From positions 87,777-151,776 of the forward strand of contig JACTUA010000006.1 in assembly GCA_015660865.1 (NCBI GenBank): a DNA stretch of 64,000 nt. The letters run 5' to 3'. Both the position numbers and the translations under genes were made by a program. Source of the stretch: Methanomicrobiales archaeon (lineage in GTDB: Archaea; Halobacteriota; Methanomicrobia; Methanomicrobiales; JACTUA01). Positions 1-64,000 of this stretch are shown here, one piece after another; the first letter of the stretch is position 1, and each line of letters begins with the position of its first letter. The notes under the pieces are model-generated. The model did not search any database. It saw only the letters and a list, made by a program, of their open reading frames with translations, and had not been told where the DNA came from.

Positions 1-1
1 G

Positions 2-124
2 ACGGATATCTACCACTTAAAAGAGCTCTTCATCTCAGAAGAGGCCATCTTTGTTCGGAGGATGGAGAGGCAGCGGCGGTTCCTCGCAAACCTGCTCCGC
101 ATCCTCCATGAAATCATTTCCTGA
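2..124 (+). CDS. 3' end of an unidentified CDS that starts upstream of the window
   Basis: Frame 2 is open from the window edge and reads ...TDIYHLKELFISEEAIFVRRMERQRRFLANLLRILHEIIS* with TGA at 122-124. It converges on the rhodanese gene. Confidence 0.3.
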   Translation, partial: TDIYHLKELFISEEAIFVRRMERQRRFLANLLRILHEIIS

Positions 125-130
125 AGAGAG

Positions 131-1024
131 CTACCGCGGGTTCTTCCCGGTCACGGTGGGATTGTCGGGGTACATGGACCATTCGGTGAAGGACCCCTCG
201 TAGATCTTCACCTTCGGGAACTTGAGGTAAAACTTGAAGAGGCAGAACTCGTTGGTCGCCTCCCTCCCTGTCCCGCAGGAGCAGATGATATTCTTGTCGG
301 GGGTGATCTTCTTCTCGGCAAGGATGGCCTGTATCTGGTCGTCGGGTTTCAGGAGCTTCTTGTTCCTGTCGTCCATGAGGCTCTTCCAGGGGAGGCTGAC
401 CGCGCCCGGGATATGCCCCGGCTTGATCCAGGGCCCCTGTCCCTCGTACACGGGCGAGGGCCGGGCATCCAGGAGGATGACGTCGGGCCGGTCCTTCATG
501 GCCTTCACCTCGCCGTAATCCGCGATGAATTCGGGTCTGAGCTGGACCCTGAAGTCCGATTCCACGACCTTCGGGAAGGTCTGCGAGAGCGGCCTCCCCT
601 CCTCCTGCCACTTATCGACACCGCCGTCAAGGATGTGGACCTTCCTGTGGCCGTACCGCGCCAGGGTGTAGGCAAGCATCGTCTGCTCGAGGCCGTCGCC
701 GATGAAGGTGGTGCAGGCCGAGAGGGGGCCGGAGCTCGAAGAGACCACCAACGGGAGATCGGGCCGGATGCCCAGCCTCCGGAAGAGGAGCTCGGCCATC
801 TCGGGAGGCAGGAAGATCCCGGGCCTCTCCTTTGCTATCCTGAAATGGTTCTCTTCGACGTAGAGGGCGCCCGGGATATGCCCCCTCAGGTAGTCGTGGA
901 TATTCGGCTGGGAATCGATGATCTGGAGGTTCCTGTCCTTCAGGTGATCCGCGAGCCATCCTGTGGAGACCCACTTCACCTCCCCGTCACCGGACGGGTA
1001 CGGGTATGTCTTTTCCTGCGGCAT
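131..1024 (-). CDS. Thiosulfate/3-mercaptopyruvate sulfurtransferase with tandem rhodanese domains
   Basis: 297 aa with two rhodanese-like halves. The active-site loop CSCGTGREAT lies in the C-terminal domain and HIPGA motifs occur in both halves. Confidence 0.85.
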   Translation of the reverse strand: MPQEKTYPYPSGDGEVKWVSTGWLADHLKDRNLQIIDSQPNIHDYLRGHIPGALYVEENHFRIAKERPGIFLPPEMAELLFRRLGIRPDLPLVVSSSSGPLSACTTFIGDGLEQTMLAYTLARYGHRKVHILDGGVDKWQEEGRPLSQTFPKVVESDFRVQLRPEFIADYGEVKAMKDRPDVILLDARPSPVYEGQGPWIKPGHIPGAVSLPWKSLMDDRNKKLLKPDDQIQAILAEKKITPDKNIICSCGTGREATNEFCLFKFYLKFPKVKIYEGSFTEWSMYPDNPTVTGKNPR

Positions 1025-1103
1025 GACAACTCCTCGTGAGAGGCTTCGGAGTCCGAAACCAGAGAGTGATGGGGGTGGGGGGCAATATGATTTTGGGTTG
1101 GGG

Positions 1104-1193
1104 AGGTTTCAATGAAACCGACCCTGAGCGACCGCAGTCGCGATACAGAGGTTTCAATGAAACCGACCCGGAGCGACCTCTGTCGCGATATGG
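1104..1193 (+). repeat. Two tandem 45-bp units, each with two short hairpins
   Basis: Unit 1 is aggtttcaatgaaaccgaccctgagcgaccgcagtcgcgatacag (1104-1148) and unit 2 is aggtttcaatgaaaccgacccggagcgacctctgtcgcgatatgg (1149-1193). The stems GGTTTC/GAAACC and GCGAC/GTCGC are kept while the second loop differs (cgca vs ctct). Confidence 0.9.
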
Positions 1194-1202
1194 GCCCCGA
1201 TC

Positions 1203-1223
1203 CGACCGGTTGGGAACCGGTCG
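1203..1223 (-). terminator. Perfect 9-bp stem hairpin just downstream of the Lon-like gene
   Basis: The sequence is cgaccggtt-ggg-aaccggtcg and starts about 20 nt after the minus-strand stop at 1242-1244. A terminator role is inferred only. Confidence 0.35.
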
Positions 1224-1241
1224 TGATCTGGCATCGGGTCC

Positions 1242-2174
1242 CTAGCCCGTTGCGGTGGCGATCCTCAGGACGTCATCGATGGTATCGACGTACTGGACCG
1301 GCACCCCGATATTTGCCTCGACATAGGTCTTCGCGTCCACGCTCTTCGGGACCTGCTGGATGACGGTGAAGCCGTAGAGCTGCCTGGTCTGCTGGGTGTA
1401 GAGGAGGAGGTTCGCGTTCGCCCGCGGGAGGAGGAAGAGGGCCTTCCCGGAGTCCTTTGCGGCCTGGGCCTTCTCGACGACCCCGCCGATGGCCCCGACA
1501 TTCCCGTCCTGGTCGATGGTCCCGGTGAGGGTCACGTCCTCACGGAGGGGCTTGTTTTCGACCGCGGAGATGACGAGCAGGGTCATGAGCGCACCTGCAC
1601 TCGGCCCGTCGACGGAAGGGACCTGGCCCGGTGCATTGATGGAGAAGATGACGTCGCTTCCCACGAGGGAGACCCCGGTCCTGTTCTGGGCGACGAAGAC
1701 CGCGGTGTTGGCCGCGTCCTGGAAGACGACCCCCATGAGAGGCTGCGTATCCACGAGGACCCGGCCCTTCCCGGGCTTCACCTCGGCCGTGATGTTCAGC
1801 ATGACCCCCGACTGGACGACCTGTCCCTGGGCATAGGGGCTGTTCCCGTTGTACTGGATCTGCTGGAGGACTGCCGGGCCCTGGAGGACCGCCGACCCGA
1901 CCGGCCCCGTCCCCGACGGGGATACGTTGATGAGGCCGGTCAGCTCCTGGAGCTGGAGCCGGTAGAGGCCGAGCTGGCTCTGGTACCCCCCGATGGTGGC
2001 ATTGTCCCTGTCCACCTGCATGGAGAGGCGTGCGTTCTCGGATTCAAGCATATTCATCTGGCCTGAAAAATCCGTGAGATTTGCCTGGCTTCCCTGTATC
2101 GGGAAGAATGCCAGGTACAGGTTCGCCGCGAGGGAGATGACGAGCAGGATCCCGAGAACCTGGATCGGTTTCAT
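1242..2174 (-). CDS. Membrane-anchored S16 peptidase (Lon C-terminal proteolytic domain)
   Basis: I place the start at the internal Met (MKPIQVLGILLVISLAANLYL, an N-terminal TM helix). It is followed by a coiled-coil-like stretch and then the Lon catalytic signature DGPSAG and GGVVEKAQAAK. The acidic N-terminal extension of the tracked ORF is antisense to mscL and implausible. Confidence 0.7.
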   Translation of the reverse strand: MKPIQVLGILLVISLAANLYLAFFPIQGSQANLTDFSGQMNMLESENARLSMQVDRDNATIGGYQSQLGLYRLQLQELTGLINVSPSGTGPVGSAVLQGPAVLQQIQYNGNSPYAQGQVVQSGVMLNITAEVKPGKGRVLVDTQPLMGVVFQDAANTAVFVAQNRTGVSLVGSDVIFSINAPGQVPSVDGPSAGALMTLLVISAVENKPLREDVTLTGTIDQDGNVGAIGGVVEKAQAAKDSGKALFLLPRANANLLLYTQQTRQLYGFTVIQQVPKSVDAKTYVEANIGVPVQYVDTIDDVLRIATATG

Positions 2175-2330
2175 GATACCAGCGTGAGCAGATGGATTAT
2201 ATACGCTTTCTCTCACCTTGCAAAAGATGAGGCAGAGAGGGCAGGCGCGGGATCGGCCCGTCGTTTCTCCCACCATTCCACAACGGATAAATAGGGGTTT
2301 TCTCCTTCCTTTGTCCGAGGTGTTTTCTGT

Positions 2331-2747
2331 ATGGGTATTGTCTCCGAGTTCAAGGCGTTCGCCATGCGGGGGAGTGTTGTCGACCTCGCCGTGGGTATCA
2401 TCATCGGTATCGCCTTCGGGCAGATCGTCACTTCCTTCGTGAACGATGTCATCATGCCTCCCATCGGTCTCCTGCTGGGGAAAGTGAACTTCTCTGACCT
2501 CTTTATCGATCTCTCGGGAAAGGGGTATGCCAGCCTCGCCGCTGCCAAGGTGGCAGGTGCACCCGTGATCGCCTACGGCGCCTTCATCAACACCATCATC
2601 AACTTCATCATCATCGCCCTCGTCGTCTTCCTCATTGTGCGGATGATTACCCACATGATGAAGAAAGAGGAGAAGGAGGCTCCACCGGCCCCGCCCAGCA
2701 AGGAAGTCCAGCTGCTGACCGAGATCAGGGACTCCCTGAAGAAATAG
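2331..2747 (+). CDS. mscL: Large-conductance mechanosensitive channel
   Basis: 138 aa. The N-terminus [40 protein letters not shown] is the canonical MscL sequence. A second TM helix and a charged C-terminal helix follow. Confidence 0.9.
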
Positions 2748-2879
2748 GAGATCAACCTTTTTCCTGCCGCCATGGAACCGACCCCATTCACCGGCGGGGA
2801 TCGAGAGGGGACCATCAGGTTTTTAACCCATCCCGTGCGTACCCTCCCCGACCATTGACCTGAAGAGGCAGGAGGAAAG

Positions 2880-3287
2880 ATGTCAGAAGAACTGGAGGCA
2901 CAACGCGAGCTCACAGAGGACCTGCTCGCCCGGCTCGTGGATCCGAGGGAGAATGTGCGGGAGACAGCGGCAGAGGCCCTTGCGGTGAGCACCGAGGATG
3001 AGGACTGGAGGCCGGACGACCTGATTCTCGGGGAGGGTATCGGGATCATCACCGACCTCCTCGGAGACAGAAATATTCACATCGTCCGATCGGCGATTGC
3101 GATCATCATCGCCATCGCAACCGCTGGAGAAGAAGAAGCCCTGGTCAGCCACGGGGTGATCGAAAGGCTCGACCGGATACAGGACCATAAAGATCCCCTG
3201 ATCCGGGAGAAGGTCCACGAGGCGCTCTGGCTCCTCACCCCCGAGGTCGAGGACGTGGTGGCGTCAAAGACCCAGGATGAATACTGA
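2880..3287 (+). CDS. HEAT-repeat (PBS-lyase-like) protein
   Basis: 135 aa and acidic. It has repeated D..xVRxxAAEAL-type helical motifs (DPRENVRETAAEALA, DPLIREKVHEALW). Confidence 0.6.
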   Translation: MSEELEAQRELTEDLLARLVDPRENVRETAAEALAVSTEDEDWRPDDLILGEGIGIITDLLGDRNIHIVRSAIAIIIAIATAGEEEALVSHGVIERLDRIQDHKDPLIREKVHEALWLLTPEVEDVVASKTQDEY

Positions 3288-3349
3288 ACCGGTGACGGCG
3301 GATCCCTGACCTTCCGGAGGGAGAAGTCAAAAATCCGGAACCCCCGGGA

Positions 3350-3619
3350 TCAGAGGGTGATCCCGAAGAAGGCGAGGATTATCAGGAGAATCGCCCCGGG
3401 CAGCCCGGCGAGGGCGCAGATGATGACCGTGATCCAGTCAATCCCGATATCGGGTTTCCCTAAATACTGCATCAGGTGGAAGTAGTTGACGGCAAAAAGG
3501 GTCAGGAGCCCGACGATGGAGTTGATCACCAGGTGGCCGATATTCCTGATGACAAAGTACACGACCGCCGCAAAGACAATGATGACCAGGAAGAGGACGA
3601 GAACACCGATCAGATCCAT
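3350..3619 (-). CDS. Small membrane protein of the BofA-like family
   Basis: 89 aa with three hydrophobic helices. The motifs INSIVGLLTLFAVN and ALAGLPGAILLIIL resemble the pro-sigmaK processing inhibitor BofA family. Confidence 0.55.
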   Translation of the reverse strand: MDLIGVLVLFLVIIVFAAVVYFVIRNIGHLVINSIVGLLTLFAVNYFHLMQYLGKPDIGIDWITVIICALAGLPGAILLIILAFFGITL

Positions 3620-3769
3620 AGCTAGCCATACTCTCTGGAGGGTAAAGAGGGTTTCGCTCTCCCTTTCACGATAGCGAAAAAGAAGCCCTTATTGAAAATA
3701 TTTCCTCCGCAATCCTGATATAATGGGTACATGGGGGGAGCCAGCCTGTTTCAGGGAGAAGGGATACGT

Positions 3770-4162
3770 TCACGCGTAGCCGGTGATATCGTAGTCGATC
3801 TCGGTGGACGTGCTGATGCAGTCCTTCCCGTGGACGAGGACCTCGTCCACCGTCCGCTTCAGGATCGCAGGATAGACCGCCCCGACGAGCTCGGTGACCG
3901 GGCGGCCCTGGCAGAAGAACTTAAAGGTCGGGGTACCTTTCACCCCGTAGCGCTCGCCCGTGAAGAGGTTCACCGAGACATCGACGCGGGCGAAGAGGAC
4001 CTTGTCCCGGTATTCCTGGGCGTACTGGGCATAGTAGGGCGCCATGGCACGGCAATGAACGCATGTCGGGGTATAGAACATCACCGCCACAGGCAGCTTC
4101 GCCTTCTCCACCTGGTCATGGAACGTGCGGTCATCGACCTCGATCACAGGGGAACCCTCCAC
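3770..4162 (-). CDS. Thioredoxin
   Basis: 130 aa with a GTG start. It has the CxxC redox motif (TPTCVHCRAM) in a thioredoxin-fold context, followed by GVKGTPTF. Confidence 0.8.
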   Translation of the reverse strand: MEGSPVIEVDDRTFHDQVEKAKLPVAVMFYTPTCVHCRAMAPYYAQYAQEYRDKVLFARVDVSVNLFTGERYGVKGTPTFKFFCQGRPVTELVGAVYPAILKRTVDEVLVHGKDCISTSTEIDYDITGYA

Positions 4163-4332
4163 TGCACCACCCCGGATTACTCCTTGATCCGCGGATCATG
4201 TTATAGTTTCTGGAACCCGGAGCAGACATCGGCCGCCCCGGAGAACAGATGACCCTTTCGGATATTTTTCCCCGGTACATCTTTGAGGACAGGCTCAAAT
4301 TGGTACCCCCGCACGTCAGCCGGTGCTCCGGT

Positions 4333-4401
4333 CTTATATATAGAATTGAGAGGTATAACTATATATATAGATATATATATACAGACAGATTGTTTATATA
4401 C
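4333..4401. promoter_or_regulatory. AT-rich divergent promoter region with an alternating-AT tract and TATA boxes
   Basis: The sequences cttatatatag, atatatatagatatatatata (4361-4381) and tttatatac (about 25 nt upstream of ATG 4423) lie between the minus-strand thioredoxin gene and a plus-strand orphan ORF. Confidence 0.4.
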
Positions 4402-4422
4402 TTTCTGTGTGATCTCTCTTTC

Positions 4423-4824
4423 ATGGTGAGGAACACAGGTTGTGAGAACTCGGATGGCTGCAGTGCTGCTGTCCTTGAGCGCATGGTGGTGGACCCGGGG
4501 CCGAAACGGAAGGACACCGGAGAGGGCACCCTCCTTCATTGGTTCGACAGGGAGGAGGATCATGAGTGTCTTCCTCCCGAAACTGGTCCAAAATCGGTAT
4601 CCGGTGAATCGGGAACCTACCCCAGTTTTCAGGTAGGCGGCTGGAAGTTCACTGTGAAGACCTGGGATCTCCATCTCATCGGAGATCTGAAGAACTACAT
4701 CGAGGATATCTCCCATTTCCCGCGGGCAGACGTGAAGTTCACCTCCAGGCTGGTCCGCTGCACCGAACAGGGCAGGCTCGGGGGATGGGCGTGGCAGAAG
4801 GAGCGGGTGCAGATCAGTTCATAA
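4423..4824 (+). CDS. Hypothetical protein (orphan)
   Basis: 133 aa counted from the internal ATG 4423 (MVRNTGCENSDGC...). A TATA-like tttatatac at about -25 suggests a leaderless transcript. Codon third positions are GC-biased like the neighbouring genes, and I recognise no motif. Confidence 0.35.
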   Translation: MVRNTGCENSDGCSAAVLERMVVDPGPKRKDTGEGTLLHWFDREEDHECLPPETGPKSVSGESGTYPSFQVGGWKFTVKTWDLHLIGDLKNYIEDISHFPRADVKFTSRLVRCTEQGRLGGWAWQKERVQISS

Positions 4825-5037
4825 GCATGGCCGGAAACGGGATTGCCATGATAAAGGGAGGTGATGCTGCTGCAGGGGGCGGGCAAAGGCCGCGCAGCTG
4901 GTGGGTCTTTCGCAGGTCCCGGAAGCATCGGCCAGGCAGGATGAGGAAGCCTGGTGAAACCGGGGCACACTGTGTTTTTATCTGGCTGAATGAGTACCTT
5001 CCCGGCGTTTGAGGATAGGGGAGTCCATTCCCCGTCA

Positions 5038-6072
5038 TCAGGTCCCGGGTCCCGTTGCAGGTTCGGGCATCCCCTCGGCCACAAGGTGGTTCATGGTGTT
5101 CTCGCAGATATCCTCGGTGTACTCCCCGATGCGCCGGATAGAGCTGATGACGGCAACGAGGGCAGTGGCGATCTCGCCCTTGTGGTGTTGGGCCATGGTC
5201 TCCATCCCGGCACACCGCTCCTCGAGGGGGGCGGTCATCCCGATGATACGGTGGGAGGCCTCGAGGTCAGCTGCAGAGAAGGCGTCCATGCCCCGGGAGA
5301 AGAGGTCGAGGGCGATATCCATGGACTCCGCGAGGGAGGTCTTCTCCGAGGTCTCGAGCCTCCGTTCCATGAGCTTCTCGGCGTTCTTTGCGATCCTGAC
5401 CCCGTGATCCCCGATCCGCTCGATGATCCGCGAGAGGACGTAGCAGGTCGATGCCGTGCCCGGGGTGATCTTCATGGACCGGCCGAGGTTCGGGTCCGAG
5501 AGGATCAGGTTGTACTGGCGGGCAACGAGCCAGTGGAGCCTGTCCACGTCGTTGTCCCGCTTGATGACATCGGCAGCAAGAGTTTCATTGGTGGCGATAA
5601 GAGCGTTTATGGCGTCCAGGTGCATGGAGCGGACGATGACCGCCATCCGGCTCAGGGTCCGGTCCAGGGGCATCTCCATGGGGTTGAGGAGGTCCTTGAT
5701 GGTGATGGAGGAATCTGTCTCCTCGGATACCTCCTGGCCTATCGTCATCTGGGTGAAATCCCTGACAGCGGTCCTGACAAAGGGCGGCAGCGTGGAGGCC
5801 GACCGGAGCCGGATGACGGAGTAGCCCGCGATATAGGTGGCGATGAGAAGCCTGAAGAGGTAGACCGGGTCCATGTCCCGGGGGACCTCGAAGGTGCGCT
5901 CCCTCCGCGCTTTCTCTTCCGTAAGCTTTGGAGATATGAGGAGGGTCCCGTCGGGCTGTACGAGCACCCCGATGGGGTCGTTCTTCTTGATCTTCTGGGC
6001 CCTGGCCCAGTCCTTGGGGAGGGAGATGATGTACGACGCCCCGCCCGTGACCTGAACCTTCCGCATCTCCAT
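5038..6072 (-). CDS. Phosphate uptake regulator, an AbrB/SpoVT-domain plus PhoU-domain fusion
   Basis: 344 aa. The N-terminus VQVTGGASYIISLPKDWARAQKIKKNDPIGV is an AbrB/SpoVT swapped-hairpin motif. Two PhoU-like helical repeats follow (RDNDVDRLH, ERIGDHGVRIAKN, RRIGEYTEDICEN). The gene is divergent from pstS. Confidence 0.8.
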   Translation of the reverse strand: MEMRKVQVTGGASYIISLPKDWARAQKIKKNDPIGVLVQPDGTLLISPKLTEEKARRERTFEVPRDMDPVYLFRLLIATYIAGYSVIRLRSASTLPPFVRTAVRDFTQMTIGQEVSEETDSSITIKDLLNPMEMPLDRTLSRMAVIVRSMHLDAINALIATNETLAADVIKRDNDVDRLHWLVARQYNLILSDPNLGRSMKITPGTASTCYVLSRIIERIGDHGVRIAKNAEKLMERRLETSEKTSLAESMDIALDLFSRGMDAFSAADLEASHRIIGMTAPLEERCAGMETMAQHHKGEIATALVAVISSIRRIGEYTEDICENTMNHLVAEGMPEPATGPGT

Positions 6073-6099
6073 GCCGACAGCTCCGGGAACTCTTTATAC

Positions 6100-6170
6100 C
6101 TCTATGTATCTATTGGAGATATATATAGATATAGATTTTACATCGGGCATCACTATATAACGAGCCCGCC
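6100..6170. promoter_or_regulatory. Divergent promoter region of the pst locus
   Basis: The AT-rich sequences tctttatacc, atatatatagatata (6119-6133) and cactatataac lie between the minus-strand AbrB-PhoU gene and plus-strand pstS. Confidence 0.4.
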
Positions 6171-6191
6171 GAGTACCTGAGCGGTGACGGA

Positions 6192-7196
6192 ATGGCACCT
6201 TTTCAGAAGCAGCATTGCATCGTAACCCTTCTCGTGGCGGGAGCCCTGCTCCTTGCCATTATTGCCGCGGGTTGCACCGGCGGCGGAGCACCGCAGACCA
6301 CCCCCCAGACGGTAGTGACCACCGGTGCACCGGCCCCGGCGACCACGGTTCCGGCCACAATTCCACCGGTTCAGCCGACGGGAACAATGACACCCTCCCC
6401 AACTGTCAGCCCTGCACCGTCGGGCACGTACGTCGTCCAGCAGATTGCGGGGAAGCTGAGTGTCACCGGTTCGACCACGCTCTTCCCCATCGCCCAGGCA
6501 GCAGCCGACGCCTATATGGAGAAGAACCCCAGGGCTGACATCCTGGTCTCCGGCGGAGGGTCGGGCGTAGGGGTGCAGGCCATCGGGGCGGGCACCACCG
6601 ATATCGGGATGTCCTCCCGGGATATCACCGGTGCCGAGATGGCCAAGTACCCGAGCCTTGTACCAACTGATGTTGCGACCGACGCCGTCGTCCTCATCGT
6701 CAACCCCTCCAACCCGGTGACAGCGCTGACCCTTGACCAGGTCCGGGGGATTTACAACGGCACCTTCCAGGGCTGGAACTCTGTGGGCGGCACCCTCACC
6801 TACCCGGTGGTCATCGGACGGGACAGCGCCTCAGGGACACGGGTCTACTTCAGCGATTTCGTGATGAAGGGCGAGAAGTACAGGTCCGACATGCGGGAGA
6901 TGAACTCGAACGGTGCAGTGGCGCAGACCGTGGCCCAGACCCCGGCGGCCATCGGCTACGTGGGGCTCGGCTTTGTCGATCCCAGCGTCAAGGCCCTGAA
7001 GCTCTACTCGAACGGCCAGGCGATCACCCCGACCGTCACGACAGTCCTCGCCCACCAGTATCCCATCTCCCGGCCCCTGTACATGATCACCCGGGGCCAG
7101 CCGACAGGGCTCGCGAAGGACTACATCGACTTCATCCTCTCCCCTGACGGGCAGAAGATCGTCCAGGACCAGGGCTTCGTGCCCCTCCAGTCCTGA
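6192..7196 (+). CDS. pstS: Phosphate ABC transporter substrate-binding protein
   Basis: 334 aa with a signal/lipobox-like LLAIIAAGCTGG and a Thr/Pro-rich linker. PstS motifs are present (GSTTLFPIAQAAADAYM, VSGGGSGVG, GRDSASGTRVYF, GYVGLGF). Confidence 0.9.
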   Translation: MAPFQKQHCIVTLLVAGALLLAIIAAGCTGGGAPQTTPQTVVTTGAPAPATTVPATIPPVQPTGTMTPSPTVSPAPSGTYVVQQIAGKLSVTGSTTLFPIAQAAADAYMEKNPRADILVSGGGSGVGVQAIGAGTTDIGMSSRDITGAEMAKYPSLVPTDVATDAVVLIVNPSNPVTALTLDQVRGIYNGTFQGWNSVGGTLTYPVVIGRDSASGTRVYFSDFVMKGEKYRSDMREMNSNGAVAQTVAQTPAAIGYVGLGFVDPSVKALKLYSNGQAITPTVTTVLAHQYPISRPLYMITRGQPTGLAKDYIDFILSPDGQKIVQDQGFVPLQS

Positions 7197-7234
7197 ACCT
7201 CACCCTTTCTCGGAGGGATGATCGGAGAGACAGA

Positions 7235-9298
7235 GTGAACCCCCCAGTGTTCATCGGGAGACAATCCACCGGGGATGTATCCCATCCCGGCCCGGATCTG
7301 CAGAGCCCCCAGGCCACCTGCTCTCCTCCCGCCCATCCGGCACCCCTCGGCATACCCGCGTTCCCGCGGCCTTTGAAGAAGGAGGGGGCGATCCAGGCGC
7401 TCCTCCTCCTTGCATCCCTCGCCGCCATCATCTCAGTACTCTTCATCCTCGCCTACCTCTTCCTCGAGGCTTCCCCCATCTTCCCGCTGGCGGGGATCTG
7501 GAACTTCATCACCGGAGGTACCTGGAATCCGACCGGGACCCCGCCGGAGTACGGCACCCTTCCCCTCATCGTTGGCACCATCCTCGTTACTCTCGGCGCC
7601 ATGGTCATCGCCATCCCCCTCTCGCTGGGATGCGCCGTCTTCACCGCCGAGATCGCCTCTTCCCGGATGAGAAGCGTCCTCAAGCCTGCCATCGAGCTCC
7701 TGGCAGGGATCCCGTCCGTTGTGTACGGTTTCTTCGGCCTGGTCATCCTGACAGAGGTCCTCCGGGTCACCTTCAGCCTGGAGTCGGGGCTTACCTGGCT
7801 CGCCGGTTCCATCCTCCTCGCCATCATGGCCCTCCCCACCATCACCTCCGTATCCGAGGATGCCATCAGGGCTGTTCCGCACGAGTTCCGGGAAGGCAGC
7901 CTGGCCGTAGGAGCCACCCGGTGGCAGACCATGAGCCGGGTGGTGATCCCCTCGGCCTTCTCGGGGATCACCGCGGCTGTCATCCTGGGCACGGGGAGAG
8001 CCCTCGGGGAGACGATGGCGGTGCTCATGGTCACGGGGAACGCAGCCATCATCCCCCGTCCCATCACGAACGTCTTCTCCCCCATCCGGACCCTCACCGG
8101 CACCCTGGGGATCGAGATGGGGGAAGTCTCCTCCGGGAGCGCGCATTACCATGCCCTCTTCGGGGTCGCCCTCCTCCTCCTCGCCATCACCCTCCTCGTG
8201 AACATGGTGGCGACGGTGGTCATCGGGAGGATCCGGAGCGGACCCGTGCCGGTTGCCAGGTGCGAGACCGGGAGGAGCGTCCCCTTCCGGAACAGGATCA
8301 CCCGCAGCCTGAGGGGTATCTTCTCATGGCTCCGGCTCCCGGCAACCGTTCTCCTGGGAGGCCTCGTGCTCTTCGCCATCGATCTCTCCGCCGGGCACCT
8401 GGCGGCTGCAGCCATCCTCGCTGCGACTGTCAGTTTCATCCTGCTCCGGAGGAAGGTATCGCCACGAATCGCCGAGAAGATCGCCTTCTCCCTCCTGACC
8501 TGCGCAACCCTCCTCGTGGTTCTCATCCTGGGGGTCATCCTCTGGAATATCGTCGCAAACGGCCTCCCTGCCATCTCCTGGGAATTCCTCACCGGAGTGC
8601 CACGGGACCTGGGGAGGAGCGGGGGGATCTTCCCGGCTATCGTGGGCACCGTGTACCTGGTGGCAGGGGCCATCGGCATGGCCCTTCCTGTCGGTATCGG
8701 TGCCGCCATCTACCTGGTCGAGTACACCCGGGAGGGGCGCCTGGTCAGGCTCGCGAGGACCGGTGTGGACCTCCTGAACGGGACACCCTCCATCGTCTTC
8801 GGCCTCTTCGGCTTCGCATTCCTCGTCCTCTACCTCCGCCTCGGGGTGTCCCTCCTCGCGGGGCAGGTCACCCTGGGGCTCATGGTCCTCCCGACTATCA
8901 TCCGGACCACCGAGGAGGCATTGAAGTGCGTCCCCCAGGGCCTCAGGGAAGGGAGCCTGGCACTCGGCGCAACCGGGTGGCAGACCGTGAGCCGGGTGGT
9001 GCTCCCCCCCGCAATGCCAGGGGTCCTCACCGGCGCCATCCTTGCCATCGGGAGGGCGGCGGGGGAGACCGCCCCCATCATGTTCACCGCGGTAGTGTTC
9101 TCCCAGCGGTTCCTCCCTGCATCCCTCCTCGACCCGGTCATGGCCCTCCCCTACCACCTTTTTATCCTTGCCACGAATGTGCCGGGTGCAAAGACGAACC
9201 AGTACGGCACCGCCCTTGTCCTCCTGGCCCTCGTCATCGGGATCTACAGCATGGCGATCCTCCTGCGGAACCATTACCAGAAGACCGTGAGGTGGTAA
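7235..9298 (+). CDS. pstCA: Phosphate ABC transporter permease with PstC and PstA fused in one ORF
   Basis: 687 aa with no stop between two permease halves. Each half carries the EAA-type loop ([25 protein letters not shown] and [25 protein letters not shown]). The start (GTG 7235) is uncertain. Confidence 0.85.
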
Positions 9299-9302
9299 AC
9301 CC

Positions 9303-10067
9303 ATGGAGAAGCGCCCATCTATCATCACGACAAAGAACCTGAACCTCTGGTACGCGGAGAAGCAGGCCCTTGCCGATATCACCATGGACGTCGAGAGGAA
9401 CCGGGTTACGGCGCTTATCGGCCCCTCGGGGTGCGGGAAGTCCACCCTCATCCGCGTCTTCAACCGGATGAACGACCTGATCGATACCTGCAGGGTCGAG
9501 GGCAGCGTCCTCATCGATGGTGAGGATATCTACAGCCCCTCGGCCGATGTCGTGACCATCAGGAAGAGGGTGGGTATGGTCTTCCAGAAGCCCAACCCGT
9601 TCCCCAAGTCCATCTACGACAACGTCGCCTATGGCCCGAGGATCCATGGGATCACGGAGAAGAAGGAGCTGGACCGGATCGTGGAGGAGAGCCTGCACAA
9701 CGCGGCCCTCTGGAACGAGGTGAAGGACCGGCTCCATGATCCGGCGACCGGGCTCTCGGGCGGGCAGCAGCAGCGGCTCTGCATCGCCCGCTGCCTTGCG
9801 GTCGAGCCCGAGATCATCCTCATGGACGAGCCCTGCTCGGCCCTCGATCCCATCGCAACCGCAAAGATCGAGAACCTCATCGATATCCTCAAGCGGAGTT
9901 ACACCGTGGTCATCGTCACCCACAACATGCAGCAGGCGGCCAGGGTCTCGGACTTCACCGGGTTCATGTACCTCGGAAAGCTCATTGAGTTTGGAGAGAC
10001 AACTCAGATCTTCGAGAACCCCAGAGAAGAGCTCACTGCGAACTACGTGACAGGCCGGTTCGGGTAG
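9303..10067 (+). CDS. pstB: Phosphate import ATP-binding protein
   Basis: 254 aa with Walker [13 protein letters not shown] signature LSGGQQQR, Walker [12 protein letters not shown], and a PstB-type N-terminus. Confidence 0.95.
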
Positions 10068-10075
10068 GTGACAGA

Positions 10076-10726
10076 ATGGTCGAGAAGTTCCATCTTGAAC
10101 TGGACATGATGAAGGAGCACACCCTTGAGATGGGTTTCCTCTCGCGGACCATGCTCAAGATAGCGGTCCGCGCATTGAAGAACCGGGACCTGGAGTGTGC
10201 AGCCTGGGTGCTGAACCGGAGAGAGGATCTCACCCGGTGGGATGACTCCATCGAGGAGGAGGCCCTCAGGCTCATGGCCCTCTACCAGCCCATGGCATCG
10301 GACCTCCGCACCATCGCTTGTACCCTGAAGATGATCACCTACCTCACCCGGATCGGGATCTACGGCAGGGACATCGTGGTGGGCCTGAACAAGGTCTCGG
10401 AGATGCCACCCGTTCCCGGCCTCTTCTCCATCCCCCGTATGACCGAGATCGTCACGAGCATGGTCGAGGCAGGCCTCAAGGCATACGCGACCGACAGCAT
10501 CTCCCCCATAGAGTCCATCGGGAAGCGGGACGACGAGGTCGATGCCCTCTTCTTTTCAACCTTCCAGGAGTGCATCGCAGCGATGACCGGGGATCCGGAG
10601 AAGATCCCCATCTGTACGAACTACATACTTGTCGCCCGCTACCTGGAGCGCTGCGGGGACCATGCCTGCAAGATGGCCGAGAAGGTCCACTACATGGTCA
10701 CCGGCGAGCGGATCACCATCGAGTGA
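10076..10726 (+). CDS. phoU: Phosphate transport system regulator PhoU
   Basis: 216 aa. It has two PhoU repeats with an E/D..D-type metal-site context (RREDLTRWDDSIEEE, KRDDEVDALF, LERCGDHACKMAEK). Confidence 0.9.
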   Translation: MVEKFHLELDMMKEHTLEMGFLSRTMLKIAVRALKNRDLECAAWVLNRREDLTRWDDSIEEEALRLMALYQPMASDLRTIACTLKMITYLTRIGIYGRDIVVGLNKVSEMPPVPGLFSIPRMTEIVTSMVEAGLKAYATDSISPIESIGKRDDEVDALFFSTFQECIAAMTGDPEKIPICTNYILVARYLERCGDHACKMAEKVHYMVTGERITIE

Positions 10727-10729
10727 TAC

Positions 10730-10754
10730 CGGGTCTCATCGGGATGGAGACCCG
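10730..10754 (+). terminator. Hairpin directly after the phoU stop
   Basis: cgggtctc-atcgggatg-gagacccg forms an 8-bp stem beginning 4 nt after TGA 10724-10726. The function is inferred. Confidence 0.3.
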
Positions 10755-10949
10755 CCTGCTCCCGCCGGCGCAGGGTTCCGGCCCCGCGATAGAATGAAAT
10801 AACGGGATTCCCATACTACATCATGGACACCGGGAGGGTGTGTCAGGTATTTCAGCTCTTCTGCCACCGATGCAATTGACACAGGTACGATCCCTTCGCC
10901 ATGATCCCTCTCCCTGGGCAGGAGTCATGGATAGCCCCCCGGGGGATGG

Positions 10950-11654
10950 ATGCCCGTTCTGCGAGATCCCTTTCAGGAAGAACCCCTCGCATACCCGGGG
11001 GGATCTCCTCTGATAAAGAACACGGGCAGGCTTCTCCGGCGGGACCTCATCCACGAGAGGGTGCGGGGCGGCCTCACCTACATCATCAGCGAGGATTACT
11101 CGTACAAGACGGAGGCCTACTACCGGATCCTCACCCTCGAGATGGAAGGCAAGGAGACCGTCCCCTCCACCCGGGATCTCCTCGAGGCGTATGTGGTGCC
11201 GGTCTGCCTCACCCGCGCGAAAGGGGCCGGTATCCCTGTCTGCGAGTGGGGTATCTCTGACGAGCGCGTGCCCGTCCCCTCTATCCTCTACGGGATCTCC
11301 TACTTCGCGGATCCCTCGGAGTACAGCCTGGTGCGGGACCTCGAGACCGCTGATCCGGTCATCAAGTATATCACCGGCAACGGGAAGTACCCCTTCTGCT
11401 ACCAGCCTGTCCCCGAGTCCGCAGAGATAGTACCCTGCGTCGCCGTCTTCGGGCGGACAGCAGATGCCCCGGAGCCCCTCGCGGACCTTGCAGCCCGGGC
11501 GTACCGGCTCTTCAGGATCCCCCTCATGGAGGTCATCTCGGTCTTCACCGATACCTACCGGCTCTCGTCCATCACCCCGGTCCGCTACTCCAAGCTCTCC
11601 CGCGGCGAGAAGGGTATCCTCGAGGAGATCCTTGCAGGTGAGTGCAATGGGTAG
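10950..11654 (+). CDS. RLAN-like protein (stand-alone RimK-like ATP-grasp N-terminal domain)
   Basis: 234 aa. The segment YIISEDYSYKTEAYYRILTLEMEGKETVPSTRDLL matches my memory of the RLAN pattern (Y.Y...YY..L.aE..G....PS). Its stop overlaps the start of the ATP-grasp gene by 8 nt. Confidence 0.5.
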   Translation: MPVLRDPFQEEPLAYPGGSPLIKNTGRLLRRDLIHERVRGGLTYIISEDYSYKTEAYYRILTLEMEGKETVPSTRDLLEAYVVPVCLTRAKGAGIPVCEWGISDERVPVPSILYGISYFADPSEYSLVRDLETADPVIKYITGNGKYPFCYQPVPESAEIVPCVAVFGRTADAPEPLADLAARAYRLFRIPLMEVISVFTDTYRLSSITPVRYSKLSRGEKGILEEILAGECNG

Positions 11655-12552
11655 GCTCGGGCTCTTTGTTGACCGGCAGACGCTGGGGAACTCGGAGCAG
11701 CTCACGGCCCTGATAAAGCTCAGGGACTCTGCCGAGTCGATGGGGCACACGGTCTACTTCATCTTTCCTGTCGAGATCGCAAAGATCGGGAAGGTCGACG
11801 GACTCTTCATCAGGAGCCGGACGGACCCGATGAACATCAGCTTCGTGGCCGCGAAGATGGCGGAGCTCAGGGGCATCCCGGTCATCGATGACCCGGCATC
11901 CATCCAGATCTGCTCGGACAAGGTGAACATGTACCTCCACCTCATGCAGGAGGGGGTGAGGATCCCCGAGACCGTCTTCGTCAGGAAGGGGGAGCTGACC
12001 GAGAAGGACGCAGGGGACCTCTTTTCAGAGCTGGGATCGCCCCTCATCCTCAAGGAACCCTCCACCTCATTCTCCCTCAGGGTCGAGAAGGTGCACACCG
12101 TCCCCGAGTTCCTGAAGACGGCGAAGAGGTTCATCAAGATGTCGGACTGGATCGTGGCCCAGAGGTTCATCGAGAGTGATTTCGACTGGAGGGTAGGGGT
12201 GCTCGGCGGGGAGCCCCTCTATGCCTGTCAGTACATCATCCCCCAGGAGACCTTCAAGATCCAGGCCACGGTGAACGGCCATGTCGTGTACTGCGCGGTG
12301 AAGAGCGCCCCCCTCGGCGAGGTTCCCTTACCCATCCTCGATACCGCCGTCCAGGCCGCGAACGCCATCGGGGGAGGCTTCTATGGGGTCGATATCAAGG
12401 ATAAAGACGGCACCCCCTTTGTCATCGAGGTGAACGACAACCCTTCCCTCGAGGCGGGGGAGGACGAGCACTCGCCCGGCCTCTACAGGAAGATCATCGG
12501 CCACCTCCTCGGCGACGGGGAGGCTCCCGCAGGGTCCGGCCCTGTCCGATGA
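11647..12552 (+). CDS. RimK-family ATP-grasp ligase
   Basis: 301 aa from ATG 11647 (MGRLGLFVD...). The ATP-grasp core is present (CSDKVNMYLHLMQEGVRIPET, PLILKEPSTSFSLRVEKV, WIVAQRFI, GVDIKDKDGTPFVIEVNDNPSL). Confidence 0.8.
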   Translation: MGRLGLFVDRQTLGNSEQLTALIKLRDSAESMGHTVYFIFPVEIAKIGKVDGLFIRSRTDPMNISFVAAKMAELRGIPVIDDPASIQICSDKVNMYLHLMQEGVRIPETVFVRKGELTEKDAGDLFSELGSPLILKEPSTSFSLRVEKVHTVPEFLKTAKRFIKMSDWIVAQRFIESDFDWRVGVLGGEPLYACQYIIPQETFKIQATVNGHVVYCAVKSAPLGEVPLPILDTAVQAANAIGGGFYGVDIKDKDGTPFVIEVNDNPSLEAGEDEHSPGLYRKIIGHLLGDGEAPAGSGPVR

Positions 12553-12558
12553 GATCCC

Positions 12559-13809
12559 ATGGCGTTTGCACCGGCCATCCCCGTCATCGTCCTGGTCCTC
12601 GTCTTTCTCGGGATCGCGATCCGCAGGATCGGGAGGTTCACCCTCAAGATCTGGCAGATCATGCTCATCGGCGCGGTGGCCGTTCTCGTCACCGGCCAGA
12701 TATCGCCCGCATCGGCCGTCGGGGCAATCAACCCGGACGTCATGATCTTCCTCTTCGGGATGTTCGTGGTGGGGGTGGCGCTCCACGAGAGCGGCTACCT
12801 CCTGCATCTCTCCAGCCGGATCTTCCGCAGGGCGAAGAGCCCCGACCAGCTCATCCTCCTTCTCATCTTCTCCTTCGGGATCCTCTCGGCCCTCCTGATG
12901 AACGATACCCTTGCCATCATCGGGACACCTCTCGCCCTCTATTTCGCCCGCGCAAACCGGATCTCCCCCAGGCTCCTCCTCCTGGCCCTCGCCTTCTCCA
13001 TCACCACGGGGAGCGTCATGAGCCCGATAGGGAACCCCCAGAACCTCCTCGTCGCCCTCCATGGCTCTGTCGGGAACCCCTTCATCACCTTTGCACGGTT
13101 CCTTGCTATCCCTACGGTGATCAGCCTCGTCCTTATCTATCTCTTCCTCAGGCTCGTGTTCCGGAAGGAGCCCTGGGGGAAGGAGCTCGAGTTCAGCCAT
13201 GAGCCGGTGAAGGACGAGAGGCTCGCACTCCTCTCCCGGGTCTCCCTCGGGGTCCTCGTTACCCTCATCCTCGTCAAGATCGGGGGATTCTTCGTCGGCC
13301 TGGATACCTGGGTCTCCCTTTCGGCCATCGCCCTCCTCTCAGCGTTCCCGATCCTCGCCCTCTCGGGAAGGCGGGTCGAGATCGTGAGGAAGGTCGACTG
13401 GGAGACCCTGGTCTTCTTTGCCGCCATGTTCGTCCTCATGGAGAGCGTCTGGGAGTCGGGGTTCTTCCAGTCCTTCATCCTGCTCATCGGCGGGGAGATC
13501 TCTCGCGTCCCCGTAATTCTCGGGCTCTCCGTTGTGGTCAGCCAGTTCATCTCCAATGTACCCTGGGTCGCCCTCTACCTCCCCGCCATCACGAGGTCAG
13601 GGCAATCCATGGCTGGCCTCATGGCCCTTGCGGCTGGGAGCACCATCGCGGGGAACCTATCAATTCTCGGGGCGGCCTCCAATGTCATCATCATCCAGAA
13701 CGCCGAGAAGGAGGGCGAGACCCTATCCTTCCTGGAGTTCGTGAAGATCGGGCTTCCCCTCACCGTGCTCCAGGCCCTCATCTACTGGTTCTTCCTGGGC
13801 ATAGGGTAA
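12559..13809 (+). CDS. Anion permease of the ArsB/NhaD/CitMHS superfamily
   Basis: 416 aa and polytopic. It has the motifs SALLMNDT and GSVMSPIGNPQNLLVA and an internal repeat, typical of this transporter superfamily. Confidence 0.7.
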   Translation: MAFAPAIPVIVLVLVFLGIAIRRIGRFTLKIWQIMLIGAVAVLVTGQISPASAVGAINPDVMIFLFGMFVVGVALHESGYLLHLSSRIFRRAKSPDQLILLLIFSFGILSALLMNDTLAIIGTPLALYFARANRISPRLLLLALAFSITTGSVMSPIGNPQNLLVALHGSVGNPFITFARFLAIPTVISLVLIYLFLRLVFRKEPWGKELEFSHEPVKDERLALLSRVSLGVLVTLILVKIGGFFVGLDTWVSLSAIALLSAFPILALSGRRVEIVRKVDWETLVFFAAMFVLMESVWESGFFQSFILLIGGEISRVPVILGLSVVVSQFISNVPWVALYLPAITRSGQSMAGLMALAAGSTIAGNLSILGAASNVIIIQNAEKEGETLSFLEFVKIGLPLTVLQALIYWFFLGIG

Positions 13810-13857
13810 GAACAGACGGGGATGCTTATCCCGAGGACCGCCAACCAAATGGGGTGC

Positions 13858-14673
13858 CTACTTCACCCCCATCCCCTTGAAGAAGGTATAACAGAACGTC
13901 CCGTCGGGTTCGCAGGTCCGGTAAAGATCCCTGATCCCCTGGTTCCATTCCTCTCTGCTGGCCAGGCCCTGTCCCAAGGCCTCATCCTGGACGCCCTCTA
14001 CCATCGCGGTGAAGGTCTGCTTCGTGAACCCTTCGACCAGCTCCGGGTGCGAGGCATCCACGTACACCATCCGGGGAGAGACGGCGACATCCCGGAACCC
14101 TGCCTCGGAGAGGAGCGGGTAGACTTCCCGGCCGATCAGGGCGTTCCCGCCCTTCTCCCGCTGGAGGGCAACAAGGCAGGATATGGCCTTCCTTGCCGCC
14201 TCGCTGTCCGGGGAGAAATATGCTGATCCATGGTCACCCTCGATGACCGTGATGGTACCGCCGGGTTTCAGGACCCGTCTGAGGCAGGTAAGGGCAGAAA
14301 CCGGGTCGGGGAGGTGTTCGAGGACGAAGCAGACAAAGACGTGATCAAAGGTCCCGTCTGCGAACGGCAGGGCGCAGATATCAGCCTGCAGGAATCTGAC
14401 GTTTCTGCTTCCCGACGCATTCACCCGGGCTTCTGCCTGGGCAAGGGAGGGTTCCGAGAGATCGATGGAGGTGATCACGGCCCCCGGGCTCTTCCCAGCA
14501 AGGGTGACTGTCTGGGCACCGATTCCGCAGCCTGCTTCCAGCACCTGGCTTCCCGCCGGATACCCGGTGTCGCGGTGGAGGAGACGGGTGAGTGCCCCTG
14601 CCTGGTCCAGGAGGCGTTTCGATTCGCGCCGTGTGTAACCATGGACATAGGCGCGGCCGGGGCCGGGGATCAT
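13858..14673 (-). CDS. Class I SAM-dependent methyltransferase
   Basis: 271 aa with motif I VLEAGCGIGAQT, post-I DLS, and motif II/III FDHVFVCFVLEHL and LKPGGTITV. Confidence 0.8.
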   Translation of the reverse strand: MIPGPGRAYVHGYTRRESKRLLDQAGALTRLLHRDTGYPAGSQVLEAGCGIGAQTVTLAGKSPGAVITSIDLSEPSLAQAEARVNASGSRNVRFLQADICALPFADGTFDHVFVCFVLEHLPDPVSALTCLRRVLKPGGTITVIEGDHGSAYFSPDSEAARKAISCLVALQREKGGNALIGREVYPLLSEAGFRDVAVSPRMVYVDASHPELVEGFTKQTFTAMVEGVQDEALGQGLASREEWNQGIRDLYRTCEPDGTFCYTFFKGMGVK

Positions 14674-14698
14674 CGCTCGGGCATCTTTTCGGATCCCG

Positions 14699-15184
14699 TT
14701 ACATGTTCTGAAGGGCCACGATGTCGGTCACGCCGGTGAGGCGCCAGAGGATGGATCGCTCCTCGGCGGCTATCGTCTCGATGGGTTCCTGGGGCAGGAT
14801 GCCGAGGGCGGCAAGGATATTCTTCGAGAGCTTCTTCAACTTGATCATGTTCACGAACTTCCCCCGGATCTTCTTCTTCTCGATGGCATCCTCGACCTCC
14901 TCGAGCCTCCCCTGGAGGGTGACGAACATGTAGCAGGACAGGTCCTGGCTGTAGCGCTCGACCTCCACCGAGACATAGGGGTTGGACCGGAAGTACCGGA
15001 TCTTCTTCCCGTAGCGGGTGGAGAGGAAATACATGAAGTTGCCGTCGAAGACATAGAGGAATGGCGCGATGTAGGGGTACTTCTCGCCCAAGAATGCGAT
15101 CCTCGAGACATAGCCTTCGGTGATAAGCGCGTCGTAATCCTGCTTCTCCATCCTGGGGATTTTGACGATCTCCATGGCGACCAA
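14699..15184 (-). CDS. Pyridoxamine 5'-phosphate oxidase-family FMN-binding protein
   Basis: 161 aa. The pattern VSRIAFLGEKYPYIAPFLYVFDGNFMYFLSTRYGKKIRYFRSNPYVSVEV is typical of the split-barrel family. Confidence 0.65.
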   Translation of the reverse strand: MVAMEIVKIPRMEKQDYDALITEGYVSRIAFLGEKYPYIAPFLYVFDGNFMYFLSTRYGKKIRYFRSNPYVSVEVERYSQDLSCYMFVTLQGRLEEVEDAIEKKKIRGKFVNMIKLKKLSKNILAALGILPQEPIETIAAEERSILWRLTGVTDIVALQNM

Positions 15185-15359
15185 CAGCTTGAATACCGCA
15201 TCCCGTTTTATAAAGGTTCTGATGCGTCACCGGGAGATCCAGAGCGGGTCTCACCTGCATACTCCTTGAACTCACCCAGCGGGGAAGGAGAGCACGAGAC
15301 CGTATCGGTCGCTGCTCCCCTATTTATCCCATAAGGGTTCCCATGCTGAAGAGACAGAG

Positions 15360-16283
15360 ATGGATCGGGAGAGGGATATCCAGCGGGAATTATCAGCCAT
15401 GGAGGAGTCCATCAGGGCCCGCTACCGGAGCGACGGTCTCACCACCGGCCTTGTCCGGCTTTTCCAGAAATTTCTGATGCTCTTCTATAACTCCTGTGGC
15501 AGGGATCTCCCGTGGCGAAGAACGACCGATCCCTACCGGATCCTCGTCTCGGAGTTCATGCTCCAGCAGACACAGGTGGAGCGGGTCCTTGTAAAGTATC
15601 CGGAATTCCTCGGACGTTTCCCCGACATCGAGGTGCTCGCCCGCGCCCCGAGGCACGAGGTGCTCCTCGCCTGGCAGGGCCTCGGCTACAACCGGCGGGC
15701 CCTTTCCCTCCACGAGACGGCCCGGAGGGTCGTGGACGAGTACCATGGATCGGTCCCGCTCGACCGGACCCTCCTCGACTCTCTCCCCGGTATCGGGGGG
15801 GCGACCGCGGGGGCAATCGTGGTGTTTTCCACGAACCGGCCGGAGATCTTCATCGAGACAAACATCCGGCGTGTGTATATCCACCTCTTCTTCCCCGATG
15901 CCGTAAAGGTCCATGACCGTGAGATTGAACCGATCCTCGGGAAGACGATGATAAAGAAACAACCCCGGGAGTTCTATTACGCCCTGATGGACTACGGGTC
16001 TGCCCTCAAAAAGGGCATAGGGGACCCGAACGGATCGCTCCTGAAGAGAGGAGCCATGAACCCGAACACGAGGAGCGCCTCCTACTCGAGGCAGAGCACG
16101 TTCCAGGGGTCGGATCGCCAGGTGCGGGGGATCCTCCTCCGCCATCTCCTGGCAGGAAACGGAGCCCGTGAAGAGGAACTGAGAGACCTCGCACGCGTCG
16201 AGCCCGGACGGCTGGAACGAATCCTCAAGGGACTGGAAAGGGATGGGTTCATAGAACGGTCAGGGGGCAGGATCCGATGTTAG
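15360..16283 (+). CDS. HhH-GPD base-excision DNA glycosylase (MutY/EndoIII-like)
   Basis: 307 aa with LPWR..DPYRILVSEFMLQQTQV, GLGYNRRA, and helix-hairpin-helix LPGIGGATAGAI. No C-x6-C-x2-C-x5-C cluster motif is visible, and the C-terminal ~60 aa look like a winged helix. Confidence 0.75.
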   Translation: MDRERDIQRELSAMEESIRARYRSDGLTTGLVRLFQKFLMLFYNSCGRDLPWRRTTDPYRILVSEFMLQQTQVERVLVKYPEFLGRFPDIEVLARAPRHEVLLAWQGLGYNRRALSLHETARRVVDEYHGSVPLDRTLLDSLPGIGGATAGAIVVFSTNRPEIFIETNIRRVYIHLFFPDAVKVHDREIEPILGKTMIKKQPREFYYALMDYGSALKKGIGDPNGSLLKRGAMNPNTRSASYSRQSTFQGSDRQVRGILLRHLLAGNGAREEELRDLARVEPGRLERILKGLERDGFIERSGGRIRC

Positions 16284-16504
16284 CGACCCTCGTGAGAGTG
16301 AAGGGTTGCACCGCATGACTTCGATGTCATGCCCGGGATCAAGGAAAAGGAGAAGAGTGCTCAGGCGATCGGGGTTACAGATGAGTGTCCCAGGCTCGTT
16401 CAGGGGGATCCCGAGAAACGGCCTTCCAGATCCCTGAAAGAGAAAGGTTCTTTTGAGCCATTATGCTATTCACGTACCATGGAGAAGGGAGAGAACGAGG
16501 GGGA

Positions 16505-17440
16505 ATGATGAAGTTTCTTGTGACCGGCGGGGCGGGCTTCATCGGTTCGCATCTGACACGTGAGCTCGCGAACCTGGGCGAGGTGACCGTCCTTGACGAT
16601 CTCTCCTCAGGGCAGACAGGGCGCATCCTGGACATCCTTGACCATGGGAAGGTGCAGTTGGTCCGCGGGAGCATCCTGCACAGGAACCTTCTTCTTGACC
16701 TTTGCAGGGAGGTCGACTGCATCTTCCATCTTGCCGCAGATGTCTCCGTGAGCCATTCCATGGAACGACCGCTGGAGGTTCATGAAGTGAATGCTACCGG
16801 GACCCTCTCGGTCCTCGCAGCAGCCAGGGAGTCCGGGGTGAAAAAGCTGGTCTTCTCATCATCGGCAGCTGTCTATGGAGCCAGCCCGGTCTCCCCGAGA
16901 TCAGAGAGTACTTACCCCGAACCCCTCTCCCCATATGCTGCCTCGAAACTCGCCGGAGAGTTCTACTGCGATGTGTACCGGCGTTCTTACGGCCTCCCGA
17001 CAGCCTCGCTCCGCTGCTTCAATGTCTACGGCCCTGCCCAGGATCCCCGCGGCGAGTGTGCAGCGGTTATACCCAGTTTCATCATGAATGTCCTCAGGAG
17101 AAGGCCGCCCGTCATATTCGGGGACGGGAACCAGGTCCGGGACTTTATTTCGGTGAAGGATGTCGTCAGGGCGAACATACTTGCCATGCAGCGGGACGCG
17201 GTAGGCACCTTCAATATCGGGACCGGAGACGGGGTGACTATACGAGATCTCGCGAGGGTCATCACGGAGATCGGAGGGCTGTCGCGCGAACCGGTCTTCG
17301 AGAAGCCCCGTCCGGGAGATATCCGGGAATCGGTAGCCGACATCTCCCGGGCAAGGGACGTGATGGGCTACCGGCCCAGGGTTCACCTCGTTGACGGACT
17401 TCGTGAGACCATGGAATGGTTCAGGGACCATCTGTTCTGA
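16505..17440 (+). CDS. NAD-dependent epimerase/dehydratase (UDP-glucose 4-epimerase-like)
   Basis: The start is placed at MMKFLVTGGAGFIGSHL (Rossmann GxxGxxG). The SDR catalytic YAASK motif is present. Confidence 0.85.
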   Translation: MMKFLVTGGAGFIGSHLTRELANLGEVTVLDDLSSGQTGRILDILDHGKVQLVRGSILHRNLLLDLCREVDCIFHLAADVSVSHSMERPLEVHEVNATGTLSVLAAARESGVKKLVFSSSAAVYGASPVSPRSESTYPEPLSPYAASKLAGEFYCDVYRRSYGLPTASLRCFNVYGPAQDPRGECAAVIPSFIMNVLRRRPPVIFGDGNQVRDFISVKDVVRANILAMQRDAVGTFNIGTGDGVTIRDLARVITEIGGLSREPVFEKPRPGDIRESVADISRARDVMGYRPRVHLVDGLRETMEWFRDHLF

Positions 17441-17581
17441 CATCTTCAAGGGGAAAGCCACCCCTCCAACGTTATGCCCCCTTTCACACCCCTCGCAGGG
17501 AAAAGAGCCGGGCCCCAGGGAACCCGCGTAGGAGAGCAGGGTAAGCCTGAGTCCCGTTTCACCTGGACGGGAGTGCAGAAT

Positions 17582-17716
17582 GGATCCGGGCACCGTGGGG
17601 TGCTGTAGGGGATCCGGGCACCGTGGGGTGCTGAGGGAATCCGGGCACCGTGGGGGTGATGAAGGGGATCCGGGCTACCGGAGGGTGCTGAGGGAATCCG
17701 GGCACCGGGCGAACGG
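17582..17716. repeat. About 4.5 tandem copies of a 28-29 bp hairpin-containing repeat
   Basis: The units gatccgggcaccgtggggtgctg(t/-)aggg repeat head to tail at about 17583, 17611, 17639, 17668 and 17696 (the last partial). Each contains GCACC-gtgg-GGTGC. There are no spacers. Confidence 0.9.
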
Positions 17717-17759
17717 TTTGTTTATCTCTCTCCATTCATAACTCATAGTAAGGAGAGAG

Positions 17760-18401
17760 ATGGAAACGCAGGACTCGATGAAGGAGTTCAACCGGCTCTA
17801 CCGTGCGACCATCCGGAGGATAGACGAGGTGGATGTGCCGGCGATGAAGTTCCTGATGGTGGACGGGTCCTGCAACGGGAGCAATTTCGATGAGTTCCGG
17901 CTCGGGATCGAAGGCCTCTTCGCCCTCTCCCACGCGATGAAAGCCGCCATTGCGAGGATACACATCGGGTTCGAGTATACCGTCATGCCCCTTGAATGCC
18001 TCTGGTGGGTGAGAGGCACGGGTGAGTACACCCCCGATAACCGGGATGAATGGAGATGGATCCTCATGGTGGTCCAGCCCAATTACGTCACGAGCGCCCT
18101 GGCACGGGAGGCCCTCAGCACCATGGACCGGGAAAAGTTCCTTCCCGGCATCTCGAAGGTCCGCTACGGGGTCTTCACCGAAGGGCTCTCGGTCCAGACC
18201 CTCCACAACGGGCCGAGGGCCGAGAAATGGACCACCATCAACCGGCTCCGGGCCTTCATCGAGAAGAAGGGCTACCAAGTCAGGGGCAGACACCATGAGA
18301 TCTATATCTCTGACCCGAGAACCCTGAGTCCCGAGAAGATGAAGATGATCATCCGCCTCCCGATCCGGTTCCCCGAACACGATGAGAGAGCCCGTCAGTG
18401 A
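17760..18401 (+). CDS. GyrI-like small-molecule-binding domain protein
   Basis: 213 aa with VPAMKFLMVDG, PLECLWW, RWILMVVQPNYVT, EGLSVQTLHNGP and RGRHHEIYISDPR, which match the GyrI-like/YdeE family pattern. Confidence 0.75.
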   Translation: METQDSMKEFNRLYRATIRRIDEVDVPAMKFLMVDGSCNGSNFDEFRLGIEGLFALSHAMKAAIARIHIGFEYTVMPLECLWWVRGTGEYTPDNRDEWRWILMVVQPNYVTSALAREALSTMDREKFLPGISKVRYGVFTEGLSVQTLHNGPRAEKWTTINRLRAFIEKKGYQVRGRHHEIYISDPRTLSPEKMKMIIRLPIRFPEHDERARQ

Positions 18402-18420
18402 GGAATGGTAAGGGGGAGGG

Positions 18421-19389
18421 ATGCCAGGCTGCTCGGTCATCACGGCAGATCTCTTCTCGGTCCATGATATGCCGGGTCACCCCGAGTGCAACGCACGCCT
18501 GATCGGGGCCCTCTCCGGGGTTCCCCGTGATATTCCCCGTTATCAGCCGGTGAAAGCCCTGCGCGAGGACGTTGAGAGGATTCACATCCCCGAGTACGTG
18601 AGCGGGCTCGAAGAGGCATGTGCCGGCACCCGGACCTTCACCATGCTGGATCCGGACACCTACGTCACCCATTCCTCGTTCGACGTGGCGCTCTATGCTG
18701 CCGGGGGCGCCATCGGGGCCGCGGATCGGGCGCTCTCGGGGGAGCACTGTTTCGCGCTCGTCAGGCCACCCGGCCACCATGCCGAGAGAGATCGTGCGAT
18801 GGGATTCTGCCTGCTCAACAACGTGGCTATCGCCGCGGCCAGGGCCCTCGGGAAGGTCGAGCGGGTTGCCATCGTGGACTGGGATGTGCACCATGGGAAC
18901 GGCACCCAGCAGGCATTCTATGCATCCGACCGGGTCCTCTACTGCTCCGTCCACAGGGGTCACTATTATCCCTACTCGGGCAGGACAGATGAACGGGGAT
19001 CCGGTGCGGGTCAGGGTTTCAACCTGAACGCCCCTCTTGAAGCCGGATCGACCATCGCAGATTACGATGCAGTCTTCGAGGAGGTCTTTGTTCCGGCCAT
19101 CCGCAAATTCCGCCCCGAGCTGCTCCTCGTCTCGGCAGGCCAGGATATCCTCTCTGATGATCCCCTCGGGGGGATGGAGCTGTACCCCGCCGACCTCGGC
19201 CTCCTCACCTTGCGGCTCATGAAGGCCGGCGGACTCCCCCTGGCCCTGGTCCTCGAAGGCGGTTACGGCCCCTCCCACGGGGCTGCCATCGGCGAGATCT
19301 TCCGCGTTCTGGGCGGCGGAATACCGGAGAAGAAGGAAGGGACTCCCCAGGAAAGCACCGAGCGGGTCATCGAGGCGCTGAAGGGGTGA
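18421..19389 (+). CDS. Histone deacetylase-family deacetylase (AcuC/AphA-like)
   Basis: 322 aa with RPPGHHAERDRAMGFCLLNNVAIAA, DWDVHHGNGTQ and EGGY, the class I/II HDAC active-site motifs. Confidence 0.85.
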   Translation: MPGCSVITADLFSVHDMPGHPECNARLIGALSGVPRDIPRYQPVKALREDVERIHIPEYVSGLEEACAGTRTFTMLDPDTYVTHSSFDVALYAAGGAIGAADRALSGEHCFALVRPPGHHAERDRAMGFCLLNNVAIAAARALGKVERVAIVDWDVHHGNGTQQAFYASDRVLYCSVHRGHYYPYSGRTDERGSGAGQGFNLNAPLEAGSTIADYDAVFEEVFVPAIRKFRPELLLVSAGQDILSDDPLGGMELYPADLGLLTLRLMKAGGLPLALVLEGGYGPSHGAAIGEIFRVLGGGIPEKKEGTPQESTERVIEALKG

Positions 19390-19494
19390 GAATATAGGGC
19401 ACGTCGTCAACGTCTCCCTTCCACACATCGGTGTCCGGGAGGGCCACTCTCCATGATTATAGGGATGAATGACCAAACTCTCTTAAGGGACACT

Positions 19495-19791
19495 ATGAAG
19501 ACCATCCACCTCATCATCTCAATCCTCCTCGGCATGACGCTCATTGTGGCAGGCTGTACTCAGCAATCGACGGGACCAGGGCCAGCTGCGGGCGAGACCA
19601 CCCCCTCCGTCACAACGAGTTCAGCCCTGGCGAACCCGGCGGCCAAGTTCTGCGAGGAAAAGAACTACCGGTACGAGATACGGACGAACCCCGACGGGAG
19701 CGAGTACGGGGTCTGCATCTTCCCCGACAAGACCGAGTGCGAGGAGTGGGCCTTCTACCGGGGGACGTGCAACGAGACGACGGCGAGGTAA
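19495..19791 (+). CDS. DUF333-family small secreted lipoprotein
   Basis: The start is placed at MKTIHLIISILLGMTLIVAGC (signal plus lipobox). The C-terminus NPAAKFCEEKNY...GSEYGVCIFPDKTECEEWAFYRGTC is the DUF333 cysteine pattern. Confidence 0.65.
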   Translation: MKTIHLIISILLGMTLIVAGCTQQSTGPGPAAGETTPSVTTSSALANPAAKFCEEKNYRYEIRTNPDGSEYGVCIFPDKTECEEWAFYRGTCNETTAR

Positions 19792-19948
19792 AGAGAGGAG
19801 AAAAAGAAGGACTAGCAAAAGATCTTCTGGTCAGCTGCCTTACCTTCGGGTCGGCTCTCACTTCACTCCCAGGAGGATCCGGAGATCTGGGAATGCCGGT
19901 ATTGTTATGCTATTTTTCCGGCTGAATCCTACGATTAGGGGTAATTAA

Positions 19949-21058
19949 TTATTTGGCGATTATTTGATTCTCCTCAATCCAATTATCGATTAAATTTGGA
20001 ATGTCTTTCGAAATATTCTTTGAATCGAATTCTTTGTAGAGTTTTCCGATAATATCAGTTGGATAAATTTGATTTTTAATTCTATTATCTTTTAAGATGC
20101 ACACTTTTTTATTTAAACCAAACATGAGGCCAACTTCTAATACTATATTCGGATCAATTTCAACCTCACTCGATGACATACTTGGTGGATCAATAACGGC
20201 GATACCAAATTTAGAACCATATAGATAAGTTATTATATTATTATATACATCACCGTTAAAAACCCGATAATCAGCACGTATTCCTATCAAATTATGTTTT
20301 TTTAATACTTCGTTTATTCTAAGAAATATTTCATCGTTATGAGGATTTTTATCGAATCTCATCATTATAAATGCAATTATTTCAGGATTTTTGAACTCTT
20401 CTTTGAATAATGATAAACTATCTTGAATTTCTTTAGGAATTATTTGGAGATAAGAATCAGAAGTCAGAATGGGTTTTGGTGGTTTTACTTCAATCCCTCC
20501 CACTCCAGTTCCAATCTTTTTTGCGAAGTCGATTGACCCGTAATTAATAAAATTAACCCTTGAATGGGGTAAATCAGGACTTTTTCCAAATCTCATGATC
20601 TTCCAATAATAAATTGATTTAATTGAAATTTCAATTAAAAGTCCGTCGAATTCATTTAATTTATGTAATGAGACGAATATATTAATTTCAAATGGTAAAT
20701 CATCTGTAGTAATGCTTATTTCGTCTAAATATTTGTCACTTGCTTTTTTTCGAACCCCTCTATTTACTAATCGGTCTAAAAATGTTGAGGGGTCATCGAA
20801 ATAAAGATTTGGATGAAATTTTTTGTGGTGAAACGTTAACGATAGCTGTAAGTTTACAAAAGGATTCTCATTTTCCAAGTAATATCCATTTGAATCCAAT
20901 TCGGATTTAACTCTTCGAATGATATTTTCAATTTGTTCTACAGGTGATTTAAGTTGAAGAAAGTATTCTCCTTTAACAATAAAGTGTTCTGGTCCGTATA
21001 GCATTATGATACTATTAGAAGAAGGGAGATTTAATTTATATCCTCGGATGATCACCAA
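19949..21058 (-). CDS. AT-rich orphan protein with an unknown N-terminal region and a C-terminal nucleoside 2-deoxyribosyltransferase/TIR-like Rossmann domain (tentative)
   Basis: This long ORF sits in a block of roughly 22-38% G+C (hand counts of sampled 60-nt lines), against about 68% in the flank. The likely real start is ATG 21004, with gatataaatta about 27 nt upstream. The C-terminal motifs are IAFIMMRF, GIRADY, FGIAVID and PNIVLEVGLMFGLNKKVCIL. Confidence 0.65.
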   Translation of the reverse strand: MVIIRGYKLNLPSSNSIIMLYGPEHFIVKGEYFLQLKSPVEQIENIIRRVKSELDSNGYYLENENPFVNLQLSLTFHHKKFHPNLYFDDPSTFLDRLVNRGVRKKASDKYLDEISITTDDLPFEINIFVSLHKLNEFDGLLIEISIKSIYYWKIMRFGKSPDLPHSRVNFINYGSIDFAKKIGTGVGGIEVKPPKPILTSDSYLQIIPKEIQDSLSLFKEEFKNPEIIAFIMMRFDKNPHNDEIFLRINEVLKKHNLIGIRADYRVFNGDVYNNIITYLYGSKFGIAVIDPPSMSSSEVEIDPNIVLEVGLMFGLNKKVCILKDNRIKNQIYPTDIIGKLYKEFDSKNISKDIPNLIDNWIEENQIIAK

Positions 21059-21177
21059 CCGTTAATCGATATTGGCACTCTCAAACCTAGCATAGAGCTG
21101 GACTATGTCCAAGTTGACACTTGCGATCTACTCGAATAATATCGATATATAATGGCGAACAAAGAAAAATATCCCGG

Positions 21178-21257
21178 TCACCCCATCCCCCACTGCGCCA
21201 ACGTCGTGCGGGACGGGTCCACGTCGTGCCAGTCCCACTCGAGGGCCTTGATGATCC
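21178..21257 (-). repeat. polB 3'-end copy D (most distal)
   Basis: The minus strand reads ...IIKALEWDWHDVDPSRTTLAQWGMG-TGA. It matches copy C at 74/82 positions by hand alignment. It contains the 9-mer acgtcgtgc twice (21201-21209 and 21221-21229). Confidence 0.9.
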
Positions 21258-21322
21258 AGGAATGGTCCCCAGCAGGAGCAACAATCCAATATCACCGGGA
21301 TAATTCACAACTTCGCCGTGAC

Positions 21323-21487
21323 TCATCGCCGGGGCACATTCGCGAGGAGGATTTTTTCAATCTCCTTTAAATCCTCTTTCTTTTGCAGGACCCGGTTCTT
21401 CATGACAAGGGAAATCCGGGAAAGAACCTCGGGATCCCCTTCCTCCACCTTCTGGATGATGAGCTGGATGATATCCTCGGGAGTCAT
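21323..21487 (-). CDS. Possible 54-aa ORF, the only candidate gene in the third cassette
   Basis: The sequence is MTPEDIIQLIIQKVEEGDPEVLSRISLVMKNRVLQKKEDLKEIEKILLANVPRR*. It is below the ORF-track size cutoff and higher in G+C than the AT-rich sequence around it. No motif is recognised, and it may be a gene fragment. Confidence 0.25.
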   Translation of the reverse strand: MTPEDIIQLIIQKVEEGDPEVLSRISLVMKNRVLQKKEDLKEIEKILLANVPRR

Positions 21488-21815
21488 TCGCGAAGGGCAG
21501 CTACGTGGAACTCATGCCAAAAATGTCCCGCGTCAGCCGTATTTCACCCCTTGAAATATCTCTCGTGTATTTATGTTTTTCATCTTAATAATATATATAA
21601 CATTCTATCATTGTTAATCTCTAAAAAACGTTTAATCATCTTTTTAAGCATTTATATCGTTAATTGACGTTTAAAGATATTTTCCAGACCACCCCTCACT
21701 TTAGCCATTACCCCGCCAAGCCTTCCACTTCATCCCCCCTTATCCTGATGATATCATTGAAGGAGACTTGTCGGTTCATTCTTTAACGGTTAACGGGGCA
21801 CAATTCCGTTGTACG

Positions 21816-21899
21816 TTTTACCCCATCCCCCACTGCGCGAGCGTCGTCCGGGACGGGGCCACGTCGTGCCAGTCCCACCCGAGGGCCTCGATGATCCGG
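21816..21899 (-). repeat. polB 3'-end copy C
   Basis: The minus strand reads ...RIIEALGWDWHDVAPSRTTLAQWGMG-TAA. It matches the genic copy at 75/82 positions by hand alignment, and 2 further nt past the stop also match. Confidence 0.9.
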
Positions 21900-21989
21900 G
21901 AAATCAGGTTATTCGACATTCGAATGAAATGCATGCTGCCGACGACTTTCCTGTGATGGGATCTTTTCCCATAAAAAGATCGATATTGG

Positions 21990-22898
21990 TTATTGCCCCT
22001 TAGAATCCTGTTGACTCTTCAACATGAACTGCTGCCATTTGGCGCTCGAGAGATCCGGAAAATATCCTTCTCCTGCCTTAAAGTTTCCGGCGATGAAATG
22101 CCCACCATGACTTGGGGCGATCACGGAATCAAAAAAGTAGTCTTCGTAGTAGTTCCATCTCCAAGTATCATAGCCGTCAAGCCATCCGTTCTGGACTTGA
22201 ATTCGAAGCAGAATAGAGACCGAATCCTGGGTGCCCGGATAGTACCCATGATCCCCCGTTAAATCCGCATAGATCCAGGTAAATTGCATGCTTGAAGTAT
22301 TCGTGTATTTCTTCAATTCTGAGCCCTGCCATGCGGTCGTTTCCTCAACTGGGCTGGGTGGGGAAAAAGAAAACTTTGGAAGGATGATGGATTCATTGCC
22401 AACAGGATAAAGCGTATTTGCGTAATAAGACGGTGATTGAAGGTTATGCGCATTATCGTGTAGCTCGACTCGGTAGGTCTCATTCGGCCAGGAATCTGCA
22501 TGAATGCGGACAAACCAGAGTTCATTAGGGTTGGAAAAGATTTGCTTCCCATTTATATAGCTCAAATTCCATTCAGGAGGGGACGTGGTGAAAGAAATTA
22601 ATAATCCCTCTTTCTCGAAGTCTTCGGGCACGATCGACCGGTTTCCTATCATAGGTCTGCCATTCTTCACCGGGAGCGGAATATAAAAAGTGGCATTTTG
22701 AAGGGGACCATAGTTCTGAATATACAGATCGTATTCAAAACCCTTGGATAGAAATTCAGGAAATACCTCATTGCTTGGCAACAGTGGCATGAGGACGAAG
22801 AATGCGTAACCAAAAATCACGGAGGAGAGGATCCAAAGGATGAGTACAAGGAGGACTGCCGCAAGAATGGCTAATATGACGTTCCTTGAGGAAGACAC
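21990..22898 (-). CDS. Cassette ORF X: signal-anchored extracytoplasmic protein of unknown function
   Basis: 302 aa with a GTG start. The N-terminus has positive charge followed by a TM helix (RNVILAILAAVLLVLILWILSSVIFGYAFFVL). The remainder is aromatic-rich and carries six N-x-S/T sequons (NAT, NRS, NLS, NET, NES, NTS). G+C is clearly below the core genes. Confidence 0.6.
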   Translation of the reverse strand: MSSSRNVILAILAAVLLVLILWILSSVIFGYAFFVLMPLLPSNEVFPEFLSKGFEYDLYIQNYGPLQNATFYIPLPVKNGRPMIGNRSIVPEDFEKEGLLISFTTSPPEWNLSYINGKQIFSNPNELWFVRIHADSWPNETYRVELHDNAHNLQSPSYYANTLYPVGNESIILPKFSFSPPSPVEETTAWQGSELKKYTNTSSMQFTWIYADLTGDHGYYPGTQDSVSILLRIQVQNGWLDGYDTWRWNYYEDYFFDSVIAPSHGGHFIAGNFKAGEGYFPDLSSAKWQQFMLKSQQDSKGQ

Positions 22899-22969
22899 AA
22901 TGAACCACTGGGTCGGGTTTTCAGGTACACTTTCAATATGCTATTATGCTCGGGCCGCCTTGAATCTGT

Positions 22970-23009
22970 CTATCCCATCCCCCACTGCGCGAGCGTCGTC
23001 TGCGACGGG
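22970..23009 (-). repeat. polB 3'-end copy B (short)
   Basis: The minus strand reads ...PSQTTLAQWGMG-TAG. It matches copy C at 36/40 positions, and homology ends after about 40 nt. Confidence 0.85.
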
Positions 23010-23043
23010 TATGCGGATTGCGAGTCCGCTCCAGAATTACTCC

Positions 23044-23967
23044 TTATGAAGGTTCGATCCCCTGCAAAGGTGTTGCCACAGATCTCCCTATGTATTCCTT
23101 GACAGCCGCGAAATTCTCTTCGGTGCAGATAAGGAGGATAATCGGCGATATGGATTTGCTTATTGGCGTGAGCCACGGTTCCGTTCCGATCCGTATTGTC
23201 AGAGAATCGGGGTGAACCTCTACAGCCCTGATAGCACTCCATGGGATGTGGGTGGACTCCCTGGTGAGAAATGCCAGCGAATCAGACATCTCCCCCCAGG
23301 CCATCAGGTAAAGGCCCCACTGCTGGGCTACCGTTAGGAAATTCCTGAAGGATACCCCATCTTCGTCCACCCAGTATTCCGCGAGGCCGGATCCATCGGC
23401 AGCCTCCCTGATGGTGTAGAACATCCTGCCTGCGTTCAACATGTAGGCGACGAGAACTCCCAGGCATACCGCAAGCCCCCAGTCTTTCATTTCCTGATCA
23501 ACCGCGCTTATCGCGATGAGATACATAATAGTCCCAACGAGGCCGGCACTGAGAAGAATCGGAATCCCCAGGCCGAATATCACCACGAGGGACGAGGGGA
23601 TCATCGCTATTCGCCACCTGATGGCGTTACTCTTCCTGTTCCATCCCCGTATTGAGGGAGCATCAGGTTGAACAGGGGCCGGTATGGTCCACCCCTTCAT
23701 GTCGGTGAGCGAGTGCTTCGTGGTTATTGCTACTCCCGCTCCCCCGATAGCATCCATGGCGAGCCTCTTCTTCCACCCCCGATGCAGAAGGTAGATTGCA
23801 GCACCGAAAACGAACAGAAGACCCAGGAGGGGATTGAAGAACAAACCGTCTCCGGTCAACAATTCAGGCCCGGCAAGAAGGAAGGTCAATAGGATTGTGA
23901 TGAGAAGGATCCCGACGATGGCGAGTATCTCGATTTTTTCAGGGGTTTTCCAGCCTGGCATGCTCAT
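23044..23967 (-). CDS. Cassette ORF Y: polytopic membrane protein with a C-terminal soluble domain, function unknown
   Basis: 307 aa with about five hydrophobic segments by eye, followed by a ~110-aa soluble tail (IPWSAIRAVEVHPDSLTIRIG...LLICTEENFAAVKEYI). An attttataa TATA box lies about 25 nt upstream of the ATG. Confidence 0.6.
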   Translation of the reverse strand: MSMPGWKTPEKIEILAIVGILLITILLTFLLAGPELLTGDGLFFNPLLGLLFVFGAAIYLLHRGWKKRLAMDAIGGAGVAITTKHSLTDMKGWTIPAPVQPDAPSIRGWNRKSNAIRWRIAMIPSSLVVIFGLGIPILLSAGLVGTIMYLIAISAVDQEMKDWGLAVCLGVLVAYMLNAGRMFYTIREAADGSGLAEYWVDEDGVSFRNFLTVAQQWGLYLMAWGEMSDSLAFLTRESTHIPWSAIRAVEVHPDSLTIRIGTEPWLTPISKSISPIILLICTEENFAAVKEYIGRSVATPLQGIEPS

Positions 23968-24031
23968 GGGAAGATGGGATGGGTCACGTTATAAAATATC
24001 TATCAGGAGATCCCGGAGGCGGAGATCTCTC

Positions 24032-24115
24032 TTTTACCCCATCCCGAACTGCGCGAGCGTCGTCCGGGACGGGTCAACGTCGTGCCAGTCCCATCCCAGT
24101 GCCTCGATGATCCGG
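24032..24115 (-). repeat. polB 3'-end copy A (functional gene terminus and candidate attachment site)
   Basis: This is the last 27 codons plus the TAA of polB (...SRIIEALGWDWHDVDPSRTTLAQFGMG*). It is the reference for copies B, C and D. Confidence 0.9.
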
Positions 24116-26478
24116 CTGATGGGCTGCCGGATTGTCTTCTCGAGCATCGTCTCCCAGTCGACGACGAACTCGGGGGGCACCTGGTCGCCGTACTCGAAGC
24201 AGAGGACATCGGTCTTCGGGTATTTGGCTTTCACGTTCCTGATGTAGATACGCTTCGGCTTGGACCCTTTTTTGAAGTCTGCTTTGAGGTGCATGTTCGC
24301 GTACTCGGCACCCCGCCTGTGGGCATCGTTCGTCTCGTACTGGTCGAGGGCCTTCTGGATCCCGCCGGGGATTCCCACCTCGTCAAGGCTGTACTTCCCA
24401 GCCCGGAATTTCGTGATGATAGCCCCAAGGTACGCCTTCACCTCGGGGAGGCCTTCTCCCTTCAGGATCTTCTCGATGACGGTCCGCTGGACCTCTTTCG
24501 TGATCTGCGGGTAGTCTGAGCGTCTGAGCTCGAAGCCAACAATATCGATCTCGTCCACGTCCTTCCCCTCCTTCCAGACGAGGTGCCCGGCGTAGCGCTT
24601 CTTCTTCCCCGCCTGGAAGAACCGCCGGTAGATCTTCTCAAACTTGATGGAGAAGTAGTGGGAGTCGGCGGAAAGTGTCTTCTTCGCGAACTCACAATAG
24701 CTCGCGTTCAGCGCGGCCTCGATCTTCCGGGCAGTCTCGATGGTCAGGGCCTCCTCCATCGGGGGAATCTGGACCATGCAGGAGTCGGTGTCGCCGTAGA
24801 TGACATGGTAGCCCAGGGACTCGATGACCGTTCTCGTGTGCTCGATGATGGCCCGCCCCACCGAGGTGACCGCTGCCCCGATTTCCCGGTCATAGAGCCT
24901 GAACCGGGCATAGCCCGAGACCCCGTAGTAGGTGTTCATGATGACCTTCAGGACGTTCTGCTGGAGGTCGTAGAGGATGAAATCAGGGGACCCGAACGGG
25001 TATCCGTTGCGGAGAGTCTTCTTCTGCTCCCGCTCCTTCAGGAGCTCGGCGATGATGGACCGGGTGAGCCCGTCGGGCTCGCGCCGGAAGCGGACCCCGT
25101 TCGGGGCCCGGAACTCCCCGTTCGGGTCCTTGGTCTCGGGCGAGGCGTTGATGGTCATCATCGCCATGGGGTACAGGGACTTCAGGTCAAGAACGACGAC
25201 GTTCTCCTTCACCCCCTTCGACGGGTCAAAGACCGTCGCTCCCTCGAACTCCTCGGCGGCGGCGAAGCCCTTCGACGGGAGGACAAACCGGCCGAAGGCC
25301 TTCCGGAGGATGTAGATGTCTATCACCTGGGAGGAGTTGAGGGTGCGGTCCAGGGGGCACCCGACGTAGCGGGCGATCTCCCGGTAGAACTCGATGATGT
25401 GGTTCTTCCGGTTGATGGCCACGCAGAGCTCCACGTCCTTCCTGTTGTAGTCCACGAGCCGGGCCGGGTCCTCCCTCCAGAGGGAGGAGAGGGTCCCCGT
25501 GAACCGGATCTTTGTCTCCCCGACCTCCTCCTCGGCTACGGCGTCCAGCCGGTAGGACTCCCGCTGGCTCCCGTGCATCTTCTTGTACGCGTCCAGGAGG
25601 TCGAAGAGGGCGCGTCCACGAAGCGCGGTCCGCTCGGTCCGCTCCTCCAGCCGCGCGAGGCAGGTCGGGTTCACCCCGAGGCGCTCCATCCGGGCGATGA
25701 TGTACGGGATATCGAATTCGAGGAAGTTCCAGCCCGAAAGGACGTCGGGGTCGCGTTCCCTCATGTAGCGGGCGAGGCCGAGGAGCATCTCCTTCTCGTC
25801 CTTGAACACCTCGACCGTGATCCTCTCGTCTGCTGGGGAAATGACCGGGACCGTGCCGGAGGCCGCAAGGAGGAAGCTCGTGTAATCGTCCTGGAAGGAG
25901 TCCCAGCATGTGATGGCGATGATCTTATCCCGCTCCGGCTCGGGGAACCCGCGCTCGTCCTCGCATTCGATGTCCATCATGCAGGTGCGGGCCGGTGCGT
26001 TCACCTCGGCCGCGCGGAGGGTGTGGTAATCTGCCTGGAGGGACGGGGCTTCGACGCCACCGGTAAGCCCATTGTCGATGAGGAACCGTGTCGCAAACGG
26101 GATATCGGCCTCGTAGTGCCTGTATCGTTCACGGTAATCCCTGACGTCGGTCGGTCTCCTGGTATAGAGCCTGCAGAGGGTCTCGCCCCGGATCGAGCGG
26201 TATGCATGGTCCGGATCGACCTCGACCCCGGAAGGGATGGGTGTCGCCGTGACCTGCTCCGCGGGGGCATAGAAGTACGGGCGGAAACCGGTCACCTCGA
26301 GGTGGACCGCCGAGCCGTTCCCGTCCCTCCCGAAGATGTGGATGACCGGCCCCTGGGGGCTGTTCGTGTACTCCACCTGGTTGATGGCGATGCGGATGCC
26401 GGAGTAATCGGCAAGGGTGCGGGTTATGGTACGCTTCTCAAAGCCCGGAACGACGGTCAGAGCCGCTCCCTCACCCAT
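24034..26478 (-). CDS. polB: Family B DNA polymerase
   Basis: The start is placed at MGEGAALTVV (ATG 26476-26478, overlapping the mdh stop). Exo motifs are DIECE and NFLEFDIPY. Polymerase motifs are SLYPMAMM, KVIMNTYYG and YGDTDS. Confidence 0.95.
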   Translation of the reverse strand: MGEGAALTVVPGFEKRTITRTLADYSGIRIAINQVEYTNSPQGPVIHIFGRDGNGSAVHLEVTGFRPYFYAPAEQVTATPIPSGVEVDPDHAYRSIRGETLCRLYTRRPTDVRDYRERYRHYEADIPFATRFLIDNGLTGGVEAPSLQADYHTLRAAEVNAPARTCMMDIECEDERGFPEPERDKIIAITCWDSFQDDYTSFLLAASGTVPVISPADERITVEVFKDEKEMLLGLARYMRERDPDVLSGWNFLEFDIPYIIARMERLGVNPTCLARLEERTERTALRGRALFDLLDAYKKMHGSQRESYRLDAVAEEEVGETKIRFTGTLSSLWREDPARLVDYNRKDVELCVAINRKNHIIEFYREIARYVGCPLDRTLNSSQVIDIYILRKAFGRFVLPSKGFAAAEEFEGATVFDPSKGVKENVVVLDLKSLYPMAMMTINASPETKDPNGEFRAPNGVRFRREPDGLTRSIIAELLKEREQKKTLRNGYPFGSPDFILYDLQQNVLKVIMNTYYGVSGYARFRLYDREIGAAVTSVGRAIIEHTRTVIESLGYHVIYGDTDSCMVQIPPMEEALTIETARKIEAALNASYCEFAKKTLSADSHYFSIKFEKIYRRFFQAGKKKRYAGHLVWKEGKDVDEIDIVGFELRRSDYPQITKEVQRTVIEKILKGEGLPEVKAYLGAIITKFRAGKYSLDEVGIPGGIQKALDQYETNDAHRRGAEYANMHLKADFKKGSKPKRIYIRNVKAKYPKTDVLCFEYGDQVPPEFVVDWETMLEKTIRQPISRIIEALGWDWHDVDPSRTTLAQFGMG

Positions 26479-27337
26479 TGAGCCCCCGGGAGAGATCGGC
26501 GAGGAATGCGGCGGCCTCACGGAGATGGGCCTCCTCCCAGGAGTCCAGGGGCCATTCCTCGATCCTCACGATCCCCTCCCTCCCGAGGCGTGCCGGAACC
26601 CCCAGGGAACACCCCGAGAGGTCGTACTCTCCGTCGAGCATGCAGGAACAGGGAACGGGTTCCTTCCCTCCTTTGAGGATCGCCTTCACGAGCCGGGTCA
26701 GGTGCCAGGCCGGCCCGAAGATGGTACCCCCCTTCCCTTTTATGATCTCCATGGAGGCACCCCTGAGGGTAGTGAGGATATTCTCCCTGGCCGGTGTGTC
26801 AACGGGATTCCTGAGGGGGTGGAAAAGGGGGACCTGGTGCTCGCCATGCTCCCCCAGGACATATGCGGAACCGGTGATCCCGCTCTCGTGGAGGATGCGC
26901 CTGAACCTTGCGCTGTCCAGCTGCCCGCCGAAACCGATGCACCGCTCCCTGGGAATCCCGGCCTTCTTCGCAAAGAAGTAGTTCATCAGGTCCATGGGGT
27001 TTGCCACCGTGACAAGGATACCCGAGAACCCCTTGAGGAGCGGAAGGCAGGATTCGGCAATGGGGAGGTTCACCCCGAGCAGGTCTGCCCGTGTCTTGAC
27101 GGTGGGGCTCCGGGAGATCCCTGCCGCATAGATGCAGATATCGGCATCCCGGATGGCTGCCGCATCGGCGGAGACGCTGATATCGAGGCCGCAGTCCTGG
27201 ATATCGAGGACCTGGGCCGCGAGGAGGGGGAGGTTCACGTCGTAGAGGACCAGGTCGTCCACGAGCCCCTCGATTGCCGAGACAAATGCGATCTCCCCAC
27301 CGATCCTGCCAACCCCGATGACCGCGACGCTGCTCAT
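26471..27337 (-). CDS. mdh: Malate (L-2-hydroxyacid) dehydrogenase of the LDH-like family
   Basis: 288 aa with an N-terminal Rossmann VAVIGVGRIGG, VTVANPMD, GGQLDSARFR and catalytic LGEHG. Confidence 0.9.
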   Translation of the reverse strand: MSSVAVIGVGRIGGEIAFVSAIEGLVDDLVLYDVNLPLLAAQVLDIQDCGLDISVSADAAAIRDADICIYAAGISRSPTVKTRADLLGVNLPIAESCLPLLKGFSGILVTVANPMDLMNYFFAKKAGIPRERCIGFGGQLDSARFRRILHESGITGSAYVLGEHGEHQVPLFHPLRNPVDTPARENILTTLRGASMEIIKGKGGTIFGPAWHLTRLVKAILKGGKEPVPCSCMLDGEYDLSGCSLGVPARLGREGIVRIEEWPLDSWEEAHLREAAAFLADLSRGLNG

Positions 27338-27387
27338 CTGCTACACTATGGGTATCCTAATAATAAATAACTGCAGAATCTCTTCGG

Positions 27388-28275
27388 ATGATCAGGTCAC
27401 CGGCCGGGCCAGTCAGCATAGGGGGGGTCGAACTCAGGAATCACCTCGTGCTCGCGGCTGGCATCCTCGGGACAACCGGTGCCTCCCTCGCGCGGATCCT
27501 CAATTCCGGCGCTGGCGGGGTGGTGACCAAGTCCATCGGCCCCGGGCCCCTCGACGGCCACCCGGGCCCCTGCCTGGTAGTCCTGGATGACGGGGTGCTG
27601 AATGCCATGGGCCTCCCGAACCCGTCCCGCGACTTCGTGCAGGAGCTCGCGCCCCTCTCGGGAGAGCCCGTCGTGGTGAGTATCTTCGGCGGGGATCCCG
27701 ATGAGTTCGCCGAGGTGGCATCCTGGTTCGCGGGGAGTGCCGCGGGCTTCGAGCTGAACCTCTCCTGCCCCCATGCAGAGGGGTTCGGATCGGCCCTCGG
27801 TACCGACCCCGCCCTGGTCGAGGAGTGCACCCGGGCGGTGAAGGCGCTGGGGAGGCCAACCTGGGTGAAGGTCACCCCGAACGTGACCGATATCACCGAG
27901 ATCGGCGCCGCGGCCGAGCGCGGGGGTGCAGATGCCATCGTTGCCATCAACACGGTGAAGGCCATGCGCATCTCGGTGCCGATGGGCAGGCCGGTCCTCG
28001 GGAACCGGTTCGGGGGCCTGTCGGGGAAGGCCATCTTCCCGATCGCGATCCGCTGCGTGTACGAGCTCTACGAGGCAAGCGAGGTGCCCGTCATCGGGTG
28101 CGGCGGCATCTCCACCGCGGAGGACGTGGTGGAGATGATGATGGCCGGCGCGAGTGCCGTGGAGATAGGGAGCGCTGTTCTTGAGGATATCGGAATCTTC
28201 GCGAAGATCTCCCGCGATCTCTACTCGCCGGATGGAAGAGAGCCCGATGAGATCGTGGGGTGCGCCCATGGATGA
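27388..28275 (+). CDS. pyrD: Dihydroorotate dehydrogenase, catalytic subunit (class 1B)
   Basis: 295 aa with NHLVLAAG, NAMGLPN, ELNLSCPH, KVTPNVTDI and GGLSGKAIFPIA. Confidence 0.9.
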   Translation: MIRSPAGPVSIGGVELRNHLVLAAGILGTTGASLARILNSGAGGVVTKSIGPGPLDGHPGPCLVVLDDGVLNAMGLPNPSRDFVQELAPLSGEPVVVSIFGGDPDEFAEVASWFAGSAAGFELNLSCPHAEGFGSALGTDPALVEECTRAVKALGRPTWVKVTPNVTDITEIGAAAERGGADAIVAINTVKAMRISVPMGRPVLGNRFGGLSGKAIFPIAIRCVYELYEASEVPVIGCGGISTAEDVVEMMMAGASAVEIGSAVLEDIGIFAKISRDLYSPDGREPDEIVGCAHG

Positions 28276-29035
28276 GGGGCTTCCCCGGACCGTCTCCATC
28301 AGGGGGATCGTGAGAGAGACCCCGAAGATCCGCACGTTCAGCTTCTCGGAGGCGTTCAGCTTCACACCCGGGCAGTTTGTCATGGTCTGGGTGCCCGGGG
28401 TGGACGAGATCCCCATGGCCCTCTCGGGGGAGAACTCCATCTCGGTCCAGGAGGTGGGGGATGCAACCTCCGCCATGTTCTCCCTGAAGAGAGGCGACCT
28501 CCTGGGGATACGGGGTCCCTACGGCGAGGGGTTCACGGTTCGGGGGAGAGTACTCGCCGTGGCTGGCGGGATCGGCGCTGTTCCCCTCCTCCCTCTCGCA
28601 ATGGGGGGGAAGGTCAAGGTCTTCCTCCTGGGGGCGGGAACAGAAAAGGATCTCCCTTTCCGGAAGGCTCTTTCAGGGAAAACAGATTTGAGGATCGCGA
28701 CCGATGATGGTTCCTCGGGAATCCACGGACCCGTCACGGCTCACCTGAAGGATCTGGATATCCGGGCCTTCGATCATATCTGCGTCTGTGGGCCTGAGCC
28801 GATGATGCGGGCGGTGCTCAAACACCTTCACGATGCAGGGATCGCGGAAAGAGGGCTCTTCTCCCTCCACCGGTACATGAAGTGCGGCGTCGGGCTCTGC
28901 GGATCATGCGCCATCGACCCCGACGGTATCCGGGTATGCCGGGAGGGACCGGTCATCCGGGGTGACCGGCTCACCGGGAGCGAGTTCGGTGCGTATTCGA
29001 GGGACGGAAGCGGCCGGCGAAGGCCCGTCCCCTGA
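28268..29035 (+). CDS. pyrK: Dihydroorotate dehydrogenase electron-transfer subunit
   Basis: The start is placed at ATG 28268 (MDEGLPRTV), overlapping the pyrD stop by 8 nt. It has an FAD/NAD-binding fold (GQFVMVWVPG, AGGIGAVPL) and a C-terminal 2Fe-2S motif CGVGLCGSC...C. Confidence 0.85.
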   Translation: MDEGLPRTVSIRGIVRETPKIRTFSFSEAFSFTPGQFVMVWVPGVDEIPMALSGENSISVQEVGDATSAMFSLKRGDLLGIRGPYGEGFTVRGRVLAVAGGIGAVPLLPLAMGGKVKVFLLGAGTEKDLPFRKALSGKTDLRIATDDGSSGIHGPVTAHLKDLDIRAFDHICVCGPEPMMRAVLKHLHDAGIAERGLFSLHRYMKCGVGLCGSCAIDPDGIRVCREGPVIRGDRLTGSEFGAYSRDGSGRRRPVP

Positions 29036-29125
29036 TGCCCGGATGGGCAGGAAAATCCCCGAATAGACTTTCCGAATGCTTTTTATGGCCATTCTGGGTC
29101 AGAATCTTTATCTGCGCGGGAGCTG

Positions 29126-31489
29126 ATGCTCAGTCAGCCGCGAATGAAACTGAAGGTCACCATCGACGAGCTCATCACGGACCGGCTGAGGGCAAAGGGC
29201 GTCGAGTTCAACGTCGGGAGGGTCATCGAGTCCTGGGACGAGGAACCGGGCCCCACCCCGATGCCCGGCATCGCGACCCTCCGGTCCTGGGACCGTGCCC
29301 TCCTCTCGAAGTACCACCCGTTCTACCTCCCTTTCTGCGACCTCTGCTGCCTCTGCACCATGGGGAAATGCGACCTCTCGGGGGGTAAGAGGGGGGCCTG
29401 CGGGATCGACATGGCCGCGCAGCAGTCCCGGATCGTCCTCCTCGCCTGTACCATGGGGGCCGCCACCCATACCGGCCACATGCGCCACCTCCTCACCGAG
29501 CTCATCGGCTCCTTCGGCCGGGATCATCCCATCGATGTCGGCTCGTCGGTCCTCCTCGAGGCCCCCCATGCCAGGCTGGTGACCGGGATAAAGCCGAAGA
29601 CCCTCGGGGATCTCGAGGACGTGGTCGAGTACTGCGAACAGGAGATCACCCAGCTCCTCTCCTGCTGCCATACCGGCCAGGAGGGGGATCCCCTCGACCT
29701 TGAGTCAAAGGTCCTCCATGCCGGTATGATCGACCACGTCGCCCTCGAGGGGAGCGACATCGCCCAGATCTCTGCCTACTCGTTCCCGAAAGGGGACCCG
29801 GAGGCATGCCTTATTGACTGCGGGGCAGGATGCATCGATCCGGGGAAGCCGGTCATCCTCGTCATCGGCCACAACGTCCCGCCCGCCATCGCCATCGCCG
29901 ACACCATGCATGACCTGGGCCTCGACGATAAGATCGAGGTCGCCGGGATCTGCTGCACGGCCCTCGACCTCACCCGGTACAATGCGGGTGCACGGATCGT
30001 GGGTGCACTCTCCCACCAGCTCAGGTTCATCCGATCCGGCATGGCTGACGTCATCGTGGTCGATGAGCAGTGCATCCGCTCCGATGTCCTCCACGAGGCG
30101 ATGAAGACCCACGCCCCCCTTATCGTGACCAATGCCAAGAACCTCCAGGGGCTCCCTGACAGGACCGGCGACGATCCTGACGAGATCGTCCGGTCTCTCG
30201 TAGAAGGCCAGGAGGCCGGGGCGGCCATCCTGGACCCTGATAAGGTCGGGGAGGTGGCTGTGCGGGTGGCCATGGAGCTCTCCCCGAAGAGGAGGAAGTT
30301 CAGGAACCTCCCGGACCAGGCCTCCATCATCGAAGCTGCCGGAGCATGTACAGGCTGTTTCAGCTGCATGCGGGCCTGCCCGAATAACCGTGAGATAACC
30401 GCCGCCATGAACGCTGCCTCCACGGGGGATCTCGCACCTCTCGCTGCCCTCTATGACTCGTGCATCGGCTGTGCCAGGTGCGAGGATGCCTGCCCCTCCG
30501 GCCTCTCTCCCCATGATCTGATCGCCGGGGCCTCCCGCGCCCTCTGCCCTCCCGAAAGATACCATATCAGGGCCGGGCGGGGCCCCATCCAGGACACCGA
30601 GATCCGGGCGGTGGGCGGGCCGATCGTCATGGGGGAGATCCCCGGGGTTGTTGCCACCATAGGATGCTCCAACTACCCGGGGAGCTGGAACGATGTCGGT
30701 TCGATGGCCGAGGAGTTCCTGAAGCGGCGCTACATTGTGGTGACCTCAGGGTGCACCGCCATCTCCATCGGGATGTACAAAAACGAGAACGGGGAGGGCC
30801 TCTACGACATCTACCCGGGCCGGTTCGATGCAGGCGGCCTCGTCAACTGCGGGTCCTGTGTCTCCAATGCCCACATCTCCGGCGCAGCGGTGAAGATCGC
30901 AAGCATCTTTGCGAAGAGGAAGCTCAACTCGAACTACGAGGAGATAGCCGACTATGTCCACCACCGGGTCGGGGCGGTCGGTATCGCCTGGGGCGCCATG
31001 TCCCAGAAGGCCGCGGCCATCGCCGCCGGGTTCTGGAGGCTCGGCATCCCGGTCATCGCCGGCCCCCACGGCGCAAAGTACCGGCGCATGCTCCTCGGGA
31101 GAAAGGACCGGGAGGAGGACTGGTATGTCCTGGATGCCCGGAGCGGCGAGCGGGTCTACGCGGGCCCCGTCCCCGAGCACCTCTTCACCGTCGCAGAGAC
31201 GAGGGAGGAAGCCATGGTGCTCGTGCCCAAGCTCTGCATGAGGCCGAACGACACGGCCAGAGGGAGATCGATCAAGTTGAACCATTACATCGACCTCCAC
31301 CGGAAGTTCTTCGGGGGGATGCCGGATGATCTCCCGCTTCTTGTCAGGACGAGGGCGGATATCCCCATCACCATGAAAGACGAGGTGGTCAGGTTCCTTG
31401 CTGCGCATGGCTGGAAAGAGAACGAGCTGCCCATCCCCGATCCCACCATGCTTCCCAGGCTCGCGAAGAGGGGGGAGAACCCCCCGTGA
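29126..31489 (+). CDS. cdhA: CO dehydrogenase/acetyl-CoA synthase complex, alpha (CODH catalytic) subunit
   Basis: 787 aa with FCDLCCLCTMGKCDL, GACGID, two ferredoxin-type CxxCxxCxxxCP motifs (CTGCFSCMRACP, CIGCARCEDACP) and C-cluster region GCSNY...GSCVSNAH. An alternative start is ATG 29144. Confidence 0.95.
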   Translation: MLSQPRMKLKVTIDELITDRLRAKGVEFNVGRVIESWDEEPGPTPMPGIATLRSWDRALLSKYHPFYLPFCDLCCLCTMGKCDLSGGKRGACGIDMAAQQSRIVLLACTMGAATHTGHMRHLLTELIGSFGRDHPIDVGSSVLLEAPHARLVTGIKPKTLGDLEDVVEYCEQEITQLLSCCHTGQEGDPLDLESKVLHAGMIDHVALEGSDIAQISAYSFPKGDPEACLIDCGAGCIDPGKPVILVIGHNVPPAIAIADTMHDLGLDDKIEVAGICCTALDLTRYNAGARIVGALSHQLRFIRSGMADVIVVDEQCIRSDVLHEAMKTHAPLIVTNAKNLQGLPDRTGDDPDEIVRSLVEGQEAGAAILDPDKVGEVAVRVAMELSPKRRKFRNLPDQASIIEAAGACTGCFSCMRACPNNREITAAMNAASTGDLAPLAALYDSCIGCARCEDACPSGLSPHDLIAGASRALCPPERYHIRAGRGPIQDTEIRAVGGPIVMGEIPGVVATIGCSNYPGSWNDVGSMAEEFLKRRYIVVTSGCTAISIGMYKNENGEGLYDIYPGRFDAGGLVNCGSCVSNAHISGAAVKIASIFAKRKLNSNYEEIADYVHHRVGAVGIAWGAMSQKAAAIAAGFWRLGIPVIAGPHGAKYRRMLLGRKDREEDWYVLDARSGERVYAGPVPEHLFTVAETREEAMVLVPKLCMRPNDTARGRSIKLNHYIDLHRKFFGGMPDDLPLLVRTRADIPITMKDEVVRFLAAHGWKENELPIPDPTMLPRLAKRGENPP

Positions 31490-32022
31490 AGGGCGAGGCC
31501 TGGCTGCGGGCAGAGACCCCTGCGATCGTCAGGGCAACTCTCATCGAGAAGCCGGGGGTGGCCGCAAAGCTCCTGAAGAGGGCGAAGAGCCCGGTCATCG
31601 TCGTCGGCCACGAGGTCGCGGAGGGAGAAGGATCCGGGATCCTGGACCCGATTGCCCGGATCGCCCGGGCGACCGGCGCACCCGTCGTTGCTACCGGGGG
31701 AGTCTCCGCGGAATTCGGGAGGAGGAGATTCGCCCCGGTGATCGTGATGTCAGCCATGGAGGCGGGGGATCGCCTCCTGGACCCGGCATGGCGGCCGGCC
31801 CCTGATCGCAGCCCGCCGGATTATGCATTTATCCTCGGCGTGCCCTTTGCCATCGCCTCGGTCATCGAGGCAGGCCTCGCGTCCTTTGCCCGGGACCACC
31901 TGAAGATCATCTCCCTGGACCGGCTCTACCATCCGCACTGCGATCTCTCCCTCCCGAACCAGTCCCGGGAGGAGTGGGAGAAGAACCTCGAGACCATCGC
32001 CCGGGAGGTGGAGAAGACATGA
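31486..32022 (+). CDS. cdhB: CODH/ACS complex, epsilon subunit
   Basis: 178 aa with a GTG start overlapping the cdhA stop. Its position and size match cdhB, and the PVIVVGHEV/GAPVVATGG pattern fits. Confidence 0.85.
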   Translation: MKGEAWLRAETPAIVRATLIEKPGVAAKLLKRAKSPVIVVGHEVAEGEGSGILDPIARIARATGAPVVATGGVSAEFGRRRFAPVIVMSAMEAGDRLLDPAWRPAPDRSPPDYAFILGVPFAIASVIEAGLASFARDHLKIISLDRLYHPHCDLSLPNQSREEWEKNLETIAREVEKT

Positions 32023-33407
32023 CGGGCGAGGGGATGTTCGCGGATATCCCCGTCGAGGTCGGGGTCGTCTTCGAGGGCGAGCGGATCCGGAAGCAGCAGA
32101 TGCATGCCGAGCTGGGCGGCCCGAACGTGGAGGAGAAGTTCGAGATCCTGGAGGTGAAGGGACCCGGGGAGGTGGAGGACGGGAAGATCAAGATCATCGG
32201 CCCTGACCTTCCCCAGATGCCAGAGGGCTCGAGCCATCCCTTCGGCACCGAGATCGCCGTCGCAGGGAAAGGGATCGAGCCCGACATGGCCGGGGTGATG
32301 GAGCGGCGGGTCCACGACTTCTCCAACTGGATCGAGGGATACATGCACCTGAACCAGCGGGATGCCATCTGGCTCCGGGTCGACAAGAGATCGGTGAAGA
32401 AGGGGCTCACGCTCAGGCACATCGGCGTTGTCCTCGCCCGGCTGCTCAGGAGCGCCATTCCCCTCATCGAGGCCGTCGAGGTGACCTTCATCACCGATCC
32501 GGAGGAGGTCCACCGCCGGATCGGGAGGGTGCAGGGGATCTTCGAGGAGCGGGATGCCCGCACCCGGGGCATGACCGACAGTGACGTGGATGTCTTCTTC
32601 GGCTGCACCCTCTGCCAGTCCTTCGCCCCCTCCCACGTCTGTGTCATCACGCCCCAGCGGTACGCGAACTGCGGGGCCATCTCCTGGATGGACGGGAGGG
32701 CTGCCTCCCGGGTCGACCCGAAGGGGCCCATCTTCGAGATCGCGAAGGGTGAGTGCCTGGACGCAGGCACCGGGGAGTACACGGGGGTGAACGCTGTCGT
32801 GAAGGAGAAGTCCCTGGGGAACGTCGAGCGGGTGCAGCTCTACTCGGCCTTCGGGTACCCCCACACCTCCTGCGGCTGCTTCGAGTGCACCACCTTCTAC
32901 GTCCCCGAGTGCGACGGCCTCGGCATCGTCCACCGCGACTATAAGGGGAAAACCCCCACCGGCCTCTCCTTCGGCGCCATCGCCGATTCGACGGCGGGAG
33001 GGAGGCAGGTCGACGGGTTCCACGGCCTCGCCTTCGAGTACATGAGGTCCCCGAGGTTTCTCTCGGCGAGCGGCGGGTGGAAGCGGGTCGTCTGGGTCCC
33101 GTCTGAGGTGAAGGAGAGGATGAAGGACCAGATCCCCCCCGAGCTCAAGGATGCCATCGCGACCGAGAAGGACGTGACGACTGTCGATGCCCTCGTCGCC
33201 TTCCTTCGGGAGCACCACCACCCGATCATGGATCGGATAAAAGCGCCGGAACCCGTTCCTGCGGCTGAGAATCCCGGGACGGAGGTCAGGCGGCCCCAGA
33301 CGGCCTCCCAGAACACGGTGACCATCCCGGGAGGAAGCGTCAGCCTCACCCTGAAGAACGTGAAGATCCATGCCGAACGGATGATCATCCGGAAGAAACA
33401 GGAGTGA
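32019..33407 (+). CDS. cdhC: CODH/ACS complex, beta subunit (acetyl-CoA synthase, A-cluster)
   Basis: The start is placed at ATG 32019 (an ATGA overlap with cdhB). A-cluster cysteines are present (FFGCTLCQSFAPSHVCVITP, CGAISW, HTSCGCFEC). Confidence 0.95.
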   Translation: MTGEGMFADIPVEVGVVFEGERIRKQQMHAELGGPNVEEKFEILEVKGPGEVEDGKIKIIGPDLPQMPEGSSHPFGTEIAVAGKGIEPDMAGVMERRVHDFSNWIEGYMHLNQRDAIWLRVDKRSVKKGLTLRHIGVVLARLLRSAIPLIEAVEVTFITDPEEVHRRIGRVQGIFEERDARTRGMTDSDVDVFFGCTLCQSFAPSHVCVITPQRYANCGAISWMDGRAASRVDPKGPIFEIAKGECLDAGTGEYTGVNAVVKEKSLGNVERVQLYSAFGYPHTSCGCFECTTFYVPECDGLGIVHRDYKGKTPTGLSFGAIADSTAGGRQVDGFHGLAFEYMRSPRFLSASGGWKRVVWVPSEVKERMKDQIPPELKDAIATEKDVTTVDALVAFLREHHHPIMDRIKAPEPVPAAENPGTEVRRPQTASQNTVTIPGGSVSLTLKNVKIHAERMIIRKKQE

Positions 33408-33414
33408 GACGCGT

Positions 33415-34590
33415 ATGGGAGAGGACGACGGGGACCTGGTGAGGATCCTCCTGGAGCTGATCTCTGCCTCGGGGGAGGTCGAGCTCCAGGATATCGCGAT
33501 CGCCGCGGAGGAGCTCACCGTGACCTTCGAGGGAAAGGCCGCCCTCTCGCGCCTCCTTGCCGAGGAGCTCGCCGTCGTCTCCCCCGAGACCCTCCTCGAG
33601 GCCGAGTACCATCCACCGGTCCGCACCTACCCGGGCTCCATCGTGGAGGTGACCCTCGGGGCCGGTCGTGCAGAGGGAGGGACCCGGAGGCATCCGGTCA
33701 CCATCGGGGGCGAGAGAGCCCCTGCCTTCCATACTTTCCAGGAGATCCCCCTTCACCCGCCGGTCATCGCGGGATCGATCTTCGACAGTGCACCCCCTCT
33801 CCCTGCCCCGGTGAGGGCCTTCTTCGGCGACGCCCTCCAGGACCCGTGCGAGTGGGCCCGCCTCTGGGTGAACAAGTTCGGCGCCGACCTCGTCGACCTC
33901 GACCTGACGAGCACCGATCCCTACATCAAGGATACCCCCGTGCAGGATGCGGCGCGGCTCGTCGAAGACCTCCTCCAGGCGGTGGACGTCCCGATCATCA
34001 TCGGGGGCTCGGGGAACCCCCAGAAGGACGCCCAGGTCCTCCCGAAGATCGCCGAGGTCTGCGAGGGTGAACGGGTGCTCCTCTCCTCGGCGACCCTGGA
34101 CATGTGGAAGCCCGTCGCAGAGGCGGCCAAGAGGCACGGGCAGGTGGTCCTCGCCTGGTCGCCCATCGATATCAACCAGGCCAAGGAGCTGAACCGGAAC
34201 CTCACCGGCTACATCACCCCCGCCCAGATCATCATGGACCCGACCTCTGCAGCCCTCGGGTATGGCCTCGAGTACGCCTACTCGGTCATCGAGCGCATAC
34301 GGCATGCCGCCCTCATGGGCGATAAGGAGCTCCAGTCCCCCCAGGCGGCAGGGACCGCGAACTCCTGGGGCGCACGGGAGGCCTGGAAAACGGATCCCAC
34401 ACTCGGTCCGAGGGAGCTTCGCGGCCCCATGTGGGAGCTGACCGGGAGCCTCGCCTACCTCCTCGCCGGTGTCGACCTCTTCATCATGCTCCACCCGGGC
34501 GCGGCGCGTACGGTGAAGGACATCGTGGGATGGCTCTCCGGGGGATCGGCACCGCCGACCTTCAGGGAACTCATCGGGGTGGGGAAGTGA
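33415..34590 (+). CDS. cdhD: CODH/ACS complex, delta subunit (corrinoid/Fe-S protein small subunit)
   Basis: 391 aa at the operon position after cdhC. It has TIM-barrel-like corrinoid protein motifs (ADLVDLDLTSTDP, PIIIGGSGNP). Confidence 0.9.
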   Translation: MGEDDGDLVRILLELISASGEVELQDIAIAAEELTVTFEGKAALSRLLAEELAVVSPETLLEAEYHPPVRTYPGSIVEVTLGAGRAEGGTRRHPVTIGGERAPAFHTFQEIPLHPPVIAGSIFDSAPPLPAPVRAFFGDALQDPCEWARLWVNKFGADLVDLDLTSTDPYIKDTPVQDAARLVEDLLQAVDVPIIIGGSGNPQKDAQVLPKIAEVCEGERVLLSSATLDMWKPVAEAAKRHGQVVLAWSPIDINQAKELNRNLTGYITPAQIIMDPTSAALGYGLEYAYSVIERIRHAALMGDKELQSPQAAGTANSWGAREAWKTDPTLGPRELRGPMWELTGSLAYLLAGVDLFIMLHPGAARTVKDIVGWLSGGSAPPTFRELIGVGK

Positions 34591-34597
34591 GGGCGGG

Positions 34598-36022
34598 ATG
34601 AAGCAGATCGGCCCGATGAAGGTCTACCCGCTCCTCCCCAAGACGAACTGCGGGGTCTGCGAGCCGAAGACCTGCATGGGTTTTGCGGTCCAGCTCTGCG
34701 AGCGGAATTTCACCGTCGATGAGTGCCCCCCCCTCCTCGAAGAGAAGTACCGGGAGAACCTAGTAAGGCTCAGGGAGATCTTTACCCCGCCTATACGGGA
34801 GGTGGTGATCGGGAGCGGCGACCATAAGGTGACCATCGGCGGTGCCCTTGTCCTCATGCGCCACGAGCTCCGGTATACGAACCCGCCCGCCATCGCGGTC
34901 GTCGTCGACGACAGCATGACGGACGAGACCGTGACAAAAAGGGTGCAGGAGACGAACTACTTCCACTACAAGTACATCGGGAAGATCCTCACCCTCGATG
35001 CCATCGCCATCCGGTCGGCGAACGAACACCCCGAGAGATACGCGCGGCTCGTCGAGATCGTGGCAAAGTCGACCCAGCTCCCGCTCATCCTCTGGTCCCA
35101 CAACCCCGCGGTCATCGAGGCGGGGGTGAAGGTCGTCCATGCCCGGAGGCCGCTCCTCTATGCGGCGACCCGGGAGAACTGGAAGCAGATGGGCGAGCTC
35201 GCCCTCCACTACCGCTGCCCCCTCGGTGTCTACGACCACGAGATCCGTATGCTCAGGTCCATCGTGAAGACCCTGAGGGTCATGGGCGTCGACGACCTGG
35301 TGCTCGACCCCGGTTGCGGGTTCCGCGGCGACCTCATGGAGACCGTGAGCGCCCTCACCCAGATCCGGATCGCGGCCATCCGGGACGAGGACGACCTCCT
35401 CGGCTACCCCCTGGCGGGTGCCCCGGCAACCCTCTGGGAGAAGCTCTACGCAGAAGGGAAGGACGTCGTCAGGTGGAAGGAGGCATGCCTCTCCGCGATG
35501 ATGGTCGTGCGATACGTGGACCTCCTGATGGTCTCCTCGGCCTCGAAGTGGTCAACCCTGCCCCTCGTCGTGCTCAGGAACAACATCTACAATGATCCGA
35601 GGAAACCCGTGAGCGTGGAGCCGGGCCTGAGGACCTTCGGGGAACCGGATCCGAAGGAAGCCCCCGTATTCATCACCTCGAACTTCGCCCTCACCTACTA
35701 CACGGTACTCTCGGACATCGAGAAGCTCGACTGCCACCTCCTCGTGGTGGACACCGAGGGGATGAGTGTCGACTCGGCTGTCGCGGGGAGGAAGTTCACG
35801 GGCGCGAAGGTCGCCGAGGTGGTGGCATCCTCGGGGATCGCGGAGAAGGTCTCCCACCGCACCCTGATCATCCCCGGGCTCGCGGCACGCCTGAAGGGCG
35901 ATATCGAGGACGCGACCGGCTGGGACGTCGTCGTCGGGCCGAGGGACTCCTCGTCGATACCCGGGTACGTCAAGGCGAAGTGGTACGGGCAGGACCACAC
36001 CCCCGGGTGGTCGGCCCGGTAG
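34598..36022 (+). CDS. cdhE: CODH/ACS complex, gamma subunit (corrinoid/Fe-S protein large subunit)
   Basis: 474 aa. The N-terminal 4Fe-4S motif is LPKTNCGVCEPKTCMGFA...C, followed by a pterin-binding-like domain. Confidence 0.9.
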   Translation: MKQIGPMKVYPLLPKTNCGVCEPKTCMGFAVQLCERNFTVDECPPLLEEKYRENLVRLREIFTPPIREVVIGSGDHKVTIGGALVLMRHELRYTNPPAIAVVVDDSMTDETVTKRVQETNYFHYKYIGKILTLDAIAIRSANEHPERYARLVEIVAKSTQLPLILWSHNPAVIEAGVKVVHARRPLLYAATRENWKQMGELALHYRCPLGVYDHEIRMLRSIVKTLRVMGVDDLVLDPGCGFRGDLMETVSALTQIRIAAIRDEDDLLGYPLAGAPATLWEKLYAEGKDVVRWKEACLSAMMVVRYVDLLMVSSASKWSTLPLVVLRNNIYNDPRKPVSVEPGLRTFGEPDPKEAPVFITSNFALTYYTVLSDIEKLDCHLLVVDTEGMSVDSAVAGRKFTGAKVAEVVASSGIAEKVSHRTLIIPGLAARLKGDIEDATGWDVVVGPRDSSSIPGYVKAKWYGQDHTPGWSAR

Positions 36023-36038
36023 GGGGAACAGGTCCGGC

Positions 36039-36689
36039 ATGGAGACTGCAGATCCGAAGGAGATCCTCTCCATCCTCCTCGATTTCAAGGGGGAGCGGGT
36101 GAAGGAGTTCTGCGAGAGAAGGATCAGGGACAGGATCACCCCGCATGGGATCTTCGCGGAGCTCTCGGCAGGTCTCGACGAGATAGGAAGGGGATTCGAG
36201 GGGAAGGGCGGGACCCGGTACTTCACCTCCGATCTCATCGTCTCGGGCCGGAACATGAAGCGGGCGCTTGCGATCCTCAGGCCCCATTTCCCGAAGGGCG
36301 GGAAGGGTCGGGGGCTCGTCATCCTGGGGACCGTGAAGGGAGATGTCCATGACATCGGGAAGATGATCTTCTCCGTGACGCTCGAGTCAAATGGCTTCTC
36401 CTGCATCGACCTCGGCGTGGACGTGGACCGGGCCATCTTCGCCGGGAGTGTGGCCAGCCAGAGGCCGGATATCCTCTCACTCTCGGCTCTCCTCTCCTCC
36501 ACCCTCCCTGCGATGGGGGAGGTGATCGAGGAGCTGAAACGCCGCGGGCTCCGCGAGGATGTGAAGGTCATCGTCGGAGGCCACGCCGTCACAGAGGAGT
36601 TCGCCCGCGAGATCGGGGCAGATGCGTATGGCAGGGACGCCATCGACGGGCTGAAGAAGTGCCTTGCCTTCGTCGGGGCGGGTACATGA
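36039..36689 (+). CDS. Cobalamin-binding (corrinoid) protein of the MtxC-like family
   Basis: 216 aa with an N-terminal helical cap and a B12-binding Rossmann domain carrying the DxHxxG motif (GDVHDIGKMI), then SALLSST and GG(H)AV. Confidence 0.8.
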   Translation: METADPKEILSILLDFKGERVKEFCERRIRDRITPHGIFAELSAGLDEIGRGFEGKGGTRYFTSDLIVSGRNMKRALAILRPHFPKGGKGRGLVILGTVKGDVHDIGKMIFSVTLESNGFSCIDLGVDVDRAIFAGSVASQRPDILSLSALLSSTLPAMGEVIEELKRRGLREDVKVIVGGHAVTEEFAREIGADAYGRDAIDGLKKCLAFVGAGT

Positions 36690-37627
36690 GGATCGGTATC
36701 CTCTACGCCGGCCCATTCGGCGAGCAGATGATCAACCACATCTCCCTCTCGGGTTTCGGCGATCGGATTGTGGCCGTGTACGAGCTCACGCCGGAGAAGG
36801 TTCCCGGGGGAGGGCGGTCGGGAGACATCTGGGAGAGCCCGGAAGAGTTCCTTCCCGCAGATCTGCCGGAGGCCCGATGTGACCTCCTCCTCGTCCTGGG
36901 AGTCCAGGGATCGCTGGGGGTGCTTGTTCCGGGAGTTGCGAAACGCTGGGGGGCCCGTGCGGTTGTCTTTGCCATCGATGATCGGGGAATGGTCCCCGAT
37001 GCAAGGAGATCCATAGAAGACGAGCTCTGCGAAGTCGGGATCCACGTCGAGTTCCCGGAGCCGTTCTGCGTCCTTGCCGGGAGCAGGAATGGCCTCGTCA
37101 GGGAATTTGCCGGGAGGTTTGGAAGGCCGCACTTCCGGGCAATGGTCGATCCATCCTCGCACCGCATCACGGCGATCACGGTCCTGCGCGATACCCCCTG
37201 CGGCACCGGTTCCTCCACGGCGAAGAAGCTCGAAGGACTCCCCTGTGATCCTGACCTCATCCTCCGGCGATGCTACGAGGAGCATCACAACGAGGGAGCA
37301 GATCACTGCTGCCTCGCAGAGATGGATCCCCTCTATCCGGTCATGCAGGAGGCAGGCGATCTCCTGAAGGATGCGGTCTTCTCTGCCTGCGGCCTCCCAA
37401 CGACGAGGGATCTCATCCTCGGCATCCTGGCCGATGACGGGGAGATCACCGTCGAGGACCTGAAGGCGAGGGTCGTCTCGACACAAGCCCGGCGGCAAGG
37501 GGAGGAGACGGGATGCACTGCCGGGCGGACCGTGGACCTCTACCTGGATGAGCTCGCCGAGGAAGGTAAGGTGGAGAGGACTGGGGGTGGGAGAGTGAGG
37601 ACTAAAATAAACAAAAAGCCTTGCTGA
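36686..37627 (+). CDS. DUF166-family protein with a C-terminal winged-helix-like extension
   Basis: The start is placed at ATG 36686 (an ATGA overlap with the corrinoid protein). MRIGILYAGPFGEQMINH, FPEPFCVL and VLRDTPCGTGSSTAKKLEG match my memory of DUF166/COG1810. The tail DDGEITVEDLKARV...LDELAEEGKVER looks like a wHTH. Confidence 0.55.
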   Translation: MRIGILYAGPFGEQMINHISLSGFGDRIVAVYELTPEKVPGGGRSGDIWESPEEFLPADLPEARCDLLLVLGVQGSLGVLVPGVAKRWGARAVVFAIDDRGMVPDARRSIEDELCEVGIHVEFPEPFCVLAGSRNGLVREFAGRFGRPHFRAMVDPSSHRITAITVLRDTPCGTGSSTAKKLEGLPCDPDLILRRCYEEHHNEGADHCCLAEMDPLYPVMQEAGDLLKDAVFSACGLPTTRDLILGILADDGEITVEDLKARVVSTQARRQGEETGCTAGRTVDLYLDELAEEGKVERTGGGRVRTKINKKPC

Positions 37628-37629
37628 AC

Positions 37630-37841
37630 GCTCTTGGGGGCTTCGCCCCCGCCGCTCTGGCATCCCCCATTGCGATAGCCTGTTCAACCTCGCTTCGAAT
37701 GGATTGATCTCCCCGAGAATACCCCCTTATCCTGCTCGGGGTGCCCTTCAAGAGGCAGAAGATCCTGTGGAAAAACCGCCTGCACATGCCCCGGTACACG
37801 ACGGGGGGTGCCCGCGGCGGGGGCGGAAGTCCCCCGAGAGC
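37630..37841. mobile_element. 212-bp MITE-like element with ~40-bp imperfect terminal inverted repeats (copy E1)
   Basis: The left end is gctcttgggggcttcgcccccgccgctctggcatccccc. The reverse complement of the right end is gctctcgggggacttccgcccccgccgcgggcacccccc. E1 begins 3 nt after the DUF166 stop and is homologous along its length to 54881-55093. Confidence 0.55.
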
Positions 37842-37892
37842 CCAACAGTATTCGAATTCGAAGATGAGTCTCGTAAATGGTTTTTTACCTAT

Positions 37893-39527
37893 TTATTCCG
37901 CGGCGGGATGCCCATTTTTCCGATACTCCGTGAAGCAGAGCTCCTCCACGAAAAGGTCCTGGAAGCCCGGGTCCTGCTCGAGGCTCACGTGGCTGATCTC
38001 TCCGGCCAGCTCCCCGGCCCGCCTGCGGCACTCGCGCGAGAGAAGGGTCAGGGCGGCCCCCTCGATTGAAGCATTTCCCACCTTCTCAACCCTTTCGGGA
38101 GGGATACCGGGGAGCATCCCGATCCTCCCCGCATTGACCACGTCTATGTAGGTCCCGAAAGCTCCCGCGAGGAAGAGGCGGGAGAGTTCCCCTGCCTCGA
38201 TCCCCGCCCTCTCAAGGAGGACCCGGGCACCTGCCGCTACCGCTGCCTTGGCGAGCTTCAGGTTATCGAGATCGCTCCCGTCGAGGTATACGCCCCTCTC
38301 CCCTTCTACCACGGAGAACCGCCCGATCCCGCCGGTGAACTTCCCGGTCCAGTCGACGATGCCATGCTCCAGGAGCTCCGCGAGCACGTCGATGAGCCCG
38401 GATCCGCAGATCCCGATGGGCGGGACATCTCCGATGGTCTCATACGCGATCCGTCCACCGGGTTCTATGGCCAGGCGCTGGATCGCCCCCTCCACCGATC
38501 CGGTGCCGCATCCGATCCCGGATCCCTCGAAGGCCGGGCCCGAGGCGCAGGAGGCGACCATGATGCCATCACGGTTCCCGATCGCGATCTCTGTATTCGT
38601 CCCGATATCGATGGCCATGGTCACCTCCTTTCTCGCGTGCATTTCGGTCGCAAGGATCATGGCCAGGGTGTCGGCCCCGACGAAATGGCCGATGAGGGGG
38701 AGGGCATGGATATTCCCCGCCGGATTGATGGCGATCCCGAGCTCGGATGCTCCGGTGTCCACCGCGCCCGTGGAGACCGGTTCAAAGGGGAACGCACCCA
38801 GCCCTTCCACCTGCCGCCCGAGGAAGAGGTCCCGCATCACGCTGTTCCCCGCAACCGTCATCTCGTAGATATGATCCGGGCGGACCGCACCGCAGGAGAG
38901 GAGGTTGTTGACGGCGCCGATGACCGCATTCTGGAGGTGTTGTGCCCCCCGGCGAGTCTTCATCGCATACCGGATGCGGTCGATGACATTGTCCCCGAAC
39001 CTTATCTGGGGGTTCAGGACCGATGCCGAGAACCTGTCGGGGTTCTGCCCGTCCTCAAGATCCAGCCAGCGCATGGCGAGGGTGGTTGTCCCTATATCGA
39101 GAGCCACCCCGAAGATCTCCCCCTCATAGGGGCCGAGGACCCTGCCACCCCAGGAGACCCTGAAGGGACCCTCCTTCCCTGCCCGCTTCACGAGGGGGGA
39201 GATCGGAACTGCAGGGCGCACCCCTTTTTCAACGATGGAGTACCTCGGGTACAGGGGAAGTTCCACCCTGAGAATCCCGTCTGCCCTCGTGATGGTCGCC
39301 TGGCACGCGAGGCGCAGCAGGGGATCGCCCAGGAGGGACTCTTCCGCCCCGGTCTTCGGGGAGAGGAGATCCGGCCTGTCGATTCGGATCGCACAGGCAC
39401 GGCACTCTCCCCTGCCCCCGCAGTGGGCTGTCAGGGGGGATCCCGTCTGCATGAGGTGGTGGAGGATCGTCCTTCCCGTCTCCAGTGGAATCCTTCTCCC
39501 ATCGGGGAGGATGATCATCTCACCCAT
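37893..39527 (-). CDS. Reductive activator of corrinoid proteins (RACo-like; 2Fe-2S ferredoxin plus ASKHA ATPase)
   Basis: 544 aa with an N-terminal plant-type ferredoxin motif CGGRGECRAC...C and then ASKHA phosphate motifs (ALDIGTTT, AIDIGTNTE, GSGL). Confidence 0.75.
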   Translation of the reverse strand: MGEMIILPDGRRIPLETGRTILHHLMQTGSPLTAHCGGRGECRACAIRIDRPDLLSPKTGAEESLLGDPLLRLACQATITRADGILRVELPLYPRYSIVEKGVRPAVPISPLVKRAGKEGPFRVSWGGRVLGPYEGEIFGVALDIGTTTLAMRWLDLEDGQNPDRFSASVLNPQIRFGDNVIDRIRYAMKTRRGAQHLQNAVIGAVNNLLSCGAVRPDHIYEMTVAGNSVMRDLFLGRQVEGLGAFPFEPVSTGAVDTGASELGIAINPAGNIHALPLIGHFVGADTLAMILATEMHARKEVTMAIDIGTNTEIAIGNRDGIMVASCASGPAFEGSGIGCGTGSVEGAIQRLAIEPGGRIAYETIGDVPPIGICGSGLIDVLAELLEHGIVDWTGKFTGGIGRFSVVEGERGVYLDGSDLDNLKLAKAAVAAGARVLLERAGIEAGELSRLFLAGAFGTYIDVVNAGRIGMLPGIPPERVEKVGNASIEGAALTLLSRECRRRAGELAGEISHVSLEQDPGFQDLFVEELCFTEYRKNGHPAAE

Positions 39528-39641
39528 CCGGTTCTCCGAAGAACGGCCACCACCGGACGAGGCCGATTCTGCCCCGGGGCCGGCCGGGCCGTGGATACCT
39601 TGAATTTATATCCGAGGCTCATCATGGTATGGGATAAAAGG

Positions 39642-40463
39642 ATGGCCAAGATCGCGGTTACCGGGAAGGGAGGGGTCGGGAAGACCACCATCGCAGCGGG
39701 CCTTGCCCGGACCTTCGGTTCCCGGGGCTACCGGGTCATCGCCCTTGACATGGACCCTTCCCCGAACCTGGCATCCTCCCTCTCCTGCAAACCTGCGGAG
39801 GCGGCAGCTATCACCCCGCTCGTGGAGATGGAGGACCTCATCCTGGAGAGGACCGGCGCCCCGCCGGAGGGCGGAGGTATGGTCTTCAAGATCAACCCGA
39901 AGGTGGATGATATCCCCGGCCGGTTCGGCATCAGCTGCCGTGACGGCGTGCGCCTCCTGGTCCTCGGGTCCATCCGCACGGGTGGAGGCGGCTGCTTCTG
40001 CCCCGCAAACGCCCTCGCCCGGAGGCTCGTGGACCATCTCTCGGGCACGACCGATCTCCTCATCATGGACATGGAGGCCGGTGTGGAGCACTTGGGGCGC
40101 GGAACGACGCGGACCGTCGAAGCACTTCTCGTGATCGCCGAACCAACTGTGAAATCGGTGGATGCAGCCGGCCAGATCGCGAGGCTTGCCCATGACCTGG
40201 GGATCACCCGCATCTTCGGGGTAGTAAACAAGGTGACGGACGGGAAGGGGGAGCCTTTCCTCTCCCGGCTCGCAACCCTCGGAGTGTCGCCCCTTGGGAT
40301 CATCTCCTTCGACCCCGCTGTCCAGCAGGCAGATGAGGAGGGTGCGCCGGTCTACGACCTTCCCGGAGGCGAGGGGATCCGGGCACGGATCGGCGAAATT
40401 GCGACCGCGCTCGAGGAACGCCTGGGTCTCTTCGGGAAGAAGGAAGTCAGACGAGGATCCTGA
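39642..40463 (+). CDS. cooC: CooC/AcsF-type nickel-insertion ATPase (CODH maturation factor)
   Basis: The start is placed at ATG 39642 (MAKIAVTGKGGVGKTT, a deviant Walker A). The CxC metal motif GGGCFCPAN is present. An alternative ATG is at 39624. Confidence 0.85.
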   Translation: MAKIAVTGKGGVGKTTIAAGLARTFGSRGYRVIALDMDPSPNLASSLSCKPAEAAAITPLVEMEDLILERTGAPPEGGGMVFKINPKVDDIPGRFGISCRDGVRLLVLGSIRTGGGGCFCPANALARRLVDHLSGTTDLLIMDMEAGVEHLGRGTTRTVEALLVIAEPTVKSVDAAGQIARLAHDLGITRIFGVVNKVTDGKGEPFLSRLATLGVSPLGIISFDPAVQQADEEGAPVYDLPGGEGIRARIGEIATALEERLGLFGKKEVRRGS

Positions 40464-40514
40464 GGTACCGTTCCACCCGCACCTTCATCCCCCGGGCCTG
40501 CAAACAGGTCCAGC

Positions 40515-41087
40515 ATGAAGCAATCACTCGGGGCCCGCACGCTCCTCTACACCCACCCGGTGGTTGTCATCGGGACATATGACCGGGACGGGAAGCCAAA
40601 CGTTATGACGGCCGCCTGGGCAGGGATCTGCTGCTCGAGCCCCCCCTGCGTCGCCGTCTCACTCCAGAAACCGAGATACACCTACGGGAACATCATGGAG
40701 AAGAAGGCCTTCACGGTGAATATCCCCTCTGAAGACTACGTAGGAGAGGCCGATTACTTCGGGATGGTCTCGGGAAAGGATACCGACAAGTTTGCCGCAT
40801 CCGGGCTCACCCCGGTGAAAGGGACGTTTGTGAACGCCCCGTACGTGAAGCAGTTCCCGGTGGTTCTTGAATGCCGGCTCCTCAAGAGTTTCGAGATCGG
40901 CGTCCACACCCAGTTCGTCGGCGAGATCCTGGACGTGAAGGTGGACGAGGGCGTCCTCAGCCCTGACGGGAGGCCGGATATGGCGAGGGTCCGGCCATTC
41001 ATCTACGACTCGGCGAAACAGGAGTACTACGCCATCGGGAGGTCCATCGGGAAGGCCTTCTCCATCGGGCGGGACCTGAAAGGCTGA
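40515..41087 (+). CDS. Flavin reductase-like (flavoredoxin) FMN-binding protein
   Basis: 190 aa. PVVVIGTYDRDGKPNVMTAAWAG...PP.VAVSL and TQFVGEIL are typical of the flavin reductase-like domain. Confidence 0.75.
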   Translation: MKQSLGARTLLYTHPVVVIGTYDRDGKPNVMTAAWAGICCSSPPCVAVSLQKPRYTYGNIMEKKAFTVNIPSEDYVGEADYFGMVSGKDTDKFAASGLTPVKGTFVNAPYVKQFPVVLECRLLKSFEIGVHTQFVGEILDVKVDEGVLSPDGRPDMARVRPFIYDSAKQEYYAIGRSIGKAFSIGRDLKG

Positions 41088-41121
41088 CGGATTTCGAGAC
41101 CTGTAAGGAGTGGAAGGCGCG

Positions 41122-41982
41122 ATGAAGATCTCTGATTCGGTCTCCTCCCTCAAGATCCCCTTCCGGATCCCGGCCGCCGGTGGACGGTTCCTGGACCGAT
41201 CCGTGAACGCCTTCATGGTCGCGGACAAAGGGATCTGTCTCGTCGACGCTTGTGTAGCCGGATCCGCAGGTCCCGTCTTTGCCATGGTGAGGGATACGGG
41301 AAGGGACCCGGGTGAGGTCTCATTCCTGATCCTCACCCACTCCCACCCGGACCATATCGGCGGGGCATCGGCGATCCAGGGGGCCACAGAATGCATTGTC
41401 GCCGCTCACCCGGCCGAGAGGGCATGGATAGAGGATACGGATCTCCAGGCGCGAGAGAGACCGATCCCCGGCTTCTCAACCCTGGTGGAGGGGGCGGTGC
41501 GGATCGACAGGCTCCTTTCAGACGGCGACCGGATCGGGATCGGCGGAGGCCGTTCCCTCGCTGTCGTCCATACGCCCGGCCACTCCCCGGGCTCGATCTC
41601 CCTCTTCCTCGAGGATGAGGGTGTCCTCATCTCCGGCGACGCTATCCCCGTAAAAGGAGAGATCCCGGTATACGACGATCCCTTCGCCTCCATCAGGTCC
41701 ATCGAGAAGCTGGAAAGACTATCGGGGGTGAAGGTCCTCCTTTCCTCGTGGGACAGCCCGAAGAGGGGCGGGGAGATCCCAAAGGCCATGGCAGACGGGA
41801 AGGAGATCATCCACACAATTCACGCTGCCGTGGTCAAGGCCGCGAAGAGTGATCCTGACCCGGCCAGCGTCACCCGCCGTGTCGTGGAAACCCTCGGGCT
41901 CCCCGAGGCGGCACTGCCGGTGATATCGAGGACGGTGATGGGGCACCTGAGGGCAATTGATCGGAAGAAGGAGTTCAGCTGA
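41122..41982 (+). CDS. MBL-fold metallo-hydrolase
   Basis: HxHxDH motif (LTHSHPDHIGG) and downstream HTPGHSPGS and GD. The tracked start GTG 41110 is also possible. Confidence 0.8.
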   Translation: MKISDSVSSLKIPFRIPAAGGRFLDRSVNAFMVADKGICLVDACVAGSAGPVFAMVRDTGRDPGEVSFLILTHSHPDHIGGASAIQGATECIVAAHPAERAWIEDTDLQARERPIPGFSTLVEGAVRIDRLLSDGDRIGIGGGRSLAVVHTPGHSPGSISLFLEDEGVLISGDAIPVKGEIPVYDDPFASIRSIEKLERLSGVKVLLSSWDSPKRGGEIPKAMADGKEIIHTIHAAVVKAAKSDPDPASVTRRVVETLGLPEAALPVISRTVMGHLRAIDRKKEFS

Positions 41983-42034
41983 CTGAAGCACATTGAACCG
42001 AAGATTGAGAAGGTTCACATTCCCGGGTCCTGCT

Positions 42035-42628
42035 TCACCCCCGCTTCATCCTCTCCAGCTCCTCGATCTTGTTCACATTCGTGAAGGTCTTCAAGTCCGG
42101 GTCCAGCCTTCTCAGCTCGTCGATCTCCACGAAACGGACCCGCATGGACCCCACCATCTCGTGGAGCGAGTCATGCTCGGGCTGCTCCAGGTACGCGAGG
42201 AGGGCCGACCGCCGGTAAATCGCATGGAGCGGCTCGATCATACCCGGCTTCCACGACGGGATGACCGCGTCGTACTCGTCCATGAAGGTGAAGAGGTGCT
42301 CGATAACCCGGGGGTTGATGCAGGGCATGTCGCAGGCGACCACGACAACGAGGTTACCCCGGACCTCGAGGACCCCGGCGTGAAGCCCGCCCATCGGCCC
42401 GATCCCCTTCCGGATGTCCGAGACGCACTTCACACCCGCGAGGTGGCTGAACCGCTCGCACTGGGCCGGGTCCTTCGCCGCAAGGACGATCTCGTCCACC
42501 ACCTCCCGAAGGGCGTCGAGGATATGCTCGATGAAGGGCTTCCCATCATACCTGAAGAAGTACTTCTCCTGCCCTCCTGCCCGCCTGGCCTCACCCCCGA
42601 CGAGGACGATGGCCGACCTCATGCACAT
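42035..42628 (-). CDS. mobA: Molybdenum cofactor guanylyltransferase-like NTP transferase
   Basis: 197 aa with AIVLVGGEARR.GG.K, then a GP.GG loop (GIGPMGGLHAG) and ACDMP. Confidence 0.75.
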   Translation of the reverse strand: MCMRSAIVLVGGEARRAGGQEKYFFRYDGKPFIEHILDALREVVDEIVLAAKDPAQCERFSHLAGVKCVSDIRKGIGPMGGLHAGVLEVRGNLVVVVACDMPCINPRVIEHLFTFMDEYDAVIPSWKPGMIEPLHAIYRRSALLAYLEQPEHDSLHEMVGSMRVRFVEIDELRRLDPDLKTFTNVNKIEELERMKRG

Positions 42629-42744
42629 TCCCCCGCGAGGTCCCCGGGCCTGGCGGGGTGGAGATCCCTGATGGAACCTCGGTTTTCGGCGACAGGGCGG
42701 AGGGTGATCATGAGTTCCCTGATGTATCAGGTGTTTTTTTCAGG

Positions 42745-43200
42745 TTAAATTCTTCCCTTTCTCCCGCTGCAGACAGCCCGCTCCATCGCGAGGAGGTCCT
42801 TCTTGATCTCGATCGGCGGGGTGAACCCCCCGATCCCGTGCTTCGAGACGATCCGGTGGCACGGGATGACGAGGGGGGTCGGGTTCCGCGCCATGGCCTG
42901 GCCGACGGCCCTCGGGGCGGTCCCCACCGTCTCCGCGATCTCCCCGTAGGTGGCCACCTCGCCGTACCCGACCTTCCGCACGGCGCGGTAGATGGCCGCA
43001 GTCTTCCCATCACCCTCATCGGCAGGGGAGGCAATGCCCGTGAGGTCCACCTCCTGGCCCATGAGATACCTGCGTATCAGGGGATGAATGGGCCCGGACG
43101 GGCCCGTCCTCCCGAAATGAACCCGGTACACGGCATCGCCCTGCCAGCTCACCGTCACCACCCAGAGCCCGAACGGGTGGGATCCGGTTATCACCGCCAT
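42745..43200 (-). CDS. ogt: Methylated-DNA-protein-cysteine methyltransferase
   Basis: 151 aa with active site IPCHRIV preceded by YGEIA...PRAVG.A...NP. The start overlaps the helicase stop. Confidence 0.85.
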   Translation of the reverse strand: MAVITGSHPFGLWVVTVSWQGDAVYRVHFGRTGPSGPIHPLIRRYLMGQEVDLTGIASPADEGDGKTAAIYRAVRKVGYGEVATYGEIAETVGTAPRAVGQAMARNPTPLVIPCHRIVSKHGIGGFTPPIEIKKDLLAMERAVCSGRKGRI

Positions 43201-45197
43201 CTCTTCACCAGCTCCCCGAACCCTTCCAGCCCGGTCTCCATTATCTCCTCACGGATCCAGGCGGGGAGAGCCCTTCGGATCTGCGGATCAAGAAACCTCT
43301 GCTCGCAGAGAACAAGGAACCCACGGTCCTCGGGGGACCGGATCACCCTCCCCAGGGCCTGCAGCGCACGGTTCATCGCCGGGAGCGTATAGGAGAGGAA
43401 CTCCCCCTCGTCCCCGAACTTCCTCCTGAAGTAATCAATGACCATGGCCCGGACCCGGGTGTAAGGCGCGAGAGGGAGGCCCACCACCATGGCGCCGGTC
43501 AGGAGCTCCCCGCGGTAGTCGAGCCCCTCGCTCCACTTGCCCCCGCAGACGGCGAAGATCACGCCGGCCTTGCCCTGTTCGGGCAGCCGGAGGAAGGCGC
43601 GGAGCGCGGCAGATGCGTCCACCGAGTCCCTGGGTTCGACGATGACCTCCTTGCCCCTGATCGCCCCCGCGCACCGGTCCGCGAAGGAGGAGAGGACCTG
43701 GTACGAGGGGAAGTAGACGGCAAGGTTCCCCGGAAGGCGGGCGAACTCCTTGATATAGCGATCGATCTTCTGGATGTTCCCCGCCTGGTCCCGCATGCTG
43801 TACAGGGTTGTCACGTCTTTTGCACCAACGACCATCCGGCGATCCTTCGGGAATGCATTCGGGAGGGTGAGGGTCGAGACCTTCTCTTCCCCGAAGTAGA
43901 GGCGCCGGAAGGATTCCACGGGGGAGAGTGTCCCGCTGATGAGGACGGTGCATGCGTGGGAGCGGGCCAGCTCCAGGATCTTCTCCTGGGGGTCGATGTT
44001 CCGGACCTCAAGGATCACCTCTTCGTCGTCCCGTCTGTACACGGTCAGGTAGGCGGGATCATGGGCAGAGAGGAAGATCCGGTAGAGGAAGGTCGTGAGC
44101 CGTTCTACGGCGCTCTCCCGGAACTCACCGGCCTTCATGTTCCTCTCACGGACGGCCTCGGAGACCGAGAGTATGTCGTCGACGATGGCTTCCATGTTCG
44201 CGTACAGGGACCCCTGGACCACCATCCGCTCGAAGATGGCGGGGTCGAACCAGTCCTCGCCCTCCCGGGATGCCCTGAGGAGCTCCATGAAGCGCCGCAC
44301 CTGGGGGAAGACTCTCCCCACGGCCTCGACGGCGGGGACCTTGCCCCTGAGCCTGAGGAGCTCTGATTCTGCGCCCTCCAGGTCCCTGTAGCCGAGGGAG
44401 ACCGACTGGACGGACTGGACCGCGTCCCCGAGGTTGTGGGCCTCGTCTATGAGGAGGAGGACCTCCGCAGCCTCGATGCCGAGCTGGAGGTAGAGCTGCT
44501 CGCGGATGCTCGAGTCAAAGACATGGTAGAAGTTCAGGAGGATGACATCCGCCCCCCGTGCGGCATGGAGCATCACCTCGTACGGGCAGCAGTCCCCCGA
44601 GGCGGCCGGGAGGTCCTCGGGCCAGACCGTCTCCCGGCTCACCCGTTCGGCCCGGGTGCGGAGATAGGCCGACGGGATCATCCGGAGGCCGGCCCCCTCC
44701 TCGGAGGAGAAGGCCCGGCTGTGGATGAAGGCGGGGCAGATGAGGGCATGTTCCGCCGCGGCCTTCCTGATCTGCTGCCTGATAAACCGGTCCTTGGACG
44801 GGACGAGGCATCCCGCCTCGGCGCGTTCCCGCATGAGGGCGGTGGAGAGGGACTTCAGCCCCTCGCACCGCCGGTAGATATCCCCCCCGCCCCCGAGCCT
44901 GCACATCTGGCCCTTGCCGATGAGGTAGGCGAACCTGAGGTCGGGCTGGCGTTTCCTGACGAGGGTGAGCTCGCGCACGAAGGTGGCGAGCTGGCTCACG
45001 GTCCGTACGGCGATGACGACGGTCCGCCCCCTCCGCTCGGCAAGGAGCGCCGATACGACGCTCGATTTGCCGCTCCCCGTCGGGGCGTCGATCATTGCGA
45101 TCCCGCCATTCCTCGCCGTTTCTGCGACGGCATCGAGCATCTGCCGCTGGTAGGGGCGGTAGGTCTCGTACGGGAAGTAGGCGGAGATGGCGTCCAT
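43191..45197 (-). CDS. XPD/Rad3-family (DinG-like) ATP-dependent DNA helicase
   Basis: 668 aa with Walker A DAPTGSGKS, DEAHNL, cysteines consistent with an Fe-S domain (C...C...CP...CCPYE), and C-terminal motifs GGKWSEGLDY and QALGRVIR. Confidence 0.85.
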   Translation of the reverse strand: MDAISAYFPYETYRPYQRQMLDAVAETARNGGIAMIDAPTGSGKSSVVSALLAERRGRTVVIAVRTVSQLATFVRELTLVRKRQPDLRFAYLIGKGQMCRLGGGGDIYRRCEGLKSLSTALMRERAEAGCLVPSKDRFIRQQIRKAAAEHALICPAFIHSRAFSSEEGAGLRMIPSAYLRTRAERVSRETVWPEDLPAASGDCCPYEVMLHAARGADVILLNFYHVFDSSIREQLYLQLGIEAAEVLLLIDEAHNLGDAVQSVQSVSLGYRDLEGAESELLRLRGKVPAVEAVGRVFPQVRRFMELLRASREGEDWFDPAIFERMVVQGSLYANMEAIVDDILSVSEAVRERNMKAGEFRESAVERLTTFLYRIFLSAHDPAYLTVYRRDDEEVILEVRNIDPQEKILELARSHACTVLISGTLSPVESFRRLYFGEEKVSTLTLPNAFPKDRRMVVGAKDVTTLYSMRDQAGNIQKIDRYIKEFARLPGNLAVYFPSYQVLSSFADRCAGAIRGKEVIVEPRDSVDASAALRAFLRLPEQGKAGVIFAVCGGKWSEGLDYRGELLTGAMVVGLPLAPYTRVRAMVIDYFRRKFGDEGEFLSYTLPAMNRALQALGRVIRSPEDRGFLVLCEQRFLDPQIRRALPAWIREEIMETGLEGFGELVKRWR

Positions 45198-45254
45198 GTA
45201 CAGCTATTCTTTCGACCCCAACTCCTTTTTACTCTTGCAGGATCACACCTCTTC

Positions 45255-46598
45255 ATGGCGATCCACCCCATCGACTCGCGCTACGGGACCCCGGAGATGC
45301 GCGCGGTCTGGACCGAGGAGCACCGTTTCTCATGTATCGTCCTCGCAGAGGTTTCCCTTGCGAGGGCCGAGGCCGCGTGCGGGCTCATCCCCGGGGAGGA
45401 TGCGAAGAAGATAGCAAGGGGGGCGAAGCGGGCATCCCTCGGGCGGGCGAAGGAGATCGAGGGCGAGATCCACCATGACATGATGGCGGTGGTGAAGGCC
45501 CTCTCCGAGGTCTCCGGCGAGGCCGGCCGGTGGGTCCACTTCGGAGCGACCTCGAACGACATCCTGGACACGGCCACCGGTCTCCAGCTGAAGGAGAGCC
45601 TCGCCCTCCTCGAGGCGAAGCTCGTCCGCCTCCTCTCCGTCCTCCTCCGGAGGGCAGGGGAGACCCGGGGCCTGGTCTGCGCAGCCCGTACGCATGGCCA
45701 GATTGGGATCCCCACCACCTACGGGATGCGGTTCGCCCTATGGGCGTCGGAGGTGGCACGACACCTTGAGCGGCTCCGAGAGATCCGCCCCAGGGTGGAG
45801 GTGGGGAAGCTCACAGGAGCGGTGGGAACAATGGCCGCGCTCGGGAAGGACGGGTTCGCCGTGCAGGAGAGGCTGATGGAGGATCTCGGCCTCTGCACCG
45901 TCGACATCACCAACCAGATCGTGCCGAGAGACCGGTACGCCGAGTATTTCATGTTCCTCGCCGGCCTCGCGACGACCCTCGATCGCATCGCCATAGTGAT
46001 CCGGACACTCCAGAGGACCGAGATCGGGGAGCTGGAGGAGCCCTTTGGATCGAAACAGGTGGGTTCGAGCACCATGCCCCACAAGAGGAACCCGATCAAG
46101 TCGGAGCAGGTCTCGGGTCTCGCGCGCATCGTCCGCACCGCGGTGGAGCCTGCCCTCCAGAACAATACCCTCTGGGACGAGAGGGATCTCACCAACTCCT
46201 CCTGCGAGCGGGTCATCTTTCCCGAGGCGACCATCCTCACCGACCATATCCTCCAGGTGATGACCTGGGTGCTCGACGGGCTCACCATCAACAGGGAGAA
46301 CGTCAGGAAGAACCTCACCATCCTGGACGGCATCCCCATGTCTGAATCCGTCATGGTGGAGCTGACGAAGCGGGGGATGAGCCGGCAGGACGCCCACGAG
46401 GCGGTGCGGGTGGCGAGCATGGAGGCCATCCGGAAGAAGGAGGACCTTGCCATCATCCTCGCAGGGAACCCGCAGGTGAAGAGGTTCCTCACCCGCAGGG
46501 AACTCGCGAGCCTCCTCGACCCCTCGAAGTATATCGGCACCGCCCCTGAGCAGGTGGATCGGGTCATTCTCCTACTCTCGCCCCTATGCGTCTCCTAG
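45255..46598 (+). CDS. purB: Adenylosuccinate lyase
   Basis: The start is placed at ATG 45255 (MAIHPIDSRYGTPEM). It has the fumarate-lyase signature GSSTMPHKRNP and the motifs HFGATSNDI and TYGMRFA. Confidence 0.9.
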   Translation: MAIHPIDSRYGTPEMRAVWTEEHRFSCIVLAEVSLARAEAACGLIPGEDAKKIARGAKRASLGRAKEIEGEIHHDMMAVVKALSEVSGEAGRWVHFGATSNDILDTATGLQLKESLALLEAKLVRLLSVLLRRAGETRGLVCAARTHGQIGIPTTYGMRFALWASEVARHLERLREIRPRVEVGKLTGAVGTMAALGKDGFAVQERLMEDLGLCTVDITNQIVPRDRYAEYFMFLAGLATTLDRIAIVIRTLQRTEIGELEEPFGSKQVGSSTMPHKRNPIKSEQVSGLARIVRTAVEPALQNNTLWDERDLTNSSCERVIFPEATILTDHILQVMTWVLDGLTINRENVRKNLTILDGIPMSESVMVELTKRGMSRQDAHEAVRVASMEAIRKKEDLAIILAGNPQVKRFLTRRELASLLDPSKYIGTAPEQVDRVILLLSPLCVS

Positions 46599-47584
46599 GC
46601 TGGGTAGAGTCGGGTGGGAAGAGACTCATCAGCCCCGAGATAGAAGGAATTATCGGCGAGGACCCGCGAAAGGTCGCTCGCTTCGGGGGCGAGTTCTCCC
46701 TCTCGTGGAACGGCTGCACGGCAACCGATCGCCTCGGCGTCCTCGGCCTTCCGGGACCTCACGGGGTCATCACCTGCCGAGGAAAGGTTGTCGGGGAGGT
46801 CAACCCGGATCCACCGGTCCTCGGCCTCGAAGAAGCCATACGCACCGCGGTCAGGCTCAGGGCAGACGAGGGGGCAGTCGCCCTCTCGGGCGGTGTGGAC
46901 TCCGCCCTCATCGCCTCACTCGCAGGGCTCCCGTGCGTAACCGTGGGGATGGCAGAGTCCCGCGACCTGGAGAGAGGATCGGAGGTGGCTCGTACCCTTG
47001 GTCTCTCCTGGGAGGGAGTGATCGTCACCTCCGATGACGTGGAGACCGCCCTCCCGCAGGTGATATCGGCGATCCCGAGGGCGACGCCTCTGGACGTTGC
47101 CGTCGCAACCGGCCTCTTCTTTGTGGCCCGATGGGCCGGGGAGGAGGGGCATCGGCGTATCCTCGTCGGCCAGGGAGCGGACGAGCTCTTCGGGGGATAC
47201 GCCCGGCACCGCATGGCCATTGACCTCCCCCCGATGCTCGCCAGGGACTTTGCGGGCCTCAGGGACCAGGCCCTGCGGGACCAGGCGGTTGCACGGATCC
47301 ACGGGACCTGTTTCTCCCTCCCCTACCTGGACCTGCGGGTGGTGCGCGCTGCCCGGTCCCTACCGGCAGAGGGTCTGGTATCGGCCGATACCGGGAAGAT
47401 CCCGCTGAGGGAGGTGGCAGCGCGTATCCTCCCGCCGGATATTGCCTTCGCCCCGAAGAAGGCGATGCAGTACGGGAGCGGGATCGCGGGAGCCATCCGC
47501 GGGCTCGCACGTAAAAACGGTTATAAAAGGTCGGTGCAAGGGTACATAATCCAGATTTCCGGGGGCAGAGATGGTCTCACCTGA
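46586..47584 (+). CDS. Asparagine synthase-like PP-loop ATPase lacking the N-terminal glutaminase domain
   Basis: 332 aa with PP-loop ALSGGVDSALIA and GQGADELFGGY, as in the AsnB C-terminal domain. Only about 95 aa precede the PP-loop and there is no Cys2. It overlaps the purB end and the gatC start. Confidence 0.65.
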   Translation: MRLLGWVESGGKRLISPEIEGIIGEDPRKVARFGGEFSLSWNGCTATDRLGVLGLPGPHGVITCRGKVVGEVNPDPPVLGLEEAIRTAVRLRADEGAVALSGGVDSALIASLAGLPCVTVGMAESRDLERGSEVARTLGLSWEGVIVTSDDVETALPQVISAIPRATPLDVAVATGLFFVARWAGEEGHRRILVGQGADELFGGYARHRMAIDLPPMLARDFAGLRDQALRDQAVARIHGTCFSLPYLDLRVVRAARSLPAEGLVSADTGKIPLREVAARILPPDIAFAPKKAMQYGSGIAGAIRGLARKNGYKRSVQGYIIQISGGRDGLT

Positions 47585-47843
47585 CGACGTGGAGAAGATC
47601 GCGAACCTTGCGGATATCCGACTTTCCGGGGATCGGCTCGGCGAGTTCACCCGGGAGTTCAACGCCATCCTCGAGTACTTCGACATCCTGGACACCGTCG
47701 CTGAGGAGGCAGGAGAGAAGAGGGGTGAGTTCAATATCATGCGCGAAGACGAGGTCACCCCGTCCCTCCCCCAGGGCGAGGTCCTCGCCCTCCCCCGGGA
47801 TTCCGAGGAAGGATTCATCAGGGCACCGAGGGTGATGGAGTGA
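47571..47843 (+). CDS. gatC: Asp/Glu-tRNA amidotransferase subunit C
   Basis: 90 aa. VEKIANLADIRLSGDRLGEFTREFNAILEYFD is the GatC pattern, and the gene directly precedes gatA. Confidence 0.85.
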   Translation: MVSPDDVEKIANLADIRLSGDRLGEFTREFNAILEYFDILDTVAEEAGEKRGEFNIMREDEVTPSLPQGEVLALPRDSEEGFIRAPRVME

Positions 47844-49141
47844 AGGCCCAGGGCCCTGTCACCGGGGAAGACCCGTTCAACGCCTTCATCACGCGCTGCG
47901 AATGGAAACCCGGCGGGAAGGGAATGCTCGCGGGGATCATGGTCGCGGTGAAGGACAACATCTCCACCCGCGGGATCCCCACGTCCTGCGGCTCGAGGAT
48001 CCTCGAGGGCTATACTCCCCCGTACAACGCCCATGTCGTGGATCTCATCCTCCGCGAGGGAGCCGGGATCGCCGGGAAGACCAATATGGACGAGTTCGGC
48101 ATGGGCTCCTCCACCGAGAACAGCGCCTTTGGCCCCACGAAGAACCCTGCCGATCCCTCACGGGTTCCCGGGGGATCCTCGGGGGGCTCGGCAGCCGCCG
48201 TCGCCGCGGGGATGGTCCCCATGGCCCTCGGGTCCGACACCGGCGGGTCCATCCGGTGCCCGGCCGCCTTCTGCGGGATCGTCGGCCTGAAACCCAGCTA
48301 TGGCCGGGTCTCACGGTACGGGCTCGTCGCCTATGCCAACTCCCTGGAGCAGATCGGTCCGCTCGCGAGGACAGTTCGCGAGGTCTCCCTCCTCATGGAG
48401 GTGATCAGCCGGTATGACCCCCGGGACAGTACCATGGGGGACCGGCCTTTTACACCCCGGCTCACCGGTGAGGTGAAGGGTCTCCGGATCGGGGCCCCTG
48501 CCGAGTTCTTCGGGGCCGGTGTGGACCCTGCTGTCGGGGAGAGTGTGCGGGAGGCAATCGGGCTTCTGGAGCAGTCGGGAGCATGCGTGGTCCCCTGCTC
48601 GATGCCCTCGATGGCGTATGCCCTCGCGGCGTACTATGTCACCTGCACGAGCGAGGCATCCTCGAACCTCGCACGGTTCGACGGGGTCCGCTACGGGACT
48701 CCTGACGATATCCGGAAGCCCTGGCACGATGCCTTCCGGGAGGTCCGGGCAAAGGGGTTCGGCGAGGAGGTCCGCCGGAGGATCCTCCTCGGGACCTTCG
48801 CCCTCTCGGCAGGCTATTACGGGAAGTACTATGCAAAGGCCCAGGCTGCGCGGAGGAACGTCAGCGCGGACTTCGCACGCATCTTCCGGGATGTGGACGT
48901 CATCGCAGGGCCCACTATGCCCACGGTTGCCTTCCGGATCGGGGAGAAGACCGATCCCCTCTCCATGTACCTCTCCGACATCCTGACCGTTCCCGCGAAT
49001 CTCGCGGGCATCCCTGCCGTGTCGGTCCCGTGCGGGAAGGTGAACGGCCTCCCCGTCGGCCTCCAGATCATGGGGAAGCCACTCGAAGACGAGCGGGTTC
49101 TCGATGTGGCTTATGCCTACGAGCAGGGGGCGGGGCGATGA
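47840..49141 (+). CDS. gatA: Asp/Glu-tRNA amidotransferase subunit A
   Basis: 433 aa with the amidase signature GGSSGGSAAAVAAG and catalytic KDNI and GSDTGGSIR. The GTG start overlaps the gatC stop. Confidence 0.95.
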   Translation: MKAQGPVTGEDPFNAFITRCEWKPGGKGMLAGIMVAVKDNISTRGIPTSCGSRILEGYTPPYNAHVVDLILREGAGIAGKTNMDEFGMGSSTENSAFGPTKNPADPSRVPGGSSGGSAAAVAAGMVPMALGSDTGGSIRCPAAFCGIVGLKPSYGRVSRYGLVAYANSLEQIGPLARTVREVSLLMEVISRYDPRDSTMGDRPFTPRLTGEVKGLRIGAPAEFFGAGVDPAVGESVREAIGLLEQSGACVVPCSMPSMAYALAAYYVTCTSEASSNLARFDGVRYGTPDDIRKPWHDAFREVRAKGFGEEVRRRILLGTFALSAGYYGKYYAKAQAARRNVSADFARIFRDVDVIAGPTMPTVAFRIGEKTDPLSMYLSDILTVPANLAGIPAVSVPCGKVNGLPVGLQIMGKPLEDERVLDVAYAYEQGAGR

Positions 49142-50568
49142 CGGTCATCATCGGGCTCGAGATCCACTGCCAGCTCACCACGAGGACGAAGCTCTTCTGC
49201 GGCTGCTCCACCGATTACCGGAACGATCCCCCGAACACCCACACCTGCCCCATCTGCCTTGGCCTCCCCGGCACCCTCCCATGCCTCAACCGGAAGGCAG
49301 TCGAATACGCTCTGAGGGTGGCAAAGGCCCTCAACTGCACCGTCCTCGAGGAGGCCGAGTTCGCGCGGAAGAACTACTTCTACCCCGACCTCCCCAAGGG
49401 GTTCCAGATCACCATGTACGACCGGCCCCTCGCCGTGGACGGGCACCTGGAGATCGAGGCAGACAACGGCACCGAGAAGAGGATCCGCATCACCCGGGTC
49501 CATATGGAAGAGGACCCGGGCAGGCTCGTCCACGTCGGGAGCGGGGACCGTCCACGGTACTCCCTCGTGGATTACAACCGGAGCGGCATCCCTCTCATCG
49601 AGATCGTGACCGACCCCGACCTCCGGTCCCCGAAGGAGGCCAGGCGGTTCATCAACACCCTGCGCACGACCCTCGAGTACCTCGGGGTGTTCGACGGCGA
49701 TCGGGAGGGGGGCCTCAGGGTGGATGCCAACATCTCCATGGAGAGGGGATCCCGGGTGGAGGTGAAGAACATCTCGTCTTACAAGGGTGTTGAGAAGGCC
49801 CTCACTTTCGAGATCACGAGGCAGCGGAACGTTATCCGGCGGGGCCTCTCGGTCGAGCGCGAGACCCGCCACTTCCTGGAGGCACGGGGGGTCACGACCT
49901 CTGCAAGATCCAAGGAGGAGGAGCATGACTACCGCTACTTCCCCGAACCCGATCTCCGGCCCCTCAGGGTCAGGGAGTGGTGCGATGCCATCGTGCTCCC
50001 CGAGCTCCCCGCTGCACGGCGGGTGCGCTTTGCAGACTCTTTCGGCGTCTCGCCATCTCATGCCCGCACCCTGTGCGGAGACCTGAAGCTCGCAGACTTC
50101 TTCGAGGAGGTGGTCGTCTGCGGGGATCCGATCCTCGCTGCCACCTGGGTCGCAGACACCCTCCTCGGGGAGGTGTACTACCGGGATATGGAGATCGCGC
50201 GGGTTCCGGCCGGTCACTTCGTGGAGCTCCTCCGGCTCCTGAAGAAGAAAGAGATCACGGACAAAGGAGGGGTAGAGGTGCTGAGGGCCATCCTCGACCA
50301 GAGTGCCAGGGGCGAGGTCCCCGAGACCCCTGCAACGATCGTCGCCCGGCTGAACCTCGGGAAGGCTGCCGGGGATGCCTTCGGGCCGGTCATCCGCGAG
50401 GTGGTCGAGTCCTGCCCTGCGGCGGTCCAGGACTTCAGGAACGGGAAGCCCGAGGCCCTCAACTACCTGGTGGGCCAGGCCATGAAGCGTACCCGGGGCA
50501 GGGCTGACCCGAAGGAGCTCGCCCGGATGATCCGGGAGGCCATCGGGGGTTCGGGGGTGACGGGGTGA
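49138..50568 (+). CDS. gatB: Asp/Glu-tRNA amidotransferase subunit B
   Basis: The start is placed at ATG 49138 (an ATGA overlap). MTVIIGLEIHCQL...KLFCGC, VHMEEDPG, NRSGIPLIEIV and a C-terminal YqeY-like tail are present. Confidence 0.95.
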   Translation: MTVIIGLEIHCQLTTRTKLFCGCSTDYRNDPPNTHTCPICLGLPGTLPCLNRKAVEYALRVAKALNCTVLEEAEFARKNYFYPDLPKGFQITMYDRPLAVDGHLEIEADNGTEKRIRITRVHMEEDPGRLVHVGSGDRPRYSLVDYNRSGIPLIEIVTDPDLRSPKEARRFINTLRTTLEYLGVFDGDREGGLRVDANISMERGSRVEVKNISSYKGVEKALTFEITRQRNVIRRGLSVERETRHFLEARGVTTSARSKEEEHDYRYFPEPDLRPLRVREWCDAIVLPELPAARRVRFADSFGVSPSHARTLCGDLKLADFFEEVVVCGDPILAATWVADTLLGEVYYRDMEIARVPAGHFVELLRLLKKKEITDKGGVEVLRAILDQSARGEVPETPATIVARLNLGKAAGDAFGPVIREVVESCPAAVQDFRNGKPEALNYLVGQAMKRTRGRADPKELARMIREAIGGSGVTG

Positions 50569-50570
50569 AC

Positions 50571-53375
50571 ATGATCGTCGCCGAGAAGAACATCTCGGCG
50601 GAGAGGATCGCGCATATCCTCGCAGGGAAGGGGAAGGTCGCGACCAGGAGAGAGACCGGGATCTCCACCTACTCTTTCGACGACACCGTGGTCGTGGGCC
50701 TGAAGGGGCACGTGGTGGAGGTGGACTTCGTCCCTGGCTATGACGACTGGAGGAGCGAGGAGCACACCCCCCGGTCCCTCATCGATGCAGGAACCCGGAA
50801 GATCCCCACCGAGAAGAAGATCATCGCCACCCTCCAGCGGCTGGCAAAGAAGGCCCGGGAGGTCATCATCGCCACCGACTTCGATACCGAGGGAGAGCTC
50901 ATCGGCAAGGAGGCCGTGGACCTGATCAGGGAGGTGAACCACCAGGTTCCGGTGAAGAGGGCCAGGTTCTCTGCCATCACCCCCCAGGAGATCCACGGGG
51001 CATTCTCTGACCTGAAGGAGCTCGACGTCGCGCTCGCCGCGGCAGGCGAGGCCCGCCAGGTGATCGACCTCGTCTGGGGTGCGTCCCTGACAAGGTTCAT
51101 CTCCATCGCCGCACGCCGCGGGGGCAAGAACATCCTCTCGGTGGGAAGGGTCCAGTCCCCGACCCTTGCCATGATCGTGGACAGGGAGAAGGAGATCGAG
51201 GCATTCGTCCCCGAGAAGTACTGGACCCTGGAGGTGACTTCCGAGAAGGCAGGTGAGGCGTTCACTGCCCGGCATACGACGGCAAGGTTCACAGACGAGG
51301 AAGCGGCGGAGGCCGCACGGGACAGGACACGCCCGCCCCTCGTCGTCCTCGATGTGAAGGAGGGGGAGAAGGTGGACCGGCCCCCTGCCCCCTTCGACAC
51401 CACCGGGTTCATCGTGGCCGCCGGGAGGCTCGGGTACTCGGCGTCGAACGCGATGCGTATCGCCGAGGACCTCTACATGCACGGTTTCATCTCCTACCCG
51501 AGGACCGACAACACCGTGTACCCGAAGAGCCTCTCCCTCGAGTCCATCCTCGCGGTGCTCCAGGGATCCCCGTTCGGGAGAGAAGCAGCGTGGGTGAGGG
51601 AGAACCGCCGGAAGGAGCCGACCCGGGGGAAGAAGGTCTCCACCGACCACCCCCCGATCCATCCCACCGGGTCCGCGACCCGGGAGCTGCTCAGCGAGGA
51701 GCGGTGGAGGGTCTACGAACTGGTGGTCCGGCGGTTCCTCGCGACCCTCTCGCCGGACGCTGTCTGGAAGACCGTGCGGTGCACCCTTGAGGCAGGCGGT
51801 GAACCCTACGTGGCGAACGGCGCGCGGCTCGTCAGCCCCGGCTGGCGGAAGGTCTACACCTACCAGGAAGCCGAGGACCACGTCCTCCCTCCGCTTACGG
51901 TGGGAGACCGCCTGCCCGTGAACGAGGTGCTCCTCCAGGAGAAGGAGACCCAGCCCCCGTCCCGCTACACCCAGTCGAAGCTCATCCAGCGGATGGAGGA
52001 GCTCGGCCTCGGGACGAAGAGCACCCGGCACGAGGTGATCGCAAAGCTCATGGGGCGGCGCTATGTGGAGGGGAACCCGCTCAGGCCCACCCCCGTTGGG
52101 AGGGGGGTCATCGAGTCCCTCGAGGACCATGCCGATGCCATCACCAAGCCCGAGATGACCCGGACCCTCGAGGCCGATATGCAGGAGATCAAGGTCCGGA
52201 ACCGGACCCGGGACTTCGTCATCGGCGAGTCCAGGGAGATGCTCCATAAGGTCTTCGACGCGCTGGAGGTCCACGGGGAGGAGATCGGGAGGGAGATCAT
52301 GGAACGGGCCGACGAGGAGAGGGTCATCGGGCCCTGCCCGGCCTGCGGTGCTGACCTCAGGATCCGGACCGGCGGCCAGAGCCAGTTCATCGGGTGCAGC
52401 CGCTATCCCGAATGCACATTTAACATCAACCTCCCTTCAGCACAGTGGGGGAAGGCAATAAAAACCGAGACATGCTGCCCGGACCATAACCTGAGGCACA
52501 TCCGCCTTATCAGGAAGGGAGCCCGGCCGTGGGACATCGGCTGCCCCTTCTGCTCCCACATCAAGGCGAGCGAGGAGTCCATGGGCCTCATACGGTCGAT
52601 AACCCCGGAGATCATGAAGCGGCTCCGGGACCACCACATCTACACGGTATTCGAATTAGCCGAACGGGAGCCGGAGAGCCTTGCCGGTATCCTGGGGGTT
52701 CCCGTTCAGGACGCGCAGCGTCTCCTTGCAGGGGCAGGGGATGCCCTTGCCCTCCTCCGCAGGAGATCCGAGCTCCGCAGGTTCTTGAGAGCCCACCTCC
52801 CGCCCAGGAAGGGCCGGAGCCGGGCAGAGCTGATGAAGCGCCTGGCAGAGCTGGGGGTAGAGGACCTCCCCTCCATCTCCCGGGCTGATGCCGCGACCCT
52901 GGAGAAGGCCGGTATCGGGCCAAAGGAATCGGCAGCCCTCCTCACCGAGGCCCGGTCCACCATGGACACCCGGATCCTCCGTGATGCCGGGATCCCCGCC
53001 GCGAGCCTGAAGCGGTACCAGGAGGCCGGGTTCGCACGGCCCGAGGACTTCTGCTTCCTCCACCCCGTCTTTCTCGCAGATAAAACCGGCCTGTCCCTGG
53101 AGACGGTGTACCGGCACGTGACCCAGGTCTGCGAGGCCATGGGTGCACGGGTGCCGGAGAAGGTCCAGAGGGCCCGGGTCGAGAAGGGGCGGCAGGAGCT
53201 CATGGCCCTCCCGGGTCTCGGGGAGGCGACCCTTGAGAAGCTCCACCGCGCCGGGATACTTGACCGCGACAGCCTCTCTGTCGCCGACCCGGACCAGCTC
53301 GCAAAGAAGACCGGTATCCCCGCCGGGGACATCCGCCGGTTCGTGGGCCACTTCGCGAAGAAAGGAAAGAGATAA
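50571..53375 (+). CDS. topA: DNA topoisomerase I (type IA) with Zn ribbons and a C-terminal helix-hairpin-helix repeat tail
   Basis: Toprim domain (IATDFDTEGELIG) and active-site region ISYPRTDN. Zn ribbons are CPACG...CSRYPEC and C...CPFC. About four HhH-like repeats follow in the last ~290 aa. GTG 50565 is an alternative start. Confidence 0.95.
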   Translation: MIVAEKNISAERIAHILAGKGKVATRRETGISTYSFDDTVVVGLKGHVVEVDFVPGYDDWRSEEHTPRSLIDAGTRKIPTEKKIIATLQRLAKKAREVIIATDFDTEGELIGKEAVDLIREVNHQVPVKRARFSAITPQEIHGAFSDLKELDVALAAAGEARQVIDLVWGASLTRFISIAARRGGKNILSVGRVQSPTLAMIVDREKEIEAFVPEKYWTLEVTSEKAGEAFTARHTTARFTDEEAAEAARDRTRPPLVVLDVKEGEKVDRPPAPFDTTGFIVAAGRLGYSASNAMRIAEDLYMHGFISYPRTDNTVYPKSLSLESILAVLQGSPFGREAAWVRENRRKEPTRGKKVSTDHPPIHPTGSATRELLSEERWRVYELVVRRFLATLSPDAVWKTVRCTLEAGGEPYVANGARLVSPGWRKVYTYQEAEDHVLPPLTVGDRLPVNEVLLQEKETQPPSRYTQSKLIQRMEELGLGTKSTRHEVIAKLMGRRYVEGNPLRPTPVGRGVIESLEDHADAITKPEMTRTLEADMQEIKVRNRTRDFVIGESREMLHKVFDALEVHGEEIGREIMERADEERVIGPCPACGADLRIRTGGQSQFIGCSRYPECTFNINLPSAQWGKAIKTETCCPDHNLRHIRLIRKGARPWDIGCPFCSHIKASEESMGLIRSITPEIMKRLRDHHIYTVFELAEREPESLAGILGVPVQDAQRLLAGAGDALALLRRRSELRRFLRAHLPPRKGRSRAELMKRLAELGVEDLPSISRADAATLEKAGIGPKESAALLTEARSTMDTRILRDAGIPAASLKRYQEAGFARPEDFCFLHPVFLADKTGLSLETVYRHVTQVCEAMGARVPEKVQRARVEKGRQELMALPGLGEATLEKLHRAGILDRDSLSVADPDQLAKKTGIPAGDIRRFVGHFAKKGKR

Positions 53376-53404
53376 CCCTCCCCAGGAGAACCTACTGAAG
53401 AAGC

Positions 53405-54091
53405 ATGCAGCCTCCCTGGAGATCCTGGGTCCATGTGACCAAGCTCGACCCCGACCGGCCCTTCACCCCCGAACTGGTGGAAGGGGTCGTGAAGAGTGGC
53501 ACAGATGCTCTCATGCTCTCTGGTACCCTGAACGTCACCCAGGAGAACCTGAGCCGGCTTCTCTCGACGGTGAAGGACCACGGCCTCCCCCTTGTCGTCG
53601 AGCCGGCGGGTCCGGAGGCGGTCCGGTTCGAGGGGATCGACCTCCTCTTCGTCCCCTCGGTGCTGAACAGCAGGGATACGCAATGGATCGTCGGGAAGCA
53701 CCATGACTGGGTGATGAAGCAGCAGGTGCGGTGGGAGAAGGTCGTCCCCGAGGCGTACATCGTCCTCAACCCGGACTCCGCGGTGGGGAAGGTCACCCGT
53801 GCGGACTGCGGGATAGGCCCCAGAGAGGTGGCGGCCTATGCCATCTGCGCCGAGCGGTACTTCCGATTCCCCATCATCTACATCGAGTACAGCGGCATGT
53901 ATGGCAACCCCTCGGTGGTGAAGGCCTGCTCGGAGGCCCTCCAGGACGCCATCCTCTACTACGGCGGCGGGATCGACTCGGGGAAACGGGCCGCCGAGAT
54001 GGCGCAGTACGCCGATACTATCGTCGTGGGAAACGCGGTGTACGATCGCGGGATCGGCGTGCTGAAAGAGACCGTGGACGCCGTCCAGTAA
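53405..54091 (+). CDS. Geranylgeranylglyceryl phosphate synthase
   Basis: 228 aa with HVTKLDPD, a TIM-barrel PcrB/GGGPS pattern, YIEYSG and YYGGGIDS...VVGNAVY. Confidence 0.85.
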   Translation: MQPPWRSWVHVTKLDPDRPFTPELVEGVVKSGTDALMLSGTLNVTQENLSRLLSTVKDHGLPLVVEPAGPEAVRFEGIDLLFVPSVLNSRDTQWIVGKHHDWVMKQQVRWEKVVPEAYIVLNPDSAVGKVTRADCGIGPREVAAYAICAERYFRFPIIYIEYSGMYGNPSVVKACSEALQDAILYYGGGIDSGKRAAEMAQYADTIVVGNAVYDRGIGVLKETVDAVQ

Positions 54092-54109
54092 CCTGCCGGC
54101 GGCATCCTG

Positions 54110-54835
54110 ATGCCCGAGATCGCAATCGTCCTCGTCGAGCCCCTCCACGAGGGAAACGTGGGCTTCGCCGCCCGGGTGATGAAGAACTTCGGGTTCTCCG
54201 ACCTCGTCCTCGTGGACCCCTGTCCTCTGGGAGACCTTGCCCTGGCATGCGCCATGCATGCCTCGGACGTGCTGGAGAATGCGCGAAACCTGACCATGGA
54301 GGAGGTGTTCTCCGAATACCAGCTCATCGTCGCAGCTACCGGCGCGTACTCCAAGTCCGTATGCCGATCAACGCGGATGCCCTACTACTCCCCCAGGGAG
54401 ATCAGGGAACAGATCCGGACTGTCGATGGCAGGGTTGCCATCCTCTTCGGCCGGGAGAACAGGGGGCTCTCCAACGAGGAAGTCAGGAGGTGTGACCTCA
54501 TCTGCACCATCCCCGCATCTCCTGACTATCCTATCCTGAATATCTCCCATGCCGTGGGGATCGTCTGCTACGAACTCGCGGATCTTCCCCGTGGGCTCTA
54601 CCAGCTCGCGGAACGCGAGGAGATGGAACGCCTCTACGAGCACCTCGATACGTTCCTGGACCGGATCGATCACCCCGATTTCAAGCGGAGGAATACCCTC
54701 CTCATGGCCAGGAGGATCCTGGGGAGGACGCGCCTCACCACCCGGGAGGTCTCCACCATTCACGGGATACTCAGAAGGGCGGAGTGGCATATGGAGGAGG
54801 AGAATCCGGAGGAGAAGAAGGGGGTGGAGGAGTAA
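54110..54835 (+). CDS. SpoU/TrmJ-type RNA 2'-O-methyltransferase
   Basis: 241 aa with VLVEPLHEGNVGFAARVMKNFG, FGRENRGLSNEE and LNISHAVGIVCYEL, the SPOUT class motifs. Confidence 0.8.
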   Translation: MPEIAIVLVEPLHEGNVGFAARVMKNFGFSDLVLVDPCPLGDLALACAMHASDVLENARNLTMEEVFSEYQLIVAATGAYSKSVCRSTRMPYYSPREIREQIRTVDGRVAILFGRENRGLSNEEVRRCDLICTIPASPDYPILNISHAVGIVCYELADLPRGLYQLAEREEMERLYEHLDTFLDRIDHPDFKRRNTLLMARRILGRTRLTTREVSTIHGILRRAEWHMEEENPEEKKGVEE

Positions 54836-54838
54836 ATA

Positions 54839-54845
54839 TTTTTTT
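54839..54845 (+). terminator. Oligo-T tract after the SpoU-family gene
   Basis: A ttttttt run lies 4 nt after TAA 54833-54835. Archaeal intrinsic termination typically uses oligo-T runs. Confidence 0.5.
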
Positions 54846-54880
54846 ATTCCTTTAGAAGAGGATCTTAAGGATTCCACAAC

Positions 54881-55093
54881 GCTCCTGGGGGACTCGCTCT
54901 GCTCGCCCCCGCCGCTGCGGCGTCCCCCGCGTGGGGATAGGCCTGTCCGGGAGCCTGGCAGTTCCTAGTGGGATCTCGAAAACCTCGTGCACAAACCCCA
55001 TACTCCGGGGGATGCCCGTGCGGCGGGGTGGCGTAGCCTCGCAACTTCGTCGCTCGAGGTCGGTTTTTTACGAAACCTCCCTCCCCCAAGAGC
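54881..55093. mobile_element. 213-bp MITE-like element (copy E2) carrying an embedded 45-bp-module homolog
   Basis: The termini gctcctggggga...tcccccaagagc form an inverted pair. The internal blocks gcccccgccgctgcggcgtccccc and gggggatgcccgtgcggcgggg are also inverted. Positions 55031-55079 are the reverse complement of a homolog of the 1104-1193 unit. Confidence 0.55.
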
Positions 55094-55229
55094 ACACCAT
55101 GACGAGGATTAGGGGAATGGAATGACGTTTCTCGCTCTTGTGTGAACCTTAAGAAGTATCTGGTGCACAAGTATGTGGAATGCCGTGCTCATCCCATTTC
55201 AGACCATATAGAGGGGGGGTCGATCCCTC

Positions 55230-55784
55230 GTGATTCTCGTCGACTGGCAGATCCGCGAGGCCATATCATCAGGCCACATCGGTGTGAAACCGTACGATCA
55301 GAAGTTCGTCCAGCCCAACTCCCTGGACATCCGCCTCGGGGACCACTTCGTCTGGTACGAGGAAGGAGACGAGGTCATCGACCCGTACGACCGGAAGAGC
55401 ATCACCGCGAGGGTGGGTGAGATCCATGCGGAGTCCTTCGTCATCGGGCCGGGCCGCTTCATCCTCGCAGAGACCCTGGAGGAGATCACACTCCCCGACG
55501 ATATTGTCGCCTCCATCGAGGGGAAGTCCTCCATCGCCCGCCTCGGGATTGAGCTCCACCAGACCGGGGGGTGGATCGACGCGGGCTTCTCGGGGACCAT
55601 CACCCTTGAGATGTGCAACGTGAACCAGCGGCCGGTCCGCGTGTACGCCGCGATGCCAATCGGACAGCTCGTATTCTACACCACCGAACATGCCGAGGAG
55701 CCTTACAATATCAGGAAGGCTGCCAAGTACCTCCACCAGCACCAGGCGACCCTCTCCCGGTACCACGAGAACCCGAAGCGGTGA
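55230..55784 (+). CDS. dcd: dCTP deaminase family (possibly bifunctional dCTP deaminase/dUTPase)
   Basis: 184 aa with [31 protein letters not shown] and a conserved tail. The start is GTG. Confidence 0.9.
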
Positions 55785-55937
55785 CCGGCTCCGCCGTCAC
55801 TCTTCAGGTTCCGCGGGAACTCGAAGGAGTGACCCGGCCCCAGCCGACACTCATTCGGTTCCATGGAACCCGAAGGGGTGATATATAAGCCGGCAGCGCG
55901 AACACTGGTAGCATTCCAGTGAAAAGGGAGCCAGAAG

Positions 55938-57773
55938 ATGCGCCTTCTCCTCATCCATTCCGATCACATCGATTACGAGGCAAAGAAACCCACCTCCATG
56001 GCCGAGGACAGGGAGATCCTCAAGGACTCCATGGACGAGGCCCTCGTCGCCTTCTGTGCCGTTGAAGCGGCCGACGAGGATGACATGGGGGACGTGGTGG
56101 CACGGGCGATCGCGGATATCGCGAAGACCGCGTCCCAGCTCGACGTGGCAAGGGTCATGGTCTATCCCTACGCCCACCTCGCGAGCGACCTCGCCACGCC
56201 GGCCGCTGCGGTCGGGGCCCTCGAAGCACTCCGCGAGGGCCTGGCGGGGCTGGGCCTCGAGGTGAAGAGGGCCCCCTTCGGGTGGTACAAGGCCTTCACC
56301 CTCACCTGCAAGGGCCACCCCCTCTCCGAGCTCTCCCGTTCCATCGTCCCCGGCGGCGAGAGGGAGGAAGCGGCCCCCGAGAAGAAGACGGTTGAGCACG
56401 AGTGGTTCGTCCTAACCCCCGAGGGGAAGCGCAAGGATGTCCAGGAGTTCATGGACGACTCCCCCTTCGGGTGCCTGGTGAAGAAGGAGCTCGGGGTCCC
56501 TGTCGCTGCGGCCGGCGAGCCCCCCCACGTGGAACTGATGCGCTCCAAGGAGCTCGTCGATTACGAGCCCGCAAGCGACGTCGGGCACCTGAGGTGGATG
56601 CCGAAAGGGAAGCTCCTTCGCGATCTCATCGCCGATTACGTCCTCTCCCTGGTCCTCCCCTACGGCGCCATGCCCGTCGAGACGCCGGTTATGTACGACC
56701 TGGACAACAAGGCCATCTGCGAGCATGCCGCCAAGTTCGGGGAGCGGCAGTACCGGTTCAGGAGCGGCAACCGGTCCATGATGCTCCGGTTCGCCGCCTG
56801 CTTCGGCATGTTCTCCTTCATGAGCGGGATGCACATCTCACCGAACACCCTCCCGATGAAGATGTACGAGCTCTCCACCTACTCCTTCCGGCACGAACAG
56901 AAGGGGGAGGTCATCGGGTTAAAGCGCCTCCGGGCATTCACCATGCCCGACATGCACACCCTCTGCACCGACATGGACGAGGCCCTCCGCTGCTTCGAGG
57001 AGCAGCTCGTGATGGGACAGAAGAGCGGGACCGACCTCGCGGTGAGGTATTACTCGGCCTTCAGGTGCACCCGGGACTTCTACCAGGAGCACGAGGGGTG
57101 GGTGAAGAAGGTCGTTGGCATCATCGGCGAGCCCTGCCTGATCGAGATCCTCTCCGAGCGGGTCCACTACTGGGTGGCGAAGATCGACCTCGCGGCCATC
57201 GACGCCCAGGGGCGGCCCATCGAGAACCCGACGGTCCAGATCGATGTCGAGTCCTCCACCCGGTTCGGGATCCGGTACCATTTGGATGGAAAGGAGGTCC
57301 ATCCGCCGATCCTCCATTGTTCACCCACCGGCTCGGTGGAGCGGGTCATCTGCGCCATGCTTGAGACTATGGCAGGCGAGGAGGTCCCCCAGTTCCCGAC
57401 CTGGCTCTCGGCAACCCAGGTCCGGGTCATCCCTGTCGCGGATCGCCACCAGGACTCGGCAAAAGCCCTCTGCACACGACTGAACGAGCAGGGGATCAGG
57501 GCCGACATGGACGACCGTGAGGAGAGCATGAACAAGAAGGTCCGGGCGGCCGGGATGGAGTGGGTGCCCTATATTGTTGTGATCGGGGACCAGGAGATCA
57601 CGAGCGGGGATCTCACCGTCACCATCCGGCGCCTCTCTACACCCGAGAAGCTCCACCGCGAGAAGATGAAGGAGGCGGCCCTCATTGCCGCAGTCAGGGA
57701 AGAGACAGCCGGAAAGCCCTTCCGGCCCCTCTACACCTCCCGCCTCCTCTCGGTGAGACCTAGGTTCGTCTGA
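55938..57773 (+). CDS. thrS: Threonyl-tRNA synthetase, archaeal type with N-terminal editing domain
   Basis: 611 aa. [18 protein letters not shown] is the archaeal ThrRS editing domain start. Class II motifs ([22 protein letters not shown]) and a C-terminal anticodon-binding domain are present. Confidence 0.95.
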
Positions 57774-57848
57774 ATCCGAAGCCTCCGGACGGGAAGATCC
57801 CCTCATCTCCGAAGGGCGGGAGAGGCTCCCCGGTGGGAGTGGTCGGCC

Positions 57849-59156
57849 ATGGGTGCGAAGATACCCCTCAAACGTGAACTCGGGCTCTTCGAGGTGACCC
57901 TCTCGGGGATCGGGATCATCATCGGGGCGGGGATCTACGCCCTCATCGGGAGAGGGGCCGGCCTCGCGGGGAATGCCCTCTGGCTCTCCTTTGCCATCTC
58001 TGCCGCGATCGCGATCTTTACGGGCCTCTCGTACGCCGAGCTCTCCGCCATGTTCCCCAGGGCAGGGGCCGAGTACGAGTACGTGAAAGGCTCCCTTGGG
58101 AGGCGGCCGGCTTTTGTCATCGGCTGGCTCATCATCCTCTCGGGGGTCATCGGGGCCTCCACGGTCGCCCTTGGTTTCGCGGGCTATGCCTCGGCCCTCT
58201 CGGGGATCGACCGTGCGGTCCTCTCTCTAGGCCTCATCATCGGCCTCACCCTCCTTCTCACGAGGGGAATCAAGCTATCGGCCCTCTTTGCCATCCTCTT
58301 CACCCTCATTGAGGTGGCGGGGCTCGTCCTCATCATCCTCATCGGGATCCCCTCCTATGGCAGGGTGGATTACCTGGAGATGCCTCTTGGCCTGTCAGGG
58401 GTTCTCACCGCCGCATCCCTCGTCTTCTTCGCGTACATCGGGTTCGAGGGCGTGGTGAAGCTCGCCGAGGAGACAAGGGAACCGGAGAGGAACATCCCAA
58501 GGGGCCTCCTTGCGGCGATGGCCGTCTCCATCGTCCTCTACATTCTCGTCTCGATCTCAGCGGTCTCGGTGATCGGCTGGGAGGCCCTGGCCGCCTCGGA
58601 AGCCCCCTTTGCCGCCGTCGCGGGCCGGGCCCTCGGGGGCGGCGCATCCCTCCTCCTCTCGGCGATAGCCCTCTTCGCCACGGCGAACACGGTCCTCCTT
58701 ATGCTCCTTGCCTCCTCGAGGATCAGCTATGGGATGGCGGATGCAGGGCACCTCCCCGCCATCCTCGGGTACGTGCACGAGACACAGGGAACACCCGTCT
58801 GGGCCACCCTCGTCATCGGGGCAGGTGCCTGCATCTTCACCCTCTTCGGGGACATCGGCTTTGCAGCCGAACTCACGAACTTCACCCTCTTCCTCACCTT
58901 CTTGGTGATCAATGCCTCGGTGATCCTCCTCAGGATCAGGCATCCCTGCGTCCATCGCCCCTTCAGGGTGCCGGGCTCCCTCCGGGGAATCCCCCTCCTC
59001 CCTGTCGCAGGAGTGGCCGCATCGGTGGCCCTTCTCACCAGGCTCGACCCGGTGGTCATCGGGCTCGGAATGGCCCTCGTCGTGATCGGATCCGGATATG
59101 CCATCCTGAAGGTCCCGGCGAAGAATGGGAAGGACGACGACCGGGCGAGCAGCTGA
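57849..59156 (+). CDS. APC-superfamily amino acid permease
   Basis: 435 aa with about 12 TM segments. The N-terminal motif GIGIIIGAGIYALIG and the sequence FAYIGFE are present. Confidence 0.85.
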   Translation: MGAKIPLKRELGLFEVTLSGIGIIIGAGIYALIGRGAGLAGNALWLSFAISAAIAIFTGLSYAELSAMFPRAGAEYEYVKGSLGRRPAFVIGWLIILSGVIGASTVALGFAGYASALSGIDRAVLSLGLIIGLTLLLTRGIKLSALFAILFTLIEVAGLVLIILIGIPSYGRVDYLEMPLGLSGVLTAASLVFFAYIGFEGVVKLAEETREPERNIPRGLLAAMAVSIVLYILVSISAVSVIGWEALAASEAPFAAVAGRALGGGASLLLSAIALFATANTVLLMLLASSRISYGMADAGHLPAILGYVHETQGTPVWATLVIGAGACIFTLFGDIGFAAELTNFTLFLTFLVINASVILLRIRHPCVHRPFRVPGSLRGIPLLPVAGVAASVALLTRLDPVVIGLGMALVVIGSGYAILKVPAKNGKDDDRASS

Positions 59157-59303
59157 TCCCATCCCGCCCCCGCGGACAGGGATCGCCTTTCAAGTTCCAG
59201 GACTGGTGCATCTGGAGTGTTCCCCGTCCCACCCTTCGTTCGAATCTCACCACCGGCTGTATAGAAAACCTTAACACAATCGGGAAGAAGAGTTTTTACA
59301 CCG

Positions 59304-60800
59304 ATGCCTGCCCGTTTTTTGGACCGTTTCCTCAAGCCCAAACCCCATATTGTCGAGAGTCCCCGCCCCCCCTCCATCGCCCACGGGGCAGGGATGAACA
59401 TCCCCGAGTACCGGGTCAAGCCCTACTTCATCTGCGCCTCGGTGGAGATGGGGAATACCACGACCAAGTGCATCCTCACGGGAACGAACCTCGAAACGGG
59501 CTTCGCCTATATCATCAACAAGACGGTGCGGATGAGCAGGGACATACGGAAGCCGAAGCCCGGAGAGGAGATCTTCGGCGAGACCATTGACGGGACCCAG
59601 ATCACCCGCCAGTCGGTGACCGAGCTCGTCCGGGACATCATCATCGAGTGCCATCGGGAGGTCCACCTGGACATCAGCTGCGACCTCGACTTCGTGGTCA
59701 GGTCGACGGGCGTCGTGGCGGAGATGGAGTCCCCCGACCAGGTGGGGGATTTCGTCATCGCCCTTGCAAACGGCTGCCTGATCGCCGGTGTCCCCCCCCG
59801 GAAGATGACACCCCCGATGGCGAAGGAGAACCTCTCCCCCAAGCTCCAGCCGTTCAGCTTCACCGACAAGGTGGTCTTTGTCGGGGCGGTTGCCGGAGTG
59901 CTGCCGCCTCTCGGGTCCACGGGGGTGGAAATGGTGGCAAACGAGATGGAGGGGGAGCTCGCCATGGCCGGGATCAAGGAGGGGGCAAAGTGGACGCCGG
60001 TAGACTTCAGGAACCCCTGCATCACCATCGACTTCGGGACCACCCTCGACGGGAGGATCACGAGCGATGTCCCCCGGGATGCTGAGAACCCCTTCGCGAA
60101 GACGATCGGGAACTTCTGTGGCCTCGCGGGTGCCATCCCTGATGCCCTGGTGCGGGGGACCGGCCTCGTCGACCCGAGGACGGGCTGCGCCCTGGACGTC
60201 TTTGGCGAGGCCTCCTCCACCGGGATATTCCGGGTCAGGGAGTCCTCGGTTGTCGAGGACTACGTGGAGCGGTCCCGCAGGCATGTCGACATCCGGATGG
60301 TTCCCCCGGACCGGAGGCGCTTCGGGAGGGTGCCGGTCTATGCCGATGTCGCGGCGAAGTCCGGGGTTGCCCTCATCGGGTGCGACTGCGGGGAGAACGG
60401 GAGCGACATCCCGAAGCTCGTTGAGATCGGGGCCGAGATCTACGAGAATCACGGGCTCTCCACGATAAATGAGGTGGTGGACCGGGTCTGTGCAGAGATG
60501 GCCCTCCGGCTCGTTGACACCGCCGTGCACGAGAACCTGGTCCCGCCCAACTCATCCATCGGGTTCACCGGGCGTGCCGCCATCTCGGGGAATAAACCAT
60601 ACCTGATCGTCGACGGGATAACCGAGAGGGGGATCTACGACGATCCCATCGACCACCTGGTCTTCGTCGATGACGGCCTCGGCCGGGGGGCGGCCCTCAT
60701 GGGCCGGTGCATGTGCTCCCTGGGGAAGCCGAGGAATCCCCTCGGCGGCGTCCGGGGAGGGCCATGTATTATGAAGAGAAGGATGAAGATAGGAAAATAA
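59304..60800 (+). CDS. Putative methanogenesis marker protein 14 (ASKHA-like), tentative
   Basis: 498 aa. PYFICASVEMGNTTTKCILTGTN and ITIDFGTTLDG resemble my memory of the marker-14 family. ATG 59394 (MNIPEYRVKPYF) is an alternative start. Confidence 0.5.
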   Translation: MPARFLDRFLKPKPHIVESPRPPSIAHGAGMNIPEYRVKPYFICASVEMGNTTTKCILTGTNLETGFAYIINKTVRMSRDIRKPKPGEEIFGETIDGTQITRQSVTELVRDIIIECHREVHLDISCDLDFVVRSTGVVAEMESPDQVGDFVIALANGCLIAGVPPRKMTPPMAKENLSPKLQPFSFTDKVVFVGAVAGVLPPLGSTGVEMVANEMEGELAMAGIKEGAKWTPVDFRNPCITIDFGTTLDGRITSDVPRDAENPFAKTIGNFCGLAGAIPDALVRGTGLVDPRTGCALDVFGEASSTGIFRVRESSVVEDYVERSRRHVDIRMVPPDRRRFGRVPVYADVAAKSGVALIGCDCGENGSDIPKLVEIGAEIYENHGLSTINEVVDRVCAEMALRLVDTAVHENLVPPNSSIGFTGRAAISGNKPYLIVDGITERGIYDDPIDHLVFVDDGLGRGAALMGRCMCSLGKPRNPLGGVRGGPCIMKRRMKIGK

Positions 60801-60815
60801 CGGTTGAGGTTTGCC

Positions 60816-61100
60816 ATGGCAGAAGAGGAGCTGTTCGACGTGATCATCCCGCCCGGGATGCCGAAGACCATCATCATCGATATCATGAAGAAGTTCGATG
60901 TCCAGATCGTGGAGCGGAAGATGCCCCTCCACTTCGCGAACATGGACGGGACCGAGCGGGAGATCCTCGCCTTCCGGGGGAAGCGCGGGGTCGTGGAGGA
61001 GGTGGAGAAGTACATGAAGGCGGAGCTCACAAAGTTCATCGATGCCGGGGGGTTCATGCCGCGCCCGGAGAAGGGCTCGGAAAAGGGGACGGAGAAATAG
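60816..61100 (+). CDS. Small hypothetical protein
   Basis: 94 aa from ATG 60816 (MAEEELFDVIIPPGMPKTIIIDIMKKF...), 16 nt after the preceding stop. No motif is recognised. Confidence 0.4.
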   Translation: MAEEELFDVIIPPGMPKTIIIDIMKKFDVQIVERKMPLHFANMDGTEREILAFRGKRGVVEEVEKYMKAELTKFIDAGGFMPRPEKGSEKGTEK

Positions 61101-61106
61101 GATCCC

Positions 61107-62015
61107 CTAACCGAGGAGGGTTGCGAGGAGGGCCTTCTCGGTATGGAGCCGGTTCTCTGCCTGGTCCCAGACGATGCTCTGGGGTCCTTCCAGGACCTCG
61201 TCGGTGATCTCCTCCCCCCGGTGGGCGGGGAGGCAGTGGAGCACGATGGCATCGGGAGAGGCGAGGGAGAGGAGGCTCGCATCGATGGTGTAGCCCCGGA
61301 AGGCCGCGAGCCGCTCCGCCCGCTCTGCCTCCTCCCCCATGGAGACCCAGACGTCGGTGTAGAGGGCATCGGCATCGCGTGCGGCTTCCCGGGGATCGCC
61401 GATCACCCGGATCTTCGCCCCCGCAGCCCGTGCAGCCTCGACGATCCCACGATCCGGCCGGTAACGCGCCGGTGAGGCAACGGCGAGATCCACCCCTGCC
61501 ATGGCCGCCGCGAGGATGAGGGAGTGGCAGACGTTGTTCCCATCCCCGATCCAGGCCACCGAGAGACCGTCTGTGGAGCCGAAGTGCTCCCGGAGGGTGA
61601 GGAGGTCGCCAAGGGTCTGGCAGGGGTGCTCCCGGTCCGAGAGGCCGTTGATCACAGGGATCGTGGAGTACCGGGCGAACTCCTCAATGGTCCCGTGTTT
61701 GAAGGCACGGATCATGACGGCGGCCGCGTACCGTGACAGCACTCTCGCCGTGTCCCGGATCTCCTCGCCGCGTCCAAGCTGCAGGTCATTCGGGTTGAGG
61801 AAGATGGCATGCCCGCCGAGCTCCTCCATCCCGACCTCGAAGGAGACCCGCGTCCGGGTCGAGGCCTTCTCAAAGACCATGGCGAGGCATTTTCCTGCAA
61901 GGATGCGGCGATCGCCTGCCTCTCCCCTCGCCCGTTTCATCCGGGCCGCACTGTCGAGGAGGAGGGTGAGGTCATGGGGATCGGCATCCAGCACCGAGAT
62001 AAAGTCTCTTCTCAT
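61107..62015 (-). CDS. argF: Ornithine carbamoyltransferase
   Basis: 302 aa with the motifs STRTR, HPCQ, DVWVSMG and [10 protein letters not shown]. Confidence 0.9.
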
Positions 62016-63304
62016 CGGATGGCCTCCATGTGGGCAGAGCGTCTTGCAAGGAGTTCCCGGGTGCCGATGTCCCGGCGGTGGTACACCCGGCCCTTCACCG
62101 AGGCGGCGGCACCCTCTGCCATCCCCTCCGCCAGCTCAAGGGTATCGGCGATGCCGACGAAAGCGAGGGTTCGGGAGGTCTGGGTTGCAAGCGACCCGTC
62201 CCGCTCCTCGACGTTTGCGTAATAGAGTCGCGCCATGCCAGTATCGCCCACGGCGATGGATTCGCCGCTCCGGGGCCTCTCGGGATAGCCCTCGGGGACC
62301 ACATACTTGCACACCGTCGCCTTCTTCCCGAACCCGGCCTTCGCCCCGGAGAGTGTGCCCTCGACGATACTGCAGACCACGTCCGCGAGGCTTGTCGTCA
62401 TGATCGGGAGGACGTTCATCGCCTCGGGGTCCCCGAACCGGGCATTGAACTCCACCACCCGGGGGCCCTCCCTCGTGTTCATGAACTGGCCGTAGAGGAT
62501 CCCCCGGTAGGGGAAGCCGTCCCTCGCTAGGGCACGGATCGCATCTTCCATGATCCGGAGGGCCTTCTGGTAGTCCTCCTCCGAGACGAAAGGCAGGCGG
62601 TGATCGGGCATGGAGTAGGAGCCCATCCCCCCGGTATTCGGGCCGGTATCCCCCTCAAAGGCCCGTTTATGGTCCTGGACAAGGGGGGCGGGGACCAGGT
62701 GGGAACCGTCCACAAAGGCCTGGAGGGTGAACTCCTCGCCGATGAGCCGCTCTTCCAGCACGACGTTCCCCGAGAGGGATCTCACGTACGCGATCGCCCC
62801 ATTCCGGTCGACCTGCTCTCCCATGACCCTGACCCCTTTCCCTCCCGTGAGACCGATGGGCTTCACCGCGAGGTCCCCGTCGGATTCCTCGATAAAGGCA
62901 ACCGCCTCACCGGTATCGTGGAAGACCCGGTATCTCGGGCACCCGGCTATGCCATGGGCTGCCATCATGTCCCGGCAGAAGGCCTTGTCGGTCTCCAGGC
63001 GTGCTGCAGCCCGGGTCGGGCCGGCACACGGTATCCCTGACTCCTCCAGGAGATCGACGATCCCGGCCTCCAGGGGTGCTTCAGGGCCGACGATGGCATA
63101 GTCCACCCCTTCCTTGACCGCGAAGTCCCGGACCTTCTTCGCGTCGGTCTCTCTCCCGAGGAGGATGCCCTTTGCCACCCGGGCGATGCCAGGGTTCTTC
63201 CTGGCCATAAAGGCGTAGAGGGAGACCTCCCCCTCCCGGGTGATCGCCTCTGCCATGGCATGCTCCCTTCCCCCGCTTCCGACCAGGAGGATCTTCATCA
63301 CCAT
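62012..63304 (-). CDS. purD: Phosphoribosylamine-glycine ligase
   Basis: 430 aa with [17 protein letters not shown]-grasp core and [11 protein letters not shown]. The stop overlaps the argF start (ATGA-type). Confidence 0.95.
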
Positions 63305-63329
63305 CGTATCGTCCTCGCTTTTTAAAAGG

Positions 63330-63845
63330 TTAGTCCTCGCCCAGGAGCTCTTTTAACGTGACGAGGGCGATGAGGTTCACTCCCTCGGCTGCAAGGGATC
63401 CCGCCGCCCCCTCCTCCCTGTCCACGATCGTGATCACCGTCTCCACCTTCGCCCCGGCCTCCCTGAGGATTCTCACCGCCGAGAGGACCGAGCCGCCGGC
63501 GGTGGTGACGTCCTCCACGAGGAGCGTCGGGAGCCCAGCCACCTCGCCGATGATCCTGCCCCCGGTCCCATGCCCCTTCTCCTCCCTTCTCACGATGGCA
63601 TAGGGCTTCCCCGCCGCGAGGGACACCGCGACCGCGATGGGAATTCCACCGACGGCGACCCCGGCCACCGTCTCGAAGCTGCACCGCCCGGCGATCTCGA
63701 GGGCGATGGCCGAGAGTACCCCGGGATCGGTCAGGGCAGACTTTATATCGACGTATACATTCGACCGGATGCCGGAGGCGAGGAGGAAATCCCCGCGCCG
63801 GACCGCCCCGTGTACCGCGAGGAGGCTCGCGAGGATCTTCACCAT
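63330..63845 (-). CDS. pyrE: Orotate phosphoribosyltransferase
   Basis: The start is placed at ATG 63845 (MVKILASLL...). The PRPP-binding motif [12 protein letters not shown] and the sequence [15 protein letters not shown] are present. Confidence 0.9.
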
Positions 63846-64000
63846 GGGACCCGCTTCACCCCCATACGGTGCCCCGCGATATTCGTGACCCGGTGAAGAA
63901 CGGGCGTGAGCACCAGGATCCAGATGAGGACGGGGAGGGTGATATTCTGGAGGAGCCACCAGGGTGCGAGGAGGGCCGTGAGGAGAAAGGCCCCGGCGAC
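63839..64000 (-). CDS. 3' end of a membrane-protein CDS that starts beyond the window
   Basis: The minus-strand frame is open from 64000 and reads [53 protein letters not shown]. The stop overlaps the pyrE start (ATGGTGA). Confidence 0.3.
   Translation of the reverse strand, partial: VAGAFLLTALLAPWWLLQNITLPVLIWILVLTPVLHRVTNIAGHRMGVKRVPW

What the first reader, a model, noticed from the sequence alone, without database searches (positions are those of the whole stretch)
19949..21058. Strongly AT-rich orphan ORF with a C-terminal NDT/TIR-like Rossmann domain, a candidate single-gene defence or toxin module at the edge of the polB island
A block of about 1.1 kb drops to roughly 22-38% G+C (hand counts of sampled 60-nt lines), while the neighbouring DUF333 gene is about 68%. 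This is the sharpest compositional break in the window, so recent foreign origin is likely. The block encodes one 351-369 aa protein. The last ~140 aa carry the motif series IAFIMMRF, GIRADY, ITYLYGSKFGIAVID and PNIVLEVGLMFGLNKKVCILKD. This parallels the pattern (h-h-MPF, RAD, I..I..a..vIADlt, NPNV.yElG.A..lgK.vi.l) of the nucleoside 2-deoxyribosyltransferase-like/TIR-like flavodoxin-fold family, including a Glu at the position of the NDT catalytic nucleophile. Bacterial members of this fold often occur in defence islands as NAD+/nucleotide-processing effectors fused to variable sensor domains. The ~210-aa N-terminal region matches nothing I recognise. The gene has its own TATA (gatataaatta about 27 nt before ATG 21004) and lies outside the outermost polB-end copy, so it is probably an independent acquisition at the same hotspot.
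Basis: partly seen in the sequence, partly recalled or inferred. Interest (0 to 1): 0.7.

Follow-up and report, generated by a model that had tools for sequence, protein, structure and literature searches.

The report
Foreign TIR-like candidate defence gene
A methanogen genome carries a recently imported, very AT-rich gene whose back half is a TIR/NDT-type enzyme domain and whose front half is a rare unknown domain; it is most likely a one-gene antiviral "suicide" switch, a plausible but unproven member of an already recognised class.

Summary
Window 19949-21004 (- strand) is a real 351-aa gene at 29.5% G+C in a 61-64% G+C Methanomicrobiales genome. It contains the lowest-G+C stretch in the window.

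- **C-terminal domain (residues ~186-351).** It models at pLDDT >90 as a flavodoxin-like fold. It just passes Pfam's TIR model PF10137 (CAP12/Pycsar effector). Its nearest solved structures are nucleoside deoxyribosyltransferases, DNPH1, TIR-STING and SARM1-TIR. The Glu of LEVG (E290) is invariant in 77 relatives and lies in helix αC, where TIR and NDT enzymes carry their catalytic Glu.
- **Family.** This ~158-aa module occurs in at least 930 protein clusters, nearly always at the C-terminus, behind at least 32 unrelated N-terminal regions.
- **N-terminal domain.** It is very rare (about 10 clusters in billions of proteins). In five of them it is paired with a different helical C-terminus.
- **Context.** Homologues are usually more AT-rich than their hosts and have no conserved partner gene. 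They often sit beside restriction-modification, Abi, CBASS or integrase genes. Three syntenic relatives lack the gene.

Best reading: a single-gene sensor-effector defence or toxin protein with an NAD+/nucleotide glycohydrolase effector. NCBI already labels it "TIR domain-containing protein". No activity has been demonstrated.

The parts
19949..21004 (-). CDS of 351 aa plus stop, the whole sensor-effector protein. The same sequence is NCBI MGA2933829.1, annotated 'TIR domain-containing protein'.
   Evidence: ORF list. The exact protein is in public collections on at least 23 contigs. Homologues were found.
20450..21004 (-). N-terminal domain, residues 1-185. It is a rare orphan alpha/beta domain and the proposed sensor.
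   Evidence: No Pfam, NCBIfam, PADLOC or PDB sequence match. Only 7 cluster representatives in 1.84e9 proteins. It is shared with P0078-82, which carry a different C-terminus. AF2 gives pLDDT 70 and pTM 0.70. No significant fold match was found.
19949..20449 (-). C-terminal TIR/NDT-like flavodoxin-fold domain, residues 186-351 plus stop. It is the proposed glycohydrolase effector.
   Evidence: PF10137 at 25.1 bits against a cutoff of 24.7. pLDDT >90. Foldseek hits to NDT, DNPH1, TIR-STING and SARM1. At least 930 related clusters.
20135..20137 (-). Codon GAA for E290, the putative catalytic Glu in the LEVG motif.
   Evidence: Invariant in 77 relatives. It lies in model helix 285-296, which is αC. 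It aligns to residue 101 of 1s2d at E=0.25. Codon position.
20054..20056 (-). Codon for D317, an invariant Asp in the loop between strand 4 and the next helix (a 'DD-loop'-like position).
   Evidence: Invariant. The loop position comes from the model. SfSTING D110 sits 26 residues after catalytic E84 and completes the neighbouring subunit's site (PMC9402430). The equivalence is inferred from spacing only.
21033..21040 (-). TATAAATT, an archaeal TATA-box-like element 28 nt upstream of ATG 21004. It implies a leaderless or very short-leader mRNA.
   Evidence: Read directly from the sequence. Its function is inferred.
21176..21259 (.). Outermost 84-nt copy of the polB 3' end. It marks the boundary between the polB cassette array and the AT-rich block.
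   Evidence: Repeat family D1, 88% identical to the reference copy. No further copy lies beyond the gene.

Best explanation
The gene encodes a one-protein sensor-effector module of the abortive-infection/toxin type. It was horizontally acquired by a Methanomicrobiales archaeon at a variable spot between polB and a DUF333 gene.

The C-terminal ~160 residues form a TIR/NDT-superfamily flavodoxin-fold N-glycohydrolase. Its invariant Glu (E290, with N286 four residues before it) would attack the ribosyl-base bond of NAD+. NAD+ is the most likely substrate by analogy with the PF10137 TIR domains of TIR-STING and PycTIR.

The rare N-terminal ~185-residue domain would hold the enzyme inactive until it recognises a trigger, either a viral protein or a small molecule. 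Trigger binding would drive self-association. That would bring TIR-like domains together so that the invariant loop Asp (D317) of one subunit completes the active site of its neighbour. NAD+ or nucleotide depletion would then stop growth of the infected cell.

Shown here: the gene, its foreign composition, the fold, the conserved residues, the domain shuffling and the genomic contexts. Inferred: enzyme activity, substrate, activation by oligomerisation and the antiviral role.
For: - **Real, foreign, lineage-specific gene.** It has 29.5% G+C in a 61-64% genome. It is present with an identical sequence on at least 23 contigs of one clonal population. It is absent from three syntenic relatives with polB 91%, 84% and 75% identical.
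- **Fold.** PF10137 passes the Pfam cutoff. AF2 pLDDT is >90 for residues 190-351, with beta-alpha topology. Foldseek finds NDT, DNPH1, TIR-STING and SARM1 TIR at probability 1.0 and TM 0.5-0.7 normalised to the target.
- **Catalytic signature.** E290, G292, K299, D317, Y323, F212, M215, N256 and F266 are invariant. N286 and the RAD motif are >=90% conserved. E290 lies in helix αC, where the catalytic Glu sits in the TIR-like hydrolases compared in PMC9402430. The N-x3-E...D(+27) spacing mirrors SfSTING N80/E84/D110.
- **Effector-like behaviour.** The 158-aa module has a constant length, is C-terminal, and is joined to 32 unrelated N-terminal regions in 77 proteins. These include AbiJ_NTD5, B_lectin, FtsZ and Polbeta. 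It also occurs alone at 157-169 aa.
- **Domain swapping.** The N-terminal domain recurs with a second, unrelated C-terminus. It is less conserved than the C-terminus (17-36% versus 34-46% identity).
- **Contexts.** P0002 sits beside a DEAD/SNF2 helicase, AAA_15 and a Dnd-associated gene. P0075 is beside Mrr and a SMODS/Cap17 operon. P0039 is near an integrase fragment, FRG and a Gp49/HTH pair. P0058 is in an operon with a TIR_2 gene on an integrative element. P0111 is beside a PNP_UDP-TPR-PIN giant. P0186 lies among other TIR genes. Among 139 neighbour ORFs at 38 further loci, most of the recurring families are restriction-modification, Abi_alpha, Schlafen/AlbA_2, PD-T4-6 kinase, mad2/mad6, FRG and integrase.
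- **Horizontal mobility.** Homologous genes are usually more AT-rich than their hosts.
- **Single-gene unit.** No conserved partner gene was found.
- **Host-side, not viral.** There are no relatives in 2.9 million viral contigs.
Against: - No member of this subfamily has been tested experimentally, and no paper on it was found.
- The TIR assignment is marginal at sequence level: 25.1 bits against 24.7, and only 31 of 77 relatives hit PF10137 at E<0.01 while 44 hit NDT.
- Profile searches find no significant PDB relative by sequence. Foldseek E-values are only about 1e-3.
- PADLOC gives only weak hits to an untested candidate, PDC-S35.
- Four of ten annotated contexts are housekeeping or uninformative. 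Most of the 139 neighbour ORFs are unique. No background rate was computed.
- The N-terminal model has only moderate confidence, and nothing identifies a ligand or trigger.
- The N286/E290/D317 equivalence to SfSTING rests on spacing and topology, not on a superposition.
- The window protein has D rather than the family's N at position 284.
- The population is clonal, so there is no evidence of selection on the gene.
Confidence: 0.5

Rival explanations
1. Same architecture and a conflict or toxin role, but the C-terminal domain acts like NDT, DNPH1 or MilB. It would cleave or transfer the base of (deoxy)nucleotides or nucleosides rather than NAD+, depleting or corrupting the nucleotide pool.
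For: More relatives match the NDT model PF05014 (44 of 77) than PF10137 (31 of 77). Apart from one spurious hit, the top Foldseek hits are NDTs and DNPH1. The only PDB profile alignment to an enzyme of this fold is to a purine deoxyribosyltransferase, with the Glu aligned. The first strand reads AFIMMxF, closer to my recollection of the NDT pattern than to the 'FIvHG' of PF10137 (sequence; Pfam consensus from own knowledge).
Against: PF05014 never reaches its cutoff: 18 bits against 28.8 for this protein, and a best E of 8.8e-6 in the family. PF10137 matches are stronger where they occur (best 5e-11). The second half of the domain (NPNVSLEVGY...K.VCLLKD...L.TDL.GKLY.FD) follows my recollection (own knowledge, not checked here) of the PF10137 consensus, including the loop Asp.
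Confidence: 0.2
2. The conserved C-terminal domain is not the killer. It would be a nucleotide-binding sensor or regulator (SLOG-like) or a signal-generating TIR (ThsB-like). The variable N-terminal regions, or separate genes, would be the effectors.
For: Three relatives carry a canonical TIR_2 domain in front of this module, and one carries a Polbeta nucleotidyltransferase. The FtsZ fusion sits in an operon with a separate TIR_2 protein. Rossmann-like NDT/SLOG domains serve as ligand sensors in Thoeris ThsA (PMC11204291 abstract).
Against: E290 and its neighbouring polar residues are invariant, as expected for catalysis. Many N-terminal partners (B_lectin, AbiJ_NTD5, FtsZ) are not known killing domains. 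No conserved partner gene exists near the window gene or its full-length homologues. The N-terminal domain is swapped onto another C-terminus, which fits a shared sensor better.
Confidence: 0.1
3. The gene has no defence role. It would be a passenger or decaying remnant of a mobile element, possibly an addiction toxin or a silent gene, or a housekeeping nucleoside-salvage enzyme.
For: It lies at the end of an array of orphan cassettes with no integrase. The extreme AT bias suggests very recent arrival. The clonal population gives no evidence of purifying selection. Some homologues sit among housekeeping genes.
Against: The ORF is intact despite an 8% stop-codon frequency. All family-invariant residues are retained. 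A TATA box is correctly placed. Salvage NDTs are stand-alone ~150-170 aa enzymes without variable N-terminal domains (own knowledge). The gene is fixed on all contigs seen.
Confidence: 0.12

Closest known systems
PF10137-type TIR effector domains of CBASS and Pycsar (TIR-STING / Cap12, PycTIR, TIR-SAVED)
   Same: It just meets the Pfam PF10137 model. It has the same flavodoxin-like fold, with TIR-STING structures 9lmq and 7un8 among the Foldseek hits. The Glu lies in αC with an Asn four residues before it and a loop Asp about 27 residues after it, as in SfSTING N80/E84/D110. UniRef names a 291-aa relative from Gimesia benthica after this family.
   Different: There is no STING, SAVED or cNMP-binding domain, and no cyclase or CD-NTase gene nearby. 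The TIR-like domain is C-terminal, behind an orphan domain. The first strand motif is AFIMMxF rather than FIvHG. Only 40% of relatives are recognised by the Pfam model.
Nucleoside 2-deoxyribosyltransferase / DNPH1 (Rcl) / MilB family (PF05014, clan Nribosyltransf)
   Same: These are the best structural matches: 2a0k, 9emx, 4kxm and 8qc0. Sub-threshold PF05014 hits occur in 44 of 77 relatives. The Glu aligns with residue 101 of 1s2d, recalled as the nucleophile.
   Different: Scores are below the Pfam cutoff. Those enzymes are stand-alone metabolic proteins. This one is fused to variable N-terminal regions, is compositionally foreign, and often sits in defence or mobile-element contexts.
Swarozyc / DUF4062 (NIR) TIR-like NADase single-gene defence (bioRxiv 10.64898/2026.05.01.722283)
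   Same: The concept is the same: a TIR-like domain intermediate between TIR and NDT, with a conserved Glu, accessory sensor domains and defence islands. DUF4062 is an NADase activated by assembly with a phage protein.
   Different: No Pfam DUF4062 match was found even at E<=10, so this is a separate family. The trigger is unknown.
Single-gene TIR-domain antiphage proteins of E. coli (PMC11350192) and the PADLOC candidate PDC-S35
   Same: Both combine one gene, a TIR-type domain and a variable partner domain. 37.5% of tested E. coli TIR proteins were antiphage. There are weak HMM matches to PDC-S35: E=0.0025 for this protein and a best of 4e-7 in the family.
   Different: Those proteins carry canonical TIR or TIR_2 domains in bacteria. 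The PDC-S35 similarity is weak, and no paper mentioning PDC-S35 was found.

Membership tests
PF10137 CAP12/Pycsar-effector TIR domain | Score at or above Pfam's gathering cutoff for the family HMM | tested here: met
   25.1-25.2 bits against a cutoff of 24.7, E=1.9e-5, covering profile positions 8-118 of 119. The pass is marginal. Only 31 of 77 relatives match at E<0.01 (best 5e-11).
PF10137 CAP12/Pycsar-effector TIR domain | Flavodoxin-like TIR fold with the catalytic Glu in helix αC | tested here: met
   AF2 pLDDT is >90 with beta-alpha topology. E290 lies in helix 285-296, the third helix, and is invariant. Foldseek hits TIR-STING and SARM1 TIR. The αC rule is taken from PMC9402430.
PF10137 CAP12/Pycsar-effector TIR domain | Active-site Asn (-4) and a trans-acting loop Asp that completes the neighbour's site | tested here: inconclusive
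   N286 and D317 are conserved, with spacing like SfSTING N80/E84/D110. No residue-level superposition could be made.
PF10137 CAP12/Pycsar-effector TIR domain | Fusion to a cyclic-nucleotide receptor (STING, SAVED, cNMP-binding) and a neighbouring cyclase or CD-NTase gene | tested here: not met
   The N-terminus matches no known domain. The neighbours are DUF333, a histone deacetylase, orphans and polB.
PF10137 CAP12/Pycsar-effector TIR domain | NAD+ glycohydrolase activity | not testable with these tools
   This needs an enzyme assay.
Nucleoside 2-deoxyribosyltransferase (PF05014) | Score at or above Pfam's gathering cutoff | tested here: not met
   18.0-18.2 bits against a cutoff of 28.8.
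Nucleoside 2-deoxyribosyltransferase (PF05014) | Glu nucleophile at the end of strand 4 / start of the following helix | tested here: inconclusive
   A profile alignment puts the family's E on residue 101 (FEIG) of 1s2d, but at E=0.25. That residue 101 is the nucleophile is my own recollection.
Nucleoside 2-deoxyribosyltransferase (PF05014) | Stand-alone ~150-170 aa salvage enzyme | tested here: not met
   The protein is 351 aa with a 185-aa extra domain. Stand-alone forms of the module do exist elsewhere.
DUF4062 / Swarozyc TIR-like NADase | Match to the DUF4062 Pfam model | tested here: not met
   Not listed even at E<=10.
Thoeris (ThsB TIR plus ThsA-type effector) | TIR gene in an operon with a signal-activated effector gene | tested here: not met
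   No conserved neighbour is shared between the window and the homologue loci. The adjacent genes are orphans of different G+C, separated by polB-end copies.
Defence-island-associated single-gene systems (generic criterion) | Homologues enriched next to known defence or mobile-element genes | tested here: inconclusive
   6 of 10 annotated contexts are defence- or mobile-element-like. Most of the recurring neighbour families at 38 more loci are restriction-modification, Abi, Schlafen, PD-T4-6, mad or integrase. No background rate was computed.

The most novel reading that the evidence does not exclude
The C-terminal module (at least 930 clusters, intermediate between TIR and NDT and experimentally untouched) might be an immune effector with a chemistry not yet described for TIR domains, for example base excision from nucleotides or a new signalling product. 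The ~185-aa N-terminal domain might be a previously unknown sensor fold. It is swapped between this effector and a second, unidentified helical effector, which would define a new archaeal/bacterial single-gene immune family.
Probability: 0.15. Interest if true: 0.6.

Novelty: new variant of a known kind. Interest (0 to 1): 0.38.

Why it matters
Archaeal antiviral immunity beyond CRISPR and restriction-modification is poorly charted, and methanogens have few tractable examples.

This gene is a clean, compact candidate: one protein, with a clear catalytic residue to mutate, from an uncharacterised subfamily of at least 930 clusters that bridges TIR NADases and nucleoside deoxyribosyltransferases.

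Its rare N-terminal domain, shared with a second effector type, could reveal a new trigger-recognition module.

If it turns out to be only another NADase-type abortive-infection protein, it adds a member and an archaeal host to a well-known theme and no new principle.

Tried and rejected
- **PDB sequence searches.** I tried the full protein, the full-family profile, the C-terminal profile and relative P0064, which has a precomputed PF10137 annotation. None gave a significant hit. Only the E=0.25 NDT alignment was informative.
- **NCBIfam.** No match.
- **PADLOC.** Only weak PDC-S35 hits.
- **PHROGs.** One weak hit to a family of unknown function.
- **Viral contigs.** No relative of the C-terminal module, so a virus-encoded or anti-defence origin is not supported.
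- **Second C-terminus of P0078-82.** There was no Pfam, PADLOC or PDB match. One member hit DUF4145 at E=0.05. It remains unresolved.
- **Fifth polB-end copy beyond the gene.** None found, so the gene cannot be shown to be a bounded cassette.
- **Conserved operon partner.** I tested the orphan membrane genes 21990-22898 and 23044-23967. Neither occurs at any homologue locus.
- **Within-population variation as a test for selection.** The population is clonal, so this was uninformative.
- **Literature.** No paper describes this subfamily or PDC-S35.
Full report
**1. The observation**

The ORF 19949..21058 (- strand) exists. The biologically likely start is ATG 21004, giving 351 aa. That is the product present in public collections (NCBI MGA2933829.1). 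A TATAAATT element at 21040-21033 lies 28 nt upstream of it, and the TTG at 21058 lies upstream of that element.

The CDS is 29.5% G+C. The 19.8 kb to its left is 60.9% and the 37 kb beyond polB is 64.4%. The only 500-nt windows below 47% G+C in the whole 64 kb lie between 19651 and 23050, and the minimum of 27.6% falls inside this gene. The AT-rich block runs from about 19900 to 21175 and directly abuts the outermost 84-nt copy of the polB 3' end at 21176-21259.

An open frame of 351 codons at this composition would arise by chance with probability about 1.6e-13. The quoted motifs are all present. Two small corrections apply. DUF333 is 58.7% G+C, not about 68%. The 60-nt lines range from 18% to 42%.

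**2. Host and setting**

Flanking proteins are named by NCBI as coming from a 'MAG: Methanomicrobiales archaeon'. The identical gene, in the identical arrangement (polB, two orphan genes, small ORFs, this gene, then convergent DUF333, a histone deacetylase, GyrI-like and an epimerase), is found on at least 23 contigs from many samples. Those contigs are essentially 100% identical across the gene and its flanks, so this is one clonal population.

A scan of 185,579 species genomes with polB found no genome of this species. It did find three syntenic relatives, L025 (polB 91% identical), L023 (84%) and L027 (75%), that keep polB...DUF333-HDAC but lack this gene and the two orphan genes.

- In L025 the interval holds a 295-aa P-loop gene of normal G+C. 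That gene has no homologue in the window.
- In L023 the interval holds a membrane ORF followed by its own polB-end copy.
- In L027 the interval holds other ORFs.

The polB-DUF333 interval is therefore a true variable spot, and the gene is a lineage-specific acquisition.

No additional polB-end copy lies between 19400 and 21180 (score 22 against a shuffle maximum of 26). Whether it arrived independently or is the oldest cassette cannot be decided.

**3. The C-terminal domain**

*Sequence evidence.* Pfam gives PF10137 (CAP12/Pycsar effector TIR domain) at E=1.9e-5 and 25.1 bits against a cutoff of 24.7. PF05014 (nucleoside 2-deoxyribosyltransferase) scores 18 bits against a cutoff of 28.8.

*Structure evidence.* An AlphaFold2 model built with 77 homologues has pLDDT >90 over residues 190-351. 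Its topology is strand-helix repeated five times. Foldseek against the PDB returns NDTs (2a0k, 9emx, 8qc0), DNPH1/Rcl (4kxm, 9s0o), TIR-STING (9lmq, 7un8) and SARM1 TIR. These have probability 1.0, E about 1e-3 and TM 0.5-0.7 normalised to the target.

*Conserved residues.* In 77 relatives the invariant residues are F212, M215, N256, F266, E290, G292, K299, D317 and Y323. The RAD motif and N286 are at least 90% conserved.

- E290 lies in the third helix (285-296). [quoted passage not shown]
- A profile of the module aligns its E with residue 101 (the FEIG motif) of L. helveticus purine deoxyribosyltransferase 1s2d. I recall that residue to be the catalytic nucleophile. The alignment is not significant (E=0.25).
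- The N286-x3-E290...D317 pattern mirrors SfSTING N80, E84 and the loop residue D110, which enters the neighbouring subunit's active site on filament formation. This equivalence rests on spacing and topology only.

The family sits between the TIR and NDT clans: 44 of 77 relatives touch PF05014 and 31 of 77 touch PF10137, with a best E of 5e-11.

**4. Family architecture**

The first search found 77 relatives. Only three (P0002, P0003, P0005) are full-length homologues at 32-36% identity. The rest share only the last ~158 residues.

The module has a constant length and is at the very C-terminus in 69 of the 77 proteins (tail of 11 residues or fewer). It follows 32 mutually unrelated N-terminal regions. 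These include AbiJ_NTD5, B_lectin, FtsZ/tubulin, a Polbeta nucleotidyltransferase, a sheath-initiator domain and canonical TIR_2.

A profile search finds 930 clusters at E<=1e-3, in bacteria (Planctomycetota, Bacteroidota, Chloroflexota) and archaea (Methanoperedens, Methanobacterium). Stand-alone forms of 157-169 aa are among them. UniRef names one relative after the CAP12/Pycsar TIR domain. At least 288 copies were confirmed in JGI metagenomes. None was found in 2.9 million viral contigs.

**5. The N-terminal domain**

It matches nothing in Pfam, NCBIfam, PADLOC or the PDB. An exhaustive HMMER scan of 1.84 billion representatives found seven clusters. A profile search added two more full-length homologues, P0110 and P0111.

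Five of these proteins (P0078-P0082) share the N-terminal ~180 residues but end in an unrelated helical domain of ~130 residues. That domain has its own invariant F, N, Y, H and E. It could not be identified; one member hit DUF4145 at E=0.05.

The AF2 model of the N-terminal domain reaches pLDDT 70 and pTM 0.70. It has no significant structural neighbour. There is only weak resemblance to helix-grip folds such as the BamC N-domain, Bet v 1 and PYL receptors, and nothing in viral structures.

One domain joined to two alternative C-termini, and one C-terminal module joined to dozens of N-termini, is the combinatorial pattern expected of sensor-effector immune proteins. The lower conservation of the N-terminus (17-36% identity versus 34-46% for the C-terminus) fits a sensor role.

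**6. Genomic contexts of relatives**

Contexts with precomputed annotation that look like defence or mobile-element regions:

- P0002 sits next to a DEAD/SNF2 helicase, an AAA_15 ATPase, a Dnd-associated protein and an HTH_17 gene.
- P0075 (Methanobacterium formicicum) is next to an Mrr endonuclease and a SMODS/Cap17-like operon.
- P0039 is near an integrase fragment, FRG and a Gp49/HTH pair.
- P0058 (the FtsZ fusion) is the third gene of an operon that begins with a TIR_2 protein, on an element with integrase, ParB and UmuDC.
- P0111 is convergent with a 1292-aa PNP_UDP-TPR-PIN protein.
- P0186 (Gimesia benthica) lies among another PF10137 gene, DUF2971 and a TIR_2 gene.

Four contexts are housekeeping or uninformative.

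I also took the four nearest ORFs at 38 further metagenomic loci, 139 proteins in all. The Pfam and PADLOC families that recur among them are mostly defence- or mobile-element-related:

- ResIII
- MmeI-type IIG restriction-modification
- type I and type III restriction-modification
- N6_N4 methylase
- Abi_alpha
- Schlafen/AlbA_2
- PD-T4-6-like kinases
- mad2 and mad6
- FRG / PDC-S15
- phage integrase

A few recurring families are not obviously defence-related, namely peptidases and pentapeptide repeats. No single partner family recurs, and no neighbour of the window gene occurs at any homologue locus, so the unit is a single gene. Homologues are typically more AT-rich than their hosts, for example 31% against 49%, 44% against 61% and 31% against 52%. 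That indicates habitual horizontal transfer.

I did not compute a background rate, so the defence association is qualitative.

**7. Mechanism**

The best-supported model is a single-protein abortive-infection or toxin module.

1. The N-terminal domain senses a trigger. (Inferred.)
2. Sensing drives self-association. (Inferred, by analogy with TIR-STING, TIR-SAVED, PycTIR and Swarozyc.)
3. Paired TIR-like domains form composite active sites in which E290 cleaves the nicotinamide-ribosyl bond of NAD+. (Inferred from fold and invariant residues.)

The main rival keeps the architecture but changes the chemistry to NDT/DNPH1-type cleavage of nucleotides. This is favoured by the slightly stronger structural and NDT-profile signals.

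Less likely readings are that the module is a ligand sensor or a signal generator, which the TIR_2 and nucleotidyltransferase fusions and the TIR_2 operon hint at, or that the gene is a silent passenger.

**8. Novelty and verdict**

The domain class is known, and NCBI already calls this protein 'TIR domain-containing'. Single-gene TIR or TIR-like defence proteins with variable sensors are established (PMC11350192; DUF4062/Swarozyc).

What is new is modest:

- an experimentally untouched, TIR/NDT-intermediate subfamily of at least 930 clusters;
- a very rare N-terminal domain shared with a second effector type;
- an archaeal (methanogen) host, at a polB-adjacent variable spot.

I rate it a new variant of a known kind, with interest 0.38. 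No paper describing this subfamily or the PADLOC candidate PDC-S35 was found.

Noticed in passing
window 21176-21259, 21816-21899, 22968-23051, 24032-24115: There are four copies of the last ~84 nt of polB (63-100% identical). In polB orientation, each is followed by a single orphan gene of different G+C: 23044-23967 at 54%, 21990-22898 at 46%, a 54-aa ORF at 21323-21487, then the AT-rich gene. No integrase lies in the island. Relative L023 also has one polB-end copy (5937-5999) right after a 264-aa membrane ORF. It looks like repeated cassette insertion at the polB 3' end by an unidentified mechanism.
   Followed up: partly
L025:13670-22241: In the closest relative (polB 91% identical), about 7.3 kb is inserted between DUF333 and the histone deacetylase gene, which are adjacent in the window. 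This is a second variable spot next to the first.
   Followed up: no
window 17570-17712: A short array of 27-28-nt direct repeats (GGGAATCCGGGCACCGTGGGGTGCTGA-like, at least 4 copies) lies in the intergenic region between the epimerase and GyrI-like genes.
   Followed up: no
window 1103-1190: Two adjacent 43-nt direct repeats (93% identical, 45-nt spacing) begin with GAGGTTTCAATGAAACCGACCC.
   Followed up: no
L018:5106-9470: A three-gene operon encodes a TIR_2 protein (459 aa), an unknown 503-aa protein and an FtsZ/tubulin fused to the same C-terminal TIR-like module (P0058, 489 aa). It sits on an element with integrase, ParB, HTH_17 and UmuDC. The protein is indexed in 87 blocks of the assembly collection, so it is abundant. 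It is a candidate multi-gene TIR system involving a tubulin-like protein.
   Followed up: no
P0078-P0082 (proteins; no loci fetched): Five proteins share the rare N-terminal domain but end in an unidentified ~130-aa helical domain with invariant F, N, Y, H and E. One member hits DUF4145 at E=0.05. This may be a second effector for the same sensor.
   Followed up: partly
L102:8001-13879: A stand-alone copy of the TIR-like module (P0164, 162 aa) is followed on the same strand by an ArsR-type HTH gene and at least six AHSA1/Polyketide_cyc2 (SRPBCC, helix-grip) genes. This is curious given the weak helix-grip resemblance of the window protein's N-terminal model, but it may be coincidence.
   Followed up: no
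L101:3330-15205 (Gimesia benthica CP043930.1): A cluster of separate TIR-type genes contains a PF10137 protein, the 291-aa relative P0186 and a TIR_2 protein, interspersed with DUF2971 and a 1427-aa orphan. It looks like a TIR-rich island in a planctomycete.
   Followed up: no

Follow-up and report, generated by a model that had tools for sequence, protein, structure and literature searches.

The 3' end of polB, the gene for the chromosomal family-B DNA polymerase, is present as four direct copies (A to D), all on the minus strand, in a 64,000-nucleotide stretch of DNA from a Methanomicrobiales archaeon (the whole of this stretch is here called the window). We put at roughly 0.5 the probability that these copies are a displacement array, that is, stacked alternative versions of the polB 3' end with its downstream DNA, left where diverged relatives recombined on a few occasions long ago. 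Read from polB downstream, the region is composed as follows.

24034..26520, minus strand: polB, an 828-aa ORF (814 aa in the JGI gene call) matching Pfam DNA_pol_B (E=3e-44) and DNA_pol_B_exo1 (E=2.5e-25)
24110..24132, minus strand: small palindrome inside polB, ATCCGGCAG-CCCAT-CAGCCGGAT, 8/9 complementary
24034..24128, minus strand: copy A, the functional polB 3' terminus; the last ~82 nt are 24034-24115, and homology with the longest relics extends to ~24128
23011..24033, minus strand: cargo of unit 1, ORF1 (23044-23967, 307 aa), with four hydrophobic segments and no Pfam match
22970..23010, minus strand: copy B, by alignment a relic of the last 41 nt of polB (..PSQTTLAQWGMG, then the stop TAG)
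21905..22969, minus strand: cargo of unit 2, ORF2 (21990-22898, 302 aa), with an N-terminal membrane helix and an all-beta domain
21818..21904, minus strand: copy C, by alignment a relic of the last ~87 nt of polB (ISRIIEALGWDWHDVAPSRTTLAQWGMG, then the stop), with a 3' flank conserved after the relic in the related loci L081, L176 and L085
21266..21817, minus strand: native polB-downstream segment with a 54-aa ORF (21323-21487), ending in the left arm of a terminator hairpin
21178..21265, minus strand: copy D, a polB-end relic (last 88-95 nt; 1-nt deletion; stop TGA) that heads unit 4
19803..21177, minus strand: cargo of unit 4, ORF4 (19949-21058, 369 aa, 29% G+C, GC3 0.24; Pfam PF10137, E=1.9e-5)
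19453..19791, plus strand: DUF333 gene (Pfam PF03891, E=1.5e-18; synteny), convergent with polB, at which the core genome resumes

A 27-nt core of the repeat, with up to three mismatches allowed, has four matches in the window against 0.00 expected from 100 shuffles, which confirms the four same-strand polB ends of the original prediction, none of them expected by chance; the spacings that it gave from copy to copy, about 1.02, 1.07 and 0.56 kb, were likewise recovered. Copies A and D are 92% and 88% identical to copy C, in both cases ungapped over 84 nt, and copy B agrees with copy C at about 36 of 41 positions. The stop codon is the exact 3' limit of homology in all copies (TAA, TAG, TAA and TGA), and the relics retain the reading frame (..TTLAQWGMG, then the stop). 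An assembly artefact or a chimera of strain variants might be suspected from the contigs of the relatives L001, L004 and L006, which break at the polB end, but the complete 4.5-kb array is 100% identical across seven independent JGI metagenome assemblies (L161-L167), on contigs of up to 227 kb, and four copies that differ pairwise by 8-17% would not collapse or mis-join, so that an artefact can in effect be ruled out.

The three intervals between the copies had been described as three cassette inserts of low G+C content and distinct composition. For the first two this description stands, since each holds one large ORF, with GC3 of 0.64 for ORF1 and 0.51 for ORF2 against 0.75-0.9 in core genes. 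The third interval is also low in G+C, at 0.38-0.41 at its minimum, but it is not an insert. L176, L081 and L085 all share copy C and the next 550 nt, as a relic with conserved DNA behind it, and the DNA from polB to the relic differs in each of these; the segment is 72-79% identical to its counterparts at the nucleotide level, and its 54-aa ORF is 91-94% identical in amino acids over the first 33 residues, with a dN/dS of 0.16. The third interval thus belongs to the native DNA downstream of polB, to which copy C, probably the ancestral polB terminus, is still joined. The array also reaches past the reported interval to a fourth unit (19803-21265), made of copy D and the A+T-rich ORF4, which had been missed.

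The position of this fourth unit bears on how the array was formed. Direct repeats derived from the target gene flank cassettes 1 and 2, and unit 4 has a repeat at its head only. It runs from polB end to TIR-like gene to a vestige of the native post-polB spacer (19851-19897, after ORF4), and as a whole it is lodged between the arms of the native terminator hairpin, the left one of which (..CTGGGGA) is at 21266-21272. The hairpin is split in the window and intact in L176, L091 and L095; unit 4 is entirely missing from L176, where the hairpin arms are 5-6 nt apart. In relatives with empty sites the DUF333 gene lies ~45-240 nt from the polB stop codon. Copy D is closer to the L005 polB end (92% identity) than to copy A of the window (82%). 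Recombination between two att sites cannot produce a unit placed in a hairpin loop.

We propose that incoming DNA in which the 3' part of polB is followed by another gene would pair with the resident polB by homology, and that its other end would join illegitimately within the last 40-95 nt of the resident gene or, for unit 4 (copy D with ORF4), within the native hairpin loop. The complete terminus would then come from the incoming DNA, and the old terminus would be shifted downstream as a non-functional relic. Relics may subsequently act as short homology tracts, at which unequal homologous recombination or gene conversion would add, remove and homogenise units, with cassette 2, present in some loci and missing from others, as a candidate example, and a dedicated recombinase would not be needed. 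Both the recombination pathway and the direction of each event, gain or loss, are what we infer. What displacement would leave behind is found in the array: a conserved upstream gene, displaced 3' fragments in the same orientation with their own downstream DNA, and non-homologous joints at varied positions with one in a hairpin loop.

The original prediction had also read the copies as displaced polB termini, with incoming DNA supplying the new end, and replacement of the functional polB end is supported here by homology that stops at the stop codon and by the separate downstream DNA of each relic. Copy A has the codon TTC (Phe) where all three relics have TGG (Trp), a position which may fall in what is presumably the PCNA-binding box of the polymerase C-terminus. 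A comparison of the last 84 nt of polB with the upstream 616 nt gave 10.7% against 3.6% for L082 versus L083, a contrast that is suggestive of terminus replacement in numbers too small to carry more weight. Local tandem duplication of the polB end as a purely internal event, with divergence or unrelated insertions afterwards and no terminus acquired horizontally, could account for relics that bear lineage-specific polB signatures, of which WDWHDV and WDWASV separate the window from L085/L086 and TLSQWG is found in L017. We nevertheless consider it improbable, because TTC is also present in the genic polB ends of related species and TGG is the ancestral state, kept by the three relics; because the DNA between the copies is unrelated and foreign in composition (GC3 0.24-0.64 against 0.75-0.9 in the core); and because the sole distant homologue of ORF4 with a readable context lies in a bacterial-type setting, beside a TonB-dependent receptor gene.

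Synteny of polB extends to more than 150 Methanomicrobiales loci, and comparison of the DNA downstream of it brought to light the empty, shorter and differently filled sites that the original prediction had proposed to look for. Empty post-polB sites are found in L007, L091 and L095, and differently occupied ones in L176, L081, L085, L086, L003, L002 and L017. Cassette 2 is missing from both L176 and L081. In L085 and L086 the cargo genes run in the opposite direction, and L017 has a HicA/HicB-like cassette between repeats that are 96% identical. Many relatives have small low-G+C inserts after polB without any repeat, which indicates that the site is a general hotspot. The relic of L176 and L081 combines the left flank of copy B with the right flank of copy C, and thus points to recombination within the 41-nt tract; it is identical to the genic end of L176 at 39 of 40 positions and to the L005 polB end at 40 of 40, identities that fit gene conversion or recent displacement.

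Across loci, the 5' boundaries of the relics are at -42, -45, -58, ~-69 and -83 to -95. There is a group of four independent junctions at -83 to -95 and a pair at -42/-45, a clustering that is statistically weak either way. The longest relics have their 5' ends (-83 to -95) in the loop or right arm of the polB palindrome, which may be a breakage hotspot, and the clustering may come from this palindrome (-104 to -82) or from recombination that removed longer repeats. The upstream flanks of relics C, D, L085R and L002R showed no convincing homology, and no clear microhomology was seen at the joints. Target-site duplication by a transposase- or casposase-like enzyme, with staggered cuts ~40-95 nt apart at the polB end, would produce relics that resemble the host polB end and a 3' boundary fixed at the stop codon. 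We regard it as very improbable, since the duplications vary in length from 41 to ~95 nt, terminal inverted repeats at the cassette ends, a transposase and a Cas1 gene were not seen, the relics depart from the genic copy where they match other lineages, and unit 4 has no second copy.

Repeated site-specific integration, the reading of the original prediction, would in its fuller form be the serial integration of small non-autonomous cassettes with a polB-end attP by a tyrosine integrase encoded elsewhere, which we consider possible and on balance unlikely. It would account for direct repeats of one orientation that end at the stop codon, and a fixed att length would be the simpler explanation of boundaries clustering at -83 to -95 and -42/-45. 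The cassette units, of ~0.85-1.5 kb with A+T-rich promoter-like stretches, also fit it, and the HicAB-like cassette of L017 resembles a discrete mobile module. In L171 a homologue of ORF2 (60% identical) is again followed by a polB-end relic, and cassette 2 has been gained or lost exactly between two copies. Seven of the eight relic-bearing loci found among 130 relatives fall in one clade, a concentration that could reflect a clade-specific recombinase. Finally, integration into the 3' ends of protein-coding genes, with tandem arrays at such sites, is already described in archaea (PMC6563490); the original prediction had matched the array to no described system.

Against this, unit 4 has its single relic in a hairpin loop and is not bracketed, one of the presumed cassettes is native DNA, relic boundaries are not uniform, and the inserts of many relatives lack repeats. 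As had been noted, no recombinase gene lies in or beside the array, with none found within ~10-15 kb on either side; there was likewise no integrase in the window between 11 and 40 kb, and a Pfam search of the array ORFs and 20 neighbours gave no Phage_integrase domain. The survey of relatives covered representatives of 139 of 306 clusters, from ORFs of 200-520 aa within 10 kb downstream of polB in 130 relatives, and no integrase was among the best 25 Pfam/PHROG families per search, which is a soft negative. Searches for polB-end copies on mobile DNA, which the original prediction had suggested, found no such attP-like unit in viral, plasmid or phage collections (IMG/VR, with two DNA patterns and a peptide scan, PLSDB and INPHARED). 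Single-stranded folds of both strands of the repeat, sought as an attC- or terminator-like structure, were no better than shuffles (z from -0.84 to +2.2), and the core inverted repeat is not conserved, the terminal inverted repeat averaging 4.5 of 9 pairs across 134 polB ends, the same as in shifted controls. A dif site consists of two 11-nt inverted arms around a 6-nt spacer (PMC8371274); this 11-6-11 layout was not found in the unit, the best inverted repeats of which are 12-12-12 (10/12 complementary) and 9-5-9. There are no tRNA genes in the window, and the sole match to an RNA family between 19000 and 24600 was to a snoRNA, at chance level.

The age of cassette 1 argues in the same direction. 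ORF1 has homologues in this clade only; it also follows polB in L081 and L176, at 84% amino acid identity, and the junction between cassette 1 and its relic at -42 is identical in L081, L176 and the window. Its dS of 0.29 is close to that of polB (0.36), which dates cassette 1 to around the time of the species split and makes the array a long-standing, stable one, not a platform on which cassettes change fast. A recent transfer of cassette 1 was rejected on the same comparison. ORF1 is under purifying selection (dN/dS 0.28), and an A+T-rich, TATA-like stretch precedes it, as one does each cargo gene in the window. A related idea, that the polB 3' end is in this clade an attachment platform, either for small single-gene cassettes with a polB terminus, which a recombinase encoded elsewhere would insert and excise, or with the relic as a portable homology arm, appears doubtful to us; were a trans-acting recombinase involved, an essential replication gene would anchor a new type of cassette platform in archaea, one without an integrase of its own.

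A displacement array at polB has its closest parallel in the orphan 3' modules of Rhs, CdiA and T6SS effectors, for which homology-facilitated illegitimate recombination has been proposed (PMC5361080, citing Jackson et al. 2009). Both have a constant upstream gene and, behind it, a series of displaced 3' pieces that share one orientation, each with its own downstream gene; in both the terminus would come from incoming DNA and no integrase takes part, change is slow, and later movement would be by ordinary homologous recombination. The polB array differs in that its host is an archaeon, in that its fragments are only 41-95 nt long, and in that the displaced piece comes from the conserved terminus of an essential polymerase of replication rather than from a variable toxin domain, with no sign of selection to retain old units in the way that immunity genes are retained. 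The archaeal integrated elements (PMC6563490), like CIME accretion, share with polB direct repeats of a gene 3' end that bracket foreign DNA and leave the gene intact, arrays built by re-use of the site, and some units without an integrase. Unlike these, the polB site has no integrase-bearing partner in any relative seen, one unit is unbracketed, the repeats are heterogeneous in length, and the units are single genes of ~1 kb. In CIME accretion, for example ICESt/CIME at fda in Streptococcus, integrated and cis-mobilisable elements stack in tandem at the 3' end of a protein-coding gene. Integron cassette arrays, reported in Archaea too, resemble the polB array in their mostly single-gene units of ~1 kb and their repeats of ~40-90 nt, and one relative here has toxin-antitoxin cargo; in contrast, the polB array lacks intI and an attC-like folded site, its repeat is the end of a coding gene, and its cargo may be in either orientation (L085, L086), has its own A+T-rich promoter-like stretches and turns over slowly. 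Integron cassettes are co-directional and for the most part lack promoters. Mobile ORF inserts of the Allomyces atp6 type, at the 3' ends of fungal mitochondrial genes, bring a new C-terminal segment and give the same order of gene, new terminus, inserted ORF and relic of the old terminus, but they encode homing endonucleases that drive the event, whereas the polB cargo genes resemble no nuclease.

ORF2 was considered as a hidden recombinase and rejected, its confident structure model (pLDDT 88) predicting a membrane helix and an all-beta domain with no match in the PDB. Elsewhere its family adjoins a divergent gene of ~680 aa; neither this usual partner, nor an ORF2 paralogue, nor a Clp1-like gene is present elsewhere in the window. 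The C-terminal domain of ORF4 is TIR-like, of the CAP12/Pycsar type, and is the only half of the protein with a confident fold; PADLOC gave a single weak match among the cargo genes, PDC-S35, to ORF4. If displacement is correct, new genes have been added beside an essential gene in uncultured archaea of a methanogen lineage with the gene undamaged and no mobile-element enzyme used, and the cargo includes membrane proteins and a TIR-like gene that may act in defence, with toxin-antitoxin-like pairs in a relative. The fossil termini would likewise be a record of past states of the polymerase C-terminus, with Trp in the relics and Phe today. The polB site is also a practical marker of strain-level variation and of assembly breaks in Methanomicrobiales metagenomes, and the organism of the window is itself known solely from metagenomes.

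Within the 64-kb window a repeat finder recovered one repeat family with four direct copies of an 84-nt unit, which bears out the original prediction of four same-orientation copies of the polB end. A 27-nt core allowing up to 3 mismatches matched only at these four copies, with 0.00 matches expected from shuffles, and no further copy of the unit was found elsewhere in the window. An 828-aa ORF with family-B polymerase domains terminates in this unit; homology ends at the stop codon in all copies (TAA, TAG, TAA and TGA in A to D), and the relics are in frame. Copy B is the last 41 nt alone, and copies C and D extend back approximately 87-95 nt. As the 4.5-kb array is 100% identical across seven independent JGI assemblies of peat samples, the assembly artefact raised with the original prediction is excluded. 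The locus is present on the JGI contigs Ga0427947_000058 and Ga0187878_1000017 and on a contig of 526 kb. The window contains no tRNA gene, and no Rfam family was found in the array region. From polB downstream, the locus consists of:

24034-26520, minus strand, 828-aa ORF, polB
24032-24115, minus strand, copy A, functional polB terminus
After copy A, ORF1, 307 aa, four hydrophobic segments, no Pfam match
22968-23051, minus strand, copy B, relic
After copy B, ORF2, 302 aa, N-terminal helix and all-beta domain
21816-21899, minus strand, copy C, relic
After copy C, an A+T-rich stretch with a 54-aa ORF (21323-21487, minus strand) starting MTPEDIIQLIIQKVEEGDPEV, no family match
21176-21259, minus strand, copy D, relic
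After copy D, beyond the interval first described (21178-24115), ORF4, 369 aa, 29% G+C
19453-19791, convergent with polB, DUF333 gene, where the core genome resumes

GC3 is 0.64 in ORF1, 0.51 in ORF2 and 0.24 in ORF4, versus 0.75-0.9 in core genes. The structure model of ORF2 (pLDDT 88) has no PDB match, and the C-terminal domain of ORF4 is of the CAP12/Pycsar TIR type (Pfam PF10137, E=1.9e-5). The 20 flanking genes (11.4-40.4 kb) are all housekeeping genes and include no recombinase, in agreement with the earlier remark that no integrase lies beside the array. Outside the array, members of the ORF2 family (L168-L170, L172-L173, L177, L180-L182) are usually head-to-head with a gene for a protein of approximately 670-690 aa without a Pfam match, the two being separated in L177 by an IS1595 transposase gene; the window contains neither this partner nor a second ORF2 copy.

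The comparison drew on 160 polB loci of Methanomicrobiales, taken from genomes and metagenomes. A downstream relic is present in eight of the 130 loci with at least 1 kb of downstream sequence, seven of these being from the window's own clade. The empty, shorter or differently filled sites that it had been proposed to seek in relatives do occur. In three empty sites (L091, L095 and L093) the DUF333 stop lies approximately 45 nt after polB, and the spacer carries a terminator-like hairpin, ACCGGGGGGAGAG-ATC-CCTCTCCC. Cargo differs among relic-bearing relatives: a 264-aa protein in L003/L087, a 279-aa protein in L002/L089, a HicA/HicB-like pair in L017 and, on the opposite strand, a 184-aa cysteine-rich protein in L085 and a 224-aa collagen-like protein in L086. 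Small low-G+C genes are also inserted after polB free of repeats (L057, L062, L064, L082 and L084).

Two relatives, L176 and L081, have polB genes approximately 90% identical in nucleotide sequence to that of the window, followed by an ORF1 homologue, one relic, the segment with the 54-aa ORF, the native hairpin and DUF333. The 550 nt after copy C are kept in L176, L081 and L085 at 72-79% nucleotide identity, and the 54-aa ORF, which probably encodes a genuine small protein, has 91-94% amino acid identity to L176 and L085 over its first 33 residues and a dN/dS of 0.16 against L176. The proposal of three cassette inserts therefore holds only in part: the third interval is native DNA, and copy C is an old polB terminus with its own downstream region still attached. 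The arms of the terminator hairpin, 5-6 nt apart in L176, are 1,463 nt apart in the window (19803-21265), separated by copy D, ORF4 and then a vestige (19851-19897) of the spacer seen after polB in empty-site genomes. This layout implies that copy D heads a fragment consisting of the polB end and downstream DNA of some relative, illegitimately joined in the hairpin loop, and such a fragment is not producible by recombination between two att sites.

The best fit for the array is C-terminal displacement, to which we give a probability of roughly 0.5. Incoming DNA from a diverged relative would be anchored by polB homology and joined illegitimately at its far end, leaving the old polB terminus behind as a relic, and units could afterwards be reshuffled by unequal homologous recombination or gene conversion between polB-end copies. 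The main rival, that a trans-acting integrase moves CIME-like cassettes, seems less likely to us. The 5' boundaries of relics, counted in nt from the polB end, do cluster, as do the relics within one clade, and both points favour an integrase; however, the boundaries are also heterogeneous, at -42 (copy B, L081, L176), -45 (L171), -58 (L017), approximately -69 (L003) and -83 to -95 (copies C and D, L085/L086, L002). The HicAB-like cassette of L017 is flanked by 96%-identical repeats, and an ORF2-family gene has a second association with a relic in L171, but these must be set against the junction of copy D with ORF4, the native third interval, the repeat-free inserts and an inverted-repeat core that is not conserved. 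The proposed search of mobile DNA found no polB-end copies in viral, plasmid or phage collections, and among the matches listed there was no integrase at the polB site in relatives, a soft negative.

The single relic of L176/L081 has the left flank of copy B (the same -42 junction) and the right flank of copy C, so cassette 2, the ORF2 unit, plus one repeat is missing there; by this comparison, the unit would have been gained or lost by recombination inside the 41-nt tract. The same relic is 39/40 identical to the L176 genic end and 40/40 to the polB end of L005, which suggests gene conversion or recent displacement. A comparison of the window with L176 gives a dS of 0.36 in polB and 0.29 in ORF1, with an ORF1 dN/dS of 0.28; judged from these rates, cassette 1 (the ORF1 unit) dates back roughly to the species split and its gene has been maintained. 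ORF2 and ORF4 are lower in G+C and absent from L176, and so are more likely later gains, although the absence of ORF2 may instead be due to loss in L176.

Relics bear the polB signature of their own lineage, with WDWHDV versus WDWASV separating the window from L085/L086, and TLSQWG in L017. Those of L003 and L002 have decayed through frameshifts and stop codons. All three window relics have an ancestral TGG codon where the functional copy has TTC, like L176, L081, L082, L084 and L005, and they retain earlier variants of the polB C-terminus (R to Q in copy B; W in place of the present F). This C-terminus, ..SRTTLAQFGMG (24034-24075), resembles a PCNA-interacting motif. Within polB, I-R...R-I codons form a palindrome, ATCCGGCAG-CCCAT-CAGCCGGAT (24110-24132, minus strand), spanning -104 to -82. 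Four independent relics begin (-83 to -95) within the loop or right arm of this palindrome, which may be a breakage hotspot. Hairpins adjoin the right ends of cargo too, and such structures are a possible reason for the boundary clustering.

A displacement process has already been proposed for T6SS effector-immunity arrays and Rhs orphan arrays (PMC5361080); unlike those toxin loci, the present array has a displacement-type architecture at a housekeeping gene. A protein-coding target had been considered unusual, but 14 of 68 thaumarchaeal elements are documented as using the 3' end of a protein-coding gene as their integration site, and archaeal tandem arrays at sites of this kind are known too (PMC6563490). 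What is new is that the target is the replicative polB, that each unit is the size of one gene, that the lineage is one of archaeal methanogens and that the displacement architecture is found at a housekeeping gene.

The region downstream of polB varies in other respects. In many relatives the gene that usually lies next to polB in convergent orientation encodes a Clp1-type P-loop kinase (PF16575; L005, at 12487-13374, minus strand; L090; L082; L084; Methanoregula loci), directly adjoining polB in L005 and L090; neither the window nor the relic-bearing genomes examined have this gene, and no relic was seen in any genome carrying it. DUF333 is single-copy in the window and follows polB as two to four tandem repeats in L007 (12600-13700), L005 (13445-13960), L091, L092, L095 and L097. 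The contigs of L001, L004, L006 and L073 stop at the polB stop codon or a few bases away; short-read assembly seems to be interrupted by the variable or repeated DNA that follows polB. The ORFs in the 10 kb after polB in relatives include one with a match to a PHROG terminase large subunit (E=1.2e-14) and several with matches to DNA methyltransferases. On the other side, approximately 3 kb past the polB start and beyond a malate/lactate dehydrogenase gene and two dihydroorotate dehydrogenase genes, the window carries a CODH/ACS (acetyl-CoA decarbonylase/synthase) cluster at 29126-34590 (plus strand; Prismane/CO dehydrogenase, CO_dh, CdhC, CdhD). Two large ORFs lie further on, one of 711 aa without a Pfam match (35552-37687, minus strand) and one of 699 aa whose sole domain is a C-terminal CbiA/ParA-type P-loop (38364-40463, plus strand).

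Follow-up and report, generated by a model that had tools for sequence, protein, structure and literature searches.

The polB gene and the islet behind it

The window, the whole 64-kb stretch of Methanomicrobiales DNA that was analysed, contains polB, a gene for a family B DNA polymerase on the minus strand at 24034..26478. It encodes 814 amino acid residues from the ATG at 26478, and the open reading frame extends to a GTG at 26520 (828 residues). The product matches the Pfam models DNA_pol_B and DNA_pol_B_exo1 and, with scores under the curated cut-offs, the NCBIfam models for DNA polymerase II; exactly this 814-residue protein is annotated in 18 public contigs. The gene is chromosomal, is preceded by mdh/ldh, DHODH and CODH/ACS genes, and lies in synteny conserved across 78 Methanomicrobiales loci (labelled L below). 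Its live terminus, copy A (24034..24126, minus strand; ..PISRIIEALGWDWHDVDPSRTTLAQFGMG, then TAA), encodes a tail that resembles a PIP box (consensus from PMC3504372). Alignment of the terminus to PDB entry 9gp8, a 773-residue DNA polymerase chain, runs to residues just before its C-terminal tail.

Over its last 150 nt copy A is 92-95% identical to the relatives L005, L112 and L122, at least as high as most of the remaining gene and with no breakpoint, and tracing identity along the gene against the closest relatives revealed no foreign tract at the 3' end. All private changes of copy A in a polarised alignment are synonymous. Judged by these comparisons, copy A is a normal, vertically inherited terminus of its clade and is under purifying selection. 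The first-pass annotation had called the current terminus the odd one out, which holds within the window only. Functional orthologues end in TAA (38 of the 78), TGA (38) or TAG (2), and the terminus has no extra synonymous-site conservation across 77 orthologues (codon entropy 1.31 vs 1.19). An altered polB end at L016 was set aside as a one-base homopolymer insertion, probably a long-read error.

Directly behind polB this peat-bog methanogen carries a 4.2-kb islet whose GC content, 29-55%, falls below the 62% of the genome. It lies exactly between polB and a syntenic DUF333 gene (Pfam; 19453..19791, plus strand), the conserved right-hand border of a variable spot in which the distance from the polB stop codon to DUF333 is 204 nt in L007, 964 nt in L005, about 1.6 kb in L112, 2131 nt in L003 and 4246 nt in the window. 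The islet consists of four single-gene cargo units, all four co-oriented with polB. Cassette 1 (23011..24033, minus strand) encodes ORF307 (23044-23967), a 307-residue multi-pass membrane protein of no known family, with no match in Pfam, PADLOC, PHROG or NCBIfam and homologues in only two clusters among 5.8 billion proteins; a dN/dS of 0.28 against its orthologue in L112 indicates that it is a real gene. Cassette 2 (21911..22969, minus strand) comprises a leader, ATTCAAGGCGGCCCGAG, common to the window and L120, and ORF302 (21990-22898), a 302-residue secreted-type protein with an N-terminal anchor and many N-x-S/T sequons. Its 19 homologues are all hypothetical proteins, and the two with a source name come from a Methanoregula MAG and a Thermoplasmatota MAG. 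Cassette 3 (21268..21817, minus strand) is an AT-rich spacer with the 54-residue ORF54 (21323-21487); it recurs at 79% nucleotide identity in L112, there directly after a single short copy of the polB end. Segment 4 (19830..21177, minus strand) holds a 29%-GC gene at 19949-21004 (open reading frame to 21058) with about 120 nt of flank. The product carries a C-terminal CAP12/Pycsar-type TIR-like domain (Pfam PF10137, E = 1.9e-5), which is common to 77 homologues with variable N-termini; one of these, P0002, adjoins AAA_15, dnd-associated and HTH_17 genes.

Displaced copies of the polB end

A repeat search returned one four-member family, at 21176-21259 (D), 21816-21899 (C), 22968-23051 (B) and 24032-24115 (A), whose members bound the cassettes. 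On the minus strand all four are in frame and closed by a stop codon, with three different stop codons in use, and the translations are exactly those given by the first-pass annotation. Copy A reads ...IIEALGWDWHDVDPSRTTLAQFGMG-TAA. Copy B (22970..23010; ...PSQTTLAQWGMG-TAG) is a 41-nt relic, about 41 nt being similar within its repeat-family interval, with weak similarity to about 23027. Copy C (21818..21910; ...IIEALGWDWHDVAPSRTTLAQWGMG-TAA) is a relic of 82-93 nt with about one private change, GAC->GCC (D->A), and copy D (21178..21267; ...IIKALEWDWHDVDPSRTTLAQWGMG-TGA), of 80-96 nt, has the private replacements R->W, E->K and G->E together with CTC->TTG. The seven nucleotide differences previously counted between A and C, four of them synonymous, were found again over 25 codons (GCA/GCC, CTG/CTC, GGA/GGG, GTT/GTG, GAC/GCC and the two-nucleotide TTC/TGG). 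Copy C includes an in-frame ATG and is called as a 38-residue gene in some public annotations; copies B and D have no evident start codon. Derivation of copy B from the His-type termini of a sister clade was considered and dropped, the identities (35/39 and 34/39 vs 33/39) being too close to claim it.

Across all arrays, copies measure about 41-46, 62-63, 78-96 or 302 nt. Similarity among them always ends at the stop codon, where coding conservation ends, and their left boundaries cluster near -45 and -80, both coinciding with edges of conserved coding blocks. The 9-mer ACGTCGTGC does occur twice in copy D (21201-21209 and 21221-21229), as reported before, and it is also present once in C (21861) and once in A (24077). 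The suggestion that the pair forms a protein-binding arm loses its ground: the first occurrence is the W-H-D-V codons of A, C and D, and the second arose by the decay of D itself, from the private CTC->TTG next to a CGC codon.

Independent public assemblies supply 22 loci that have the 5.4-kb array at 100% identity and a 23rd that departs from it by one SNP, and an assembly artefact is thus excluded. The 23 assemblies available for the species are all collinear, and no population polymorphism of the array was found among them beyond that SNP.

Neutral pattern on the relics and low decay of C and D

The first-pass annotation had read the intact frames, the stop preserved despite its changed identity and the synonymous bias between A and C as signs that each copy evolved as a functional polymerase terminus. 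None of these arguments survives polarisation of the changes and a simulation of neutral decay. The four synonymous differences between A and C all arose on the side of A, and in a live end synonymous-only change is expected. Stop identity varies freely among the 78 orthologues, and a single change in TAA preserves a stop with a probability of 0.22-0.44. In neutral simulations that took the private number of changes per copy as input, the probability per copy of keeping an open frame with its stop was 0.82/0.62/0.70 when substitutions alone were allowed and 0.64/0.36/0.51 when indels were included. For all relics jointly, frame and stop are kept with a probability of about 0.1-0.4 (0.12-0.36 simulated), and this retention is not beyond chance.

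Other measures agree. Compared with the termini of the clade, C and D have pN/pS values of 0.46-1.63, vs 0-0.2 between functional termini. The private relic changes are spread roughly evenly over codon positions (by our own tally about 4, 2 and 4 at positions 1, 2 and 3), an outcome that by the earlier reasoning itself tells against selection. The replacements D->A in C and R->W, E->K and G->E in D fall at residues that are invariant or near-invariant in the 78 orthologues. Two of about 12 displaced copies elsewhere are broken, with internal stops in L003 and a frameshift in the first copy of L120. On the polarised substitutions and the neutral-decay simulation together we reject selection on the relics, which, as far as these short tracts tell, drift neutrally; their shortness and youth alone would account for the open frames and stops.

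These data leave hardly any credibility to the idea that the copies are kept by selection as expressed mini-genes, for example as PIP-box-like peptides that bind PCNA, such as the 38-residue frame over C. It would account for the retained frames and stops, the in-frame ATG and gene annotation of C and the PIP-box-like tail. It is opposed by a pN/pS of about 1 with replacements at invariant residues, by the want of evident start codons in B and D, by the two broken relics elsewhere and by frame retention that chance suffices to explain.

Copies C and D carry the ancestral Trp codon TGG; the live termini of the window (A), L005, L112 and L122, as well as the displaced fragment f2 of L115, have TTC (Phe). 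A Trp-type donor lineage of C and D would be expected to end in ...WDWHDVDPSRTTLAQWGMG and to match them at synonymous sites. The split from the L005, L112 and L122 relatives corresponds to a dS of 0.36-0.41, and a neutral 87-nt relic dating from it is expected to have about 16 private changes, compared with about one in C and about five in D, an age argument that rests on 41-87 nt of sequence. Because the Trp codon is kept and private changes are too few, C and D are not old local relics. We infer either that they were recently imported or that constraint acted on them until a recent date, when they were live polB ends of another lineage or carried on transferred DNA. The earlier claim that each copy was once a functional terminus is thereby supported for C and D, by their Trp codon and low decay, on grounds other than the selection evidence first offered for it.

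The same observations bear on a purely local origin, in which the polB end was duplicated in tandem and decayed neutrally, and unrelated genes were inserted later by other means. Neutral substitutions in the relics, intact frames compatible with chance and an array that is fixed and static in the population all fit such a history. We nevertheless disfavour it as very improbable. C and D retain a Trp codon that the live termini of the clade have lost and yet are too little decayed to predate the loss; DNA of foreign composition fills every interval between copies, with cassette and copy boundaries coinciding; the array of L112 described below differs by exactly one cassette plus one copy; and arrays of other lineages repeat the architecture with different cargo. 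The first-pass view that simple local duplication followed by neutral decay does not explain the locus is borne out by the foreign low-GC cassettes that the copies bound and by the little-decayed Trp-type C and D.

Gain or loss of a cassette, and arrays in related genomes

Two sister-species contigs, L112 and L122, share the junction between ORF307 and copy B with the window, and the junction therefore predates their split. Compared with the window they lack exactly ORF302 plus one copy, and their single copy has the left flank of B and the right flank of C. This arrangement points to recombination inside a 41-nt core, with the exchange point at its extreme left. The last 41 nt of the L112/L122 relic are identical to the live end of L005, and this Phe-type core needs an additional gene-conversion step. 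Copy D and segment 4 are absent from L112, and no copy marks the empty site, so at least the event that involved D and the TIR gene needs a further step, an illegitimate deletion or insertion.

Serial displaced polB 3' fragments are also present in L003, L017, L112, L115, L118 and L120. The cargo is hicA/hicB in L017 and a membrane ORF in L003; paralogues of ORF302 occur in L113 and L120, in both cases with a polB-end copy behind them, and in L118 the displaced end lies directly behind the new end. In L115 a 44%-GC polB end and a DUF4411/ImmA pair, with the cassette genes on the strand opposite to polB, precede an intact 302-nt polB end of 61% GC that belongs to the window's clade. This order suggests a live end of donor origin, i.e. 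classical displacement, in L115, a single metagenome contig.

Searches for a recombinase and for carriers of the polB end

A crude motif screen for tyrosine recombinases, which of this genome covered the window, found none in the 64 kb, and among the 78 related loci (up to 10 kb on each side of polB) it returned one isolated weak partial match, in L020. No integrase is present in the public gene calls around the array or in any of about 12 cassettes, and no Pfam integrase domain was found in the cargo. The copies contain no inverted repeats or dyad symmetry; dif-like and attC-like sites were ruled out, there being no inverted repeats in or beside the copies. Folding z-scores of their DNA range from -0.4 to +1.8 on both strands and give no fold signal. 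The idea that the true target is an RNA gene or a structured element was likewise rejected: Rfam gave no match of meaningful score, and neither a tRNA nor a fold signal was present. Independent cassettes share no flank motifs, the exceptions being orthologous pairs and the leader of ORF302.

A degenerate codon pattern of the polB end had zero matches in IMG/VR, and the phage and plasmid collections contained no mimic of it. Neither a donor genome nor a free or circular intermediate of the cassettes was found. In a pattern scan of metagenomes, five of nine matches were due to chance, in a eukaryote-like repeat.

How the array may have formed

We favour, at about even odds (a probability of roughly 0.5), serial homology-driven insertion of cassettes at the conserved polB terminus, in the manner of C-terminal displacement, with B, C and D as non-functional scars. 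At least three successive recombination events would have inserted foreign single-gene cassettes directly behind polB, each using as homology the conserved last 40-90 nt of the gene (up to 302 nt in another genome), which encode the PIP-box-like C-terminal tail of the polymerase. With the polB end as homology, the gene itself would always retain an intact end, and a second copy would come to lie beyond the insert. The route was probably driven by homology and would require no dedicated integrase. It may have been a Campbell-type single crossover with circularised foreign DNA that carried a polB 3' fragment of a previous host, or homology-facilitated illegitimate recombination; later recombination between copies may remove or swap cassettes. 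The live polB end of the window shows no foreign tract, which tells against classical displacement at this locus, where an incoming end would take over as the live one.

Several observations weigh on the other side, among them the searches that found no donor genome or intermediate and the extra steps needed for D with the TIR gene and for the L112/L122 core. A stretch of 41 nt is short for homologous recombination, which counts against a homology-driven route, as does the co-orientation of the four cargo genes, as in integron arrays. The clusters of left boundaries near -45 and -80 could be fixed crossover sites, which would also speak against it.

An alternative that we regard as possible though doubtful is site-specific recombination. 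The copies would then serve as attL/attR-type sites around small integrative cassettes resembling CIMEs, integrons or satellites, the integrase gene would lie at another place in the genome or on a helper element, and the att sites would mimic the polB end and so restore the gene on integration. Several properties of the array suit this reading: cassettes of 0.6-1.4 kb that are repeat-bounded and co-oriented with one gene each, a right boundary exactly at the stop codon, left boundaries that cluster, an L112/L122 exchange point at the far left of the core, and a complete stability in the population that is expected if the helper is absent. Moreover, the targets of archaeal integrases include protein-coding as well as tRNA genes (PMC8371274). 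Weighing against it are the outcome of the integrase searches in the window, the cassettes and the related loci, copies with neither dyad symmetry nor a hairpin, independent cassettes without common arm-type flank motifs, copy lengths that vary from 41 to 302 nt, a terminus with no nucleotide-level constraint beyond coding, and viral and plasmid collections in which the sequence did not occur.

At the boldest, one may imagine a cassette-capture platform of the Methanomicrobiales that has no resident integrase, uses the PIP-box-coding end of polB as its anchor, and inserts and shuffles single-gene cassettes at the 41-nt core. It would employ a trans-acting recombinase, or else a pathway of short-homology recombination found only in these polyploid archaea, and its cargo, perhaps co-transcribed with polB, would include defence-type genes, toxin-antitoxin pairs and surface proteins. 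Such a platform would be an archaeal functional analogue of the integron in which the end of a housekeeping gene replaces attI and attC. We consider it unlikely.

Implications

Recombination scars at gene ends are of a known kind, and the polB terminus is an unusual place for them. Duplications of gene ends by recombination are classical; most of those described affect tRNA genes, a few protein genes of bacteria for which an integrase can be identified, or polymorphic toxin loci. In the present case the pattern lies on the conserved tail of an archaeal replicative-type polymerase, with no recombinase found, and it is seen again, with defence-like and toxin-antitoxin genes as cargo, in several lineages of uncultured methanogens. 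If insertion was driven by homology, short conserved coding ends would be universal landing pads for interspecies gene flow in archaea, and the lineages between which DNA was exchanged could be read from the relic ends. Should a recombinase act in trans, it would define a new archaeal cassette system. The locus also calls for caution, in that an intact frame, a stop codon and a pairwise synonymous bias are no evidence of selection on a relic until the changes have been polarised.

Comparison with known systems

Integrative elements that restore the 3' end of a coding target include e14 and phage 21 in icd of E. coli, and ICESt1/3 with CIME accretion at fda. SGI1 at trmE (PMC8409611) is another. 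As in these systems, the target 3' end behind polB is duplicated, the displaced copy has few substitutions and direct repeats flank the inserted DNA; their tandem accretion likewise produces arrays of att-like repeats, some of them around remnants without an integrase. They differ from the polB array in having an identifiable integrase and a fixed identity block, whereas here no integrase was found in the window or, one isolated weak partial match apart, near polB in the related loci, and copies range from 41 to 302 nt with left boundaries that cluster near -45 and -80.

Integron-like elements inserted in the polymerase gene rulB (PMC4542609) are a case of a DNA polymerase gene as a hotspot. 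Integron arrays, too, grow from a fixed site as short, mostly single-ORF, co-oriented cassettes; among the polB arrays, all four cargo genes of the window are co-oriented and the cassette genes of L115 lie on the opposite strand. Unlike integrons, the polB array has no intI or xer-type gene beside it, no attC-like folded sites and no Pc/attI organisation. It also differs from Xer-dependent dif/pdif modules (IMEX; 28-bp dif-like 11-6-11 sites), no such palindrome being present in or beside the copies.

Tycheposon-type and tRNA-anchored islands in bacteria use a conserved gene end as a reusable anchor, together with a tyrosine recombinase. Partial anchor copies separate their cargo modules, defence genes included, as they do here; the anchor in the present case is, however, a protein-coding polymerase gene, and no tyrosine recombinase was detected. 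Casposons combine an element-borne polB with Cas1, terminal inverted repeats and a target-site duplication. In contrast, the polB of the window is chromosomal and syntenic in 78 genomes, and the gene calls within 10 kb on either side include no Cas1.

Rhs, CdiA and T6SS loci contain displaced 3' fragments separated by acquired genes (Kirchberger et al. 2017, PMC5361080; Jackson et al. 2009, as cited there). No integrase is involved in these arrays; homology-facilitated illegitimate recombination has been proposed, with homologous recombination later shuffling the modules (PMC5361080). The layout of the polB array is the same: behind a conserved gene comes a series of displaced 3' fragments, each with part of the conserved coding sequence, and horizontally acquired genes lie between them. 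The incoming tips of the Rhs, CdiA and T6SS loci are variable toxin domains with cognate immunity genes, whereas those of the polB array are near-identical PIP-like tails, and its cargo (membrane proteins, a TIR-like gene, hicAB, DUF4411/ImmA) is unrelated to the polymerase. In further contrast to those loci, it is a housekeeping DNA polymerase whose conserved tail has been duplicated, the live end in the window is not detectably foreign and the host is an archaeon.

Gene neighborhood and the interval behind polB

The polB gene (24034-26520, minus strand) is an 828-residue ORF assigned by Pfam to the family B DNA polymerases; NCBIfam models for DNA polymerase II match its product, but under their cut-offs, and public gene calls start at the ATG at 26478, giving 814 residues. 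The region, whose host DNA has a GC content of about 62%, is 100% identical to independently assembled contigs from many peat metagenomes and also matches a Methanomicrobiales MAG (GCA_049519435.1, contig JBEKQT010000001.1). Conserved in the nearest relatives are the genes upstream of polB (CODH/ACS, DHODH, mdh) and downstream of it (DUF333, a histone-deacetylase-family gene and a GyrI-like gene). How far DUF333 lies from the polB stop codon differs among related loci (204 nt in L007, 964 nt in L005, about 1.6 kb in L112, from a sister species, 2131 nt in L003 and 4246 nt in the window), and this interval is therefore a variable spot. In L005, the closest species representative, a convergent CLP1_P-type P-loop gene lies immediately behind polB, and some 7 kb of additional sequence (14000-21300) separates the histone-deacetylase-family gene from the DUF333 genes, forming a second variable spot that adjoins the first.

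Several other features of the window were recorded. Immediately 3' of the polB stop codon (~24005-24030, minus strand) is a near-perfect hairpin, GAGATCTCCG-CCTC-CGGGATCTC, which is kept in L112 and may mark the end of the transcript or a processing site. Between an epimerase-family gene and the GyrI-like gene, intergenic positions 17570-17712 hold four copies of a G-rich direct repeat of 28-31 nt (GGGTGCTGAGGGAATCCGGGCACCGTGGGG-like; repeat families D2 and D16) with 27-57 nt spacing. Positions 2001-5000 show a mild GC dip (55-57% versus about 63%).

Copies of the polB terminus and the genes between them

The 4.2-kb islet between the polB stop codon and DUF333 is of deviant composition (29-55% GC), is bounded by copies of the polB end, and is invariant across 23 assemblies of the species. 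A repeat search placed these copies in a single family of four minus-strand members: the live end A (24032-24115) and the displaced copies B (22968-23051), C (21816-21899) and D (21176-21259). In all four, similarity ends within 1-2 bases of the stop codon. All four cargo genes share the strand of polB, and family searches returned no curated match for any of them except a TIR-like domain. ORF307, between A and B, encodes a multi-pass membrane protein with a dN/dS of 0.28 against its L112 orthologue. ORF302, between B and C, has an N-terminal anchor and many glycosylation sequons; its 19 homologues are all hypothetical, the two named ones coming from a Methanoregula MAG and a Thermoplasmatota MAG. 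An AT-rich spacer and ORF54 separate C from D. Beyond D, the TIR-like gene (19949-21058) has the most extreme composition in the window (29% versus 62% GC for the genome). Its C-terminal domain matches the CAP12/Pycsar TIR family and is common to 77 proteins with unrelated N-termini, as is usual for defence effectors; this gene is thus a candidate for such an effector, apparently from a distant source.

Substitutions in the displaced copies

Re-translation and alignment reproduced the first-pass description of the copies: what each one encodes, their three different stop codons, the seven nucleotides at which A and C differ (four of them synonymously), and the 9-mer pair in D (21201-21209 and 21221-21229). 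The second 9-mer arose from D's own CTC->TTG change beside a CGC codon. Retention of frame and stop, although real, carries little statistical weight, since the joint probability that short relics with the observed number of private changes still read as ORFs ending in a stop is about 0.12-0.36; moreover, 78 functional orthologues differ freely in their stop codon (TAA 38, TGA 38, TAG 2).

Changes were polarized with the four closest termini as ingroup (the live ends of L005, L112 and L122, the last two from a sister species, and the intact displaced fragment f2 of metagenome contig L115) and five related loci as outgroups (L001-3, L007, L029). All four synonymous A/C differences (GCA, CTG, GGA, GTT) are private to A, the live gene. 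Copy C has a single private change, GAC->GCC (Asp->Ala); D has R->W, E->K and G->E, and one of its Leu codons is changed at two positions; and the few changes in B are distributed over codon positions. The residues replaced in relics are invariant or nearly so among the 78 orthologues, and pN/pS, 0-0.2 among functional termini, is 0.46-1.63 when C and D are compared with the termini of the clade. By these patterns the relics are evolving neutrally, and the live end is under purifying selection. The first-pass argument for selection thus fails, and displaced copies serving as selected mini-ORFs are unlikely, their intact frames and stops notwithstanding. An in-frame ATG upstream of C opens a 38-residue ORF (MHFIRMSNNLISRIIEALGWDWHDVAPSRTTLAQWGMG; 21818-21934, minus strand), present as a gene in several public annotations, whose predicted product would be a free PIP-box-like peptide.

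Origin of copies C and D

Alignment of the polB tail with a 773-residue DNA polymerase chain (PDB 9gp8) extends as far as the residues just before that chain's C-terminal tail. In Thermococcales polymerases this tail holds a PIP box. The position at which the copies differ in Phe or Trp is the expected place of the aromatic residue in a C-terminal PIP box (consensus from PMC3504372). Trp (TGG) is the ancestral state because all outgroups carry it; Phe (TTC) is found in A, in the live ends of L005, L112 and L122, and in a displaced clade-type fragment in L115. The live end, first noted as the odd one out, is so only within the window: these relatives share its Phe, and polB has no foreign 3' tract, so A is a vertically inherited end.

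Given dS values of 0.41 (window to L005) and 0.36 (window to L112), about 16 changes are expected in an 87-nt neutral relic predating those splits. The private changes number about 1 in C, about 5 in D and 4 in 41 nt in B, the last compatible with B's shared, older junction. These counts are too low for C and D to be local relics that predate the Trp->Phe change; both would have been copied recently from live Trp-type ends, in another lineage or on transferred DNA. Pure local duplication of the polB end is accordingly made unlikely by Trp-bearing copies with too few changes, and the earlier conclusion against simple duplication and decay is borne out in this respect.

Recombination at the copies in the sister species

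Contigs L112 and L122, from a sister species (nucleotide identity about 90%), contain polB, an ORF307 orthologue, one short copy, the ORF54 region and DUF333. Their ORF307/copy junction is orthologous to the window's B junction, and what follows their copy is homologous to the flank behind C in the window; the difference is thus exactly the ORF302 cassette plus one copy. Over its last 41 nt the L122 relic matches the live end of L005 without a difference, and window B differs from that end at seven positions, which shows that a 41-nt core was exchanged or converted and the decayed left flank left in place. In L112, D, the TIR gene and about 120 nt are missing too, with no copy at that junction, a difference that needs a separate illegitimate event.

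Occurrence in other lineages

Displaced copies within 10 kb were found in only two of 78 species-representative genomes: L003, with a degenerate copy behind a membrane ORF of 264 residues, and L017, with a copy behind a hicA/hicB pair. Metagenome contigs provided further cases. L113 has an ORF302 homologue (60% amino acid identity) followed after 22 nt by a short copy, where the contig ends. L120 has two tandem ORF302-family genes with a copy behind each, the first frameshifted and followed by the same leader, ATTCAAGGCGGCCCGAG, as copy B in the window. In L118 a divergent new end is followed immediately by the displaced one. L115 has, in this order, a 44%-GC polB end, a DUF4411/Peptidase_M78 pair (31-36% GC), an intact 302-nt polB end (61% GC, 92% identical to L005), another ORF and a 60-nt copy. 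Apparent copy lengths cluster at ~41-46, 62-63, 78-96 and 302 nt; the clusters fall on edges of conserved coding blocks, so they may partly be alignment artefacts.

Eight contigs of related MAGs (L001, L004, L006, L025, L029, L069, L073, L113) end inside or within about 250 nt of a polB terminus, three of them (L001, L073, L113) about 10 nt or less from a polB-type terminus. These ends may reflect assembly breaks from repeated polB ends, or strain variation behind them, so arrays are perhaps under-counted. Two sets of candidates were rejected: the lost polB stop and gain of about 40 residues in L016 (12385-12400), with an extra G in a G-run, is most likely a long-read homopolymer error, and matches to the degenerate polB-end pattern in L116, L117, L119, L121 and L123 are due to chance in repeated, eukaryote-like repetitive or retroelement DNA from one JGI study.

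Probable insertion mechanism

The best-supported reading is that the conserved polB terminus is a recombination hotspot whose homology lets foreign DNA insert in successive events. Each of these would leave the live end intact and a relic behind it, and later recombination between relics would remove or swap cassettes. We give about even odds to a homology-driven route, either Campbell-type insertion of circularized fragments that bear a polB end or homology-facilitated illegitimate recombination; it is favoured by copies that vary in length and are of mixed ancestry, by the architecture of L115 and by the lack of recombinase or site features. Cargo contains no integrase domain, and no tyrosine-recombinase box motif occurs anywhere in the 64-kb window, the part of this genome that the search covered; screening up to 10 kb either side of polB in 78 loci gave one isolated weak partial match (L020). 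Inverted repeats and hairpin signals are absent from the copies, neither an Rfam family nor a tRNA was found, independent cassettes have no flank motifs in common, and the terminus shows no synonymous-site conservation beyond expectation across 77 orthologues. The sequence does not occur in IMG/VR, phage or plasmid collections. These results weigh against a trans-acting recombinase that would use the 41-nt core in a CIME- or integron-like manner, a less likely but serious rival. In its favour, cassettes are small and co-oriented, copy boundaries cluster, and the exchange point in L112/L122 lies at the left edge; protein genes are known targets of archaeal integrases (PMC8371274).

Searches of the literature turned up no account of archaeal arrays built on polB ends. 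They belong to a known kind, gene-end scars of serial acquisition, and are unusual in that the anchor is the tail of a housekeeping polymerase, the hosts are uncultured methanogens, an integrase is apparently absent and the cassettes are tiny. Homology-facilitated illegitimate recombination, here a possible route for polB ends, is the same process proposed for the "C-terminal displacement" arrays of Rhs and T6SS genes (PMC5361080).
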